This document shows positions 1-54,174 of a stretch of DNA of 54,174 bases, piece after piece. Under the pieces are notes generated by a model. That model saw nothing but the letters and a program-made list of their open reading frames with translations. It was not told the origin of the DNA and made no database searches. Both the position numbers and the translations under genes were made by a program. The DNA comes from Myxococcota bacterium. GTDB lineage: Bacteria > Myxococcota > XYA12-FULL-58-9 > JABJBS01. The stretch is taken from contig JAYZAY010000071.1 of the NCBI GenBank assembly GCA_036339465.1, forward strand, positions 1-54,174, written 5' to 3'. Each line of letters begins with the position of its first letter. Within the stretch, counting starts at the first letter, position 1.

Positions 1-957
1 AATCATAAGTTAGACAGTGAGTTTCAAGGGATCATTCCATTGGAATTTAGTTTTCACGGTCGTTTTGGGGATTTTCGGAATCCAGAAATCCTTAGAAAGT
101 TAGACGAGGCTACCCAATTGGTCCAGGGCGGTGGTGGGAAAGGGGTCACCAGCCTCTCGGCGGTGGTAAAGGACTTGAATCAAAAAGTCACAGGTTCTTT
201 GGCTGTGCCCGGTAGCACCGAAGCCATCAGTCAACTTTTGTTGTTGGTGGAGGGGACTGAGGCGGGGTTGGAAAGATTGGTTGATGATGAGTTCAGTCAT
301 GCCCGAGTTTTTGCGACCTCGCCAGATCTTGGGGCGCGGGATTTTATCCCTATGGTGGATGAATGGGAGGCGCAATTTGAGACGCTATTTAAGGGAACTG
401 GAATCAAGGGGAGGGTCACTGGCGTGATTCCAGTGGCTTCAAAGGTGATGGCGAGCTTGATTCAACAATTATTGAATAGTCTCATGGTTGCCCTCTTGGT
501 TATTATTGTCAGTTTAGGATTTGTGTTTCGGAGCATTAAAATGGCTCTCGCAGGACTCCTTTCCAATGTTCTCCCCCTTTTACTTACCCTCGGTTTTTAT
601 GGGATCAATGAATTTGAATTGGACCCAGGCACAGCGGTTATCTTTACCATTGCCTTGGGAATTGCCGTGGATGATACCATCCATCTCTTGGCGCGATATA
701 GGGAAGAGCTAAGGGGAACCACGGATATCCGTGAGGCAATCATCACTTCGGTGACCCATTCGGCAGGGGCGATCGTGCTCACCAGTGTGATTCTTTCGGC
801 GGGTTTTTTGGTGATTAGTTTGTCCACTTTTCCAGCAAACCGGACCTTCGGGCTCCTCGGTAGCGCGATTATTTTCCTGGCGCTCATTGCCGATCTGATC
901 TTTACGCCTGCGGCCTTATTGTGGCTTAAACCCACTTATCATGATGGTAAAGCGTAA
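1..957 (+). CDS. MMPL/RND-family inner membrane transporter, C-terminal part (5' end outside the window)
   Basis: Frame is open from base 1. It has a periplasmic segment, then about six hydrophobic helices with RND/MMPL motifs 'IALGIAVDDTIH', 'GAIVLTS' and 'FGLL...ADLIFTPA'. Confidence 0.9.
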   Translation, partial: NHKLDSEFQGIIPLEFSFHGRFGDFRNPEILRKLDEATQLVQGGGGKGVTSLSAVVKDLNQKVTGSLAVPGSTEAISQLLLLVEGTEAGLERLVDDEFSHARVFATSPDLGARDFIPMVDEWEAQFETLFKGTGIKGRVTGVIPVASKVMASLIQQLLNSLMVALLVIIVSLGFVFRSIKMALAGLLSNVLPLLLTLGFYGINEFELDPGTAVIFTIALGIAVDDTIHLLARYREELRGTTDIREAIITSVTHSAGAIVLTSVILSAGFLVISLSTFPANRTFGLLGSAIIFLALIADLIFTPAALLWLKPTYHDGKA

Positions 958-1074
958 GGCTTTTTTTTCGACTCATCTGGGATTGTCTTTGTTTATCTTG
1001 GTGGCCGATCCCAAAGGTGAGCTTGGGAAGTTTCTGCCGGGGATTTAGGGAATCAGCGGTGTTTGTTTGAGGCC

Positions 1075-2454
1075 TTAAATGACAACACCCAGTGAAGCCA
1101 CCATTTGTAGGCGCCAATTTGAATAGGTCCCATTGTTGGTGGACCATGTAAGGGGACCTTTTTTGGGATCGAGGATGCGAGATTCGCTGTTTTCCACGGT
1201 CTGAGTAAACCAGTGGACGAGTCCCCCACCAAGCTCGGCAAAGTAATTGTTGAGAAAATCTATTCTTAGGCCCGAAGTTATTCCTAGTTTATTGAGATCC
1301 AGGGACACAGCATTGAGCCATTTCGGATCCACAGCGGCTTGCTCAAAAAAGAGTCCAAAGCGAATCCTCAGTTCATCGATGAGCAGGGCTGAGCCGCCGA
1401 GGCGGACACTATGGGTGGAACGAAAATTTGTTTTTAAGGGAATTTTGGGGATTTCTTGGGATTGCCCTAAAACGTTGAGACTCACACCGATGGGGGTAAA
1501 AATAACCTCTTCATTGCGTTTCCAATTTTCGTATGTCCAGGCCAATTCAATATCAAAACCATCGTCGGGACGAATGTAAGCAAGTCCTATCCTGAGTATG
1601 TTGGGGAAATTTACTGTAACTTCAACTTCATCTCCCACCACGTCGGCCAAGGTGCCGAGGTCTTCTCCAAGGGTGGTGGTGGCGGTTCCCTTACCATGAA
1701 CGGTGTAGGGGAATTGGTAGCTGGCCCCTAAACGCCAGTTTTTCATTAACTCAGTGTAGAAGCCGATGCTGCCGCATGGGGTGAAGTTATCGGTGGCTTT
1801 TGCTTCTAAAAACACGTCCCAACCCGGGTCTTCCTTTTCTATGGAAAATTCCGAGATGGGTAAGGTTTGGGCTAGCCGAATGACCTGTCTGACATTGTAA
1901 ACGGAAAATCCGATGCCTGCATTCCAGAATGGTAAATGGTAAGAGAGCGCGCCGCCGGCGTAGACCTGTAGGCTGGTGGATTCAACACCACCGTAGCGTT
2001 GAGGTCCGTCTTTATCGTATTTTAGGAATCCCTTTGGAGGGCCAAAAGCGAAGGCGCCGAGGGTTAAATACTCCGATCCCAACCATGAGAGATTGGTCGA
2101 CAAAAACAAACCGGGACTCGGCCCCTCAAAATGAAGGTTGTTTTGAACAGCAGGGTAGTCCGTTAGGATCCCATTATCGTCCAAGTCATCGCTCAGTCTT
2201 TGGAATCGCCGATGGTCCAAGACGGCGTTTGAGTCTATCACAAGTTGTGTGCCAGGGTTTAGGCTGAGGCTGGCGGGATTTAGGTACACGGCTGCGGGGC
2301 TGCGCCCAACGGCGATGGCGGCCCCTCCTCGGCTGTAGGCATGGGTACCTCGTTCGAAATTCCAGAAGCCAGCCGCCTCTATATTGGGAGCAACGAGTAT
2401 AAAAATAATGACCAGAACTGAGTTTCTCAGGAGGGATGCGGTTTGATGAGACAT
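1075..2454 (-). CDS. FadL/OmpP1/TodX-family outer-membrane long-chain fatty acid/hydrophobic compound channel
   Basis: Signal peptide followed by 'AGFWNFERG...SRGGA...AVYLNPA' (FadL-type N-terminal hatch) and alternating beta-strand pattern. Start placed at ATG 2454 (AAGGA RBS upstream) rather than 2823. Confidence 0.85.
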   Translation of the reverse strand: MSHQTASLLRNSVLVIIFILVAPNIEAAGFWNFERGTHAYSRGGAAIAVGRSPAAVYLNPASLSLNPGTQLVIDSNAVLDHRRFQRLSDDLDDNGILTDYPAVQNNLHFEGPSPGLFLSTNLSWLGSEYLTLGAFAFGPPKGFLKYDKDGPQRYGGVESTSLQVYAGGALSYHLPFWNAGIGFSVYNVRQVIRLAQTLPISEFSIEKEDPGWDVFLEAKATDNFTPCGSIGFYTELMKNWRLGASYQFPYTVHGKGTATTTLGEDLGTLADVVGDEVEVTVNFPNILRIGLAYIRPDDGFDIELAWTYENWKRNEEVIFTPIGVSLNVLGQSQEIPKIPLKTNFRSTHSVRLGGSALLIDELRIRFGLFFEQAAVDPKWLNAVSLDLNKLGITSGLRIDFLNNYFAELGGGLVHWFTQTVENSESRILDPKKGPLTWSTNNGTYSNWRLQMVASLGVVI

Positions 2455-2894
2455 GTGGTGTAATTCCTTAAGGCGATGAATCGTGTTTGGATGGTGGGGC
2501 CTTGGGTGAGGTGTGGGGGATAAATGCGTGTGACCCAACAACCCCATAAACCACCGACTGAATCCGCAAGCGTGGGCCCCCACAGGGATTGCCGCTGCTG
2601 ACTCTAATGCTGCTGCTGGCTTGCCTGGATGGGGATTGGTACAGGATTTGAAATAGACTGGTTTGATTTCCTTATTGCCAAGTATTTGTCTCAACATAAG
2701 ACGGGTGGCCTGTGGCCGTGTACGGGCGCTATTGCCTTCACCTCTGGCGGCAAAGAGTTGTGAATCCACTTGTCGGAATTTTCTTTGGGTGGCTATGGGA
2801 TCTGCGTTGGGAGGGCGTGTCATGGGGGGGGAACTTAATTAAATGAACATTTTTAACAAGGTGTTTTCGGCTTTTTTCCGGGTGTTGGTGCGTT

Positions 2895-3755
2895 TTATCG
2901 GTGCCAAACAGGAGCGGTGGAAAAGAAGTTCTTTGGAAATGGGTTCGGGAGTATTTGCCTGAGGTAATGTTGGGGTCCTTGTGACTCTTGCCAGTGCTTG
3001 GGGTAACCTAGGGATACTTCTTCGAAACGTACTCCATCGCGCCACTGGGTGGAACGAACGTGGAGGTGACCGCTGACGGCGACTTCCACGGGGTAATCTA
3101 GATGCCAGTTTTCGGTGGCTTGGGTGCCGCACCAAATTCTAAATCTAGGGACTCTGGGAATGAAGACGAGGTCCCCCCTTAGGGGATAATGGTTGATCAG
3201 CACGAGGCGCTGGTGGGGCGGAATTTCATCGAGTCGGGCTTTGGAGTATCTAAGGCGTTCATGGCACCACGCCTCAAAGCTTTTGTGGGGTGTGGGTTGA
3301 ATATAATTTTCGTCATTGCAGATCAGGCCGTCTTCAAGGGCCCAGGCTTTTGCCGTGATGGGGTTCATCCCGTCGGGTGCAAACGAGTAATCGTAGAAGA
3401 GAAAAAGGGGGACGAGAAGAATGGAGGGATCTTCGGGCCAAGGGATATAGGGTTCTTCCGGGGTGATGACATTTCTTTTGCGACAGATTTCCACGTAGTG
3501 CAGATATCTTTCCTCGCCAACGAGGGTACATGGGTCTTTTGGGAGGGTGTAGAGTTCGTGATTGCCTGGAACCCAAATCAGTTTTTTGAATTTGGGTTGT
3601 AGCACATCGAGACACTGTTCAAGGTGAATGGGTGATTCACCGACGTCACCTGCCACCATAAGCCAGTCATCGAGGTGTGGTTCGATGGTTCCGAGAGCTT
3701 TCAGGTTTGCGGTGTATCCGACGTGAAGGTCGCTAATGGCCCAGAGTTTTGTCAT
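2895..3755 (-). CDS. Calcineurin-like metallophosphoesterase resembling mycobacterial phosphopantetheinyl hydrolase PptH
   Basis: Metal motifs SDLH, AGDV, GNHE, NHYP and GHLH, plus subfamily blocks YDYSF, AWCHER, WCGT and DGVRFEEVSLGYP. Confidence 0.85.
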   Translation of the reverse strand: MTKLWAISDLHVGYTANLKALGTIEPHLDDWLMVAGDVGESPIHLEQCLDVLQPKFKKLIWVPGNHELYTLPKDPCTLVGEERYLHYVEICRKRNVITPEEPYIPWPEDPSILLVPLFLFYDYSFAPDGMNPITAKAWALEDGLICNDENYIQPTPHKSFEAWCHERLRYSKARLDEIPPHQRLVLINHYPLRGDLVFIPRVPRFRIWCGTQATENWHLDYPVEVAVSGHLHVRSTQWRDGVRFEEVSLGYPKHWQESQGPQHYLRQILPNPFPKNFFSTAPVWHR

Positions 3756-3768
3756 TTTTTTGTCTTAC

Positions 3769-3798
3769 TCGATTCCTAAGCTTCGATTCCTAAGCTTC
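3769..3798. repeat. Perfect tandem direct repeat of TCGATTCCTAAGCT (2 copies plus 2 nt)
   Basis: 3769-3782 is identical to 3783-3796. It lies in the divergent intergenic region between the phosphoesterase and the aminotransferase. Confidence 0.9.
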
Positions 3799-3884
3799 TT
3801 CAAAGGAGAACCAATCGTGTGGTTTCATTTTTCCACGTGTTGTGTGAGATTGGTAGGCAATCTTTGCCAACTTTGGAGCTAAGG

Positions 3885-5030
3885 ATGGAGTTTTCGGCAT
3901 TTTCTAAGGGCATTGAACCATTTTTAGCCATGGAGGTGATGGAGCGTGGGATGGCCATGGAGGCCTCGGGGCGTTCTATTGTTCAGATGGGGGTTGGAGA
4001 ACCGGATTTTTCACCTCCGCCAACCGTGGTCGAAGCGACGGTAAAAGCCTTGCATGATGGTTGCACCCATTACACCGACAGTCGAGGGATCCGTCCCCTG
4101 CGAGAGGCGATTGCAGAAGATACGTTTCGCCGGCGAGGGGTTGAGGTCGATCCCGACAGGATCTTGGTGACGTCGGGAACGTCTCCCGCTTTGGGAATGG
4201 TGTTTAGGCTGTTGTTGGGGCCAGGTGACGAGATTGTGATACCCACACCTCACTATCCCTGTTATGTCAATATGGTCCAACTCTGTGGTGCCAAATCTGT
4301 TTTGGTCACCACCCATGCCGAGGATGGCTTCTGTATTGATGTTGATGAAGTGAAACGGTTGATTACTCCCAAAACCAAAGCAATCTTGGTCGCCTCACCA
4401 GCCAATCCTACGGGGGCGGTCCAGCCACGGTCAGTGATCGAAGGATTGGCTGCACTCGGACTCCCTATCCTGAGCGATGAGATCTATGACGAACTCCTTT
4501 TTGATGACGTGGAAATGACTTCGCCACTTGGGAAAAATAAAGACTGTTTTGTCTTTGATGGTTTCTCGAAACGCTACGCCATGACCGGCTATCGAGTCGG
4601 CTATGTCATTGTTCCTGAAGCCGCGACCCGTGCGATGCAGTCGATGCAGCAAAGTCTCCATATTTCGACGGCTGATTTTGTTCAGCTTGCTGCCCTCGCG
4701 GCTCTTAAGAGTGGGAAACCCCATGTGGACATGATGCGTGCAGCATATGCCACGCGGCGAAATCTGATTGTTGATGGTATTCGGAGCCTGGGTTTAAAAG
4801 TGGCAAAGCCACCGCAGGGAGCTTTCTATGTACTTGCCGATGCACGGCATTATGAGATGCCGTCTTTGGAACTCGCCTTTGCCCTATTGGATCACGCAGG
4901 GGTTGCGGTGGGACCAGGGTTGGATTTTGGGGTAGCAGCGGAGGGCTTTGTTCGGTTTAGCTATGCAACCTCAAACGCCAATATTCTCGATGGGCTCGAG
5001 CGGCTTAAAGTTGGCTTGGAACACCTTTGA
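3885..5030 (+). CDS. PLP-dependent class I/II (aspartate-type) aminotransferase
   Basis: Motifs GVGEPDF, SPANPTG, SDEIY and GFSKRYAMTGYRVG (PLP lysine). ATG 3885 follows GGAG. Confidence 0.93.
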   Translation: MEFSAFSKGIEPFLAMEVMERGMAMEASGRSIVQMGVGEPDFSPPPTVVEATVKALHDGCTHYTDSRGIRPLREAIAEDTFRRRGVEVDPDRILVTSGTSPALGMVFRLLLGPGDEIVIPTPHYPCYVNMVQLCGAKSVLVTTHAEDGFCIDVDEVKRLITPKTKAILVASPANPTGAVQPRSVIEGLAALGLPILSDEIYDELLFDDVEMTSPLGKNKDCFVFDGFSKRYAMTGYRVGYVIVPEAATRAMQSMQQSLHISTADFVQLAALAALKSGKPHVDMMRAAYATRRNLIVDGIRSLGLKVAKPPQGAFYVLADARHYEMPSLELAFALLDHAGVAVGPGLDFGVAAEGFVRFSYATSNANILDGLERLKVGLEHL

Positions 5031-5041
5031 GAAGAGTAAGT

Positions 5042-6715
5042 TTAGGCTGCGGCCGTGGTCTTTTCTTTGATTTCGGACCGTTGTTTTGCCAACCACATTT
5101 GGTCGCCGATGACCAAAGCATCCACTTTGGTATTTAGAAAGAAGCGCATGGCTTCTTTGGGAGTCTCCACAATGGGTTCCCCGTTCACATTGAGACTGGT
5201 GTTCAGAAGAATTGGCACGCCGGTTTGTTCCTCGAATTTTTCAATCAGGGTGTAATAGCGTGGATTGTCCGAACGGGCGATCGTTTGGACACGGGAGGAA
5301 TTGTCCACGTGGGTGACGGCGGGGATCTTGGTGGGTTTTTTGACTTGGCTGATAAAGAGCATCAGCGGGCTTTCGAAATCCATCTCAAACCAATCTTGTG
5401 CTTTTTCCTTTAGAACCACGGGTGCAAAAGGTCGAAACCACTCCCTACATTTTATTTTCTGATTGATGATTTCGCGCATATTGGAGCGTCTTGGATCGCC
5501 AAGCAGTGAGCGATTACCGAGAGCCCGGGGCCCGAATTCTGATTTTCCCTGATACCAGGCCACCAGGCCACCTTCGGAGATAAGATGGGCGATCTTTTCG
5601 GGGGAGTAGTTTTCACCGTCCTTGAAATCGGAAGCATGTTCTTTTCCAAGATACATGTACTCACGGGGTTTGTAGGTTTCACGAGCATTTCCTAATATAT
5701 GATGGTGGGTGTAGAGCGCGGCACCGACGCAAAGCCCGTCATCACCACAGGCGGGAAAGAGGTGAATCCTTTCGAAGGACGTTTCTTCCTTTATTTTCAT
5801 GTTCGCGTTGCAATTTAGGAAAGAACCACCGGCTAGACAAAGATTTCCTTGATTGTATGACGCAGTATCTCGGTAGAGCTCTTGGCCATATTTTACCAGA
5901 TTGCGTTCAAAAATGTATTGGAGTGATGCGGCGATATTTTGGGCAACCTTTCCCGAACTCTCCTCCTTGGTGAGTCGTTGATGGGGGGGCAAGCCCGCGA
6001 GTTGGCTCCACATATATCGGATATAGGATTGGTCGTTTGTTTCGAAATTTCGTTGAAAATAGCGCGCGCCAAATTCTTCCCACCGTTTTTGAGCCACCTC
6101 ACTCACGGTTCCATAGGGTGCGAGCCCCATGGTCGAACCGGCTTTTTCAATACCTAAGCCAATGCCCAGAAATTCCGTAAAATTGCTGTAGGCATTTCCG
6201 AGCATGAAACCAGGGCAGTAGAGTTGAAATAGCTGATGTCCAATCCCATATGCGAAACTTGAGCAGTGCTCGGGGAGGCTTAGGCTGGCATCGGCGGTAA
6301 AGCAGGCGGCCTGAGAAAATGGGCTGGTATAAAATGCGGAGGCGGCATGGGCGAGGTGGTGAGTGACTACGAAGGCCGGGATTTTTCTGCCTAATATTTC
6401 TGCAATATAGAGGCAGTGTGGTGCGTCACCACTGCCGCTGACTAGGGGCGTGTTGATCGGTTCGTGGGTCTTGGCATCGAAGAGTCGTAGGGGAGTTTGT
6501 TCCCATGGAAAATAGTCGCAGAGGGCCACGGCGCCGATATCGTTGATGCTCAGGTCTGCGGCGTCGAGTACGTAGTGGATTTGTTCTTCACTGACCCCTT
6601 GTTCATGTTTGGTTCGGGTCAAGCGCTCTCGACTGATGGCGCAGACAGGTTTGCCTGCTTTGACGGCGGTGACTGAGCCATCGTGGCCGAGGCTGAAGCC
6701 GAGTATATTTCTCAT
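5042..6715 (-). CDS. NodU/CmcH/TobZ-family O-carbamoyltransferase
   Basis: Motifs GHD, HHLAHAASAF, MGLAPYG, EFGPRALGNRS, REWFRPFAP, HVDNSSRVQT and LLNTSLN. Start ATG 6715 follows a GAGGGG RBS. Confidence 0.92.
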   Translation of the reverse strand: MRNILGFSLGHDGSVTAVKAGKPVCAISRERLTRTKHEQGVSEEQIHYVLDAADLSINDIGAVALCDYFPWEQTPLRLFDAKTHEPINTPLVSGSGDAPHCLYIAEILGRKIPAFVVTHHLAHAASAFYTSPFSQAACFTADASLSLPEHCSSFAYGIGHQLFQLYCPGFMLGNAYSNFTEFLGIGLGIEKAGSTMGLAPYGTVSEVAQKRWEEFGARYFQRNFETNDQSYIRYMWSQLAGLPPHQRLTKEESSGKVAQNIAASLQYIFERNLVKYGQELYRDTASYNQGNLCLAGGSFLNCNANMKIKEETSFERIHLFPACGDDGLCVGAALYTHHHILGNARETYKPREYMYLGKEHASDFKDGENYSPEKIAHLISEGGLVAWYQGKSEFGPRALGNRSLLGDPRRSNMREIINQKIKCREWFRPFAPVVLKEKAQDWFEMDFESPLMLFISQVKKPTKIPAVTHVDNSSRVQTIARSDNPRYYTLIEKFEEQTGVPILLNTSLNVNGEPIVETPKEAMRFFLNTKVDALVIGDQMWLAKQRSEIKEKTTAAA

Positions 6716-7043
6716 TGCCGATTCCCCCTCACCGACAGCGTTGTTTGTTTGGGTTGGTTGAATGTCCGCGTCGTAAAATTTTTTTTCAGTGCGCGGCGAC
6801 CACCCCAGATGGGGCTGAGCTCTCATCCAGAAGGATCACGAAGCAATGTGCCATTTTTTACAAGCGAAAAACGTTCAATCCAAGGGGACCACGCCGTCGC
6901 ACCCATGGGTATCGACGAACATCTGGGCAACTTTAGATGGGGAGAGCGATCGACTGAGTGGCTGTTTGGGGCGGTTTTAGGCGCTTGGTGCCTCGGGGTT
7001 CGCTGAAGCAGAGATTGGTGCTCAGAATTTTCTAATCAAAGCA

Positions 7044-8003
7044 CTAGACGAAGGTTTCGAGGTGGACTCGGACATCTTCGGCGAGGGCTTGGGGATTGTA
7101 GCCACCCTCGAGGGCTGAAATGACGCGGCCTTGGCAGTGTTGTTTGGCCCACTCGGCCAGCTCTGCGGAAATGGCTTCATAGCCCTTGGGGGTGTATTCT
7201 AAACCGCCTAGGGGATCCCGGTGGTCACCGTCGAAGCCTGCTGAGATCAGCACTATCTGGGGCTGGAAGTCCTCTAAACTCGGTCGAATGGTCTCGCGCC
7301 AGGTTTGGAGGAGCTCGTCATCTCCAAAGCCCGCGGCAAAGGGGATATTCTTGGTGAATCCATGACCGGCGCCCCTACCGCGTTCGTGGGCGGGACCGGT
7401 GCCGGGGTAGAGCGGTGATTGATGGATACTGAAAAAGTAGACGTCGTTGCGGTCGTAGAAGATATCTTGGGTGCCATTTCCATGGTGGACGTCCCAATCA
7501 ATGATGGCCACACGGTCGATGCCCTCGTGAGTGAGGGCCTTTTCGGCGGCAATGGCGACGTTGTTGAGTAGGCAGAAACCCATTGCTTTGTTTTTTGGGG
7601 CATGATGCCCCGGAGGCCGGACCGAACAAAAGGCGCGGGGCCAGCGACGATGGTGGAGGATATTTTCCACGGCCTCACATAATGCTCCAGCAGCTCGGGT
7701 CGCTGCTTCCCAGGATTGCTTGATGCAGGTGGTATCGGGGCCAAGGAAACCTCCGCCTTCCTCACAGAGAGCTTGAAGCATTTTGAGGTAGCCCTCGGGG
7801 TGGACGGCATTCATTTCTTCAAAGGTTGCAGCGCGGGGCTCGATGCGTTCGAGGGATCTTCGGATACGCCCTTTTTCTAGTTCTTCTCGAATCGCTTGGA
7901 CTCGGATCGGGGCCTCTGGGTGATTACTTTGATGTTTGTGGGCATCGAAGGCCTCGGTATCAAACCATCCAATTTTCAGTGGGCTCTCATGGTGGCTCGT
8001 CAT
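7044..8003 (-). CDS. Zn-dependent histone deacetylase-family amidohydrolase (HdaH/AcuC-like)
   Basis: Motifs HPE, RPPGHHA, GFC, DWDVHHGNGTQ, SAGFD and LEGGY. Confidence 0.95.
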   Translation of the reverse strand: MTSHHESPLKIGWFDTEAFDAHKHQSNHPEAPIRVQAIREELEKGRIRRSLERIEPRAATFEEMNAVHPEGYLKMLQALCEEGGGFLGPDTTCIKQSWEAATRAAGALCEAVENILHHRRWPRAFCSVRPPGHHAPKNKAMGFCLLNNVAIAAEKALTHEGIDRVAIIDWDVHHGNGTQDIFYDRNDVYFFSIHQSPLYPGTGPAHERGRGAGHGFTKNIPFAAGFGDDELLQTWRETIRPSLEDFQPQIVLISAGFDGDHRDPLGGLEYTPKGYEAISAELAEWAKQHCQGRVISALEGGYNPQALAEDVRVHLETFV

Positions 8004-8319
8004 TGATTTCGAATTCCATTTCGCTTGTGTTGGTCTGGGATTCTATCCTATTTTTTATTTGCGTCACCAGTGCCTAAGCGAGAAAACATTGACAGCTTTT
8101 CACACGTGGAAACGACGTGGGGTCTTGAATCCATGGGAAAGTCTTAGGGTGAGCTATCCTTCTCTTCTGTGGGGGCTCTATGTTTCAGGGGATTTTTATT
8201 TTGGTGCAGCGAATACGAGAAATCGAGGAAAGCATCGCAGAAAGGCGATACTTGATGCCCGGTTGATTTTTCCCGGTTGATTTTTCGATGAACGGCTCTT
8301 TGTTTTAGGAGTATGTGGG

Positions 8320-8748
8320 ATGAATCCATCAATGACTCATGTGGCTTATCACGTCGCCGATGTGAGGGCGTGTATTCGGTTTTATGAGCATTTTTGTGCG
8401 ATGAAGGTGATTCATGAACGCGGTGACGACACCAAAACCGTTCATGTGGTTTGGATGGCCGAGGAGGGGCGCGAGCATGAATTCATCATGGTGCTGGTCA
8501 ATGGCGGTGATCAGTGGACTCAGGCAGAGAATGATTATCGCCATTTGGGTTTTGCAGTGGGAGCACGGGAAGAAGTAGACCGACTGGCATCCTTGGCCAA
8601 GGAGAGGGGATGTTTGTTTTGGCCACCCCGTGAGGAACCTTACCCAGTAGGCTATTATTGCGGCATTGTGGATCCCAATGGGAATGTGGTGGAGTTTAGC
8701 TATGGCCAACCTTTAGGGCCGGGGGCTCCACCTTTAAGGTTGTTTTGA
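8320..8748 (+). CDS. VOC (glyoxalase/bleomycin resistance) family protein
   Basis: THVAYHVAD...FY, HLGFAV..REEVD and DPNGNVVEF. AGGAG RBS upstream. Confidence 0.9.
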   Translation: MNPSMTHVAYHVADVRACIRFYEHFCAMKVIHERGDDTKTVHVVWMAEEGREHEFIMVLVNGGDQWTQAENDYRHLGFAVGAREEVDRLASLAKERGCLFWPPREEPYPVGYYCGIVDPNGNVVEFSYGQPLGPGAPPLRLF

Positions 8749-8833
8749 GGAAGGTCTGACCCCTGGTGCCAATACAAAGATTCGCTCAACTTGTGGTTGG
8801 AGCTGTCCTAAACCCAAAAAAGGCTCTTCGGAA

Positions 8834-9559
8834 CTACCGAGCGACAAGCTCCGTTATGAGGTGGCTCATGTTTTGCCAGGGGCCGGGTTGGGGGAGTTGT
8901 TCTCGGAAATAAAGTTCAGATTGATGCAGGTTTTTATGCAGTCGAATGATTTGAGAGCAACGGGTTCCATAGTCCATTTGAGGGATATGGACCCAAGGAT
9001 CTGAAAAGCCGTCCACATGTTTGGTGTCGAGAGAGTTCATGAGAGTGGGGGTGTCCCATTGTAGAGATTGAAGCCGGCCCTCTAGGCGAGTGAGGCGAGG
9101 GAGGTCGTTTGCTCCGGCACTTGATTCTGCCACCAGATGTTTCCCTGGTTGGAGGTTGATGAGCGTAGGTTTTCCATGGTCGGCAATGATCAGGACTGCC
9201 TGGGTTAGATTACCCCATAGAAGGTGAAAACCGCCGAACCGACTCAGATCTAGTTTGGCCACCCACGCTTGGATTTGTGTGGGGCAGGTCAATTCAAGGG
9301 CCTGGGTGGTGAGGTCACCTCGGGAAAGACCCTCCGGTGGTGAAGGTTGGCCAAAACGGTTGGTGAGGGCTGCGAAATGTCCTGCCTGGTGGATGCCGAT
9401 CCAGGTGCCGCCCTTGTTGAGATCTTGGGGGGCGATGATTTGGGGTGTTTTCCAGAGGTGTGGTTTCCTGGATTTTCGGTGAAGGTTTTCGTCGCGATTT
9501 ACGCCTAGGATGACTGGTATCTCTGTATTAGGTGCGAATTGAAAGAAGATAGAACACAT
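8834..9559 (-). CDS. NRDE (TANGO2-like) family protein
   Basis: N-terminal MC, NRDE, D...GGTWIG, LTN, SRG and YGTR. Confidence 0.92.
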   Translation of the reverse strand: MCSIFFQFAPNTEIPVILGVNRDENLHRKSRKPHLWKTPQIIAPQDLNKGGTWIGIHQAGHFAALTNRFGQPSPPEGLSRGDLTTQALELTCPTQIQAWVAKLDLSRFGGFHLLWGNLTQAVLIIADHGKPTLINLQPGKHLVAESSAGANDLPRLTRLEGRLQSLQWDTPTLMNSLDTKHVDGFSDPWVHIPQMDYGTRCSQIIRLHKNLHQSELYFREQLPQPGPWQNMSHLITELVAR

Positions 9560-10511
9560 TGTAGGGCTATCTTAGGATTATGGATTGCTGGTCGTCAAGA
9601 AAGTCTTGGTCTTGGTTGTATCATTCGAGTCAATGGTGATGGGGGTGTCTATGGAGCTGCCTTGGCTGAGGTTTTTACTCATTTTGACAACGTCGACCAT
9701 CAATTGCTCGATATCTGTAGCGAAGATCGTGGTGAGGATCCGGAGTGCGGTGAGACCGAAGCACCGATATCGAAGTCGTTTCTGACTAAAAACGTAGCAG
9801 CGGGTTTCCATGGAAGCCAAAGTTTGGGTTGGGGATATTTTCTGCCAACATATCGGTCATTTATCGGTGTGGCCATCGAGTATGGGTGTCGCGTCCGGCA
9901 CGACGCACCTATTGTTTTATGGTTTTAGGCACCAATATTCATTTTCGCAACTGGCAAATGCCTGTGATTGGGGGCAAAATGTAGAAAAATCTGTACGGGA
10001 GAAGATATTGAATGGAAATAGGTATTAAGAGACAGGTTTGGGGCATGGGGATTGTAACAGCCCTAACACTTGGAATGGGTCTAGCTTTTAATCCACCGGT
10101 CATTTTGATGGTTGTTGTATCCGGTGTGGCCGGTGCCGGGTGCGCTTGGCTTTAGGTTTTTGGCTTTCTCTTTTCTTTGGTGCCGCCTCATTGTATCTCT
10201 TCGCCCATGTCTACCAATCATTGCCGCTTGGGCGCCCTGTTTCGGTGGCCGCCGTGGGGGGGGCATTGCCGAGAGTCTTGGATTTATCTTTTCTTCGAAT
10301 TTTGCGTCTTAAAATGGGAATCTATACCCCGCAATCATTTGTGAGTGTGTTACGTATGTTTTATTCCTATTCTACCCCTTCTATAGAGTTCGAATTCTGA
10401 TATTTCTATGAATAGAGAGTGGGGGATTTTTCACTCAAGTCTCGGTTTTTTGAGTATACTAGATGTTGACTTGTGCTGGGCTAGAGACTTGATCGCTAAG
10501 AAGGGGAAGGA

Positions 10512-12230
10512 ATGAGAGAAACACGTGAACACCTGATTCGCTATATTCGAGAGTCTATTATTGGCACCGATGTTGCAATTGAGACACCTTTTGGGGTCCG
10601 CCGTGTAACCTATGCAGATTATACCGCTTCAGGACGCAGTTTGAGATTTATCGAAGAGTACATCCAGTCTGTCGTGTTGCCCTATTATGCCAATACGCAT
10701 ACCGAGACATCGGGAACAGGTTATCAAACCACAAAGTTACGAGAGGAGGCTCGACAGACCATCCATCAAGCGCTGGGTGGGCAAGACGATGATTGTGTTG
10801 TTTTTTGCGGCAGTGGTGCGACGGCCGCGGTCCAAAAGAGTATCGACTTATTGGGAATTAGGCTACCCGGGGATCTTGATGAGCGCTACGGGTTTGAAGA
10901 GCAGATCCCCGAAAAAGAACGGCCAATTATCTTTGTCGGGCCTTACGAGCATCATTCCAACGAGCTTCCTTGGCGTGAGACCATTGGCGACGTGGTGGTT
11001 ATTAAAGAAAATGAAGAGGGTTATATAAGCCTCGAGGATTTGGAATATCAGCTCAACAAATATGCTGAGCGGTCACTGAAGATAGGCAGTTTTTCTGCGG
11101 CATCCAATGTTACAGGTATCGCGAGTGATACTTGTGCGGTCACGCAGCTTCTTCATCAGCACGGCGCTTTGGCTTTCTGGGATTTTGCAGCGGCAGGGCC
11201 CTATGTCCAAATCGAGATGAATCCATCCTGTAAGATTGAAGACTGTTGCCCTAAGGATGCGATTTTTCTGTCGCCCCACAAATTTATAGGGGGACCAGGG
11301 ACACCGGGGATATTGGTCGCCAAAAAGAGTATTTTTAGGAATTCTATTCCAGCGGTGCCAGGAGGCGGAACGGTCAGCTATGTCACAGGAGAGGGACATC
11401 GTTACAAGGAAAATAGGGTTGATCGCGAAGAAGGGGGAACTCCTGATATTGTAGGCTCCATCAGAGCGGGCCTTGTTTTTCAATTGAAAGAATCGGTGGG
11501 TGCGCATGAGATATGTACACGAGAAACTAGCTTTGTGCTACGAGCACTTGAATACTGGAAAGACAAGCCGAATATGGAAATCCTTGGTAATGTTGATGCC
11601 AAGCGTTTATCGATTGTCTCTTTTCGGGTTCGTTGTGATGGACGCTACCTACATCACAATTTTGTAGTTGCTCTATTGAATGACTTGTTTGGTATTCAGG
11701 CAAGAGGAGGATGCTCTTGTGCGGGGCCCTATGCCCATCGCCTTTTGGGTATTTCATCGGACCGAGCCCATGATTTTGAAGAGGCGGTAATCCATGGCTA
11801 TGAAGCGTTAAAGCCAGGATGGGTTAGACTTAATTTTAATTATTTTTTACACGAGCCGGAATTTGAGTTTTTATTGGCTGCTGTTGGTATGGTTGTGAAG
11901 TTTGGATGGAAACTTTTACCGTACTATCAGCTGAATATAAAGCGGTCTGTTTTTAGGCATAAGTTAAGCATGAAGCCGTTTGCGCATTCTTTAGAGGATA
12001 TCTGCTACAGCGATGGGCGGATGCAATTTGGGGCGAGGAAGTTGACTGAGCCAGATACGAAATTATCTGTGTATCTCAGTCAGGCACAACAACTTTTCTC
12101 CGAATTGAGTGGCGATATTTTTCAATTATCCGAAACTGAGTTCAAGGACTATGAGTATCTTCGGTGGTTTGTCTTGCCTGAAGAGGTAAGCCGGGTGCCC
12201 GGGGGGGTTTCTTCCACCAGTGCGGCTTGA
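10512..12230 (+). CDS. Class V PLP-dependent enzyme (cysteine desulfurase/selenocysteine lyase-like, long form)
   Basis: Motifs YADYTASGR, YANTHT, EHHSNELPW, SAASNVTG, SPHKF (PLP Lys) and RGGCSCAGPY. Strong AAGGGGAAGG RBS. Confidence 0.92.
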   Translation: MRETREHLIRYIRESIIGTDVAIETPFGVRRVTYADYTASGRSLRFIEEYIQSVVLPYYANTHTETSGTGYQTTKLREEARQTIHQALGGQDDDCVVFCGSGATAAVQKSIDLLGIRLPGDLDERYGFEEQIPEKERPIIFVGPYEHHSNELPWRETIGDVVVIKENEEGYISLEDLEYQLNKYAERSLKIGSFSAASNVTGIASDTCAVTQLLHQHGALAFWDFAAAGPYVQIEMNPSCKIEDCCPKDAIFLSPHKFIGGPGTPGILVAKKSIFRNSIPAVPGGGTVSYVTGEGHRYKENRVDREEGGTPDIVGSIRAGLVFQLKESVGAHEICTRETSFVLRALEYWKDKPNMEILGNVDAKRLSIVSFRVRCDGRYLHHNFVVALLNDLFGIQARGGCSCAGPYAHRLLGISSDRAHDFEEAVIHGYEALKPGWVRLNFNYFLHEPEFEFLLAAVGMVVKFGWKLLPYYQLNIKRSVFRHKLSMKPFAHSLEDICYSDGRMQFGARKLTEPDTKLSVYLSQAQQLFSELSGDIFQLSETEFKDYEYLRWFVLPEEVSRVPGGVSSTSAA

Positions 12231-12339
12231 GCTTTTTCTCCTATTCTCCAATCCTCCAACAATTTCATTAGATCAGTAAGTATTGTCGTCTATTCACGCT
12301 CATTTGTTGGGGGGAGTGGCGGTTATGGTGTCATCGTGC

Positions 12340-13950
12340 TTATAGGAGAGAGAATTTATATTTTAAGCCCGCGGTGGCTCGGTCATGGGATGTGAAACCT
12401 GATATTGGTCCGAGGTCTTTTCCGGGCAAATACCCAACTGCTTGGATGAAGGTGGTTAGATTGTCCTTAAGCTTGTAGTTTATGGCGATACGACCGAATA
12501 GACCCTGGCTCAAATCAAATCCGAACCCTGAAACGGCGAGTTGTATTTTAAGATCATCCCGAAGCCAACGCGACTCCAGGGAAAATGTGAACCCTTCATT
12601 CTCGGTGGGAAGAAATGTTTTGTCTTGGCCTACAAAGTGTGTGCTGTAGAAGGCTTCGGCGATGAATGAAAGGTTTTCGAACCCATCGTAACTGGTCCCT
12701 ATGACTGCGTTTATCTGGTTGCCTTTTTGGGTTGAAAATTGCGGGAGCGCACCGGTACTGTCGGTGGCTGTATAGGGTTTGTTGTGGTTGAATAGGATTT
12801 CCCACCTTAAGACAAAGCCACTAAGTGGGAGCGAGCCAGTATGACCGATGGCCAAAATAGGATGGTGGTTCAATTCGAGATAGGAACTTTTTCGGTTTGG
12901 GTCGATGAGTTTCGTTAGATTTGTGAGGCCGAGTGAACCGGTTGTATCGAGGTAGGAGGCAAAGATGACCGAGAGATCTACTCCCGATCCGCGATAGAGC
13001 CAGCGTGCGAATAGTTGCTGCGACTCGGCTGAAAAGACTTTGGGGTTGTCTCTGAGTGCGTAGTGTTGGATGCTTTTTAGGTGCTCTAGGTTGATGATGA
13101 TATCTGTCGCCGTGAAGGCTCCTGGAAGGGGACTGAAATCTCCAAGGGGTGGGGGACGCCAACCATAATTGGCTTCATGTGCCATAACGATCTGGATTTG
13201 ATGCGGGCCCTGGAAGAAGGAAATATTGGTGGCTAAAATCCCAATTTTAAGTTCCTCGATATCACTAAATCCGGGTTCTCTCAGATCTCGTGGATTGATT
13301 AAATCGGTGATAGGGAATATATTTGCCTCACTCCAGTTTTCCACAATGCGTCCGAATTTGATATTAAAGATGGAGTTACCTGCTTCAATGTAAGCTTCTT
13401 GAGTTCGGTAGGTTTTTTCATAGGCTGCGATATCAGAAGGGGAAAAACGTTCTCTTTTATAGAGAAAGGATGGGTCATAGGCACCCAAGCCGGTATAAGT
13501 CAGGCCGATGACGTCAAATTTCAGATTGAGGTTTGCTTGGGCGCTAATCCGTGAACGCGCCACGGTAGTGTCCTTTGGGCGTTTGAGCCATAGGTCAAGG
13601 TCGTAGCGCAGAGCGACGTTTAACTGCCGACTGGAATCGGTGGTGGTCTCACTGCCGAGGTCATCGGCGCCAATTTCTGAAAAGTCAAAAGAGTCAGTTC
13701 CCGAAGCGTCTCCCCATCCATCCTCATCGTCGGTTTGGTCCAAGGGTGGGGGATTGGCTTGGTTTGTTTCGGGAGTTGTTGGTTGATGGTGGGCCGACTG
13801 CTTTGCTGATTTTGTAGGGGGAGGCCTAGGACCGTCTGCCCATGCTCGGTGGGAGCATGTTATAAGAACCACCCACAACCAGGCAAGGGTGGGTGTGAGT
13901 CGTGGGGTTAAAATGGAAAAACTTGGTTTTTCGCGGCAGGAGTAGCTCAT
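12340..13950 (-). CDS. Putative outer-membrane beta-barrel protein (DUF1302-like) with an acidic N-terminal linker
   Basis: Signal-like hydrophobic stretch, 'EAY...KFGR..ENW...DLINPRDLRE' typical of the barrels paired with LolA-like proteins, and C-terminal 'GLKYKF'. ATGA overlap with the upstream LolA-like gene. Confidence 0.7.
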   Translation of the reverse strand: MSYSCREKPSFSILTPRLTPTLAWLWVVLITCSHRAWADGPRPPPTKSAKQSAHHQPTTPETNQANPPPLDQTDDEDGWGDASGTDSFDFSEIGADDLGSETTTDSSRQLNVALRYDLDLWLKRPKDTTVARSRISAQANLNLKFDVIGLTYTGLGAYDPSFLYKRERFSPSDIAAYEKTYRTQEAYIEAGNSIFNIKFGRIVENWSEANIFPITDLINPRDLREPGFSDIEELKIGILATNISFFQGPHQIQIVMAHEANYGWRPPPLGDFSPLPGAFTATDIIINLEHLKSIQHYALRDNPKVFSAESQQLFARWLYRGSGVDLSVIFASYLDTTGSLGLTNLTKLIDPNRKSSYLELNHHPILAIGHTGSLPLSGFVLRWEILFNHNKPYTATDSTGALPQFSTQKGNQINAVIGTSYDGFENLSFIAEAFYSTHFVGQDKTFLPTENEGFTFSLESRWLRDDLKIQLAVSGFGFDLSQGLFGRIAINYKLKDNLTTFIQAVGYLPGKDLGPISGFTSHDRATAGLKYKFSLL

Positions 13951-14777
13951 AGGCCGCGTTCGAGCACTTGAATTTGGAAGGAGCTTTCTAGAATGGATGG
14001 GTCATCGAGCTTTAAATTAGTGTAAGTCATCACGGTGGTGGATTCTACTTTCTTGCCCTTCAATGTCCTGGCGAAGAGTTTTTTCGCGACAAATGATTTA
14101 CCTTTGGCTTCAATGTCGGAAAACTTAATTTGCTTCAATCTTTTGCCCCGAATCACCCACGCTTTCACTTGCAGTACGAATTTTTTGGATTTACTGATCC
14201 AAGCTTCTGTTTTTAGGTAGCCGGTTTCTGATTTTGCTTTCTCTGTTTTTGGGCGGGCCTCAATTTTCCAGCAGGGTTCACCATCCACGCTCGCGTTGGC
14301 ATCGAGCATTTTGTAGTCAAAATGGTTGGGGTCGGATCGGGTCATATCGGCATAGGTGAAGTCGGTTCCCATGAAGGACCCCGAACGTTGGCGGGTGGAA
14401 ATTCGGGTGGCCTTTTTTAGACTTGGTAGATAAAGCCATTGGTCATCAGTCTTATCACCGGAGTCATAATCCACCGAAAGGAGTCCGGTATTTCGGACGT
14501 CGGTGGGGCTTTCGAATTGCATGAGAGTTTTGGTGGATGCTTCAAATCTGCGGTTGATGACGCGCATGGTCCGCCGTCTTTCTCGGTTGGCATGATCCTT
14601 GGTGAGAATTTGCAGGGTTCCAGACAGTGTGTGGGGTAGTTTTCGGTCAAAGACTTCTTCCATGATCGCTTTGGCGTCATCGGTGGCTTGGGCGGGGGAG
14701 GCGGAGGCGAAGAACATTGTTAGGCCGCAGAAGCTGGTGATGAGCGTTCGGACTCGAATGAATGACTTTGTCGCCAT
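13947..14777 (-). CDS. Outer-membrane lipoprotein-sorting protein (LolA-like carrier)
   Basis: Signal peptide, 'F.SPTDVRNTGLL', 'DDQWLYLPSLKK..RI' and 'SFMGTDFTYADM'. Confidence 0.9.
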   Translation of the reverse strand: MATKSFIRVRTLITSFCGLTMFFASASPAQATDDAKAIMEEVFDRKLPHTLSGTLQILTKDHANRERRRTMRVINRRFEASTKTLMQFESPTDVRNTGLLSVDYDSGDKTDDQWLYLPSLKKATRISTRQRSGSFMGTDFTYADMTRSDPNHFDYKMLDANASVDGEPCWKIEARPKTEKAKSETGYLKTEAWISKSKKFVLQVKAWVIRGKRLKQIKFSDIEAKGKSFVAKKLFARTLKGKKVESTTVMTYTNLKLDDPSILESSFQIQVLERGL

Positions 14778-14847
14778 AAGAAACTCCCTGATTTTCGTCC
14801 TTCGGTATCGTATCTAAGGATTGTCGCGGATGCTAGTGCTTGGTGCG

Positions 14848-17055
14848 CTAAAGCAGGCTTCCGCGGAATTGACCGGCATTTCGGACAAGCAAAGTACTGG
14901 GTAGATTCTCCGTTAGTTTTATCAGTGCTTTGGCATAGGCCGATTCTGTACCATCACTAGGGAGTGAGAGACCGAGAAAAACCAAACGGGCTTGGGTAGA
15001 GTTGTTTTGAATCGTGGTTTCTAGGGACGTGTTTTCGGTGGGAATAATCACTTCTACTATGGCGGGTATACGGATGTCCTCGAGCATGGACTCAAATTCA
15101 TCTTGGCGCTCCTTTTGAGTTTCTTCGGAATGAACAACGCTTTTGAGGACGATTCTCGAATTGCGCCAGCCCGGTGCTTTTGTGAGGAGATACGCCAAAA
15201 GAAGCATTAAATCACCGTTCAATTGCTTACCTTTCCACCAGATGACAATGTCTCGATTGTGGGAGGTGGGGACTTGATGGCGGTATATGAGACTGCAGGT
15301 TTCCAGGCTGTCCAATTTGCGCATGATGGTCAGAAGCCGCTTGAGTGTTTCAGGATCTTCCCCGGACCATCCAAATACTGCGGTATTGGAATTTAGCCCG
15401 GCAAACCCACTTGCTTGCACGGAGGTGATGACCCCCGCTTCGAAGTTGGGGACGGTCGCGAGTTGGAAAAAACCGGTCACGTTATTTTGTTCTAAAAGTT
15501 GGTTGGTCTCTTCGTGTATTTCTTGATGTGGGACATGCTCACAAAAATTTCCTTCACGGAGACTCATGACGGTAACAAAACCGCGGTGCTGGCCAAAGTC
15601 GTGGCAGAGTTTAACGATGGGGATGGAAGTTTCCACGTCTCGGACAAAAACGAGGATATGGGGCCGCCAATTTCTAGGGTCGTGCTTGGTGCGCTGGAGT
15701 TGCAGGATAGAAAACCGGGCCAATGAGAGCCATAGGCCGCTTCTAGCATCTCCCCAGGTTGTGGAGAGAGCCCGTTGATTTAGGATGGCAAAAATTACAA
15801 CTTCGATAATCAAAGCGAGCAAGCAAGCCATGGGGTTGATGGCAAACATGCCGACGAAGCAGCCAATGGCTCCAATCATGGATGCCCACCAAGGTACTTG
15901 AATCTCTGGTCGAAAGGACGGATTGCCAGTAAGGGTTTCGAGGCAAGCCACCGAATTTAGTGCACCGTAGGTGGTAAGGAAAAAGACGGTCAGCCATTCC
16001 GCCACGATATTGAGGCCTCCGAGCATACAAGCGGCTAGGGCGATGGCGCCACTGGTGATTAAGCCGACAATGGGTTCGCCATTTTTTTTGGATGTTTGGC
16101 CCAGAAATCTCGGAGCGAGGCCGTCGTTTGCAAGGGCCTGTAAGGTTCGGGGCGCGGCTAGGATACTTCCTAGGGCACTCGAGAGCACCGCACCCCATAG
16201 CCCAGGTAAGATCAACCATGCCGACGGGGCGATGTCTAACCATACGAGACTATTGTTTTGGAGTGCTTCTGGAGTTGCGCCCTTTACGAGGAGCACCGGC
16301 ACGATCAAATAGAGGATGAATCCCATTGCTACGGCCGACAAGACACCCCGCGGGATTGATTTTTGAGGGTTTGCGAGATCGCCGGAGAGGCTAACTCCAG
16401 ACAAGATGCCGGTTACCGCGGGGAAGAAAACGGCAAATGCCGGCCAAAAGCCGATTTCGGTGGATGGGGTGATAGTCGTTTCGGATACAGTCGTCGGGTT
16501 TTCACCTAACACGCCGTACGTCAATGCCCCAATAGAGAGGATAATGAGCATGAGAATTGGAATTTGTAGCTTGAGTGTCAGGGTTGTGCTCTTAGAGGAG
16601 ATGGTGGTGATGAGTCCGATGATGAGGGCGGCGGTGCAGGGAACGACGATGTTCTCCGGCAACGTCAAGCCAGGGATGAAAAAGTAGAGACTTTCTGCCA
16701 TGGCAAAGGCGTAGAGTGTGATCGACAGGGTCTGAGATAAATAAAGGGGAATGCCAATTGCGCCACCGATGGGGAGGCCAAAGGAGCGACTGATTAAATA
16801 GTAGGCCCCACCAACACCCACATCCATGCTGGTGGCGAGCGAGCTTAGGGATAAGGCGGTTAACATGGTAATCACGTTTGCCAAGACGACCACCACGATT
16901 GCTTGCTCGAGTCCTAAATGGCCGACAACCCAGCCGATTCGCAGGTACATAATGGCACCGAGAATCGTTAGGGCCGTAGGTGTGAACACGCCGAGGAAGG
17001 TCCCCAATCTCAGTCGTCCAGCGATTGGGGCTATGTCTTTGGTTGTGTCAGTCAA
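14848..17055 (-). CDS. Cation-chloride cotransporter (SLC12/CCC family, APC superfamily)
   Basis: LGTFLGVFTP..TILG.IMYLR.GWVVG, GGAYYLISRS.G, FAVFFPAVTG, SGDL.NP.KSIP.G and a C-terminal cytosolic domain starting NWRPHILV. TTG start. Confidence 0.92.
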   Translation of the reverse strand: MTDTTKDIAPIAGRLRLGTFLGVFTPTALTILGAIMYLRIGWVVGHLGLEQAIVVVVLANVITMLTALSLSSLATSMDVGVGGAYYLISRSFGLPIGGAIGIPLYLSQTLSITLYAFAMAESLYFFIPGLTLPENIVVPCTAALIIGLITTISSKSTTLTLKLQIPILMLIILSIGALTYGVLGENPTTVSETTITPSTEIGFWPAFAVFFPAVTGILSGVSLSGDLANPQKSIPRGVLSAVAMGFILYLIVPVLLVKGATPEALQNNSLVWLDIAPSAWLILPGLWGAVLSSALGSILAAPRTLQALANDGLAPRFLGQTSKKNGEPIVGLITSGAIALAACMLGGLNIVAEWLTVFFLTTYGALNSVACLETLTGNPSFRPEIQVPWWASMIGAIGCFVGMFAINPMACLLALIIEVVIFAILNQRALSTTWGDARSGLWLSLARFSILQLQRTKHDPRNWRPHILVFVRDVETSIPIVKLCHDFGQHRGFVTVMSLREGNFCEHVPHQEIHEETNQLLEQNNVTGFFQLATVPNFEAGVITSVQASGFAGLNSNTAVFGWSGEDPETLKRLLTIMRKLDSLETCSLIYRHQVPTSHNRDIVIWWKGKQLNGDLMLLLAYLLTKAPGWRNSRIVLKSVVHSEETQKERQDEFESMLEDIRIPAIVEVIIPTENTSLETTIQNNSTQARLVFLGLSLPSDGTESAYAKALIKLTENLPSTLLVRNAGQFRGSLL

Positions 17056-17192
17056 AATGTGCTTGCTCCCCGGGTGTTCTCGTTATTTGTTGTTCGAACT
17101 TTCATCGTACTAGTTTTGTCTATAAAACCAAATTCTTACAAAAAAATTGAGTTTTAGTCGATACAAGCGGATGCTCATAGTTGGGGACTAAA

Positions 17193-18584
17193 ATGTTTTT
17201 GGAGTTTATTCATAAAACGGACGTTTTTGTTCGGTCGACTCGCTGGTTGTTGTTTTGGGCCTTGGTCTTTTTGTTCGCTGGTCCTGTCGACGTCTTGGCT
17301 GCCAATTCTGATGCGCAAGCTTGGTGGGCCGACGATGACAAATGGTCTTTGAGGCCAAAGACCACAGGGCCAAATGCACGACGAAACCGAGGGGAACGCA
17401 GGCTCTTAAGGGTTGTGGGGGAGGTGTTGCCCGGCGTGACGAAGCCACCGTCGCCTGAGGAGAATATCTGGCCATTTTCAAAGGCAGCGAAGCGTTTTCC
17501 AAAACTAAGAGTCCTCAACAAAGATGGAGGACGAGCTTCAGGAGCGAAGGTTATTCTCGTTGGGGTCCGGTTGAACGCTTTCGACCATCGCTGGGTGGGT
17601 TGGTCGAGTAGGGGAACATTTTACGATGACTATTTCGCGCAATTAGAAGCTTTTCTGCTGCCACTGTTAACTCAAAAGAAGTTTGAATGGATTGGGGCGT
17701 CCGGAAAAACACACGATACCCTGACCTCTTCAAAGTGGGCGAGTGGTATGGCTGGGGTCGTTCAACAAATCCAATCCCAATGGCGTTTTTTAGAGCCAGA
17801 TTTGCTTGAGTTCGAGACCGGGCGGCGATTGGTTAATGAATCATTAAGGTCGATGTCTCCTGCGGCCGCAACTTACTTACGGTGGAGGTGGGGACCGGGA
17901 CTCATTTATGCGCGGTTGAAATACGAATCCCCCGCTGCTTTCGCTAAGCTAAAGGTGCTGAATTTGCGGGGAAAGAACGAATCCGAGAATGCCGTGAATC
18001 TGCGAAAGAAAATTGCGCGCCTTTCTGAAAAAAATCCCGTTATGATTCCCAATAGTCGATTGAGTGTATCCTCTCTTAGGAAGCTTTGGAAGCAGGAATA
18101 CTCGGAATATCGAGACAACTTCTTGACGCCGTTGGATGAAAAATTGGGTGAATTTCGAAGATTCGTGCGCATGTTAAGAAGAGACGGAGATGTTGATTTG
18201 AGCCGGTCTTTGGGGCGCTTTTTGGGACAACTTCGGGTCATGTATATGCGACTCTACGATGAAAACCTCTTGGACGGAATCCATGCCTATTTTGAGACCT
18301 ACCCTTCGGATCAAAGTCCTCGTGGTAAAGCAGGGCGTGAAGGCGTTGAACTCACGCGACAAAAGCGAAAGAACCTCCACAGAAAAGCCGTGACGGTCCA
18401 GAAACTGTTTGGTCAGTTGAATAAACTAGAGCGCAAGTGGGTCTTGGATGACTTGATTTCTCAATTGCCTCGAGCCAAGGGTGGATTGGCTCTGGTCTTT
18501 GTGGACGAAGCCCACCTCGGCTGGATTTCGAAGAAGCTTGAGGAAAAGAGGTTAACGCGAGGTCTCGTTATTGTTGGTCGTTGA
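17193..18584 (+). CDS. Hypothetical secreted, basic protein
   Basis: About 463-aa ORF with a signal-peptide-like region (WLLFWALVFLFAGPVDVLA). No family recognised with confidence. Start is 17181 (TTG) or 17193 (ATG). Confidence 0.7.
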   Translation: MFLEFIHKTDVFVRSTRWLLFWALVFLFAGPVDVLAANSDAQAWWADDDKWSLRPKTTGPNARRNRGERRLLRVVGEVLPGVTKPPSPEENIWPFSKAAKRFPKLRVLNKDGGRASGAKVILVGVRLNAFDHRWVGWSSRGTFYDDYFAQLEAFLLPLLTQKKFEWIGASGKTHDTLTSSKWASGMAGVVQQIQSQWRFLEPDLLEFETGRRLVNESLRSMSPAAATYLRWRWGPGLIYARLKYESPAAFAKLKVLNLRGKNESENAVNLRKKIARLSEKNPVMIPNSRLSVSSLRKLWKQEYSEYRDNFLTPLDEKLGEFRRFVRMLRRDGDVDLSRSLGRFLGQLRVMYMRLYDENLLDGIHAYFETYPSDQSPRGKAGREGVELTRQKRKNLHRKAVTVQKLFGQLNKLERKWVLDDLISQLPRAKGGLALVFVDEAHLGWISKKLEEKRLTRGLVIVGR

Positions 18585-18594
18585 TTGAGATATT

Positions 18595-19413
18595 TTAGAG
18601 CTCATTGGTCAATAAGAATTGCCAATTCCATTGATGCATTTGATGATGAAAAACAGTCATGGTGCCGATCGGTTGGATCCCTCTATACTTCAGAACGCTC
18701 AGCAAGGGGTCACTGAGTGGGGTACAAAATACATGGAGGTGATCGTCTACAGGATCTGCATAGCCTCGTTGAGAACACGGACCAAATTGAGCATGGAGAA
18801 GAGGCAATGGTTGCTTGTTCTGTGCATCTTGAATATCGCGTATTCCGTCTGAAGAATGGTAGTAAATCGGACCGCGGTGGCGTCTTAAAATAGGGTCAAC
18901 TTCTTCCATTAACTCCGTGTCAAGGCAAATAATCCCTATTTGACAGGCTGCTTTGAACCGGATCGATCCGATAGAACTTAAATAATCAGGAGGGGGTGAT
19001 AATACTTGAGGTGTTGGGTCGAGCATGACGGTAAAGAGCCGAGGGCATCGAAAATAGTAATAGCGATAGTATTTTTCAAAGAGTGCCCGAGAAACTTCTG
19101 ATGGATTGATATGGGTCTTAAATCGAAAATTACAGAGGTACCAGAAGGGTTCGGTGTTTTTGCCGTTACTACTGATGAGTTCTCTCTCGATGGCGAAGCT
19201 CGTGGCCACTATTTCGCCTCTTAACCGCGCGACAAAAATTCGAGGTGTTCCAACGGAGCTTAGCCAGGCATCAAGCTTTGTCCCCATGTCAAAGCATATT
19301 TGATGTTCCGAGCCGATTTCATAGACGTGATTTCGGTGCAATTCGCGAATTTCGTCGATGAAGGGTTTCACGGTTTCTAGAGTATATTCATCAATTTGAA
19401 TTTCTTCACTCAT
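18595..19413 (-). CDS. Hypothetical protein with a possible GNAT-like N-terminal domain
   Basis: 272-aa ORF. 'IFVARLRGEIVAT...WYLCNFR' resembles GNAT strands beta2-beta4. Confidence 0.6.
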   Translation of the reverse strand: MSEEIQIDEYTLETVKPFIDEIRELHRNHVYEIGSEHQICFDMGTKLDAWLSSVGTPRIFVARLRGEIVATSFAIERELISSNGKNTEPFWYLCNFRFKTHINPSEVSRALFEKYYRYYYFRCPRLFTVMLDPTPQVLSPPPDYLSSIGSIRFKAACQIGIICLDTELMEEVDPILRRHRGPIYYHSSDGIRDIQDAQNKQPLPLLHAQFGPCSQRGYADPVDDHLHVFCTPLSDPLLSVLKYRGIQPIGTMTVFHHQMHQWNWQFLLTNEL

Positions 19414-19905
19414 GTCCGTCTTGTATTCATTCCGCAGTTATTTGGTTTTCGGGTCTTTTTCATAGCTTCTTATATGTACGAGGTCTTCCCATTCAATGAT
19501 GGTTTTGAGTCTTTATTATCTCTCGTGGGTGACGTATCAATCCGGGGTGCGCCTATGGAGCGAAGCCCATAACCAATGCTTTCGAAACACTGTGAGAGCA
19601 GCATCGGGATATCGGGTTGGTCACCGCCCACGAGAATATGGATTATGGAGCTTTGGACTGGGGCGTCTCCCGATGATGTCTTTTCAGGATGCTTGTCTTT
19701 TACCCTGCCCATTTCCTTCGCCTTTTTCAGTTTTAGATTTGTTTAAATGGAGTTTTGCCATTCTAGAAACTTTCACCTTAGGTCATTATCTGCCGTCGTG
19801 GTTGAGTCAAAACCATCCTAATCAGATAGTTTAATACAGGTTAAAGGTTAAGCCATTTTTGAGTTTGCTACAACTCCCGCAAAGACTGTCTCCCTGCTTC
19901 ACAAC

Positions 19906-20580
19906 TTACGCAGAAAAATGTTGTTCTATTCGGCCAATAAGGTAGGGGAGTGTCAGGGAATGTAGGTGTGTTTTCATCCTGTGTTGGGCCTGGGAGGGGA
20001 TGACTTTTTGCAAGGTTCGATGGAGCATTCGCCGGTTCTTGAAAATCCCTGTTTTGGCAACCCGACTTAAAGCTTTTGGGGCGAGACCTAGAAGTATGAG
20101 ATTGAACCAGGGCAGATCCCTAGCGGAGGCATTTAATTGTTTGCTGTCGAGGAGTGTCTTGGTGATTTCGGAAGCGTGGTGGATGAAGTCCTCATTGGAG
20201 AGACCGGGCGATACGATTTCAATAATCACGGTTAGTTGTATGATGAATTGATGGAGGGTTCCCCCGCTTTGTAGGGCAAAGCGCGCTGGAGGGTAGACGA
20301 CGAGATAGGGAAGCCAGTAAAGGAATCGCTGGGTGTTGCTTTTTTGGGCATCCCAGCTTTCAAGGGCACGGTTTACGTAGCTGTCCAGGTTGGATTGTGG
20401 CACTGGGGGCGCATTTCGGAGTATTTCCCCGGCGATTTGTCGAACATATTGCGTGGTTTTCATGACCATCGCATCTTTTCGTGTGTTATTTTGCCCTTTG
20501 TTTTGGGGGTGGCTTTGGTCTTGGGGGGCTTTGGGCTCAGTCACTTCGGCAGATCCACGGCTTGAAAGGGCTCTGGTCAA
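19906..20580 (-). CDS. Hypothetical protein
   Basis: 224-aa ORF filling an otherwise empty region. The start is uncertain and may be ATG 20469 or 20463. Confidence 0.55.
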   Translation of the reverse strand: MTRALSSRGSAEVTEPKAPQDQSHPQNKGQNNTRKDAMVMKTTQYVRQIAGEILRNAPPVPQSNLDSYVNRALESWDAQKSNTQRFLYWLPYLVVYPPARFALQSGGTLHQFIIQLTVIIEIVSPGLSNEDFIHHASEITKTLLDSKQLNASARDLPWFNLILLGLAPKALSRVAKTGIFKNRRMLHRTLQKVIPSQAQHRMKTHLHSLTLPYLIGRIEQHFSA

Positions 20581-21010
20581 ATCTTGGGCTCCATTTTTCC
20601 CATAATCCTTGGGGCTTTCAAGGTATTTTTTTCTTTTGGTTTGGACTTATTCCTAGAAAGTGCGTGGGCCCCCCGCTTTCTGGGAAACAAGCGTTCTCTT
20701 TTATGCTGTTTCCGTGGTGAGTATGGCCGATGAAATGGGTGTCTATGTGGGTTGTGTCCAGCCTGAACTCATTTTTATGCTGGATCCTATGAATGAACCA
20801 AAATACGGTTTTAAGCTCAATGGGTGTGGGTGCTGCCGGGGATTTAAAAGTTGGTGCTCGGTTAGACTTGATATCGAGTCGTTGGGTCGCTAGATGCTTG
20901 TAACTGTGGCGGGCAACACCAGTTTCTCTGTCATGATTAAGCAGGATGAGAGGTCCTAAGGTGGACGGAGCAGCAAGTAATACTTTGTAAACCCCATCCT
21001 ATCGGGAAAA

Positions 21011-22696
21011 ATGATGAATTATGCACGAGAAAACCTCAAGTGGAATGGTTGGGGTTGGGCTGACCGGAAATTTGATTTGGAAGGCAAGGAGACCGCTTTC
21101 TGGGATTTTTTGAAGCAAGCCCTGGGGCTTGATGGTTTGAGTCATCGGCCTTCGGTGAATTGGGAGGATGTGCAAATCCCCAGCGCCCGGCTGAGTTCTA
21201 AGCAGGTAAAGGTGTTGGAGAAGATCTGTGTCTCTGGGTTGATTACGGCTTCTGATTACCAGCGAATTTTTCATGCCATCGGGAGAAGTTACAGAGATTT
21301 ACTTGCTGTTCGGGCCGGAACCATCGAACACTATCCCGATTTAATTGCTTATCCCGCAAGTCGCGATGAGCTGGTGAATCTGGTGGCGTTTGGCCATGCC
21401 AATGACATCGTTTTGGTTCCTTATGGGGGGGGATCGAGTGTCGTGGGTGGGGTTGAGGCGCTGTCTGGCACTTCCAAACGACCGGTGATTACGGTTGATT
21501 TACTCTATATGAATAAACTTATTTTTATGGACGAGGATTCGCAACTTGCGACAGCAGAAGCAGGTATTTATGGACCCGAACTAGAAGCTTCTCTTCAAAG
21601 TCGAGGGTATAGCGCAGGGCACTTTCCTCAGTCTTTCGAGTTTTCCACTTTGGGAGGTTGGATTGCCGCGCGTGGCGCTGGTCAACAATCAAATGGCTAC
21701 GGCGCCATGCATAAAATTATGGTTTCAGCCAATATGGTCACACCTACCGGGAGTCTCCAAACCCTTACGGTTCCCAATGCATCCAGTGGACCGGATTTAG
21801 CTGAACTTGTCGTGGGGTCTGAAGGTGTGTTGGGTATCATCAGTGATGCCACCATTAAGATCCATCCCAAAGCCAAGAAACGGGATTTTCGCGGCTATTT
21901 TTTTCGAAGTTTTGAAGCTGGATGCAAGGCGGTCCAGGAGATTTCTCAATCCGATGTGCCGGTATCCATGCTGAGGTTGTCAGACCCTGATGAGACGAAG
22001 TTTTTATTGCAATTTCGTTCTTTGGGGGAATCTAAATCGACTGCCAAGGAGTTGCTTTGGTCTGCGATGTCTCTTGGGGGGTACGGCGATTCTATGAGTC
22101 TGCTCCTACTTGGGGTGGAAGGTCAGGCAACGACTGTTGCCAGTAGTGTTTATCAAACAGGTCTTTTTTGTGTGAAACACGGAGGGATCCCGGTGGGGAC
22201 CAAGGTGGGTGATAATTGGTATCGAAATCGATTTGAGATGCCCTATTTGCGTGACCCCCTTCTCGCTCATGGCTGTGGTGTCGATACATTGGAGACGGCC
22301 ACCACTTGGTCTAATTTGGGGCAGCTTTACCGGGTTGTTCAGAGGGCTATCCGAGATGCGATCTTTGAGACGTTGGATGGTTGTTTCGATTCCATTGTCA
22401 TGTGCCATGTCTCTCATTCCTATCACGATGGTGCCAGTCTCTATTTTACGTTTGTGTTTCCTCAAAAAGAGTCCGAGGAGTTGCCGCAGTGGCTTACCAT
22501 TAAGAAAGCGGCATCTGCCGCCATTCGTGCCAGCGGGGGAACCATCAGTCACCACCACGGCATTGGCGTGGATCACATGCCTTGGATGCGGAGCGAAATA
22601 TCACCGATGGGGATCACCATCTTGGAAGGGATTAAAGATACTGTGGATCCTAAATCTATCATGAATCCGGGGAAACTGATCCCGCGTGAAAAATAG
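21011..22696 (+). CDS. FAD-linked oxidoreductase of the alkyl-dihydroxyacetonephosphate synthase (AgpS) type
   Basis: KWNGWG, PYGGGSSVVGGV, GHFPQSFEFSTLGGW.AAR.AGQ.S, DTLETA, CHVSHSY.DGASLYF, SHHHGIG and MNPGKL. Confidence 0.9.
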   Translation: MMNYARENLKWNGWGWADRKFDLEGKETAFWDFLKQALGLDGLSHRPSVNWEDVQIPSARLSSKQVKVLEKICVSGLITASDYQRIFHAIGRSYRDLLAVRAGTIEHYPDLIAYPASRDELVNLVAFGHANDIVLVPYGGGSSVVGGVEALSGTSKRPVITVDLLYMNKLIFMDEDSQLATAEAGIYGPELEASLQSRGYSAGHFPQSFEFSTLGGWIAARGAGQQSNGYGAMHKIMVSANMVTPTGSLQTLTVPNASSGPDLAELVVGSEGVLGIISDATIKIHPKAKKRDFRGYFFRSFEAGCKAVQEISQSDVPVSMLRLSDPDETKFLLQFRSLGESKSTAKELLWSAMSLGGYGDSMSLLLLGVEGQATTVASSVYQTGLFCVKHGGIPVGTKVGDNWYRNRFEMPYLRDPLLAHGCGVDTLETATTWSNLGQLYRVVQRAIRDAIFETLDGCFDSIVMCHVSHSYHDGASLYFTFVFPQKESEELPQWLTIKKAASAAIRASGGTISHHHGIGVDHMPWMRSEISPMGITILEGIKDTVDPKSIMNPGKLIPREK

Positions 22697-22732
22697 TTTT
22701 GCGACAATTAGCGATGTTCGGAGGAAAAATCG

Positions 22733-25700
22733 TTGCTCTATTTGTATCAAAGTTACGATGTTTCTGATCTCGCGGGAGCGATGAGTGAATTAATTCGTCG
22801 ATTTCCCTTGGCCCCGAGTCAGCAAGAGTGTGTGGTGGTTGGCAATCGCTCGGTGGCAAACTGGCTAGAACACATTCTTACTTTAAGATTGGAGATCTTA
22901 GCGAATACAAGGTTCCCAGGTCCCCGAGGCATGGTGGAGGAGGTGCTCTTTGGCTATGAACAGATGGAGGGTGGAGCACCAAAGACTGCTGCAGCCAATT
23001 GGGAACCGGATTCTCTTTGTTGGCTGATCCTTGTGGAATTATGGAAATATCGTGGTGAGACCTGGCTCGATAACGTGAGTCGTTATTTGGGTTGGACGTC
23101 TCTCTCCGATGATGCCCTTCCGACACTTGGTTTAAAGGAGTATACATTCTCCCGAACATTGGCTGATTTATTCGACCGTTTCATCACGTATCGGCCGAAA
23201 GATGCTCAGACCCTGGCAGAAGCACCGGAACTTGAGGATTGGCAAGATATTTTGTTTCGGAAGCTGGAATTGCTCCACGGAGACAACCATTTTGCCAATC
23301 GTCTTCATCATTTTATGGCAGCGCCAAATGAGGTTCTGAGGGAGTCTTTGAGCAGTCTGGGGCGCGTGAATCTCTTCGCTCCCAACGCTTGGCCTCCAGT
23401 TTATATGAGCTTTTGGGCCAGGGTTTCGGAGTTTGTTGATGTCCATGTCTTTTTGCAGCGCTATTGCTCTTCCTATCTGCTTTCAGACGAAGTGTTAGGA
23501 CAGAGAAGCTCGATGACATTAAGTGGTTGGAAGGGTGCGCTGGCATCCCTCACTCAACTCGGGGAACAGAATATTTGGTTTGCGCAAAAGTTTTACGAGG
23601 AGGTTTCAAAAACGGACAATGTCGAGGTCCCCATCTCTGATTATATGCCGGGTGTGGTTGAAATGCCAGATGACGGGGGCTTGCTGAATAAGGCTCGTTT
23701 TCTTGTGAAACGGTGGTGTGACGAAGGTGACGTCCTGGAGCCTTTTGAGACGCATGGCGATCAGAAGGGGGGAGAGTCCATTGAGTTTTATTCGTGCTTT
23801 GGGGCTCGGCGTGAACTTGAGATGGCGCACCGTCGTATTCTGGAACTCTTCGAGGAAATTCCAGATCTCTTGCCCCATGAGATCTCGGTTGTTTGTTCTG
23901 ACGCAAAAACCTATCTGGCTCTGGCGATGGGGGTTTTTGGACAAGGAGATGGTGATGCACCTGGTGGGGGCTCTGGCGCTTTGGGATATCCGAAGGTGCC
24001 TTTTCAATTGGTGGGATCTTCTGTGGGGGGCGGAGATGATATCACCGGATTCCTAGAATTGGTTTTTAATCTTGCAGATTCGCGTTTTGCTTTGTCTGAT
24101 TTAGCTCTTTTTCTCGAAAATAATCTTGTTTGGCGGCACTTGGGGTTAAGCAGTGGAAGTTACCGACAATTACTTCGTTTGTTTGAAGAGTTTGGATTTA
24201 CTTGGGGGCTAGATGCCGACCATCGCCGTGAACATGGCTTTTCGGATCGAGGTGAACGAACACTTCGGGTGGCCATTGAGCGTATGACTCGATCCTTAAG
24301 TGATACGCCACTAAGTGGGGTTGGAAATGGACTCACTTTGAATGATGATTTCCGTTCGGTGTTAGGGAATTTTCTCGATCTGTTTAACGTCTTGCGTGGG
24401 TTTTGGCGTGACTACCCAAACCCAAAGTCCCTTCTTACTTGGACGGATGGTTTTTCTTGCGTCCTAAATCGCGCCTTTTCAGAGGATTTTCTTGAACCGA
24501 ATCAATGGCGCTCAGTACGTGAAGCATTGGAAACTGTGCGCGAGAACTCTCGGGGATGGCAAGAACCGGTGAAAGGGGAAGTGTTTTGGCAAAGTCTTTC
24601 TGCCCAATTCGACATCTTGAGGAGGAGGCCCTATAAACATGGCCGGGGTGTTGCAATTGGTGATCACTCTTCTCTCCACCAAATACCCTTTCGAGTGGTC
24701 TTTATGGTCGGATTGTCTGAATCCCTATTTCCCAAAAGAGAGCGGTTGCTTCCCTATGACCGTATGGGCAAGAGCCCTCGACCGGGTGAGCCGGGTTACA
24801 AACCTCAAGGACAGACTCTTTTTTGGGATATGTTCTATGGGGCGAAGCAAAAATTGATTTTGTCGCATCCCGGCAACGATCCAAAAGATGGAAGTATCTT
24901 GGCACCATCAAATCTCCTGAGCAAGTTTCATCAAGCGATGGTTAAGATCAACGGTTTATGTGGAACCGAAGTGGCAGATGCACATGATTTACCATGGAAC
25001 GAAGAGAGATTGTTTAAGCACAGTCGTCAGGTGGGGGATGTCGGGTCCATCCATGAAGAGTTTGGTCAGTTAAGTTCGAGTTTGTCTAATGCACTCAACC
25101 TAGAAAAAAGGGAGGAGGAGATTCGGATTTTTGAGTTCGAAGAACTCCAGTCCGAACAAGACCCCCCAGGCGATATTTTGGATGTCGAACTTCTTCGGTT
25201 TGTTCAAGATCCACTGAAGTTCTTTTTGGAACGGTCTCTTAATTTGAGGGTCCATCGTGAATATGCAAAGGAAGACCGAGATTGGGACCCTTATCAATTA
25301 ACGGGTCTAAATCGATGGAAATGGGTTCACCGGCAGTTTGCCCAAATTGGAGAGGAAATCGATCCTACTGATTTGAATGATGAACTGCATATTGAGTCAT
25401 TTGGACCCTTTCAAGGCTTGGAAACAAAGCGCTTTGAGCACCAATTGTCTGGGTTGCGCAATGATAATCGGCTTCCAACATCTCTCCTCCCACGCGCGGA
25501 AGAAATTAAGTGGTATTCTCGCAACCACGATGCTCTTATTAGGAGCCATATTACTTTTGACAACTCTCGCACTTGGGGGGTTTGGATCCAGGGGTCTGGT
25601 TTAAAACCCTTTCACACTTTGAGAGCGTGGATACACAGCGCTCTTCTCTTTTTATCCCATGAAGAACGAGGAGCATGGGTTGTGGGTTTGCCGGATTGTT

Positions 25701-26080
25701 CCGAAAGTGAATTACTGCAGATACGAGACGTTTGGTCGACGCAAGGCGCTGTGGATTATCTCGATGGTGTTTTTGGTTGGTATTATCGCGGGATAAAGTG
25801 CCCAATTGTTTTTGAAGCCAAGGCTGGTTTAAGCGCAGCGAAGAAGCTTTGGAAAATGGGGATACGTGAGTTGAGTAATCTAGAGTCTGGGATCCCCCCG
25901 TTGAGCCTTGGGAGTTATTTTCTGGATATGGATGGCCAGCTTGTACCAGCCATCCGACAATTGTTTGGCAGCGATTTCGTGCAGGAGTTTAAGTTAGGTG
26001 GCCGATATGAATACTACTATGCCGATTTCTTGAGGATGGCGCTTCTCTTGTGGGGACCGAGTTTAAGGGGGAGTCTTTAG
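22733..26080 (+). CDS. recC: Exodeoxyribonuclease V gamma subunit
   Basis: RecC-like N-terminus (VVV...ANWL...G/EILAN.RFP), 'LADLFDRF.TYRP', 'WGLD..HR', 'IPFRVV.MVGL...FP' and 'F.QDP.K.FL..SL'. Immediately upstream of recB. Confidence 0.9.
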   Translation: MLYLYQSYDVSDLAGAMSELIRRFPLAPSQQECVVVGNRSVANWLEHILTLRLEILANTRFPGPRGMVEEVLFGYEQMEGGAPKTAAANWEPDSLCWLILVELWKYRGETWLDNVSRYLGWTSLSDDALPTLGLKEYTFSRTLADLFDRFITYRPKDAQTLAEAPELEDWQDILFRKLELLHGDNHFANRLHHFMAAPNEVLRESLSSLGRVNLFAPNAWPPVYMSFWARVSEFVDVHVFLQRYCSSYLLSDEVLGQRSSMTLSGWKGALASLTQLGEQNIWFAQKFYEEVSKTDNVEVPISDYMPGVVEMPDDGGLLNKARFLVKRWCDEGDVLEPFETHGDQKGGESIEFYSCFGARRELEMAHRRILELFEEIPDLLPHEISVVCSDAKTYLALAMGVFGQGDGDAPGGGSGALGYPKVPFQLVGSSVGGGDDITGFLELVFNLADSRFALSDLALFLENNLVWRHLGLSSGSYRQLLRLFEEFGFTWGLDADHRREHGFSDRGERTLRVAIERMTRSLSDTPLSGVGNGLTLNDDFRSVLGNFLDLFNVLRGFWRDYPNPKSLLTWTDGFSCVLNRAFSEDFLEPNQWRSVREALETVRENSRGWQEPVKGEVFWQSLSAQFDILRRRPYKHGRGVAIGDHSSLHQIPFRVVFMVGLSESLFPKRERLLPYDRMGKSPRPGEPGYKPQGQTLFWDMFYGAKQKLILSHPGNDPKDGSILAPSNLLSKFHQAMVKINGLCGTEVADAHDLPWNEERLFKHSRQVGDVGSIHEEFGQLSSSLSNALNLEKREEEIRIFEFEELQSEQDPPGDILDVELLRFVQDPLKFFLERSLNLRVHREYAKEDRDWDPYQLTGLNRWKWVHRQFAQIGEEIDPTDLNDELHIESFGPFQGLETKRFEHQLSGLRNDNRLPTSLLPRAEEIKWYSRNHDALIRSHITFDNSRTWGVWIQGSGLKPFHTLRAWIHSALLFLSHEERGAWVVGLPDCSESELLQIRDVWSTQGAVDYLDGVFGWYYRGIKCPIVFEAKAGLSAAKKLWKMGIRELSNLESGIPPLSLGSYFLDMDGQLVPAIRQLFGSDFVQEFKLGGRYEYYYADFLRMALLLWGPSLRGSL

Positions 26081-26082
26081 AC

Positions 26083-29000
26083 ATGGACCATTCAGCCATT
26101 CCATCCTTTGAGATTACGGCTCCAATCAACCCGGGTTTTCGCTTGATTGAGGCCAGTGCGGGTACGGGAAAAACTTTTACCGTGGGTGGGATCTACCTTC
26201 GCTTGGTGATCGAACTGAATATCCCAGTTCAGAAAATTCTCGTGGTGACCTTTACGAATGCAGCCACTCAGGAATTGAGCACGAGATTGCGTGACAGGTT
26301 GCGCGACTTTGAATCGCTCTTAGACAATAACGGGGGCGCGCATTCAGATCCGGTCTTTAATCACATTTTAACAAAGACTCTCGTGGACAATTCTAGGGAA
26401 GTTCTACTGGAAAGAGTAAGACGGGCGTTGGTGGAATTTGATGAAGCGAAGATCTGCACCATCCATGGTTTTTGTCAGCGGTTACTTTCCGATCAGTTCT
26501 TTCTCGCTGGGGAGTTTGTCGATTTTGTTTTGGAACCCTCAGACAATCTGGCTCATGAGGAGTATTCGAGGCGTTGCTTTGAAACATGGGTGGAGGCTAA
26601 GCCATTTCTCTTTCTAGCTTGGTTGCGCAAGCTCAAATACGGCCCATCGAGGCTTGTGGAATTGCTTCGTTTAGCGGAGAAGCACCCGCTGGTCGATTTG
26701 CATTTGGAGAATACGAACAACGACTTTCCTGACGTGGCCGCCGAGTCTTTTATGAAGAAGGTACGCGTCTTTGTTGATGGAGTCTGGTGTAATGAAGTCG
26801 GTAAGAGCTTTCGGAATTCGATTTGGCGGGGAATTGAAGAAGGCGTTTTAAATAAGAATTCATATCGTTTCAATGCTGCTTCCTTTGAAGAGAGAATTCT
26901 TAAATGTGAGCAAATGCTTTGTGATTTGGCACAGGGGGTGGGTATTTTCGACGGGGAGGTATTAGAGAAAATCCGACCCTCTTATTTAAAGTCGAAAACC
27001 AAGAAGAGTATGAGCTTAGATTTACATGGGGAGTCGTGTGGAGATCTTATCGAAGAACTTTACGACGATTGGGGTGTGCTAGAAGAGAAGTTTCGAGAGG
27101 GTTGCCTCCACTTTGAAAAACAACTCATTACGCATTATCAGAAGTCTTTGTTGTCCGGAGACCTGAGTGGCCGGGAAAAGTCTTTTTCGGATCTTCTTAC
27201 AGATACTTATCGTTTGGTTCAGTCATTGGAGAATGACCCAAAACGCCTAGGGGAAGTAGCGGGTGAGTTTGAAGCCTGCTTAATTGATGAGTTTCAGGAT
27301 ACCGACCAACTTCAATGGACCATTTTTCAGAAACTCTTTGTGGAACAAAGACGGCGGGTAATCGGCGTTGGGGATCCTAAACAGGCCATCTACGGTTTTC
27401 GGGGTGCGGATGTACAAACCTATTTTGGTGTTAAGGAGTCTTGTTCCGATTTGTCTGGTTTGAATACCAATTGGAGATCTGATGGGCGTCTCATTATGGC
27501 GCTCAATGGTCTTTGGCGATTCCCTGGACAGTCTTCGGAATTTGATCACGCGGCAGTGCTCGCCGCTAAGGAGGCGACACGGTGGCGCAATGACAGCGGT
27601 GCACGGGTGCCTTTCCTATTGCGAAGTATCCGCCCATCCGAAGTTGGTTCTGATGCAAAGAAGGTAAAATTTCCTTCCAAAGCTAAGGCTTTGGAGCTTT
27701 GTTTAAGGGCCATGGTTTTGGATATCTTAGATTTTCTTGGCTCTTCTCCGATGGTTGAAGTTTCCAACGACTGTTGGCGGTCAGTCTCCCTAAACGACTG
27801 TTCGGTTTTGGTGCGAAAAAACTCTGAGGCTGAGGCAGTGAGTAGGGCGTTGGCCGAGGTAGACCTTTCGGCGACTATCTTGGGGCATAAGAGCATCTTT
27901 GAAACAGAAGATGCGAAGGGCTTTGCCCTTTTTCTCGGCGCTTTGGAATCTCCGGGTAATCAATACCTGATTTATCAGGCTCTTCAAAGTCGCTTTTTCG
28001 GACTTTCCGTAAGGTCGCTGAAGGACTTTCTCGATTCTTCGGAAACCGCGGCGGCGTGGTCACGGCTCTTTGTGCAGTGGCGCCATTTGTGGATTCGGTT
28101 TGGGCCAATGGCAGTGGTCGAGGAATGTCTTGTGCACGAGGCCCGCGGGGCTCAGCTATTTGCGAAGATTGGGGGAGAGCGCTGTGTTGTGAATTGGCGA
28201 CAATTGGCCGAAATGGTCCAAAAAAATTGTGCCGATGAACGTTGGAATCTTGAATTGTCGGGTCGTTGGCTGGCGCGAGGAATCGAGGGCAAGATTGACG
28301 CTGAGGGTGAAACCGAAGTACGTCTTGATAAGGATTTTAACGCCATTCGAATCTTGACGGTTCACAAGAGTAAGGGGTTGGAGTTTCCCTTTGTCTTTTG
28401 CCCCTTTCTCAGTTTCGGGAGTGCTGCGCGGATACCGTCTTGGCCGTTTGTCTATCATGGTAAAGAAGAGGGGGAGGTCAGAGTTGCATTTGGAGAGTTG
28501 CTTGATGCAGTTGGTACGAAAGATGCGTGGTCGGTACGTGCCCAGGAGGTACAAGAAGAGGAAATGAGACTTCTTTACGTCGCCCTGACACGGGCCCGGC
28601 ATCGGCTGTGGGTTTATTATGTTCCCACCAAGACAGGCGCAAACTCCTCGCTCGGAAGGCTCTTGCATGGACACCAAATGCTGGATTCTACCAGCGCAAC
28701 TTTTGTGAAAGATGGGTGGTCGGATTCGGTTGCGTCGCTGGTTTGCGATGACCTCTTGAGCATTACTGAGATAGAGACAGAAACAAGCGTGGAATCCACG
28801 GGAGGACGTCCTTCTTTTGGGGGAACGGATACGGAGGTGGGTTCACGGATTTATACGGGTCCAAAACTCGATGCCGTGCATTTTCGGAAAACGAGTTTTA
28901 CCGAACTTATTGCCGGCCATGATTTCAGCTCTGAAGGGGGCTTGGTTCGTCCAGAAAGTTCGTTACTTCCCATAGGAACGGAGTCAGAGAGGATTCTCCT

Positions 29001-29805
29001 TGCGGATTTTCCGAAGGGCAAAGAGGTCGGCATCTTTTTGCACCAAATCTTGGAGAAATATGTTGGGGCGGGTGTGGATGAAGATGGCTTGGAATATTTA
29101 ATTCGAACAGAAATTGTCAATAGTGGTTTGAGCCGATGGCCCATGATTATGGAGAAGATTTCACTACTCACACAATGGCTGTTGGAGGAAGTGGTCAAGG
29201 CGCGCTTCGATGCAGGTGGGTCTACCCCCGTGACACTGAGTGACCTCCGAGGCAGGACTTCCTTGGTGGAGTTTGATTTTCAGTTTTTGGTTGGTGATTC
29301 GGAAACGGAAAAGAGGAATCGTTTGGCACGGATTGCCTGCGTCCTGATGGAAGAGCAGCATCCATTGGTCTCGGATTTTGGAGCTCTTTTGAAACGGAAG
29401 TACAAGGAGAATGATTGGCGTATTATTACCGGTAGCGCTGATCTTGTCTTTCCTATTGCCGGGATGGAACAAGAGAAGTGGTCCATGGTCGATTATAAAT
29501 CCAACTTTCTCGGTGAACGCGTCGATGATTATTCCTACCAGCATTTGGCAGAAAATGTTCTGTCTCATGGGTATATCCTACAATCGTACTTATATGTTTT
29601 TGCGCTGCATCTTTTCTTAAAGAGTCGATTGTTGGATGAATATGATTATGAGACCCATGTGGGTCATTTTTCCTTTCTCTTTCTTCGGGCGATGAGCAGC
29701 AGTTTCGATGGCCGAGGAGTCTTGTCGATTCGTCCAAGTTTCAGTGCCATCCGGAAGTTGGAGGAGATTTTTCGGGTGGGAGAGGGCCGTTATGCCGATA
29801 TCTGA
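26083..29805 (+). CDS. recB: Exodeoxyribonuclease V beta subunit (SF1A helicase plus nuclease)
   Basis: IEASAGTGKT, VTFTNAAT.EL, IDEFQDTD, VGDPKQAIYGFRGAD, TVHKSKGLEF, LLYVALTRA, and nuclease H..LE...G.AD...VDYKSN...Q..LY. Confidence 0.96.
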   Translation: MDHSAIPSFEITAPINPGFRLIEASAGTGKTFTVGGIYLRLVIELNIPVQKILVVTFTNAATQELSTRLRDRLRDFESLLDNNGGAHSDPVFNHILTKTLVDNSREVLLERVRRALVEFDEAKICTIHGFCQRLLSDQFFLAGEFVDFVLEPSDNLAHEEYSRRCFETWVEAKPFLFLAWLRKLKYGPSRLVELLRLAEKHPLVDLHLENTNNDFPDVAAESFMKKVRVFVDGVWCNEVGKSFRNSIWRGIEEGVLNKNSYRFNAASFEERILKCEQMLCDLAQGVGIFDGEVLEKIRPSYLKSKTKKSMSLDLHGESCGDLIEELYDDWGVLEEKFREGCLHFEKQLITHYQKSLLSGDLSGREKSFSDLLTDTYRLVQSLENDPKRLGEVAGEFEACLIDEFQDTDQLQWTIFQKLFVEQRRRVIGVGDPKQAIYGFRGADVQTYFGVKESCSDLSGLNTNWRSDGRLIMALNGLWRFPGQSSEFDHAAVLAAKEATRWRNDSGARVPFLLRSIRPSEVGSDAKKVKFPSKAKALELCLRAMVLDILDFLGSSPMVEVSNDCWRSVSLNDCSVLVRKNSEAEAVSRALAEVDLSATILGHKSIFETEDAKGFALFLGALESPGNQYLIYQALQSRFFGLSVRSLKDFLDSSETAAAWSRLFVQWRHLWIRFGPMAVVEECLVHEARGAQLFAKIGGERCVVNWRQLAEMVQKNCADERWNLELSGRWLARGIEGKIDAEGETEVRLDKDFNAIRILTVHKSKGLEFPFVFCPFLSFGSAARIPSWPFVYHGKEEGEVRVAFGELLDAVGTKDAWSVRAQEVQEEEMRLLYVALTRARHRLWVYYVPTKTGANSSLGRLLHGHQMLDSTSATFVKDGWSDSVASLVCDDLLSITEIETETSVESTGGRPSFGGTDTEVGSRIYTGPKLDAVHFRKTSFTELIAGHDFSSEGGLVRPESSLLPIGTESERILLADFPKGKEVGIFLHQILEKYVGAGVDEDGLEYLIRTEIVNSGLSRWPMIMEKISLLTQWLLEEVVKARFDAGGSTPVTLSDLRGRTSLVEFDFQFLVGDSETEKRNRLARIACVLMEEQHPLVSDFGALLKRKYKENDWRIITGSADLVFPIAGMEQEKWSMVDYKSNFLGERVDDYSYQHLAENVLSHGYILQSYLYVFALHLFLKSRLLDEYDYETHVGHFSFLFLRAMSSSFDGRGVLSIRPSFSAIRKLEEIFRVGEGRYADI

Positions 29806-31621
29806 TCTCGAAGAGAGCTTGAGGGAAGCTGGTTATCTTGATGCTGTGGATGTCGCGATGAGTCGGTCTATGGGGCTATCTGAGAGTCTTGACCGCTTAG
29901 GTACGATACTTACTAATCTGGCGATGAAGAAGTCCCACACCTGTGTCAAGGTTGGGCACAGCGAGTTTCGCGAGCTAAGGAGTGATCCGGCACTGGTTGA
30001 TTGTTTCGAGAAAGCAGGGTTTGGCTGGGAGGATGTTGTTGCAAGTTTAGAGGGGCATCGTTTCGATAAAAGTCTTATTTATGACAATGGTCTTCTTTCC
30101 TTTAGAAAGACATTCCTGGAAGAAGAGGTGGTGGCCCGTTTCTTTAGAGATGGCCAAGAAAAGCCGAGGCTTGAGACATGGGCGAATGCGAAATCGATGT
30201 TTCGACTCCTTTTTGAGAATGTGGCGCCGGATAAATTGGTAACAAAACAGGCGGTGGCGACTTTGCTTGCGGGTGTCTTGTCCCGTCTTATTCTGACAGG
30301 AGGACCAGGTACGGGAAAAACTTTTACCACCACCAATATGCTTTGGATGATGATCGCAACGGGGACGACCGGGCTCTCGTCGAGTCAGCGGTGGCGCGTA
30401 GCGCTTGCAGCGCCCACCGGGAAAGCGGCCACTCGCTTGAGAGATGCGATTGAAGTAAGGTGGGGGGAATTGTTTGAGAAACTGCCGAAACCGGCTTCGG
30501 TGGATATGACGGCCACAACCCTACATCGACTTTTGGGAGTCAACCAATACGGGCGTGTTAGAGTTGGTCCTGAGAATCCCTTACCCTATGATATTGTGGT
30601 GGTGGACGAATTATCCATGGCTTCTTTGGATTTGGTTGCCGCATTGCTCCATGGATTGGCCAGCCACACACGGCTAATTTTTGTCGGAGATCCCCAACAA
30701 CTACCATCGATACAGCCCGGTAATGTCATGGCGGATTTGTGTGGAAATGAAGTTCTAAATCGTTGTCACAGTTCTGAGCTCGTCCAACATATTGAAGAAC
30801 TACTTCTCTTGAGTGATGTAACTGCCACCCTTCAGAGCGGAGCGGATTTGATCACGCACCTTGAGGAAACCCGCAGATTCCAAGCCGATTCAGGTATTGG
30901 TGTTTTGGCGCGGATCTTTCAAATGCAGGTTGAATCGAGAGTGAAGGCTATCCTTTCTCGGACCGACATGCACCAATATGAGGATCTCAGTTGGTTTTCA
31001 GAACAAGATGCAAAGGTAGAGTTCTTAGGTCGGGGGGTGGAGCAGGCAGCTCGCATTCGTGAATCTATGTTGCGTGGTGATATCGCCGCCGCTTTTGAAT
31101 CACTTTCCTCTTTTCGGATCTTGTGTCTCCAGAAGCAGGGGCCCACTGGGGTTCATTTTATGAATCGAGAGATCAGGCGACGTTTGGCGCTGGTTGAAGG
31201 GGAAGACACTTCGGGGCATTTCATCGGATTGCCGATACTTATTTTGGAGAATGACCCGGGCTTGGGGCTCTATAATGGGGATGTAGGTATCATCGGTGAA
31301 GGGGGGAATGGTGGGGGTAGATTGTACGTGTTCTTTGAAACGGAAGAGGGTTTGCAGCGCTTGCCCTTGGAACTTCTGCCTCAGTATGATGATGTTTACG
31401 CGATGACGGTGCATAAAAGTCAAGGGTCTGAATTTCAGGAGGTGGCGATTTTGTACGGGGTCGATGAGCTGGAGACCATGTCTCGAGAGTTGTTTTATAC
31501 TGCGACGACACGCGCTCGTGAAAAATTACTCATCTCTGGGAAAGTCGGTGAACTCTTTTCTATTTGGCGCCGGAGGGTTAGGCGCTGCTCTCGATTGGCG
31601 GGGATGCTTTGGGGGACTTAG
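29792..31621 (+). CDS. recD: Exodeoxyribonuclease V alpha subunit (SF1B helicase)
   Basis: TGGPGTGKT, AAPTGKAA.RL, TLHRLLG, VVDELSM, GD..QLPS, L.NGD.G, AMTVHKSQGSEF and YTA.TRAR. Overlaps the recB 3' end. Confidence 0.95.
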   Translation: MPISDLEESLREAGYLDAVDVAMSRSMGLSESLDRLGTILTNLAMKKSHTCVKVGHSEFRELRSDPALVDCFEKAGFGWEDVVASLEGHRFDKSLIYDNGLLSFRKTFLEEEVVARFFRDGQEKPRLETWANAKSMFRLLFENVAPDKLVTKQAVATLLAGVLSRLILTGGPGTGKTFTTTNMLWMMIATGTTGLSSSQRWRVALAAPTGKAATRLRDAIEVRWGELFEKLPKPASVDMTATTLHRLLGVNQYGRVRVGPENPLPYDIVVVDELSMASLDLVAALLHGLASHTRLIFVGDPQQLPSIQPGNVMADLCGNEVLNRCHSSELVQHIEELLLLSDVTATLQSGADLITHLEETRRFQADSGIGVLARIFQMQVESRVKAILSRTDMHQYEDLSWFSEQDAKVEFLGRGVEQAARIRESMLRGDIAAAFESLSSFRILCLQKQGPTGVHFMNREIRRRLALVEGEDTSGHFIGLPILILENDPGLGLYNGDVGIIGEGGNGGGRLYVFFETEEGLQRLPLELLPQYDDVYAMTVHKSQGSEFQEVAILYGVDELETMSRELFYTATTRAREKLLISGKVGELFSIWRRRVRRCSRLAGMLWGT

Positions 31622-32607
31622 ATGTCGTCGCGATAGCGGTCTGAGGGGTGCTGCTTGAATGAAGTGGCGAGGTTATAGATCTCTGCTGGAAAAGGGGCGA
31701 TTGCAGCGCCCGTGGAGTCGCGTTGTGGGTATTTCGGAAAGAGTATTTGGCCCGATTTTGGCGCGATGAGTGGAGTATTGTTGGCGTCTGAGACACCGAG
31801 TGTGTGTCCACCTTCGATGGATTCAAAATTCACGTACCCAGATGCTAAAGCCATGTGTGGATCAGAAAATGGTTGTGTGTAGGTGATTTCAAAGAAACGC
31901 AGTTCAGGGGAGGCTGCCTTTTCTAGGATTTGTTCGAGCGAAGTTCCCGAGGCAATCTCTTCCATGTAAGCGATGCCGCGTTCAATGGTGGACCGGGTTG
32001 CATTGTAGGCCAATTCGGAAAATCCGCTTTGTCCCATTTCGAGTGTGATCCCAGGGACCCCGTGATTTCTCGCGTATTCATCGGCGCAAACAGACTTTTC
32101 TGAAAACTTGTATTTTGGGGAGCGGGTCACGAGGTTTCGGGCACCCTGGAGAACACGCGCCCATTGGTATCCGCTGGTGTGGTAAGGGAAGATGTAGAAG
32201 GGTTGTTTAGAATCGAGGATGGTTTGGTGAAAATCCACGAAGAGGTCGGCCACTTTGAGGATGGGCATGAGCTCCTGGGCTCGTCGCTCTTCTCGGCTTT
32301 CTTGTGGGTTATCTGTGAATACACGGTTGAGGTCTTTTTCGAGGAACCGTTTTCCCGCTTTGGCGGCGGCGACATTGCCAAAAAAGAAGGTTAATTTTCC
32401 GCCAAATGAGAGTTCACCTTTTTCTAGAAGTTTGAAGATGTCGAGAAAGGCGGGGAGGGATCCAGTTTCGTTGCCGTGGGTAATGGCGCCAAATACCAGG
32501 TGCTTTTGGTGCCGCTCTCCTTTGAACTGCACGGTCCACGGAGCGGGGCCTGGATATTTATGGCAGAACTTTTCAAGGTCTGTAAGTAAATTGTCAAGTT
32601 GGTTCAT
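31618..32607 (-). CDS. Succinylglutamate desuccinylase/aspartoacylase-family Zn hydrolase
   Basis: HGNE..G, GN, RF...DLNR, D.H and TLE.G motifs. Confidence 0.9.
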   Translation of the reverse strand: MNQLDNLLTDLEKFCHKYPGPAPWTVQFKGERHQKHLVFGAITHGNETGSLPAFLDIFKLLEKGELSFGGKLTFFFGNVAAAKAGKRFLEKDLNRVFTDNPQESREERRAQELMPILKVADLFVDFHQTILDSKQPFYIFPYHTSGYQWARVLQGARNLVTRSPKYKFSEKSVCADEYARNHGVPGITLEMGQSGFSELAYNATRSTIERGIAYMEEIASGTSLEQILEKAASPELRFFEITYTQPFSDPHMALASGYVNFESIEGGHTLGVSDANNTPLIAPKSGQILFPKYPQRDSTGAAIAPFPAEIYNLATSFKQHPSDRYRDDI

Positions 32608-32712
32608 GGCTTCTTTTTAGCGCTTTTATCAACAACGCGTCAAAGGAGGTTATTGAAAATGATGCTCTAGGATGTCCACACAGCGGGAGTCATTGTAGAG
32701 CAGGCTTCGCTT

Positions 32713-32979
32713 TTATTCGATTTGATGTCGATATTCACCGGGCATTTCCGCCAATGAGATGAGTTTGCTTGCCCGCTGGAGGTACTTGGAAAGAAGGAGA
32801 TTGACGTGGCTTTGAAATCCTTGGAAAAGAGTCGGGAGGTTTTGTTGCAATTGGGCGCAGACTTCTAAGGTTTCGGAGCCTCGTTTGGTTTTAAGGTGTC
32901 TGTAGGCTTTTGCAATCAAGGTATCACAAGTGGGTGTGGCTTTACTGGGGCTTGGGTGGGCCGATTCACAAGAGGCCAT
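32713..32979 (-). CDS. Possible small hypothetical protein (88 aa)
   Basis: ATG 32979 overlaps the end of the DnaJ-related gene and the ORF fills the gap to the AstE-like gene. No motif recognised. Confidence 0.25.
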   Translation of the reverse strand: MASCESAHPSPSKATPTCDTLIAKAYRHLKTKRGSETLEVCAQLQQNLPTLFQGFQSHVNLLLSKYLQRASKLISLAEMPGEYRHQIE

Positions 32980-33553
32980 ATTTCTGGAGTGTGGTGGCTG
33001 CGCCGGTGATTTCTTTGAATTTGTCTGGGCTTCCACCTCGGTCGGGATGAAATTCCATGGCCAAATTGTGATACTGTTGTTTAAGTTCTCGATTGGATGC
33101 CGATTGGGCAAGCCCCATAATCCCCAAGGCGTGTTGGACTTCGTCAAAACCAAAGTATTTTTCCCAGAAGCTCGTGAGCATGGAGTCGACATCTTCTGCG
33201 GTCGTTTCGTGGAGATGACTTGGATCTAGGTAGTATTCCCGAAGACTGTCGGTTCCTATCACCAAGGCGTCTTCGGTCTTGATTGGTTCGGTCAATCCTA
33301 TTTTAGTGGCGGAAATGACGAGGTCTTGAGTGCCCTTGAGGCGGAGTCCTTCGCGAAGATTGTAGAGGGCATGAAAAAGCACAAAGTGAATTCGAAAAAG
33401 TGCGTGGGAGTCCAACGCAAGGTTGATGGTCAACTCTTCGTGCCCCCTTTCTCGAAGAATTTGGAGGAGTTCATATTCGGAGATGAAGCCGGACTGGTCC
33501 TCAAGTATTTCAATAAGTTCATAGTGAAGTAAATTGGAGGCATCTAAGATCAT
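32966..33553 (-). CDS. DNAJ-related domain protein with a C-terminal J domain
   Basis: 'ISEYELL..L', 'LF..HF.LFHALY.L' and 'LREYYLD', then a J domain with HPD (EFHPDRGG). Confidence 0.9.
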   Translation of the reverse strand: MILDASNLLHYELIEILEDQSGFISEYELLQILRERGHEELTINLALDSHALFRIHFVLFHALYNLREGLRLKGTQDLVISATKIGLTEPIKTEDALVIGTDSLREYYLDPSHLHETTAEDVDSMLTSFWEKYFGFDEVQHALGIMGLAQSASNRELKQQYHNLAMEFHPDRGGSPDKFKEITGAATTLQKYGLL

Positions 33554-33726
33554 GGTAAAATTAGCTTAGGTTGGATTGGAGTGATGAGCAACTTAACCCA
33601 TGAATTTTAAACCTGAATGATTGGTCTTTGAAATCGAGTTTAGGGGTGACGATGAATCGGTTAAATGTCATGGCTACCCACCAATATTTTGCATTATTTG
33701 TGAATTGCCATTAAGCTTCCGCTCCT

Positions 33727-34086
33727 ATGGCAAGGCAATTGGCATCAAGGTCCCCGAGTGGGAAGCTGGGTGGTTGGGTCAAAGAACGGCGTCGTTTTCC
33801 CCGTTCGGATCCACCCGTTGTGATCCGCGAAATTTCTGAAGCACGGGGTCCCTTTTATAGTGAGAGTCTAAGTGCCGGGGGTATGCGGTGCATTACCCCT
33901 TTGGGTCCCGAGAGATTACTAGGTCAGGTATTGGCGCTGGAAATGACCTTTTATGATGGCCGCCGGTCCTTTGTGACTGCGGCGCGAATTGTCAGGAAAA
34001 AACGCGTTCGTTTAGGGATGGAATTGGCACTTGAATTTCTCATGCCTCAGACTCAGTTATGTTTATCGGGCGACACGGTGGGCTAG
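33727..34086 (+). CDS. PilZ-domain protein (putative c-di-GMP receptor)
   Basis: ERRRFPR (RxxxR), SLSAGG (D/NxSxxG variant), ARIVR and a terminal ALEF strand. Confidence 0.75.
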   Translation: MARQLASRSPSGKLGGWVKERRRFPRSDPPVVIREISEARGPFYSESLSAGGMRCITPLGPERLLGQVLALEMTFYDGRRSFVTAARIVRKKRVRLGMELALEFLMPQTQLCLSGDTVG

Positions 34087-34345
34087 CCCCAATGGGGTTT
34101 GGAGCCTTTGATCTGGCTCACTGATAGGTGCTACTTCCATTCTACCGAGAGATGTTGAGGCAATTGGGGTGATGGTGCAGCATGAACGCGCGCTTTTTGA
34201 GGGGCGCATTGTGGGCTCGAATGTGGATGTGGGGTAGAAACTGAATGAGGGCGTTGTGATTGTGGTGCATTTAGCCCAGGGTGTGGTGATTTTTGCGGGC
34301 ACTAAGCAGTTTTTGGATGTTCCCTAGAGGTTTGTAAGAGATTGA

Positions 34346-35827
34346 CTAGGAGGGGCCCGGTTTACAACGCTTGAGAAGCGCCGTTGTTACTTCTTCAATG
34401 ACTTCTTCCCATTGACCCCGTTTTTTTTGCCGAAAGAGCCGGACGGTTTCGTACCAAAGTGTATCAGATTTATCCAATCCCCATCGCCAATCCGATGAGA
34501 ACGGGAGTAAGATCCAGGTTTCAATGTTCAGAGCTCCCCCTAAGTGTGCGTAAGCCGAATCCACCGTGATGATGAGGTCGAGTTCTTTCATGGTCTGAGC
34601 CAATATTTCAAAACTCTGGGTTTCATGGCTGATGTCCCGTAGTTTTTTTGGCCAGGGGTGGGATTGCCAAAAGGGGGAGTTGGCTTGGGGTTGTTGGAGG
34701 CTGAATACGCGAGCATGGGGGCAATTGATTACCGGAAGGAGTTTTTCTAGGTGGATGCTCCGCTGTGCGTCCAGTTCATTGGCTGGATTTCCTGCCCAAG
34801 CGATTCCTATGTTGAGATGGGCTTTGGAGAGTGCCTCCTTGGTAAAGTGGTCCTTTGGGGCTTGGGGGAGTGATAAGTAGCCCTTGGCGTCCGGGATGGT
34901 TATTTTTTGGGGGGCGGTGAAGGCGGGGATGGAGAGGAGAGGTGTTTGAAATTCGGCTTGGATGTTGGATGCATTGGCGGGTATGAGGGTTAATTCATAG
35001 TCCAAGTGAGAAAAAAGGTCTTCAAGTTTACTTGGGCAGAGAAAGGCGACGCATTTCGCCTCTGCAATCAAGGGTTTTGCGAATCGAATAAATTGGATGG
35101 TATCTCCGAAACCTTGTTCGGCAGTGAGAACGATGGTCTTGCCTGTCAAGGGTTGTCCCTCCCATATGGGAAGAGGTAGGAATTTGTAGTCGAATTTCTT
35201 GAGTTTGAATCTGGCCAGATAATGGGTGAATCCGCGGTCGTAGTTGCCGACTTTAAGTAGAAGGCTACCAAGCCCCAATTCTGTTTCGGGGTGATCGGGG
35301 AGCAGTCGGTGCGCGCGTTCGTAGAGGGCGAGTGCTTTTTCGACTTCACCAAGTTGTTGATGGGTGATGGCGAGATTTCTCAACAAGTGAGGGTTGGTAG
35401 AATCCAGTTTTACAGCGTGCTGTAGTACTTGGGAGGCTTTTGTCAGATCTCCGCAGCATAGGAGGCAAACACCCAAGTTCATGAGGTAATCCGGGTGGCT
35501 CATTTCTAGCAGCACGGCTTCTTCGAAGTAGGGGCGCGCTTCTTGTTGACGGCATTGTTCCATCATACAGATCCCCATGAGATTTAGGCATTCGGCTTTT
35601 GGTTTCTCGGTGTTGATACTTCTAATTAAAAAGGGTTCTGATTCCAAATGTTTGTGGAATATTTGAAGGATTCTACCCACCTCAAAATTGAGACGGGGGT
35701 CTTCTGGAAAGAATTTTAGGTTTTCAATTCCCAAGGCCAGCGCTTCAGGATACTTCTTCCCTTTGAGGAGTTTGTCGATTCGCGAAATTGTGTCGCGTCG
35801 TTTATCTTCGTCTGGCGTTGACATCAT
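34346..35827 (-). CDS. TPR-repeat protein with a C-terminal glycosyltransferase family 9-like domain
   Basis: About five TPRs, then W.G..L.GK, EQGFGDTIQF.RF, GIAWAGNP, DL.ITVDSA.AHL.GAL, DWRW and WY..VRLFRQ. Confidence 0.9.
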   Translation of the reverse strand: MMSTPDEDKRRDTISRIDKLLKGKKYPEALALGIENLKFFPEDPRLNFEVGRILQIFHKHLESEPFLIRSINTEKPKAECLNLMGICMMEQCRQQEARPYFEEAVLLEMSHPDYLMNLGVCLLCCGDLTKASQVLQHAVKLDSTNPHLLRNLAITHQQLGEVEKALALYERAHRLLPDHPETELGLGSLLLKVGNYDRGFTHYLARFKLKKFDYKFLPLPIWEGQPLTGKTIVLTAEQGFGDTIQFIRFAKPLIAEAKCVAFLCPSKLEDLFSHLDYELTLIPANASNIQAEFQTPLLSIPAFTAPQKITIPDAKGYLSLPQAPKDHFTKEALSKAHLNIGIAWAGNPANELDAQRSIHLEKLLPVINCPHARVFSLQQPQANSPFWQSHPWPKKLRDISHETQSFEILAQTMKELDLIITVDSAYAHLGGALNIETWILLPFSSDWRWGLDKSDTLWYETVRLFRQKKRGQWEEVIEEVTTALLKRCKPGPS

Positions 35828-35913
35828 CGATTAAGAAAGCATTAGCCTCCAACTTTATGGGGCGAAAGTCCAATGGTCAACTTAATTTAAATTGGAATTG
35901 GAGTGGGTGAGAG

Positions 35914-36438
35914 ATGAAATCTTTGGGGATAGCAGTTTTGACGGTATCTGATACCCGTACCCGTGATACCGATCGATCAGGTCGGGTGCTCATTGATTGT
36001 TTGGAGGGGGCTGGGCATCGATTGGTGGATTGGCGTATTGTTTCAGATGAGATGGAACTTTTGGTGGATACGTTGAAGCAATGGGTTGCGGATCCAGATG
36101 TCCAAGTTATCCTGACCACGGGTGGAACGGGATTAACCGGAAGAGACATGACTCCTGAGGCCGTCCGAGCGGTGATCACGAAGGAAATTCCCGGGTTTGG
36201 AGAATTATTTCGTTGGTTGAGCTATGCCAAGATCGGCACCTCAACCATTCAATCGAGGGCAGTGGCGGGGGTTGCCATCAATACCTATGTTTTCGCATTA
36301 CCAGGATCACCGAGTGCTTGTCGGGATGCATGGGATGACATTATTTGCTTCCAATTGGATTCCGACACGAAGCCGTGTAACCTGGTTCAGCTTATTCCGA
36401 GGCTTGAAGAATCGGGCGGGGGGCTGAATCACGGCTGA
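35914..36438 (+). CDS. moaB: Molybdenum cofactor biosynthesis protein B
   Basis: IAVLTVSDTR...DRSG, TTGGTG.TGRD.TPEA, GFGELFR.LS...IG.ST.QSRA, LPGS..AC and PCN. Confidence 0.93.
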   Translation: MKSLGIAVLTVSDTRTRDTDRSGRVLIDCLEGAGHRLVDWRIVSDEMELLVDTLKQWVADPDVQVILTTGGTGLTGRDMTPEAVRAVITKEIPGFGELFRWLSYAKIGTSTIQSRAVAGVAINTYVFALPGSPSACRDAWDDIICFQLDSDTKPCNLVQLIPRLEESGGGLNHG

Positions 36439-36548
36439 TACCCCACCAGAGACCCAAACCTGTTTTATCTCCGGTGAAATCATTTTTCTCCGCTGTCATT
36501 TGGATATAAGCCCTTCACAATTTTGTCGATTTCTTGATATCGGTGGGG

Positions 36549-37886
36549 TTAGGAAGCGCCCTGGGAGGCGGCTTGAAATTTCTCCGGGGGGGCCAATTTC
36601 AAGAAATAAAGGGAGGAGAAGACGAAGCTAACGCTACAGACAATGGCGGCGAAATAGCTGAAGGGGATAAAGAAGTCGAGCCAAGAAAGCTCGGGTTCAC
36701 CGAAGTTCTTGTAGAGCATGATTCCCACACTGCCAAGGTATCCGAAGGAGTCGGCGACATAGATCATGAAGCCGGCATTCCCTGAAAAACCGAGCACGGC
36801 AATGAGGCGGTCAAAGAGGATACAGCCATAGGGAACATAGGCGAGGTAAAGACCAATGCCAATCACAATCATCCATACTTTGGCATCCATCAGGCCCATG
36901 CGAAAAAGCAGAGTGGTGATGCCCACGGAGGCGACGCCCACAAACATCACGGCGTGAACTGCGATGAGGGCTTTGCGGTTGTCTTTAATGGTAAAGAGGA
37001 GTCCCAAAGAAAGCATCACGGCCAAACCTACCCAGGTTTCCGATTCGGCGAATATGGCCGGTGTTTCAGAAAATCCCAAGGCGTCCCAAATTTCACGGGC
37101 GAAATTGTCCCGAAAATCCCGGTAGGCGGTGAGGAATATATAGAGGCCCACTAGGGCGAAGAGTCCGGGGAAATAAAGTTTGACGAAACGCGACCGTTCT
37201 TGATGATCCATGGGCACCCGTTTTGTCCGTAAGGCCTCATCTTCTGGGGTGGGTGGAGGTAGTTTGTCGAGGAGCCACACACAAATCATAAATGGCACGA
37301 AGAAGATAAGGCCGGTGAGGCACGGCATCCAGAACTCGGAAACACCCTCATTCAAGAGCCAACGTCCCACTGCTTTGACGTAGCCACTGGCCACGATGTA
37401 GCTGGCACTTAACCCAGCCCCCAAGAGCTCAGTTAAACGCCGGCCCTCAAGATAGGAAAAGACGAGCCCCCAAACCATGCCCAATGGGACCCCATTCAGG
37501 AAGAGAAAGATGAGGTTCCAAGGTTTTGGAACGATGCCGAAGAGTACGAGGGCGATTTCGGCCGTCGCAATCATGATCACCAGGCCCATGGCGCGTTGGT
37601 TGGCTTTGAGTTCAGAGATGACTTTAATGCCTGTAAATTTGGATAAAGTGTAGCCAAATACCTGGAAGATAATGAGGGCAATTTTATAGTCGACGACCAA
37701 CCAGTCGGCAAAATTAACCTGACCTTCAAAGGTACCCACCGCGAATGGTTTTCTGAAGGCATACATACAGAAATAGGCTGAGAAGGCCGCAAAAACTGTA
37801 TATGCTGAGAAAACACCGGTCCCCTTGCTTTGAAGCCAGCGGGTAACGGGATGGACATCTTGTGTGGGTGCAATACTTGAATTCAT
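36549..37886 (-). CDS. DUF5690-like MFS-fold membrane transporter
   Basis: About 12 TM helices, AF..YFCMYAFRKPF, Q..GY.LSKF.GI..ISE, LEGRR.TE, RDFRDNFA and D.FGYLGS. Confidence 0.8.
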   Translation of the reverse strand: MNSSIAPTQDVHPVTRWLQSKGTGVFSAYTVFAAFSAYFCMYAFRKPFAVGTFEGQVNFADWLVVDYKIALIIFQVFGYTLSKFTGIKVISELKANQRAMGLVIMIATAEIALVLFGIVPKPWNLIFLFLNGVPLGMVWGLVFSYLEGRRLTELLGAGLSASYIVASGYVKAVGRWLLNEGVSEFWMPCLTGLIFFVPFMICVWLLDKLPPPTPEDEALRTKRVPMDHQERSRFVKLYFPGLFALVGLYIFLTAYRDFRDNFAREIWDALGFSETPAIFAESETWVGLAVMLSLGLLFTIKDNRKALIAVHAVMFVGVASVGITTLLFRMGLMDAKVWMIVIGIGLYLAYVPYGCILFDRLIAVLGFSGNAGFMIYVADSFGYLGSVGIMLYKNFGEPELSWLDFFIPFSYFAAIVCSVSFVFSSLYFLKLAPPEKFQAASQGAS

Positions 37887-37993
37887 ATCCTTGGGCTAAT
37901 CAAGTTGTTCTAGAAATGCAATGGAATTCGAGCGTTTATGGTCTGGGTTTTCTTGGGTTAGGCTTTGCTTTTGTATCGAATTAAGAGCGAGAC

Positions 37994-39088
37994 TCAGGGC
38001 GTGGGAGTTTTGAGTCTTGAGACAGAGAGGGACTTTGGAATTTGATTATCGTGACGCGTCAACAACTTACTTAGTTTTTTGGCTGTCCAGGGAATCCAGA
38101 GAGTTCCCTTTGATGCAAAGGCACTTAGAATAAATAGGTTTCGCATTTCGGGCACCGGCCCCACAACCGGAGACCGGTCGGGAGGTGCGGTCAAACGAGA
38201 TCCTCTCCATAGCTTGAGTGGATTGCTCTCTTTGATTTGAGCAATCCAGTGTGCCGCCTTCTCCAATAAAATGTTGGCAATCTCATCTTCGGATCCTGGT
38301 TCCTGTTCAGGATGGTGATAATAGGTTGATCCGAGAATCCAGGTATTCCAAGGGGTGGGGACCATGTGAACGCCGTTTCCACTCAGACCAACTTTTTTGG
38401 GAAGAGGAGATTTCCAATCTATTTCAAGGACGTGTCCCGCAATATTGCAGAAGGGGAGATTCGGCATAAGTTTTGAAATGGCACTTCCGGTGCATAGAAC
38501 CAGTTTATCGCTTTGTTGGGGGCCGCGCCCGGTTTCCATTCGCCACCCGTTGCCCTTTGCTTTAATGCTCGTTACTGGCGTTTCGATGATGGTCACCCCC
38601 TGTTTGACCAAGTACTGTTTGAGCCTCTGGCAGAGCTGATGGAGAGCGATGGATAAGCAAGATGGAAATGTAATGATTTCATCTGTGTTGTGGAGCCAAT
38701 CGGTGGTCTCTAAAAATATTTTTTGTTTCGATGCTTGGACGTGTTTCTCTAGGAGGTCACGGTTGTTTTCAAAACTTCGCTGGATCCGCTCTCCATAGCT
38801 ATTTGAATGAGAAAAAGGCCTCCATAATTCGATTTCAAGGATAGAATCTGCGGATGATTGTTTTTGAAACCAGTCAAGAGAATAGCTGAAAGCTTCAAGT
38901 GTGAATGGTTTTGGAGCGACCGATGGTCCGGGGGTAGGGTTTAATAACGCACATGGGAGCTGTGAGGCGGTGGGGTGCTGATGGCTGTGAAAGAGTTGGA
39001 TCTCTTTGCCTTCTACCCCGTCATTGATGAGGTGTGTGGCCAAAGAAAGACCACTTAATCCGGCTCCGATAATCGTGATTGTCGTCAT
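37994..39088 (-). CDS. FAD-dependent oxidoreductase, DAO family, like the C-terminal domain of MnmC
   Basis: IIGAGLSG, GSTY, R...PDRSPVVG and SKG. ATGA-coupled to the upstream MnmC-type methyltransferase. Confidence 0.78.
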   Translation of the reverse strand: MTTITIIGAGLSGLSLATHLINDGVEGKEIQLFHSHQHPTASQLPCALLNPTPGPSVAPKPFTLEAFSYSLDWFQKQSSADSILEIELWRPFSHSNSYGERIQRSFENNRDLLEKHVQASKQKIFLETTDWLHNTDEIITFPSCLSIALHQLCQRLKQYLVKQGVTIIETPVTSIKAKGNGWRMETGRGPQQSDKLVLCTGSAISKLMPNLPFCNIAGHVLEIDWKSPLPKKVGLSGNGVHMVPTPWNTWILGSTYYHHPEQEPGSEDEIANILLEKAAHWIAQIKESNPLKLWRGSRLTAPPDRSPVVGPVPEMRNLFILSAFASKGTLWIPWTAKKLSKLLTRHDNQIPKSLSVSRLKTPTP

Positions 39089-39888
39089 GGCGTGGGGGGC
39101 TTGGGGTTAGAGGGAGCCAAGTCTACTCCGATGGGCTGTTTTGATTTGGGCAATAGAGAGAATCCTTGGAGAGCATTTGCATTTGGCGATGCAATGGTCA
39201 TTTCTCGCTTTCCGGCACCGCCAGGGGCTTTGGCTGTCCAAAAACCGGCTCTGGCTAAGCTTTTTCTGATTTCGGAGGATGCACTGTAGGTCACCAAACG
39301 CGCGGTCGATCGGAGCCATGGTGCAATATGTTTGAAGGCTAGGTCAGTCCATGCGTCGGGATTTTCTTTTGGTCCGAATGGGTCGTGATAATGTGTGTCA
39401 AAAGAGGATGCGGGAAAGTCACAATCAAAGAGATCCCATGGAAGAGTTCTAAGATAAATATTCTTGAACTTGATTTGCAAAGGTTTTCTGGAGTTTGCAG
39501 CCTGGCTATTTCCATCCATGAGCATGCTGAGTAATGGAATTTGGAAATCGTGATTTCGGTGAACTTCTTCAAGGCAGGTTTGTGGCAGAGGGGACCGCTC
39601 AATCGCAGTATAATAAAGTGCGAATTGGTTAGAACTTTGAAGGAAGTACTCGGCGGTGTGAAGGAAATTAAGGCCCGTACCCAATCCCAGTTCCAAGACT
39701 GAAACATCTCTTTGGATATCGGCTATACCACTCGCCCTTAAGAAAACATGTTTGGATTCGGTGTGGGCACCATAGACAGAGCGGTAGGTGGTACTACTGC
39801 CCTTAAAACGGAGCGTATGGGCGCCATCCTTTGTTTCGATAACTTCAAGCATTTCTTTTTTCGCTTTTTTTGGTGGGGTAGTCGCCAT
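39085..39888 (-). CDS. mnmD: tRNA mnm5s2U34 methyltransferase (MnmC N-terminal domain/MnmD)
   Basis: T.DG..TL, Y.S..GA..ES.HVF, ELGLGTGLNF, D.F.P..NP..WT, TYS and GKREM. Start is 39888 or 39852. Confidence 0.88.
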   Translation of the reverse strand: MATTPPKKAKKEMLEVIETKDGAHTLRFKGSSTTYRSVYGAHTESKHVFLRASGIADIQRDVSVLELGLGTGLNFLHTAEYFLQSSNQFALYYTAIERSPLPQTCLEEVHRNHDFQIPLLSMLMDGNSQAANSRKPLQIKFKNIYLRTLPWDLFDCDFPASSFDTHYHDPFGPKENPDAWTDLAFKHIAPWLRSTARLVTYSASSEIRKSLARAGFWTAKAPGGAGKREMTIASPNANALQGFSLLPKSKQPIGVDLAPSNPKPPTP

Positions 39889-40045
39889 TTGAGGGGGCCT
39901 ACCATGGGGTATTTTTGTGAACAAGTGAAAATCTTGAGCTAGAATTTTTTGCGTTGGCGCAATCTAAATTTGCCGTTGACCGGTGGCATGGTCTGGGTTA
40001 GCTCACCTTTCTTGTGGGGTTGTTCTAGTAGGTGAGGGCTTATTC

Positions 40046-41737
40046 ATGGTTTGTTTTAATTCGGAACGTATGGAACGTGCGCCTGCTAGGGCGATGTTAA
40101 AGGCCACAGGTCTTACTGATGAGGATTTAGAGAAACCCTTGATCGCGGTAATGAATACGTGGTCTGAAGTAACACCCTGCAACTTTCATCTGGATAAACT
40201 TGGAGCAGAAGTAAAGGCCGGAATTCGTGAGGCCGGTGGTACTCCAATTGAGATGAATTCCATTGTTGTTTCCGACGGGATCAGCATGGGGACGCCGGGC
40301 ATGAAGATGTCCTTGATTTCTCGAGAAGTCATTGCTGATTCCATTGAAGTGGCGGTTAGGGCACATAATTTTGATGCCGTGGTCGTCTTATGTGGATGCG
40401 ACAAAACGATTCCCGCTGCGGCTATGGGCGTGGCTCGGTTGGACCTTGCGTCGGTCATCCTTTACGGTGGTTCCATTATGCCGGGAAATTTCAAAGGCAG
40501 TAATGTGACGATTCAGGAGGTTTTTGAAGCGGTTGGGGCCTGCGCAGCGGGACGTATGGAGCTTGAAGAGTTGCGTATTCTCGAGGATGAGGCTTGTCCC
40601 GGGGCGGGTGCTTGCGGCGGGCAATTCACAGCAAACACGATGTCTTGTGCCCTGAGTGTTTTGGGGCTTTCACCCATGGGGTTTAATGATGTTCCCGCTG
40701 AAGATCCCCGTAAAAAAAAGGTGGCTTTCGAGTCTGGCAAGTTGGTGATGGATGTTTTGAAAGCCAACCGGAAACCGGGGGACTATATCACCCGGGATAG
40801 TTTGCGTAACGCCGTCGCCATAACCGCGGCCACGGCGGGTTCAACCAATTCGGTACTTCACCTCTTGGCCATCGCCAGAGAATTCGGGGTTGCTTTTGGC
40901 TTGGAGGATATCGATGAGATTATGGCGGCCACACCGGTGGTGGCGGATTTAAAGCCCACGGGGCGCTTTATGGCCCCAGATTTTGATAAGGCCGGTGGTG
41001 TGCCTTATTTAGTTCGGGAAATGATTGCGAGAAACTATTTAAAGGATGCCATGACAGTCACTGGGCGAATGTTGAGTGAGGAATGTGCGGATGCCGTTTC
41101 CCATGACACCCAAGGTGTCTTGAAATCTTTCGATGAGCCCTTAAAGCCGCGGGGGGGACTTGCTATTTTGAGGGGAAGTTTGGCTCCTGATGGCTGTGTT
41201 ATTAAGGTTTCGGGTCAGGCGCAGATGAATTTTACAGGACCGGCTCGGGTTTTTGAATGCGAGGAAGACTGTTTTGAAGCTTTGCAAGAGGGCAAGCTAA
41301 ATGAAGGCGATGTGATAGTGATTCGCAATGAGGGTCCCAAGGGTGGGCCCGGCATGCGAGAGATGTTGGCGGTGACGGCGGCTTTAGCGGGACGGGGGAT
41401 TCTGGATAAGGTGGCCTTAATTACCGACGGCCGATTTAGTGGTGCAAGTCATGGTTTTGTTATTGGGCATGTGGCGCCTGAAGCTTTGGTGGGTGGTCCC
41501 ATTGGGATGGTTCAGAATGGGGATATTATTCACATTGATGTTGATACACGCCAAATTGAGATTCAGGTGGATCTCGAAATGCGAAAGGTCGCAGATAAGC
41601 CCGCGTCGCAAGAGGATCTTCCTCGGACTGCGGTAAAATATGCATGTTTGGTCTCATCTGCTTCTCTCGGGGCGGTTACAGCCTTTCCTGAATATTCAAA
41701 TGGATTTATGCCCAGTGAAGATTGCCAATCGGTTTAA
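40046..41737 (+). CDS. ilvD: Dihydroxy-acid dehydratase
   Basis: [52 protein letters not shown] and ITDGRFSG. Confidence 0.97.
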
Positions 41738-41895
41738 GCAACCTCACGAGCGAAGCTTTCTGGCTTCCGGTGAAAGCGGTGGATGTTTTGGGATTGCAGG
41801 GATAGTTTGCTAGGGGATTTTAGCGATAGGATGTTCTTATTTCACCCACCACCTGAGTTTTGTCCCAAAAAAAATGACGCAGAGCAAAATAAATC

Positions 41896-41924
41896 TTGAC
41901 GAAGAAGATTCGGCCGTTTACGAT
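41896..41924 (+). promoter_or_regulatory. Sigma70-type promoter of the ilv-leu leader/operon
   Basis: TTGACG (41896-41901), 17-nt spacer, TACGAT (41919-41924), preceded by an A-rich tract. It lies 29 nt before the leader ATG. Confidence 0.75.
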
Positions 41925-41953
41925 TTCTTGAATTCAGGAAAAATAGAACGAAC

Positions 41954-42109
41954 ATGAAGAGCCTAGGGCAACCATTAAGAGCAAGTACAAACGCAGCGGA
42001 TGTTTTATCCTTCGTCGCTCGGTTGGTATCTTCACGCATTATCGAGGCCCTCCTCGTACTTGTCATTCTTCTCATTGTACTTGGCATCGGCCTGCGAGGT
42101 GGTGGTTAG
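41954..42109 (+). CDS. ilv/leu attenuator leader peptide (51 aa)
   Basis: Translates as MKSLGQPLRASTNAADVLSFVARLVSSRIIEALLVLVILLIVLGIGLRGGG*, with 11 consecutive Leu/Val/Ile codons at 42050-42082. Absent from the ORF track. Confidence 0.85.
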   Translation: MKSLGQPLRASTNAADVLSFVARLVSSRIIEALLVLVILLIVLGIGLRGGG

Positions 42110-42141
42110 GACTTGTTCACAACCTCCACCTCGCAGGCCGA
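42087..42141 (+). promoter_or_regulatory. Antiterminator hairpin of the attenuator
   Basis: TCGGCCTGCGAGGTGG (42087-42102) is the exact reverse complement of CCACCTCGCAGGCCGA (42126-42141), extended by GGTT/AACC. It shares 42137-42141 with the terminator stem. Confidence 0.88.
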
Positions 42142-42175
42142 CCCGCTCGAACATAAGCAGGTCGGCTTTTTTTTT
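42137..42175 (+). terminator. Intrinsic terminator (attenuator) upstream of ilvC
   Basis: GCCGACC-c-GCT ... AGC-a-GGTCGGC stem followed by nine T's (42167-42175). Confidence 0.9.
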
Positions 42176-42196
42176 GATTAAATTGGGAGCTAAAAA

Positions 42197-43192
42197 ATGA
42201 AATTGGCAGAAACAACAGAAGCAAGCAGCAAGATTTTAGAGCAAGTGCCCATTGCGGTTATTGGTTATGGGGCCCAGGGTAGGGCTCAGGCACAGTGTTT
42301 TAAGGATTCCGGCTTGGATGTTACCGTCGGTGTTCGACCGGATGGCGCTTCTTGGCAATTGGCCCAAGAAGTTGGCATGAAGGTGGCAAGCATTGCCGAG
42401 GCATCAAAAAAGGCTCAGCTTATTCATATTCTTATCCCTGACGAGGTCCAGCGTACTGTCTACCAGAAGGAGATTGCTCGCCATGTAACCTCCGGTAAGA
42501 CCGTTTCATTCTCCCATGGTTTCAATATCCTCTATGGTTACGTTGCGCCGCCGGATGATGTCGATTGTATTTTAGTAGCCCCAAAGGCCCCAGGCACCGA
42601 AGAGAGAAAGGCCTATCTAGAAGGCAGCGGCGTACCTGGTTTGATCGCTATTCAGAACGATGCATCGGGAGATGCGCGCAACAAGGCATTGGCATTGGCC
42701 GATGCTCTGGGATGTACCCGTGCGGGTGTTTTGGAATGTTCCTTCGAAGACGAAACATTTGAGGACCTTTTTGGGGAACAAACCGTTCTTTGTGGGGGGG
42801 TAGCAGAACTCATAAAGGCAGGTTTTGAGACGTTGGTTGATGCTGGTTACCCACCCGAAATGGCTTATTTCGAGTGTCTCCACGAACTGAAACTTATCGT
42901 CGATCTCATTTATGAAGGGGGCCTAGAGCGTATGTGGGACGTGGTTTCGAATACGGCCGAATACGGTGGGAGAATGGTGGGACCGAAAATTATAACGCCG
43001 GCAACTCGAGACGCGATGAAGACGGCTTTGGGCAGAGTTCAAAGTGGTGAATTCGCCAAAGAATGGATGCAAGAATATGAGTCGGGAATGAAGAACTTAG
43101 ACAAGCTTCGCGCAGAGGAACGTCAGCATCCCATTGAAGTTGTGGGCCGCAAAGTACGTAGCCTTTTTAAGAGAGTAGAAGCGAACCACTAA
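42197..43192 (+). CDS. ilvC: Ketol-acid reductoisomerase
   Basis: IAVIGYGAQG.AQA, PDE, FSHGF, VAPKAPG, DLFGEQ.VLCGG, AYFECLHELKLIVDL and SNTAEYG. Confidence 0.97.
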   Translation: MKLAETTEASSKILEQVPIAVIGYGAQGRAQAQCFKDSGLDVTVGVRPDGASWQLAQEVGMKVASIAEASKKAQLIHILIPDEVQRTVYQKEIARHVTSGKTVSFSHGFNILYGYVAPPDDVDCILVAPKAPGTEERKAYLEGSGVPGLIAIQNDASGDARNKALALADALGCTRAGVLECSFEDETFEDLFGEQTVLCGGVAELIKAGFETLVDAGYPPEMAYFECLHELKLIVDLIYEGGLERMWDVVSNTAEYGGRMVGPKIITPATRDAMKTALGRVQSGEFAKEWMQEYESGMKNLDKLRAEERQHPIEVVGRKVRSLFKRVEANH

Positions 43193-43210
43193 GGGACTGG
43201 GGAGTCGGTC

Positions 43211-44821
43211 ATGAATCAGATCTTTATCTACGATACAACACTTCGAGATGGAACTCAGGGGGAGGATTTCCAACTCTCTGTCCCAGAGAAACTGGCCATC
43301 ACGGAGATCCTAGATGATTTTGGCTTTCATTATATTGAAGGAGGATGGCCGGGGTCCAATCCTCGCGACGAGGAATATTTTAAGAAAGCTCGCCAGTTGG
43401 TATTAAAAAATACGAGACTGGCTGCTTTTGGCTCAACACGTAGGGCAGGGGTCAAGGCATCGGAGGATGCCAATCTGCTAAAATTGGTATCTGCCAAGGT
43501 CCCCGTAGCAACTATTTTTGGAAAATCATCTCGCTATCAGGCTGAAACGATTTTGAAAGTTAGCGCGGAACAAAATCTCGAAATGGTTTTCGATAGCGTT
43601 AACTACCTTAAGGCCCATTTTGATGAGGTGATGTTTGACGCAGAGCACTTTTTTGATGGTTACGTCAGTTCGCCAGACTATGCCATGAAGGTGTTGGGTG
43701 CGGCGTTAGAGGCTGGGGCGGATTTTGTGGTCCTATGTGATACCAATGGTGGGAGCCTACCCCATCAAGTGTCGGCTGCGGTTGAAGCTGTGAAGAGAAA
43801 ATTTGATTGCTCCATTGGTATTCACGCCCATGATGATTCTGGTCTAGCCGTAGCGAACTCTTTGGAGGCGGTACGTATGGGGGCATCATTGGTGCAGGGA
43901 ACGGTCAACGGGCACGGTGAACGCTGCGGTAATGCGAATCTGATTACGGTAATTCCCAATTTACAGCTCCAGATGAAAAAGAACTGTCTCGGACCGGGCC
44001 GCCTACAAGGGTTGACCCGGTTGTCTCGAACCCTTGATGAGATGACCAATTATGTTTCGAATCCGCAGCAGCCCTTTGTTGGGCGGCGCTCTTTTTCCCA
44101 TAAGGGAGGAGTCCATATCAATGCGGTGATGAAAGACACAGGGTCCTATGAGCACATTCGGCCGGAAGAAGTCGGTAACCGACGTCGAATTTTAGCTTCG
44201 GATCTATCTGGATATTCAGCCATCGTCTTAAAGGCCCGTGAATTTGGTTTAGATCTGGATTCTCAGAATCCTCTGACTCGAAAGGTTTTAGAGAGGGTTA
44301 AGGATTTAGAGTATGAGGGATACCAATTCGAAGGAGCGGAAGCTTCGTTAATGCTTTTGATGCACGAGGCTGCGGGCACTCGAAAGGAGTTTTTCAGGTT
44401 TCATTCCGCGACGGTGACCACCGACCTGACGGCCGAACCGAAGACTGTTGGCGAGAGTTCGAAGGCTGTTGTTGATCTTGAAGTCGAGGGCCGTCGGGTT
44501 CAGAGCCATCAAACGGGAAATGGTCCAGTACATGCTCTCGCGAATGCATTTCGAGATGTTCTTGAACTTGCCTATCCCGAACTTCGTGAAGTGCGGTTGG
44601 TAGATTATAAGGTTCGCATTTTGAGTAGTGGCAACGGTTTTGCAGCGACCGTACGCGTTTTGGTCCAGGCAACCGATGGACGGCAAACGTGGGGAACGGT
44701 GGGCGTAAGTACAAATATTGTGGAAGCCAGTCGTAAGGCTGTGACTGATGCGCTGGAAACAAAGCTTTTTCGTGAACGTAATGCTGATGGAAGTAGCGCT
44801 TCTTTAAAAAAGGTAGGGTAA
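43211..44821 (+). CDS. cimA: (R)-citramalate synthase
   Basis: YDTTLRDGTQGE, YIEGGWPGSNP, AFGSTRR, FDAEHFFDG, LCDTNGG, HKGG.H and GYQFEGAEAS. This is the bacterial CimA subfamily, distinct from the adjacent LeuA. Confidence 0.9.
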   Translation: MNQIFIYDTTLRDGTQGEDFQLSVPEKLAITEILDDFGFHYIEGGWPGSNPRDEEYFKKARQLVLKNTRLAAFGSTRRAGVKASEDANLLKLVSAKVPVATIFGKSSRYQAETILKVSAEQNLEMVFDSVNYLKAHFDEVMFDAEHFFDGYVSSPDYAMKVLGAALEAGADFVVLCDTNGGSLPHQVSAAVEAVKRKFDCSIGIHAHDDSGLAVANSLEAVRMGASLVQGTVNGHGERCGNANLITVIPNLQLQMKKNCLGPGRLQGLTRLSRTLDEMTNYVSNPQQPFVGRRSFSHKGGVHINAVMKDTGSYEHIRPEEVGNRRRILASDLSGYSAIVLKAREFGLDLDSQNPLTRKVLERVKDLEYEGYQFEGAEASLMLLMHEAAGTRKEFFRFHSATVTTDLTAEPKTVGESSKAVVDLEVEGRRVQSHQTGNGPVHALANAFRDVLELAYPELREVRLVDYKVRILSSGNGFAATVRVLVQATDGRQTWGTVGVSTNIVEASRKAVTDALETKLFRERNADGSSASLKKVG

Positions 44822-44825
44822 GGAT

Positions 44826-46394
44826 ATGCCGAAGGATTTTGTGCAGATTTTTGACACGACCCTGAGGGATGGCGAACAGTCTCCTGGGGCGACGATGACT
44901 CAACAAGAGAAGATCCGTATTGCACGGGCCCTCGATGAGATGAGTGTGGATGTATTGGAGGCGGGGTTTCCGGCCGCGAGCCAGGGAGAAGTCGAATCGG
45001 TTCAGGCGGTTTCGAAGGCCGTGGAAAATGCGACGGTGGCCGCGCTATGTCGAACGCGAGAAAATGATATCGCAAAAGCCATGGAAGCTCTTTGCTTTGC
45101 CAAGCATAAAAGGCTGCATGTCTTCATTGCCACCAGCGACATCCATTTAAAATATAAACTAAAAATGAGTCGGGCGGAGGTTTTGAAGCAAATTGCTTTT
45201 GGTGTGGGAGCTTGTGCTTCCTTGGTGAGCGACGTGGAGTTTTCAGCCGAAGATGCGACACGCACGGATATTGGCTTCTTAAAGGAGGCAATGGCTTGTG
45301 CATTGGAACATGGTGCAAGAGTCCTAAATGTACCTGATACCGTGGGCTACACCACTCCTAATGAATTTTTCAAGATGATCGAAGCTGTTGTTGAATTGGC
45401 AAATCCTTATAATGCGATTGTTTCTGCGCACTGCCATAATGATTTAGGCTTGGCGGTTGCGAACTCACTGGCCGCCGTTCAAGCGGGTGCTCGCCAGGTT
45501 GAGGGTTGTATTAACGGTTTAGGGGAAAGAGCGGGCAATGCGGCCATCGAAGAAGTGGTGATGGCTCTCCGAACGCGCCAGGGTTTGTATCACTGTGATA
45601 CTAGGATCGAAACGGAAAGAATATTTTCTATGAGTCGCCTGGTGAGTGAGATCACCGGTTTTACTGTTCAGCCGAATAAGGCAATTGTGGGCAAGAATGC
45701 TTTCGCCCATGAGTCAGGTATTCATCAGCACGGTGTTCTTGAAGAGAGAGAAACCTATGAAATAATTGATCCTAAAGATGTGGGTATTCCGGAATCAAAT
45801 ATTGTTTTAGGCAAGCACTCGGGACGACACGCATTACGCGACCGACTAAGCCAGCTTGGATACGAAGTCGACGATCTCGAATTGAAACGGGTTTTTCTGG
45901 AATTCAAGGACCTAGCCGATCGTAAGAAAAATATTTACGACGAAGACCTCCATGTTTTGGCCAATCGATTGGGTTATGAGACGGAGCAGAGCTTCAATTT
46001 GGTAAATGTCAATTTCACCGGTTCCAAAGACGCAGAGGGAACTGCGCATCTAGAATTGATGACTGTGGATGGCACGGTTGTGAAAGAGGCCACTGGGGAT
46101 GGTCCGGTTCATGCGGTCTTCGAAGCTCTCAAGGCCTGTACGGGATTCTCAGATATTCGGTTGGTTGATTATCAGGTGTCGGCTGTTTCCAGTGGTTCGG
46201 ACGCCCAAGGTCGAGCAATTGCACGAATTGAGACTGAATATGGTCTGGTTCAAGGGCACGGAACTCATACCGATGTGGTCGTCGCCAGCGCCCTGGCTTT
46301 TGTGGATGCAGCGAATGCGCTTTGTGTGAAGGTCATAAATGAGGAGTTAATCGAGAAAAACAACAGAAATAAGACGGAGGCGAAGGCATCATGA
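44826..46394 (+). CDS. leuA: 2-isopropylmalate synthase
   Basis: FDTTLRDGEQSPG, EFSAEDA.R, PDTVGY, HCHNDLGLAVAN, GERAGN, FAHESGIHQ.G and a C-terminal regulatory domain. Confidence 0.97.
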   Translation: MPKDFVQIFDTTLRDGEQSPGATMTQQEKIRIARALDEMSVDVLEAGFPAASQGEVESVQAVSKAVENATVAALCRTRENDIAKAMEALCFAKHKRLHVFIATSDIHLKYKLKMSRAEVLKQIAFGVGACASLVSDVEFSAEDATRTDIGFLKEAMACALEHGARVLNVPDTVGYTTPNEFFKMIEAVVELANPYNAIVSAHCHNDLGLAVANSLAAVQAGARQVEGCINGLGERAGNAAIEEVVMALRTRQGLYHCDTRIETERIFSMSRLVSEITGFTVQPNKAIVGKNAFAHESGIHQHGVLEERETYEIIDPKDVGIPESNIVLGKHSGRHALRDRLSQLGYEVDDLELKRVFLEFKDLADRKKNIYDEDLHVLANRLGYETEQSFNLVNVNFTGSKDAEGTAHLELMTVDGTVVKEATGDGPVHAVFEALKACTGFSDIRLVDYQVSAVSSGSDAQGRAIARIETEYGLVQGHGTHTDVVVASALAFVDAANALCVKVINEELIEKNNRNKTEAKAS

Positions 46395-47470
46395 ACCAGA
46401 TCTTTAATCTATTATTGTTGCCGGGTGATGGAATCGGTCCCGAGGTGATGGAAGAGGCGAAAAAGCTCCTCGATTTGGTCGCTTCCAAATCTGATTATGT
46501 CTTTGAATATGCTTGTGCTGATTTTGGTGGGGCGAGTATTGATGCCCACGCAACTCCTCTCACAGATGAGGTCTTAAATCTCGCAAAATCCGCCGACGCT
46601 GTCTTGTTGGGGGCAGTGGGCGGTTCTAAGTGGGATGATCTAAAAGGCGAAGAGCGTCCGGAATCGGGTTTGTTGAAACTCCGATCCGCATTGGAAGTCT
46701 ACGCGAATATTCGCCCGGCAAGATTTTACAGTGGGCTTGGGGATGGTTCGCCACTCCGAGATTCTGTTTCCGAAGGGGCCAACTTGGTTATTGTTCGTGA
46801 ATTAACCGGCGGCATCTATTTTGGCACACCACGGGGGGTTTCCCAAAATGGAACCAGCGGCTGGAATACCATGACCTATCATGACTATGAGGTGAGACGC
46901 ATTGCGAAAGTTGCATTTGAGGTGGCCCAAAACCGCAAAGGAGAACTCACGAGCGTGGATAAAGCCAACGTTCTTGAAGTTTCACGGCTTTGGCGAGACG
47001 AGGTTGAAAATCTGCACGGCTCTTATGGCGATGTTAAGTTGAATCATCTCTATGTTGATAATTGTGCGATGCAATTGGTTCGTGCTCCTAAATCTTTCGA
47101 TGTTATTGTTACGTCGAATCTGTTTGGTGATATCCTGTCTGACTTAGCAGGTGCTATGACGGGGAGTCTTGGAATGTTGCCGTCGGCGTCGGTGGGAGAA
47201 GGAAACGCCTTATACGAGCCTGTTCACGGAAGTGCACCAGACATTGCTGGCCAAGGAATGGCCAACCCCATTGGGATGCTCTTAAGCGTCGCGATGTTTT
47301 TTGAGCATACGGTGAAGGACGTGACGATTGCACGGAAGATAGAAGAAGCCGTAGAGGTTGCCTTGGGGAAAGGCAATCGCACTCGAGATATCGCAGTGGG
47401 TTTTGAAAATGAAACGCCAGTTGGTACCGATGAAATGGGTGCTGCTATAAGACAAGCATATTTGGGCTAA
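46391..47470 (+). CDS. leuB: 3-isopropylmalate dehydrogenase
   Basis: LPGDGIGPEV, LLGAVGG, RELTGGIYFG, VDKANVL, N.FGDILSD and EPVHGSAPDIAG. Confidence 0.97.
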   Translation: MNQIFNLLLLPGDGIGPEVMEEAKKLLDLVASKSDYVFEYACADFGGASIDAHATPLTDEVLNLAKSADAVLLGAVGGSKWDDLKGEERPESGLLKLRSALEVYANIRPARFYSGLGDGSPLRDSVSEGANLVIVRELTGGIYFGTPRGVSQNGTSGWNTMTYHDYEVRRIAKVAFEVAQNRKGELTSVDKANVLEVSRLWRDEVENLHGSYGDVKLNHLYVDNCAMQLVRAPKSFDVIVTSNLFGDILSDLAGAMTGSLGMLPSASVGEGNALYEPVHGSAPDIAGQGMANPIGMLLSVAMFFEHTVKDVTIARKIEEAVEVALGKGNRTRDIAVGFENETPVGTDEMGAAIRQAYLG

Positions 47471-47485
47471 GCGAGAGAGGTTGAT

Positions 47486-49306
47486 ATGTCGTCGTTGGCA
47501 CGTAAGCGTGAAGGGTCGGGGGTCGCGTTGCTTAAGAAATCGAAGGTTTTGAGGCGGGATGCTATCAGTCCCTACTTTGAGGTTGCAAAGCTTGAAGAAG
47601 GTGAGACTCTTTTGATTTCGAAGGTGCACGGCATTGAACTTCTTCGTCTGGTGCTAACCAACAAAGGAACTGCCTTTAGTGAGGCGGAGCGGGTGGACCT
47701 CGGGTTGGATGGTTTATTGCCACCCAAAGTTTGTCAGATAGAGGAGCAGCTAGACAGAGCCTACGAAAATTTTCTTAGGCAAGCCAATCCCATTGATAAA
47801 TATCAATACTTGAGAGGGTTACAAGAACGACAAGAGGTGTTGTTTTATGCCTTGGTGTGTCGACATCTCAAGGAAACGCTTCCTATTATCTATACGCCCA
47901 CGGTTGGGGAGGCGGTCAGCCGTTTTTCGGCCTTATTTGAGACGCCGCGAGGGTTGACGGTCACCCCCGAAAACATCGACCGAATTGATACTATTTTGGA
48001 TAACTATCCGCTTCAGGAACCTGAGCTTATGGTGGTGACAGATTCTTCAGCCATTTTGGGAATCGGCGATCAAGGTGTGGGTGGGTTGGCTATATCCATC
48101 GGTAAATTGGCTCTTTATACCGCTGCGGGTCGAATGAGCCCCTTCAGGACGATTCCCGTTTGCCTCGATTGTGGCACCAACCAAGAAGGTCTGCGCAGTG
48201 ATTGCCAATATATTGGGCGTCAGGAGGACCGACTCGGCGGCGATGGTTATTTTGATTTTGTCGACCGATTCGTGGCCGCCGTTGGTAGGAAATGGCCCAA
48301 GGTGGTGATCCAATGGGAAGACTTATCTAAAGATACCGCATTCGACGTTTTGTCGCGTTATCAAGACTCTATCAGTTCATTCAACGACGATATTCAAGGC
48401 ACCGGTGCTGTGGCCCTTGCGGGTCTTTTAAGGGCGGTGAAGATTGCGCATTTAGATTTTTGTAAGCAGAAGATTGCGATTGTAGGGGCGGGAGCCGGTG
48501 GTTTGGGTGTGGCCTTAGCCATTCGCGGTGAGTTGCAGCGAGAAGGATTGTCGGCAGAGGATATTTCGGAGTGTCTGTTTGTCTTTGATTCGGGAGGACT
48601 GATGCATGAGGGTAGAGGCCTTGTTGGTATCAAGAAGCAATTTGAGACGCCTATGCATTGTGTCAGTGATACGGTGAAAGGAAATAGAGTATCCCTCGAT
48701 GCGGAATTCATTGGTGTACAAGGGATAACCACCCTGATTGGGTTGAGTGGTCAACCTGGTTTCTTTTCTGAGTCAATGGTGAGGGGGATGGGTGAGAATA
48801 CTTCTCGTCCCATCATTTTTCCGTTGTCCAATCCCACTCGGTTATCAGAAGGGGTTCCCGAGGTCTTGATGGAATGGACCAGAGGCAAGGCCATTGTGGC
48901 CACGGGGAGTCCGTTTCCCGACGTACCACTGAAAAGTGGGACTGTGATGCGTGTGGGCCAAGGGAACAATGCTTTTGTGTTTCCAGGATTGGGGGTTGGT
49001 GCAGTCTTGACTGGCGCGAGCCGAATCACCGAGGGCATGGTGGCAACGGCGGCGCATGCCTTGGCGAATTACATGACCGCACGGTTTGGGGATGATGATA
49101 CGGTGTATCCGGATGTAGCGGAATTGCCAATGGTGAGTAGAGTGGTTGCGCGAGAAGTGGCGCTCAAGGCCATTGAAGAGGGTGTAGGCACTAAGTGCTT
49201 CAAGGACGCCGTAGCTGTCGAAGATGCATTAGACGATTTTTTATGGAAACCCAATTACTTTAAAATTGTGTCGGAAAAATTATTTGAGAGGGAATACGAG
49301 TGGTGA
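47486..49306 (+). CDS. maeA: Malic enzyme, large (MaeA/SfcA-type) oxaloacetate-decarboxylating malate dehydrogenase
   Basis: [68 protein letters not shown] and GQGNN..VFPG. Confidence 0.9.
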
Positions 49307-49311
49307 AAAGA

Positions 49312-50724
49312 ATGGGTAAGACGCTCTATCAAAAGGTGTGGGAAAACCATATAGTAAAAACTTTGCAAGATGGGCGAGATCAGGTCTTTATCGGTTTACA
49401 TCTGGTGCATGAGGTTACAAGTCCCCAGGCTTTTGGAATGTTGAAGGAGAAGGGACTGAGGGTTAAGTATCCCGGTCGTACCTTTGCGACCGTGGACCAT
49501 ATTATTCCCACAGATGATCCCGTGCGGCCATTCCAAGATGCGAAGGCTGAGGAAATGGTGGCGGCTCTATATGAGAATACACAAGACCACGATATCAAGT
49601 TCTTTGACCCAGCGTCCAACAAGCAGGGTATTATCCATGTGATTGGCCCAGAGTTGGGTCTCACACAGCCGGGAATGACTATTTGCTGTGGGGATTCTCA
49701 TACTTCCACCCATGGTGCTTTTGGGGCTCTCGCTTTCGGAATAGGCACGTCGCAGGTACGTGATGTGCTTGCCACTCAAACCTTGGCCATAAAACGCCTG
49801 AAGGTTCGTCGCATTGAGATTGAGGGTGTCTTGGGCGATGGGGTCTACGCCAAAGATGTCATTTTGCATGTGATTAGGCAATTGGGTGTACACGGTGGTG
49901 TTGGATTTGCCTATGAATTTGGTGGTAGCGCCATCGACTCCATGGAAATGGAAGCGCGGATGACCCTTTGTAATATGGCCATCGAGGGTGGTGCTCGCAT
50001 CGGCTATGTAAACCCCGATCAGAAGACGTTTGAGTATTTAAAGGGCCGTGCATATGCACCGGATGAAAAATGGGAGGAAGCGAAGGCCTATTGGACCGGG
50101 ATTCAAAGTGACCCAGATGCGGACTACGATGACCTTGTGCGCTTTGAGGCAGAAGTTATCAAGCCTACGTTGACGTGGGGGGTTAATCCTGCCCAAGCGA
50201 TTGAAATCGGTGAGGCTTTGCCGGTTATGGAATCCGAGTCTGCTAAGGATGCTGCCAAGTATATGCACCTAGGGGATGTAGACTCTATGCTGGGAGTTCC
50301 GGTGGATGTGGCGTTCATTGGTAGTTGTACCAACGGGCGCTTGAGTGACCTCCGTGAAGTGGCCCGAGTGGTTCAAGGGCATAAGGTTCATGAACGGGTT
50401 CGGGCCTTGATTGTGCCGGGGTCTATGAAGGTAGCATTAGAGGCGGAAGCTGAGGGTATTTCTAAAGTCTTACGAAATGCGGGATTTGAGGTTCGGCAAC
50501 CCGGTTGTTCAATGTGTTTGGCTATGAACCCCGATAAGTTAGTCGGGGATGAGCTTTGTGTTTCGTCGAGCAACCGGAATTTTAAAGGTCGGCAAGGGAG
50601 TAGCTCAGGTCGTACTGTTTTGATGAGTCCGGTTATGGTGGCAGCGGCAGCGGTAACTGGTGCCATTGCAGATCCCAGAGAAGCATTTGGTAAAGGGTTG
50701 AGGTGCAGTTATGGCAATGAGTGA
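49312..50724 (+). CDS. leuC: 3-isopropylmalate dehydratase large subunit
   Basis: [49 protein letters not shown] and NRNF.GRQG. An alternative GTG start at 49303 overlaps the malic enzyme stop. Confidence 0.97.
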
Positions 50725-51313
50725 GACCAAAAGGGTAGGGCGGGGCGTATTTATTCCAGGGAATAATTTGGACACCGACCAGATCACACCCGCCAGATAC
50801 TTAAAGTGTGTTACGTTCGACGAACTTTCAGGGACGCTTTTTTATGATGAGCGTTTTGACTCCGATGGCAACGAAAAGGAGCATCCCATCAACGATCCGC
50901 GATTCAATGGGGCGGGTGTTCTCTTGGTGGGTAAGAATTTCGGTTGTGGCTCATCTCGAGAACATGCACCCCAGGCGATCAAACGTTGTGGCTTTAAGGC
51001 CATCGTGGGCGAAAGTTTTGCTGAGATTTTTCAGGGGAATTGTACGGCACTTGGTGTGCTTTGTGTCACTGCTTCTCAGCCAACCATCGAGAAACTGGCA
51101 AAAGGTATTGAGATGGCTCCGTCTGCGGAAATCGAGATTGATATTGAGACCCAAAGGGTTTCTTCTTTGGGGGCTGAGTATAAATGTAGGATTGATAGCT
51201 CGGTGCGGGATGCGTTTTTGCGGGGCGCATGGGATCCTTTGGATACTCTTCTCTCAGCTGGGGCAGAAATCGATGCAACCTTTAAACAATTACCATATTC
51301 GGGGTGGGTGTGA
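50711..51313 (+). CDS. leuD: 3-isopropylmalate dehydratase small subunit
   Basis: [22 protein letters not shown] and SFAEIF.GN. Confidence 0.96.
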
Positions 51314-53166
51314 TGTCGAGTTTTTCTAAACCCAATTTACGTATCGTGCGGTTAGCAGACGTCGCTGAAAATAAATCTATGGAGGCTACATCGCTTAAGT
51401 ATCAAACGCCAGCGGCGGGCACATTAACCGAATCCGATGCGACGGGTTTTTGCCCAGAGGAAGCAGTGAGTGGGGCTGAAGCTTTGGTTGAATGTTTGGC
51501 GCAGCATGGTGTTCCATGTGTGTTTGGATATCCAGGCGGGGCCAATATTCCCATTTTCGATGCTATTTTGGATTCGCCCATTGAATTGGTTCTTTGTCGC
51601 CATGAGCAGGGTGGAACCCACATGGCGGATGGCTACGCAAGAACAACCGGAAAGGCTGGTGTGGTCTTGGTTACTTCGGGACCAGGTGCGACCAATACGG
51701 TGACCGGCATTCTTACGGCGCAGATGGATTCTGTTCCTATGGTTGTGATCACCGGTCAGACGGTCACGGGAAACTTGGGACTTGATGCTTTTCAGGAAGC
51801 CGACGTGATGGGGATTACGATGCCCACGGTTAAACACAGCTACCTCGTTAAACGTGTCGAAGACCTGACGCGCATTGTAAAGGAAGCGTTTTATGTTGCC
51901 GAATCGGGGCGTCCGGGTGTGGTCTTGATCGACATTCCTAAGGATGTCTCAGCCAAGAAATATGTGCCAGATTACAATCCTATTTTTGAATTACCAGGGT
52001 ATCATGTGCAAACGGATTTCGAAGAGGCGAAGGTGCAGGAGGTCGCCGAGGCTTTAAGAAAAGCTAAGAAACCCCTGATTTTGGCGGGTCATGGTGTGCT
52101 CATCTCCGGGGGCTCGAAAGCTCTTGCGGAGTTTGTGGAGGGCTATCAGCTTCCCATTACCAACACGCTGCTTGGGAAGGGAAGTTTTCCGGAAACCCAT
52201 GCGTTAAGCGTGGGCATGTTGGGAATGCACGGCACGGCTTATGCCAATAAGGCGGTGGTGGATTGTGACCTGATTATGGCGGTTGGTTCAAGATGGGACG
52301 ACCGAATCGTGGGTAAGGTGTCTGAATTTTGCCCAAATGCACTGAAGATCCATGTGGATATCGATCCTTCTGAATTTGGTAAGATGATTCAGCCAGATAT
52401 TTCGGTGGTGGGTGACGCGCGGCGGGTTTTAGAGCGATTGGTGGAGATTAATACGCCGGGTGATACCAGCGCTTGGCGGGCAAAGGTCGGGGCTTGGAAA
52501 AAGGATTTTCCTTTGACCTATGCAAAGGATGAGGTGCTTCGGGCTCAAGGGGTGATTGAGGAGCTTTACAAACAAACCGGCGGGCGGGCAATCGTGTCAA
52601 CGGACGTGGGTCAGCACCAAATGTGGGCAGCGCAGTTTTTTCGATGTGATCTTCCGGATTCTTGGATCTCTTCAGGGGGCGCGGGCACCATGGGGATTGG
52701 GTTTCCTGCTGCCATTGGTGCACAAATGGCGAAACCGGATGAACTTGTGGTGGCCATTGTGGGGGATGGTGGTTTTCAGATGACCCTCTGTGAATTGGCG
52801 ACGGCGGTGATCCAAAAACTACCGATAAAAGTTTTGATTATCGACAACAAATATCTCGGTATGGTTCGGCAGTGGCAGCATTTGTTTTACGACAATCGCT
52901 TGTCTGGTGTGGATCTGCATGGAAATCCCGACTTTGTCGCATTGGCTGCGGCCTATGGCTGCAAGGGTGTGAAGATTTCTTCGGTCGGTGAACTCAAAGC
53001 CAAGATGGCCGAGGCTCTAGCCTACAACGATGGGCCTTGTATCATTCACGCCGAGGTTTGTTCAGGAGACAACGTTTATCCGATGATACCAGCCGGAGCA
53101 TCTTTGGATGAAATGCTTTTGGGGCCTCCGGTTGCGAAATTAGAGAAACCAGAAGGGAGTACGTGA
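51313..53166 (+). CDS. ilvB: Acetolactate synthase large subunit
   Basis: FGYPGGA, RHEQG..HMADGYAR, TSGPGATN, DAFQE.D, TDVGQHQMW and GDGGFQM (TPP motif). TGATG coupling to leuD. Confidence 0.96.
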   Translation: MSSFSKPNLRIVRLADVAENKSMEATSLKYQTPAAGTLTESDATGFCPEEAVSGAEALVECLAQHGVPCVFGYPGGANIPIFDAILDSPIELVLCRHEQGGTHMADGYARTTGKAGVVLVTSGPGATNTVTGILTAQMDSVPMVVITGQTVTGNLGLDAFQEADVMGITMPTVKHSYLVKRVEDLTRIVKEAFYVAESGRPGVVLIDIPKDVSAKKYVPDYNPIFELPGYHVQTDFEEAKVQEVAEALRKAKKPLILAGHGVLISGGSKALAEFVEGYQLPITNTLLGKGSFPETHALSVGMLGMHGTAYANKAVVDCDLIMAVGSRWDDRIVGKVSEFCPNALKIHVDIDPSEFGKMIQPDISVVGDARRVLERLVEINTPGDTSAWRAKVGAWKKDFPLTYAKDEVLRAQGVIEELYKQTGGRAIVSTDVGQHQMWAAQFFRCDLPDSWISSGGAGTMGIGFPAAIGAQMAKPDELVVAIVGDGGFQMTLCELATAVIQKLPIKVLIIDNKYLGMVRQWQHLFYDNRLSGVDLHGNPDFVALAAAYGCKGVKISSVGELKAKMAEALAYNDGPCIIHAEVCSGDNVYPMIPAGASLDEMLLGPPVAKLEKPEGST

Positions 53167-53696
53167 TGTCTGTGACAGCCCTAGCGAGAGCACACACCAT
53201 TGGTCTTTTATTGAGTAATAAAGCGGGTGTTTTAAATCGAGTGACGTTGGTATTTAGTCGTCGTGGTTGGAATATCGATAGTTTGAGCGTCTCCCCGCGC
53301 AAAGACGAACGGATTTCTCATTGTACCATTGTTGCCCGCGGGGATTCGGCGACGCTCTTTGTTATTATGGGGCAGTTGCGCAAACTTGTGGATGTCATTG
53401 AGGCCGAAGAATATTTCGATGTGATGATGAATGTTCGAGAATTTGCATTGGTTCACTTGAGTGTCGAAGACGAGTCCTGGCAACCATTTCTCGCGCAATT
53501 TGATATTGAATGGACGGAATTGGAGCGCGTTGAACAAGCGGTGACGGTGGAACTCCGCGGAGGTTACCGTGCGGTGGATGAAACCTGCCGAGGGTTGGCC
53601 GATAGATTCCACGTTGTGAATCTCGTGCGCAGCGGTAAAATGCAGATAGAGCGAGAGGGGTATGGATTGGCTCAGAGCAAAGCGACTGGTGTCTAG
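53166..53696 (+). CDS. ilvN: Acetolactate synthase small (regulatory) subunit
   Basis: ACT domain N.AGVL.RV..VFSRRG.NIDSL.V and QLRKLVDV. C-terminal RE.AL and VRSG. TGATG coupling to ilvB. Confidence 0.9.
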   Translation: MSVTALARAHTIGLLLSNKAGVLNRVTLVFSRRGWNIDSLSVSPRKDERISHCTIVARGDSATLFVIMGQLRKLVDVIEAEEYFDVMMNVREFALVHLSVEDESWQPFLAQFDIEWTELERVEQAVTVELRGGYRAVDETCRGLADRFHVVNLVRSGKMQIEREGYGLAQSKATGV

Positions 53697-53781
53697 TGCC
53701 CGATGGGGCAATTTTGGTGGCAGTGACGTTTCGTTTGCTTGGCTTCTGCCGTTCGTTTTAAACACTAAACACTAAATTAGC

Positions 53782-53813
53782 AGGGTGGTTGGTAGGCTTA
53801 CAACGCCCACCCT
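53782..53813. terminator. Imperfect hairpin between the convergent ilvN and map genes
   Basis: AGGGTGG...CCACCCT outer stem with a TTG(G)TA/TACAA inner stem. No strong U-tract. Confidence 0.35.
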
Positions 53814-53882
53814 CAAATTCAAACGCTCACGGGTCAACACCTCTTAGGCTGGATGATTATCCTAAATAACACCTCCGCTTCT

Positions 53883-54174
53883 TTATGGCCGATACTCTTT
53901 GGGGGTGAATTGCCAATTGTCTGGATACCATCGACCCGGTGGTTCCCACGCACCCACATCATTCTGAACTGTTAGTACTTCAAATCCGTCGTCGGTGACC
54001 GCCAGGGTATGTTCGTATTGGGCCGAGAGCTTATGGTCGGCCGTGATGGCGGTCCAGTCGTCATCAAGGACAATGCTTTGGGCCACGCCCTCGTTGATCA
54101 TGGGTTCAATGGTGAACGTCATTCCTGGCCGGAGCCTTAAACCCTTACCTTTTTCGCCGTAGTGCCTTACTTCG
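53883..54174 (-). CDS. map: Type I methionine aminopeptidase, C-terminal part (5' end outside the window)
   Basis: GMTFTIEPMIN.G, D.WT..T.D..LSAQYEHT.AVT..G.E.LT. Confidence 0.95.
   Translation of the reverse strand, partial: EVRHYGEKGKGLRLRPGMTFTIEPMINEGVAQSIVLDDDWTAITADHKLSAQYEHTLAVTDDGFEVLTVQNDVGAWEPPGRWYPDNWQFTPKEYRP

Follow-up and report, generated by a model that had tools for sequence, protein, structure and literature searches.

A putative Leu/Val/Ile leader attenuator upstream of ilvC and a branched-chain amino acid gene set in a Myxococcota bacterium

The window, i.e., the whole 54,174-nucleotide stretch of a Myxococcota contig that was analyzed, carries nine consecutive ORFs for branched-chain amino acid (BCAA) synthesis, and a compact set of leader elements lies directly ahead of the first of them, ilvC. 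The features discussed here are as follows.

41896-41924, + strand: promoter-like site, TTGACG (-35), N17 spacer and TACGAT (-10), 9/12 consensus matches
41954-42109, + strand: leader ORF, ATG at 41954 and TAG at 42107-42109, 51 sense codons
42042-42049, + strand: candidate segment 1, a weak putative anti-antiterminator, TCGAGGCC, pairing with 42089-42097
42050-42082, + strand: proposed control-codon run, CTC CTC GTA CTT GTC ATT CTT CTC ATT GTA CTT, encoding LLVLVILLIVL
42087-42141, + strand: putative antiterminator hairpin (segments 2:3), a stem of 16 uninterrupted bp followed by a single mismatch and 4 further bp
42137-42175, + strand: predicted intrinsic terminator (segments 3:4), stem 42137-42147 / 42156-42166 of 7 + 3 bp, then T9 at 42167-42175
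42197-53696, + strand: genes proposed to be regulated, ilvC, cimA, leuA, leuB, NAD-malic enzyme, leuC, leuD, ilvB and ilvN (NCBIfam names)

Most of this anatomy had been proposed in a first-pass annotation, and all the proposed parts were recovered at the coordinates given there. The TTGACG-N17-TACGAT promoter is present as a sequence with the matches given above, translation confirms the 51-codon leader ORF and its LLVLVILLIVL run, the perfect 16-bp hairpin (42087-42102 with 42126-42141) does lie with its left arm over the last leader codons, and both the stem and the T run of the terminator were found. The claimed nine-gene set of ~11.5 kb, including ilvC, cimA, leuABCD, ilvBN and a malic enzyme, is borne out by NCBIfam, in which every operon gene is above the cut-off for at least one model.

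The nine ORFs extend over 11.5 kb with a spacing of -14 to +18 nt, and on account of this spacing they probably form one operon. Terminator-like sites inside it number 12, which is not above the expectation from shuffles (14.3 ± 4.0). The operon products are the enzymes making exactly leucine, valine and isoleucine. The route they form leads from pyruvate to all three BCAAs via citramalate. A consensus scan of 41500-42400 returned five promoter-like sites, compared with 1.0 ± 0.9 in shuffles, and the candidate promoter at 41896-41924 would place the transcription start at ~41931. An A-rich tract lies directly 5' of this site. Between the end of T9 and the ilvC ATG there are 21 nt, a gap too short to hold a promoter, and the same scan found no promoter-like site in it. 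Every ilvC transcript must therefore cross the terminator.

The leader ORF shares the strand of ilvC, lies 87 nt ahead of it and encodes the peptide MKSLGQPLRASTNAADVLSFVARLVSSRIIEALLVLVILLIVLGIGLRGGG. Its ribosome-binding site appears weak: the sole Shine-Dalgarno-like (SD-like) element is AGGA at 41936-41939, located 14 nt before the ATG, and the predicted anti-SD pairing is -4.3 kcal/mol, versus -6.3 to -9.5 kcal/mol in eight of the nine operon genes. The start of E. coli ilvL, a proven attenuator, is likewise without a strong SD, although this was judged by eye only. The I/L/V run is preceded by 32 codons, far above the number in known leaders, and coupling between the leader ribosome and the polymerase would thus need a pause. 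A second ORF, in another frame (42000-42200), runs across both hairpins and, if translated, would interfere with the proposed switch.

The 11-codon run is the longest of its kind in the 54-kb window when all six frames are considered, the next longest being 6 codons; among the eight runs of at least 6 codons, just one exceeds 6. In six frames of the 894 kb covered by 80 ilvC loci from other genomes (described below), 119 runs of at least 6 codons were counted, two of which reach 10. All six Leu codons in the run are CTC or CTT, which constitute 35% of the Leu codons in 17 window genes, and its three Val codons are drawn from GTA and GTC, together 30% of the Val codons in the same genes. The end of the run and the left arm of the hairpin are separated by 4 nt.

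Such a hydrophobic stretch could also belong to a small membrane protein, the 51-codon ORF being a gene with its own terminator and ilvC being reached by leaky read-through. Residues 29-47 (IIEALLVLVILLIVLGIGL) resemble a transmembrane helix, but the core of this helix consists solely of the three amino acids made by the downstream operon, and the stretch ends four residues (RGGG) before the stop, which suggests that it would mostly still be in the ribosome tunnel at termination. The closeness of the terminator to ilvC (21 nt, and no promoter in this gap) also speaks against an independent gene. The ORF does exceed typical leader length, and it has a sub-threshold Pfam match to Ac45-VOA1_TM (E = 0.044, 14 bits versus a cut-off of 25). 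Homologues, however, are absent from two very large protein searches: a word search among proteins of 28-90 aa found none, and a full HMMER search of 1.84 billion representatives gave no match at E ≤ 0.001. The best score in the protein atlas (0.78) falls inside the range reached by shuffled sequences, and no Pfam or NCBIfam family was above its cut-off. In these searches, the leader peptide gives no sign of being a conserved protein, and we regard the membrane protein explanation as improbable.

The arms of the inverted repeat (42087-42107 and 42121-42141) are 21 nt each with 95% complementarity, the outer 16 bp being free of mismatches, and the isolated hairpin folds with an energy of -42.1 kcal/mol. 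The leader stop codon lies at its apex. Among perfect inverted repeats of the window with loops of 3-40 nt, none has a stem longer than these 16 bp; the window has one other perfect repeat with a stem of at least 11 bp, and that stem is 11 bp. Simulated 54-kb sequences (first-order Markov, 20 runs) reached 12 bp at most. The terminator stem has an energy of -16.7 kcal/mol, and its T9 is the longest of the five T runs of at least 8 on the + strand of the window. A simple terminator scan of 41500-42400, which accepts loops of 3-8 nt only, found no terminator-like site. The first five bases of the terminator (GCCGA, 42137-42141) are the last five bases of the right arm of the hairpin. The two structures are thus mutually exclusive, as the first-pass annotation had proposed.

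The I/L/V run, the 16-bp hairpin and T9 lie within 125 nt of one another, and this co-placement is not chance. The region 41930-42200 folds at -86.5 kcal/mol, compared with -71.2 ± 4.7 kcal/mol in shuffles (z = -3.26), and none of 200 shuffles folds as well. A long perfect intergenic palindrome is typical of REP/MITE-like elements, and the region might therefore be what is left of a mobile or repeated palindrome inserted upstream of ilvC. The arm sequence, however, is confined to its two arms in the 54-kb window, with no other copy when up to 3 mismatches are allowed, and no match was obtained among 72,556 plasmid DNA records searched in distant mode. We consider an origin of this kind very improbable.

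In Rfam, the whole window has no match at the gathering score. At E ≤ 10, 12 matches were obtained in 41000-43000, all far below their gathering scores; they include ten microRNA-precursor models at the hairpin region and a suhB sRNA model overlapping the hairpin, with a snoRNA model and an sRNA model outside it. No T-box or riboswitch family was found in 41000-43000, even at E ≤ 10. The element would work like the Rfam leader families (e.g., Leu_leader), and by sequence it is a member of none of them.

The folding of the free RNA is dominated by the putative antiterminator, and the three basal pairs of the terminator have a probability of 0.003-0.009. Candidate segment 1 forms a bulged helix of 8 bp, and the most stable duplex that the leader upstream can make with the left arm has an energy of -18.8 kcal/mol. 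When the RNA is truncated at 42103, 42110 or 42130, the minimum free energy structure contains this pairing; in RNA that includes the right arm, it loses to the 2:3 pairing (-41.6 kcal/mol). In these folds, the 1:2 anti-antiterminator appears vestigial.

The effect of a ribosome on the leader was modeled by equilibrium folding with a blocked footprint from -15 to +11 or +14 relative to the A-site. With the A-site on any of the nine codons at 42050-42074, the probability of the terminator does not exceed 0.10. For the codon at 42077 the value depends on the footprint (0.002 with +11 versus 0.99 with +14), and between 42080, the last codon of the run, and the stop the probability never falls below 0.96, with 0.97 for a block on the stop codon itself. 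The structure formed in silico hence depends on where the block sits, in the direction that had been claimed: stalling on the run gives read-through and arrival at the stop gives termination. That claim stands only in part. On the E. coli ilvL, leuL and ivbL controls the model fails: wherever the ribosome is placed, the probability of the terminator stays at or above 0.79, and in most cases at or above 0.94. Antitermination in these three proven attenuators is not reproduced by the equilibrium block model; accordingly, the model is not validated and the modeled switch is suggestive only. A truncated-RNA proxy was noisy for the E. coli controls and the window alike. An automated search for the best antiterminator of the controls returned multibranch structures, which we distrust as representations of the published antiterminators.

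The sequence parts, their rarity, their mutual exclusivity and the dependence of the modeled fold on block position are directly demonstrated, and from them we infer promoter activity, leader translation, stalling, coupling and a response to amino acids. The best reading of the element, and in our view a reasonably probable one, is a ribosome-mediated Leu/Val/Ile transcription attenuator. Transcription would begin at ~41931, possibly with additional read-in from ilvD, and a ribosome would translate the 51-codon leader. When charged tRNA-Leu, tRNA-Val and tRNA-Ile are plentiful, the ribosome would pass the run, move onto the left arm (42087-42107) and halt at the UAG in the apex. With the left arm occupied, the right arm (42121-42141) would remain unpaired, its last five bases would join the 42137-42166 stem, and transcription would terminate at T9. 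If any one of the three amino acids were short, the ribosome would stall within 42050-42074 and leave the left arm free; the -42 kcal/mol hairpin would then take GCCGA from the terminator, and transcription would proceed into ilvC-cimA-leuAB-mae-leuCD-ilvBN. The leader-peptide attenuation that had been put forward for this region is consistent with the anatomy and with the block model, and it is weakened by the weak predicted SD, the apparently vestigial 1:2 pairing and the failure of the controls.

Leader attenuation has ample precedent among BCAA operons, and some of the known cases control a whole ilv-leu operon (PMC6123439 and PMC5864092). The ilvGMEDA/ilvBN-type geometry that had been assigned to the window holds for the run, the stop, the antiterminator and the terminator, and it does not extend to the 1:2 anti-antiterminator, which appears vestigial in the window compared with E. 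coli ilvL. Both ilvL and the window have a short ORF of mixed Leu, Val and Ile codons with its stop ahead of or inside segment 2, the distance from the stop to the U tract is 48 nt in ilvL versus 57 nt in the window, and the terminators have energies of -16.6 and -16.7 kcal/mol, respectively, both with a long U tract. The E. coli ilvGMEDA attenuator responds to Leu, Val and Ile (PMC6123439), and a three-amino-acid response is likewise proposed for the window leader. The two differ in leader length (32 aa versus 51 aa), in gene content (ilvGMEDA versus ilvC-cimA-leu-mae-ilvBN) and in equilibrium fold, which is the terminator in ilvL (P = 0.98) and the antiterminator in the window (P of the terminator = 0.003); they share no sequence or Rfam relationship. 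The same logic is found in E. coli ivbL ahead of ilvBN (leader of 32 aa, stop-to-U-tract distance of 52 nt, terminator of -16.6 kcal/mol) and in leuL ahead of leuABCD (28 aa, 42 nt and -13.4 kcal/mol). Both are terminator-dominant at equilibrium (P = 1.00), unlike the window. Neither senses all three amino acids: ivbL responds to Val/Leu and leuL to Leu (PMC6123439).

A parallel in scope is Rli60 of Listeria monocytogenes, in which one BCAA-rich leader gates the whole ilv-leu operon and answers to all three BCAAs (PMC5864092 and PMC6123439), on the experimental evidence of ATG, RBS and terminator mutants (PMC5864092). Rli60 has a leader of 13 aa, an antiterminator of -10.3 kcal/mol and a terminator of -17.1 kcal/mol (PMC5864092), versus 51 aa, -42.1 and -16.7 kcal/mol in the window, and its operon is in addition under CodY control. 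Of the points that had been called unusual, two do set the window apart, namely the length of its leader and the great strength of its antiterminator. A single sensor of three amino acids is not unusual, because one leader gates an entire ilv-leu operon in Listeria as well. The Bacillus ilv-leu T-box leader also places a terminator/antiterminator switch ahead of a combined operon (PMC6123439). The T-box, however, is a direct sensor of uncharged tRNA that works without an ORF, and the window has no T-box match.

In actinobacteria (Corynebacterium, Mycobacterium and Streptomyces), short ORFs with Ile/Val/Leu runs lie before, or overlap with, terminator hairpins upstream of ilvBNC (PMC1262725); these leaders are shorter and precede ilvB, whereas the window leader precedes ilvC. 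For the predicted ilvB leader of Streptomyces coelicolor, mutating the regulatory codons is reported to have no effect (PMC1262725). By analogy, this result is a warning for the prediction made here. It is also a precedent for ILV-rich upstream ORFs without regulation, and hence for a second explanation of the window, namely that the hairpin and terminator are real and work independently of the ribosome, the ORF and the I/L/V run being incidental. The structure could then be a leaky, constitutively antiterminated terminator, a hairpin for stability or processing, or a switch operated by an unknown protein, a small RNA or Rho. Such variants would fit the outright dominance of the antiterminator at equilibrium and the weak SD, and a length of 51 codons is by itself unremarkable. 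They leave unexplained, however, an 11-codon run that has no equal in the window and hardly any counterpart in the 894 kb of other loci, together with a register, 4 nt between the run and the left arm and a stop codon in the apex, for which chance gives no account. A regulatory factor would furthermore need to destabilize a -42 kcal/mol helix, the opposite of what known antiterminator proteins do, and no T-box or riboswitch family matched even at E ≤ 10. Taken jointly, these ribosome-independent variants seem unlikely.

The ribosome-mediated attenuator was also considered in the light of other genomes. The comparison set consists of 80 ilvC loci obtained by an IlvC search of genome contigs, in which the best IlvC identity is 66%; the best-matching locus is from an archaeon-labelled genome assembled from a metagenome. 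In a tblastn search with 10 window proteins, none of the 80 loci has the ilvD-leader-ilvC-cimA layout, and ilvB is upstream of ilvC in 61. At this level of identity, no locus has an I/L/V run of at least 8 ahead of ilvC or ilvB; runs of this length occur six times anywhere in the 80 loci. Among 14 loci chosen as being without an ilvB match upstream, no small ORF upstream of ilvC exceeds 6 I/L/V per 10 residues. Small ORFs with at least 6 I/L/V in 8 residues are present upstream of ilvB in 12 of the 61 loci, the longest run being 6, and a T run is nearby in one. Rfam returned only a tRNA on six of these loci. The 80-locus set holds neither homologues of nor positive controls for the leader. Closer IlvC relatives are known as proteins, at 69-79% identity with a maximum of 79%, the closest including sequences at 79, 77, 73, 70 and 69%; those that are named come from Myxococcales/Deltaproteobacteria genomes assembled from metagenomes (69-73%). 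RecC relatives in a word-limited search reach at most 25% identity. A literature search of limited scope found no relevant leader attenuator connected with citramalate synthase, deltaproteobacteria or the term Myxococc.

The antiterminator (-42 kcal/mol) far outweighs the terminator (-17 kcal/mol) and the weak segment-1 pairing, and an untranslated leader should therefore read through. On these folding energies, we infer an element whose default state would be ON, in contrast to the attenuators of E. coli. A more specific, and doubtful, version of this idea is a default-ON attenuator in which termination occurs only while a ribosome sits on the left arm, making the leader a read-out of translation capacity. 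If so, the operon would be on during Leu/Val/Ile shortage or upon any failure to translate the leader, which would be the reverse of the 'superattenuation' that enteric attenuators show. It is also possible that the peptide, with its C-terminal transmembrane-like helix, or the terminated RNA of ~240 nt has a second role in trans.

For annotators, the attenuator reading gives a reason not to label the 51-codon ORF a hypothetical protein. The kind of regulation is otherwise expected and already familiar. If confirmed, it would be a further Leu/Val/Ile leader attenuator, lineage-specific and from a poorly sampled bacterium, and its very strong antiterminator would offer a natural test of the extent to which ribosome-mediated attenuation can dispense with the anti-antiterminator.

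All the elements that the first-pass annotation had claimed for an attenuator of branched-chain amino acid (BCAA; Leu, Val, Ile) synthesis ahead of ilvC were borne out at their coordinates by direct reading of 41600-42500:

41896-41924, + strand: promoter-like site TTGACG-N17-TACGAT, matching 9 of 12 consensus positions
41954-42109, + strand: leader ORF of 51 codons by translation, from ATG (41954) to TAG (42107-42109)
42050-42082, + strand: control-codon run LLVLVILLIVL, leader codons 33-43
42087-42107 with 42121-42141, + strand: antiterminator inverted repeat, 21-nt arms, 95% complementary, outer 16 bp perfect
42137-42147 with 42156-42166, + strand: terminator stem, followed by T9 at 42167-42175

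Nucleotides 42137-42141 are common to antiterminator and terminator, and the leader stop codon is positioned at the apex of the antiterminator hairpin. The ilvC ATG (42197) lies 21 nt past the end of T9, and the sole feature of this gap is a GGGAG ribosome-binding site. Five promoter-like sites, including the one at 41896-41924, were found in 41500-42400 (1.0 ± 0.9 in shuffles). Measured against an anti-Shine-Dalgarno (SD) yardstick, the SD-like AGGA of the leader, 14 nt from its ATG, scores −4.3 kcal/mol, and eight of nine operon genes score −6.3 to −9.5 kcal/mol. Thirty-two leader codons precede the run, which is counted as a weak point for attenuation. Separately, 41982-41990 in the early leader codons is perfectly complementary over 9 bp to 42075-42083 in the last codons of the run; in the long leader the two stretches might form a helix with a pausing or structural role.

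These elements were compared with chance expectation. Eight I/L/V runs of at least six residues occur in the six frames of the window, seven of them exactly six long and the leader run 11. Across 80 ilvC loci fetched from other genomes (894 kb, six frames), only two of 119 such runs reach at least 10, and neither is in leader position. No other perfect inverted repeat of the window (loop 3-40 nt) is as long as the 16-bp stem, the sole other of at least 11 bp being 11, and 20 first-order Markov simulations of the window gave stems of at most 12 bp. T9 is the longest T run of the + strand of the window. Against dinucleotide shuffles the leader region folds better by 3.3 sd, and none of 200 equals it. 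Further copies of the hairpin arm sequence were absent elsewhere in the window, and plasmid records gave no match to the leader region.

We also considered the leader ORF as a protein gene. No homolog of its peptide was found by word search among proteins of 28-90 aa, and a search of 1.84 billion representatives gave no match at E ≤ 0.001; the only Pfam match was a sub-threshold one to a transmembrane-domain family, and the best score in a protein atlas was 0.78, with recognition under the level of most real families. Residues 29-47 resemble a membrane helix, the core of which is made up solely of the three amino acids that the operon produces, and only four residues (RGGG) separate the hydrophobic stretch from the stop. 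For its six Leu residues the run uses CTC or CTT exclusively, two codons that account for 35% of Leu codons across 17 genes of the window, and for its three Val residues GTA or GTC exclusively (30%), a post hoc observation that fits sensing via particular isoacceptors. An 81-codon antisense ORF over leader and promoter (41842-42087, −) has no family match and is probably spurious. A second ORF in another frame (42000-42200, +; 66 codons) spans both hairpins and T9 and terminates in ATGA overlapping the ilvC start codon, with no evident SD; it is probably incidental, and would interfere with termination if translated.

The ORFs downstream, all on the + strand, were named by NCBIfam:

42197-43192, +: ilvC
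start 43211, +: citramalate synthase (cimA)
start 44826, +: leuA
start 46391, +: leuB
47486-49306, +: NAD-malic enzyme, between leuB and leuC (NF010052, 643.6 bits)
start 49300, +: leuC
start 50711, +: leuD
start 51304, +: ilvB (ATG at 51313 more probable)
53163-53696, +: ilvN

Because intergenic spacing is −14 to +18 nt and terminator-like sites in the interior do not exceed shuffle expectation, it is reasonable to infer a single 11.5-kb transcription unit from ilvC to ilvN. With cimA present and without ilvA, all three BCAA would start from pyruvate, which would make this a plausible place for a pyruvate-forming malic enzyme gene. Upstream, ilvD (39983-41737, +) lies 459 nt before ilvC, outside the leader's promoter. 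A scan of 41500-42400 gave no terminator-like site between ilvD and the leader, and ilvD transcripts may reach the attenuator; ilvD itself would escape its control. Farther upstream, mnmC (37994-39924, −) is split into two overlapping ORFs:

39085-39924, − strand: MnmC2 methyltransferase
37994-39088, − strand: MnmC1-like oxidoreductase

A recC-recB-recD cluster occupies 22733-31621 (+). Since a word-limited search gave RecC relatives at ≤25% identity only, the lineage may be poorly sampled.

Folding was then modeled with a ribosome blocking the stretch from −15 to +11 or +14 of the A-site, codon by codon. In isolation the 42087-42141 hairpin has −42.1 kcal/mol and the terminator −16.7 kcal/mol. 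The three pairs at the base of the terminator, adjoining the U tract, have P = 0.009 or 0.003 in two calculations on free RNA. P(terminator) does not rise above 0.10 for an A-site at any of the nine codons from 42050 to 42074; at 42077 it is 0.002 with the +11 footprint and 0.99 with +14; and it is at least 0.96 for all positions from 42080 to the stop codon. The modeled terminator is thus absent on nine of the 11 run codons and present from the last of them to the stop, as had been proposed. A weak segment 1, the candidate anti-antiterminator strand TCGAGGCC (42042-42049), can pair with 42089-42097 (duplex −18.8 kcal/mol); minimum free energy structures of RNA truncated at 42103, 42110, or 42130 contain this pairing, and availability of the right arm displaces it at once. 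Because of this displacement and the dominance of the antiterminator in free RNA, an untranslated leader is predicted to read through.

The proven E. coli BCAA attenuators ilvL, leuL, and ivbL were run through the same script. Except for leader length (32, 28, and 32 aa vs. 51 aa), the dimensions of the window element are close to theirs: 48, 42, and 52 nt from stop codon to T run vs. 57 nt, and terminators of −16.6, −13.4, and −16.6 kcal/mol vs. −16.7. Free-RNA P(terminator), in contrast, is 0.98-1.00 for the trio and 0.003 for the window. Antitermination in known attenuators is kinetic. At equilibrium the E. coli terminators persist whatever the ribosome position (P at least 0.79, mostly at least 0.94), so the model fails to reproduce known antitermination, and the modeled switch of the window is therefore suggestive, not validated. 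A proxy with the RNA truncated before the terminator 3' arm was noisy for controls and window alike, and the structures from an automated antiterminator search on the controls were not trusted. As modeled, antiterminator dominance is a genuine difference between the window element and the three E. coli attenuators. Rli60, the ilv-leu attenuator of Listeria monocytogenes, is terminator-dominant like the trio (antiterminator −10.3 vs. terminator −17.1 kcal/mol; PMC5864092).

Leader peptides rich in BCAA, together with terminator/antiterminator pairs, are described as standard control of ilv/leu operons in Gram-negatives, and also occur in Firmicutes and Actinobacteria (PMC6123439, PMC5864092, PMC5314783, PMC2965389, PMC1262725). 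Two of these reports indicate fast turnover without shared sequence between phyla (PMC5314783, PMC2965389); thus, the lack of a match to curated Rfam families in the window excludes membership in such a family, not the mechanism. In S. coelicolor, ilvB leaders predicted to act in this way did not bear it out when mutated (PMC1262725), a caution for the present prediction. The literature searched contained nothing relevant on such a leader with citramalate synthase, in deltaproteobacteria, or in Myxococc-named groups. No comparable element was found among the fetched ilvC loci (≤66% IlvC identity, gene layouts differing). Closer IlvC proteins (79% and 77%) are on short contigs, and those at 69-73%, among the nearest named relatives, come from metagenome assemblies assigned to Myxococcales or Deltaproteobacteria. 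At 60-67% there are many metagenome-assembled genomes labeled DPANN-type archaea, one fetched locus at 66% (L001) included; this odd distribution might reflect gene transfer or mis-binning.

The anatomical observation is confirmed, and we regard the core interpretation, a leader-peptide attenuator responding to Leu/Val/Ile, as supported and reasonably probable. Attenuation of this type is already known, and the window element is an added example. The feature for specialists' attention is a dominant antiterminator with only a vestigial protector, which, as modeled, predicts a default-ON switch.

Follow-up and report, generated by a model that had tools for sequence, protein, structure and literature searches.

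Several described systems resemble parts of the locus reported here. The best solved match to its malic enzyme, which we call mae, is the NAD-dependent MaeA/SfcA of E. coli (PDB 6AGS; E 3e-131, residues 48–593). The two domains and the catalytic residues are alike, but the E. coli enzyme has Gly-Glu-Arg at the carboxylate-binding loop and Arg/Phe/Gln at positions 346/347/362, whereas mae has Ser-Ser-Ala and Ser/Gly/Lys. MEZ (PDB 6URF; bioRxiv 10.1101/2020.07.07.192161) is, like mae, a large-subunit bacterial enzyme that lacks Arg165; it has AEA at that site and is active on malate with either cofactor, NAD or NADP. It differs from mae in belonging to another branch, in preferring NAD and in carrying Arg/Pro/Gln at 346/347/362, and a link to leu genes is unreported in the text covered. 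The cytosolic NADP-malic enzymes of human and pigeon (1GQ2; PMC3183043) share with mae Ser346 and Lys362 at the 2′-phosphate site, and Lys/Arg347 recurs in most of the leu-linked copies described below; unlike mae, which has Gly347, these enzymes are eukaryotic and keep Arg165. Oxaloacetate decarboxylases and malolactic enzymes (PMC8100219; NCBIfam model NF041582) illustrate how the family can lose or change its dehydrogenase step. The most likely working analogues are yeast Mae1 and the malate shunt of C. thermocellum (PMC3866936, PMC9888227), where malic enzyme provides pyruvate and NADPH for products of the valine pathway. In those cases the tie is metabolic or engineered, whereas here mae sits inside a biosynthetic operon, behind a putative leader attenuator.

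The window, that is, the whole 54,174-nt stretch of DNA analysed, belongs to the 4.17-Mb genome (92.8% complete; G000) of a marine bacterium. Sources assign close homologues of mae to Myxococcota. To our knowledge, branched-chain operons normally contain pathway enzymes only, and E. coli maeA lies outside any ilv or leu operon. Here, on the + strand, ilvD is followed after a gap of 459 nt by ilvC-cimA-leuA-leuB-mae-leuC-leuD-ilvB-ilvN. Each pathway gene scores over its NCBIfam cut-off, and all intergenic gaps from ilvC through ilvN are 18 nt or less. The features are as follows:

41954..42109, + strand: leader peptide of 51 aa with a Leu/Val/Ile run at codons 33–47; similar leaders precede ilvC in G001 and G003
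42088..42140, + strand: upstream hairpin (−41.3 kcal/mol) overlapping the 5′ arm of the terminator; predicted antiterminator
42135..42175, + strand: predicted terminator-like hairpin with U tract (−19.5 kcal/mol)
42197..43192, + strand: ilvC, ketol-acid reductoisomerase, the NAD(P)H-consuming step (NCBIfam)
43211..44821, + strand: cimA, citramalate synthase, using pyruvate and acetyl-CoA (TIGR00977, 660.3 against a cut-off of 450)
44826..46394, + strand: leuA, 2-isopropylmalate synthase (NCBIfam)
46391..47470, + strand: leuB, 3-isopropylmalate dehydrogenase, the neighbour invariably upstream of mae (TIGR00169, 460.3 against 353.2)
47475..47480, + strand: GAGAGG in the 15-nt leuB-mae gap, 5 nt before the mae ATG; putative ribosome-binding site
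47486..49306, + strand: mae, large-subunit (MaeA/SfcA-type) malic enzyme of 606 aa, D-SSA subfamily (NF010052)
49300..50724, + strand: leuC, isopropylmalate isomerase large subunit (NF004016, 682.4 against 510)
50711..51313, + strand: leuD, isopropylmalate isomerase small subunit (NCBIfam)
51304..53166, + strand: ilvB, acetolactate synthase large subunit, a pyruvate consumer (NCBIfam)
53163..53696, + strand: ilvN, acetolactate synthase small subunit (NCBIfam)

The region before ilvC has the appearance of an attenuator for branched-chain amino acid (BCAA) synthesis. Codons 33–47 of the leader are mostly Leu/Val/Ile, and the two overlapping hairpins with their U tract are unusually stable (z = −6.15; none of 200 shuffles was equally stable). 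A Leu/Val/Ile leader, competing hairpins and a U-tailed terminator thus all stand before the first gene, as in attenuated BCAA operons. Because the gaps are so short, we infer that the run from ilvC to ilvN, mae included, is a single transcript under this attenuator. Scans for a promoter or terminator inside the operon near mae gave counts at chance level (20 versus 13.6 ± 3.7; 16 versus 16.5), and a short terminator-like hairpin occurs at 53697–53710, right after ilvN. Regarding ilvC, most of the IlvC cofactor loops contain Arg and/or Ser, which could point to the NADPH type, a reading on which nothing here depends.

The first-pass annotation of this DNA placed the start of mae 15 nt beyond the leuB stop, behind a GAGAGG ribosome-binding site, and had its stop overlapping or abutting the start of leuC. 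Both observations are correct: leuB ends at 47470, and leuC begins either with GTG at 49300, giving a 7-nt overlap with the mae stop, or with ATG at 49312, 5 nt past it. Independent contigs cover part of this region: one (run X4, 49168–49458) runs from mae into leuC, and a second (run X1) extends 34 nt beyond the leuB stop, yet only 19 nt into mae. The annotation had considered that the linkage might be unique to this assembly, or a misassembly. Instead it is found at 39 further loci, which, together with the independent contigs, rule out misassembly. Recent insertion of mae is ruled out as well, since its composition is like that of its neighbours (GC and GC3 of 0.50 and 0.52, against 0.49–0.51 and 0.46–0.52 for the operon) and its divergence rate is like that of leuB and leuD (50–54% for mae versus 54–60% for leuB and 46–54% for leuD).

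Judged by its residues, mae is an intact large-subunit malic enzyme. The whole protein scores 643.6 bits on NF010052 (oxaloacetate-decarboxylating malate dehydrogenase; cut-off, 326), with domains PF00390 at residues 113–293 and PF03949 at residues 303–562. There is no phosphotransacetylase domain, so the enzyme is not MaeB-type, and no match to the Iso_dh-type family of LeuB and D-malate/tartrate dehydrogenase. Alignment to 6AGS and others indicates that Y136, K207, E278, D279, D301/D302, N449, N494/N495 and the glycine-rich loop (GAGAGG in the protein) are all intact. These residues presumably include the catalytic Tyr and Lys, the metal ligands Glu, Asp and Asp, and the substrate Asn. A189 stands where Arg165 of the GER motif is usual. 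Arg165 is also absent from Myxococcota NEG/SEG copies, and we treated it as typical of the large-subunit family rather than defining. That mae might be dead through loss of Arg165 is ruled out by 6URF, which is active without it. The subfamily to which mae belongs forms a single branch (SH-aLRT 99), with the motif D-[SAN]SA, no Arg165, and Ser-Ala in 84 of 84 members at the carboxylate-binding loop. We found no assayed member; the characterised methanotroph enzyme of PMC6860931 was excluded, as it has GER.

Cofactor preference can be predicted from three positions. Residues S369, G370 and K383 of mae correspond to positions 346, 347 and 362, as mapped via 1GQ2 and 1LLQ alignments. In human ME1, a eukaryotic enzyme, these positions set NADP use; substitution K347Y raises the Km for NADP only ~5-fold, whereas K362Q raises it 144-fold (PMC3183043). 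Two of the three NADP determinants, Ser346 and Lys362, are kept in mae, and the third, Lys347, is replaced by Gly. Among full linked copies, Ser346 and Lys362 are each present in 39 of 39 and Lys/Arg347 in 30 of 39. The catalytic residues (Tyr, Lys, Glu, Asp, Asp, Asn) do not vary, either there or across the 30 unlinked rows of the subfamily. Linked and unlinked copies cannot be told apart at any active-site column, and the unlinked Myxococcota copies also have the NADP determinants, which hence cannot be put down to adaptation to the operon. We infer that mae is an L-malate enzyme and predict that it likely prefers NADP, although we do not file it under EC 1.1.1.40. Databases label this subfamily NAD-dependent, yet it carries NADP determinants.

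That the enzyme is instead of malolactic type, yielding L-lactate rather than pyruvate, is barely credible. The second-best NCBIfam model is indeed that of malolactic enzyme, and loss of Arg165 is, we assume, common to the malolactic group. But mae reaches 465.9 bits on that model, far under the cut-off of 850, and keeps its NADP determinants; moreover, lactate would presumably be of no use to a BCAA operon.

A survey of gene neighbourhoods, which the annotation had proposed, shows that the link recurs. A mae gene lies directly 3′ of leuB at 40 loci (35 genomes and five metagenome contigs, some maybe from the same species), and every one of these copies is of the D-[SAN]SA subfamily. Within the family of the host, the window-type order is seen in three of five other genomes; the G005 sequence stops where leuB ends, and the malic enzyme of G002 is distant and unlinked, with no LeuB or LeuC match of the kind sought in that genome. 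Among 147 non-redundant malic-enzyme loci drawn from genome and metagenome searches, leuB is in the flank, directly upstream, at 14 of 31 loci of the D-[SAN]SA subfamily, versus none of 116 other loci, of which 109 have 400 nt or more of upstream sequence. In a related group, a sample of 401 genomes centred on G401 gave subfamily matches (E ≤ 1e-145) in 45 genomes, directly behind leuB in 30; about half of these 30 are one shallow cluster, such that the counts overstate independence. Where a true LeuB is also present, the two are linked in 30 of 36 genomes and apart in 6. Nine of the 15 genomes with an unlinked subfamily enzyme have no LeuB over the cut-off, and LeuC is also absent in all five of those tested. 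A LeuB-type match occurs in 140 of the 401 genomes and mae lies behind leuB in only 31, so the BCAA pathway runs without the link. The 40 leuB loci chosen as unlinked were assigned with only operon proteins and MaeB as queries. The range given here is a lower bound, as a pattern scan of genome contigs gave one locus and a metagenome scan covered 3 of 64 parts. Of 14 junctions examined, 5 have a mae start codon that overlaps the leuB stop; in G405 the two genes are 223 nt apart.

Five gene orders contain the junction:

Order 1: cimA-leuA-leuB-mae-leuCD(-ilvBN)
Order 2: ilvBN-ilvC-leuA-leuCD-leuB-mae
Order 3: ilvC-leuA-leuCD-cimA-leuB-mae
Order 4: ilvD-ilvBN-ilvC-leuB-mae-leuA-leuCD-cimA (L128, 31% GC)
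Order 5: cimA-leuA-leuB-mae, with leuCD divergent

The gene before leuB varies (leuA, leuD, cimA or ilvC), as does the gene after mae (leuC, leuA or none), while the junction itself is constant. Where both genes are in view, leuB-mae and the subunit pair leuC-leuD are the only junctions present in all five orders. The conserved unit is therefore leuB-mae, with or without adjacent leuC or cimA; the annotation's picture, in which mae lies between leuB and leuC within a citramalate-pathway operon, is apt for the window but not for the unit in general. The phylogenetic check that the annotation suggested, whether leu-linked copies form a clade, came out against one. A single linked clade is rejected, with six label changes and an AU p of 1e-5 (51 of 83 rows, 32 being dropped as near-copies, partial or long-branch; labels unrooted). 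The leuB and mae trees share groups, for example G000/G001/G003/G413/G416/L128. The simplest history would be an old link that was lost several times and moved between lineages along with leuB.

This history raises the prospect that mae is a passenger, a housekeeping malic enzyme that became coupled behind leuB once, the junction then being inherited or moved as a block with no special benefit to the pathway. Consistent with this idea, a PF00390 search of 33 linked draft genomes gave no malic enzyme besides the linked copy in 14 of them, and the subfamily enzyme persists in the nine genomes without LeuB. It is also unlinked beside an intact leu operon in seven genomes (G403, G407, G408, G364, G528, G794, G517). 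In the first three of these the operon is as in linked relatives and mae has moved elsewhere; in G517, leuB is joined directly to leuC. The similarity of linked and unlinked active sites, and the groups shared by the leuB and mae trees, point the same way. On the other hand, the junction has outlived rearrangements on both of its sides, at ~50% protein identity and across 31–73% GC, and an amino-acid attenuator would be expected to silence a housekeeping enzyme in rich conditions. On balance we consider the passenger explanation unlikely.

The explanation we favour, and think somewhat more probable than not, is that mae is an L-malate enzyme, likely NADP-preferring, that supplies pyruvate and NADPH to the BCAA pathway. 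It would convert L-malate to pyruvate, CO2 and, probably, NADPH. Upon shortage of Leu, Val or Ile, the leader attenuator would open and mae would be made along with the pathway, providing both carbon and reducing power for BCAA synthesis. Flux would run from acetyl-CoA through the glyoxylate shunt and TCA cycle to malate, and thence to pyruvate. On this explanation mae is a general-purpose malic enzyme under amino-acid control, not one rebuilt for the pathway. Bacteria related to Myxococcota are believed to grow on protein and lipid, not sugar. By the citramalate route, valine, leucine and isoleucine each consume two pyruvate and two NADPH, of which one is used at IlvC and the other in amination via glutamate dehydrogenase. 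The arithmetic fits, because two turnovers of an NADP enzyme give two pyruvate and two NADPH. For valine, the pyruvate and NADPH count is given in PMC9888227. In C. thermocellum, removal of malE cut valine secretion by 81% (PMC9888227); in yeast, raised mitochondrial Mae1 gave 1.6-fold more isobutanol, and deletion of MAE1 had no effect on it (PMC3866936). A sister branch, which lacks Ser346 and mostly Lys362, is found behind malate synthase G at four of five loci, a neighbour that fits an L-malate substrate.

The host genome bears on this explanation in both directions. It encodes two malic enzymes, the second being a 754-aa MaeB with a phosphotransacetylase domain (contig C67), with isocitrate lyase, malate synthase and a RamB-like regulator as neighbours; a glyoxylate shunt (aceA/aceB) is thus present. 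A second malic enzyme, about which the annotation had asked, therefore exists in the host; in 14 linked genomes the linked copy is the sole one found. Searches of the host genome, at 92.8% completeness, did not recover the IlvA regulatory domain, G6PD or PntB; among linked relatives tested, PntB is present in four of four and G6PD in two of four. Against a feeder role, the host can make pyruvate by way of ATP-PEPCK and pyruvate kinase, both encoded, and it has MaeB. The annotation's first proposal, a dedicated malate-to-pyruvate feeder yielding NAD(P)H, thus survives in part. Feeding as such fits the link, the active site, the NADP determinants, the glyoxylate shunt alongside a separate MaeB, and the failure to find G6PD and PntB. 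"Dedicated" is too strong, given the host's other route to pyruvate, the genomes with no other malic enzyme found, and the lack of a linked clade. The six of 36 genomes in which leuB and mae are apart, the PntB of all four relatives tested, and the many leuB genomes that lack the link also speak against a dedicated role. A feeder role also leaves unexplained the constant leuB neighbour and the half-enzyme described below.

The annotation's second, more speculative proposal was that mae has shifted to an alkylmalate. We considered it in a broader form, in which mae would oxidise an alkylmalate such as 3-methylmalate, or would decarboxylate a 3-alkyl-oxaloacetate released by LeuB. LeuB is always adjacent, and Ser-Ser-Ala replaces Gly-Glu-Arg at the carboxylate-binding loop. 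There is precedent for change within the family, in that the malic enzyme of T. acidophilum acts on isocitrate (PMC11134350) and some malic enzymes became oxaloacetate decarboxylases (PMC8100219). The annotation had itself raised L-malate stereospecificity as an objection, and rightly so, for malic enzymes use (S)-hydroxy acids and LeuB-type enzymes (R) (PMC11134350); an oxo substrate would, however, sidestep this difficulty. Other evidence is harder to reconcile with a shifted substrate. Three linked genomes (G401, G402, G405) have no cimA over the cut-off, and G405 has IlvA. The subfamily persists in the genomes without LeuB, and without LeuC in all five tested. Active sites are identical in linked and unlinked copies, and the active-site motifs of the window's LeuB are intact and resemble those of unlinked LeuBs. 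A shifted substrate is, in our estimation, very unlikely.

Two genomes, G736 and G817, have in the leuB slot a shortened gene. Their order is leuA-leuB-X-leuC-leuD-ilvB-ilvN, where X encodes 320–322 aa with PF03949 (Malic_M) only, has a 3-nt gap or an overlap with leuB, and overlaps leuC by 4 nt. The half that carries the catalytic Tyr, Lys, Glu and Asp is missing, and NDD, SNPT and QGNN are lost; lacking metal ligands, the half-enzyme is unlike both the decarboxylase and the malolactic groups. Its reading frames appear to be maintained: frames as open arose in 0 and 33 of 5000 base shuffles, and identity at codon positions 1/2/3 is 0.52/0.56/0.35, with protein identity of 36%. Five further half-proteins of 321–323 aa share 47–85% identity, genomic context being known for G736 and G817 only. 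A structural model (pLDDT 86.8) has the fold of the C-terminal part of malic enzymes (TM 0.71). Two full malic enzymes are encoded elsewhere in G736, and none was seen in G817 (3.4 Mb). Searches of 51 and 121 genomes gave no more half-genes with context. A profile search with the half family added a single fragment, P0249, the remaining matches being ordinary enzymes or fragments (domains were scanned in 14 of 150 matches), and the ESM Atlas gave generic Malic_M clusters only. From its sequence and predicted fold, we regard the half-enzyme as a maintained pseudoenzyme in the leuB slot, predicted to be inactive.

The half-enzyme possibly supports a non-catalytic role for the full protein. In such a scenario mae would moonlight on the enzymes of the leucine branch. 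The likeliest ways would be for it to bind LeuB, or for its C-terminal domain, the half that is kept where catalysis is dispensable, to sense a nucleotide or anionic ligand. In favour of this are the leuB-mae junction, as constant across the five orders as that of the subunit pair leuC-leuD, and the Malic_M-only gene itself, with its open frames, folded model and five more homologues. But context is known for just two half-genes, and in G517, which is related to G736, the slot holds neither the full nor the half form. Among the 130 columns that six or more of the seven half-proteins conserve, one follows linked over unlinked full copies and more than 40 are new to the half family, including Arg, Trp, Cys and Glu residues around the old active site; these family-specific columns suggest a function gained after truncation. 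Nor was any fusion to LeuB seen among the best 120 homologues (556–626 aa) or nine long proteins scanned. Moonlighting by the full protein seems to us improbable. A bolder combination, which we offer as a doubtful but slightly less remote conjecture, is that leuB and the subfamily form a physical or regulatory pair, in which the enzyme would both feed and tune the leucine branch and the shrunken pseudoenzyme would be a ligand-sensing regulator of BCAA synthesis.

A full-text literature search, covering few subscription papers, turned up no title or abstract describing a malic enzyme in an ilv or leu operon, or such a half-enzyme. The arrangement is real and conserved, and apparently undescribed, although its parts are known. 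If the feeder explanation holds, the basic chemistry is ordinary; what stands out is that a central-metabolism enzyme, predicted to make both substrates of the pathway, is built into a BCAA operon and likely shares its attenuator. It would be a natural counterpart of the engineered malic-enzyme boosts to valine and isobutanol flux. Alongside it is a small family of putative pseudoenzymes whose sole known location is behind leuB, and, should the pairing with leuB prove true, these proteins would represent an undescribed regulator derived from malic enzyme.

The slot between leuB and leuC, which holds the malic enzyme gene mae in the window, is occupied in both genomes of known context (G736 and G817) by a gene for half of such an enzyme:

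L310:483-1451, malic-enzyme C-terminal half gene, G736
L352:1411-2373, malic-enzyme C-terminal half gene, G817

Further members are proteins P0238, P0239 and P0241-P0243 and the fragment P0249. These half-enzymes (320-323 aa) are conserved, correspond to the C-terminal half of malic enzyme without its catalytic residues, and share conserved Arg, Trp, Cys and Glu residues of their own. They are a candidate pseudoenzyme family.

In G000, the genome of the window, the second malic enzyme, MaeB, is part of a glyoxylate-shunt cluster on contig C67:

L047:3134-10045, isocitrate lyase, malate synthase A, RamB-like XRE regulator and MaeB

One branch of the mae subfamily (loci L112, L113, L118 and L121) is encoded directly 3′ of malate synthase G, with isocitrate lyase downstream in L112. 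This branch has lost the NADP determinants; thus, cofactor motif and neighboring gene shift in step.

At L115, a subfamily member not linked to leuB lies directly 3′ of the gene for glucose-6-phosphate dehydrogenase, another NADPH source. In protein P0265 (726 aa), a complete malic enzyme is followed at the C terminus by a GGDEF domain, and P0344 (739 aa) carries a similar extension without domain assignment. These extensions could be genuine fusions or read-through.

Three further features concern G000:

contig C62:78746-79708 (L073), second LeuB-like Iso_dh gene
window 39983-41737, + strand, ilvD
window 37994-39924, - strand, tRNA-modifying MnmC, encoded by two overlapping genes

The LeuB-like protein is 36% identical to the operon LeuB and belongs to a separate branch, with members in G011 and G019. 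Because ilvD lies 5′ of the predicted attenuator, it would escape attenuator control; ilvD and ilvC are divergent in G003 and G817. Within the MnmC pair, the MnmC2 methyltransferase scores above the cut-off and the MnmC1-like oxidoreductase under it.

Finally, contig L128 (31% GC) contains a complete ilv/leu/cimA operon, whose leuB and mae cluster with those of G000's family (49% GC) and G413/G416 (71% GC). This grouping likely reflects operon transfer.
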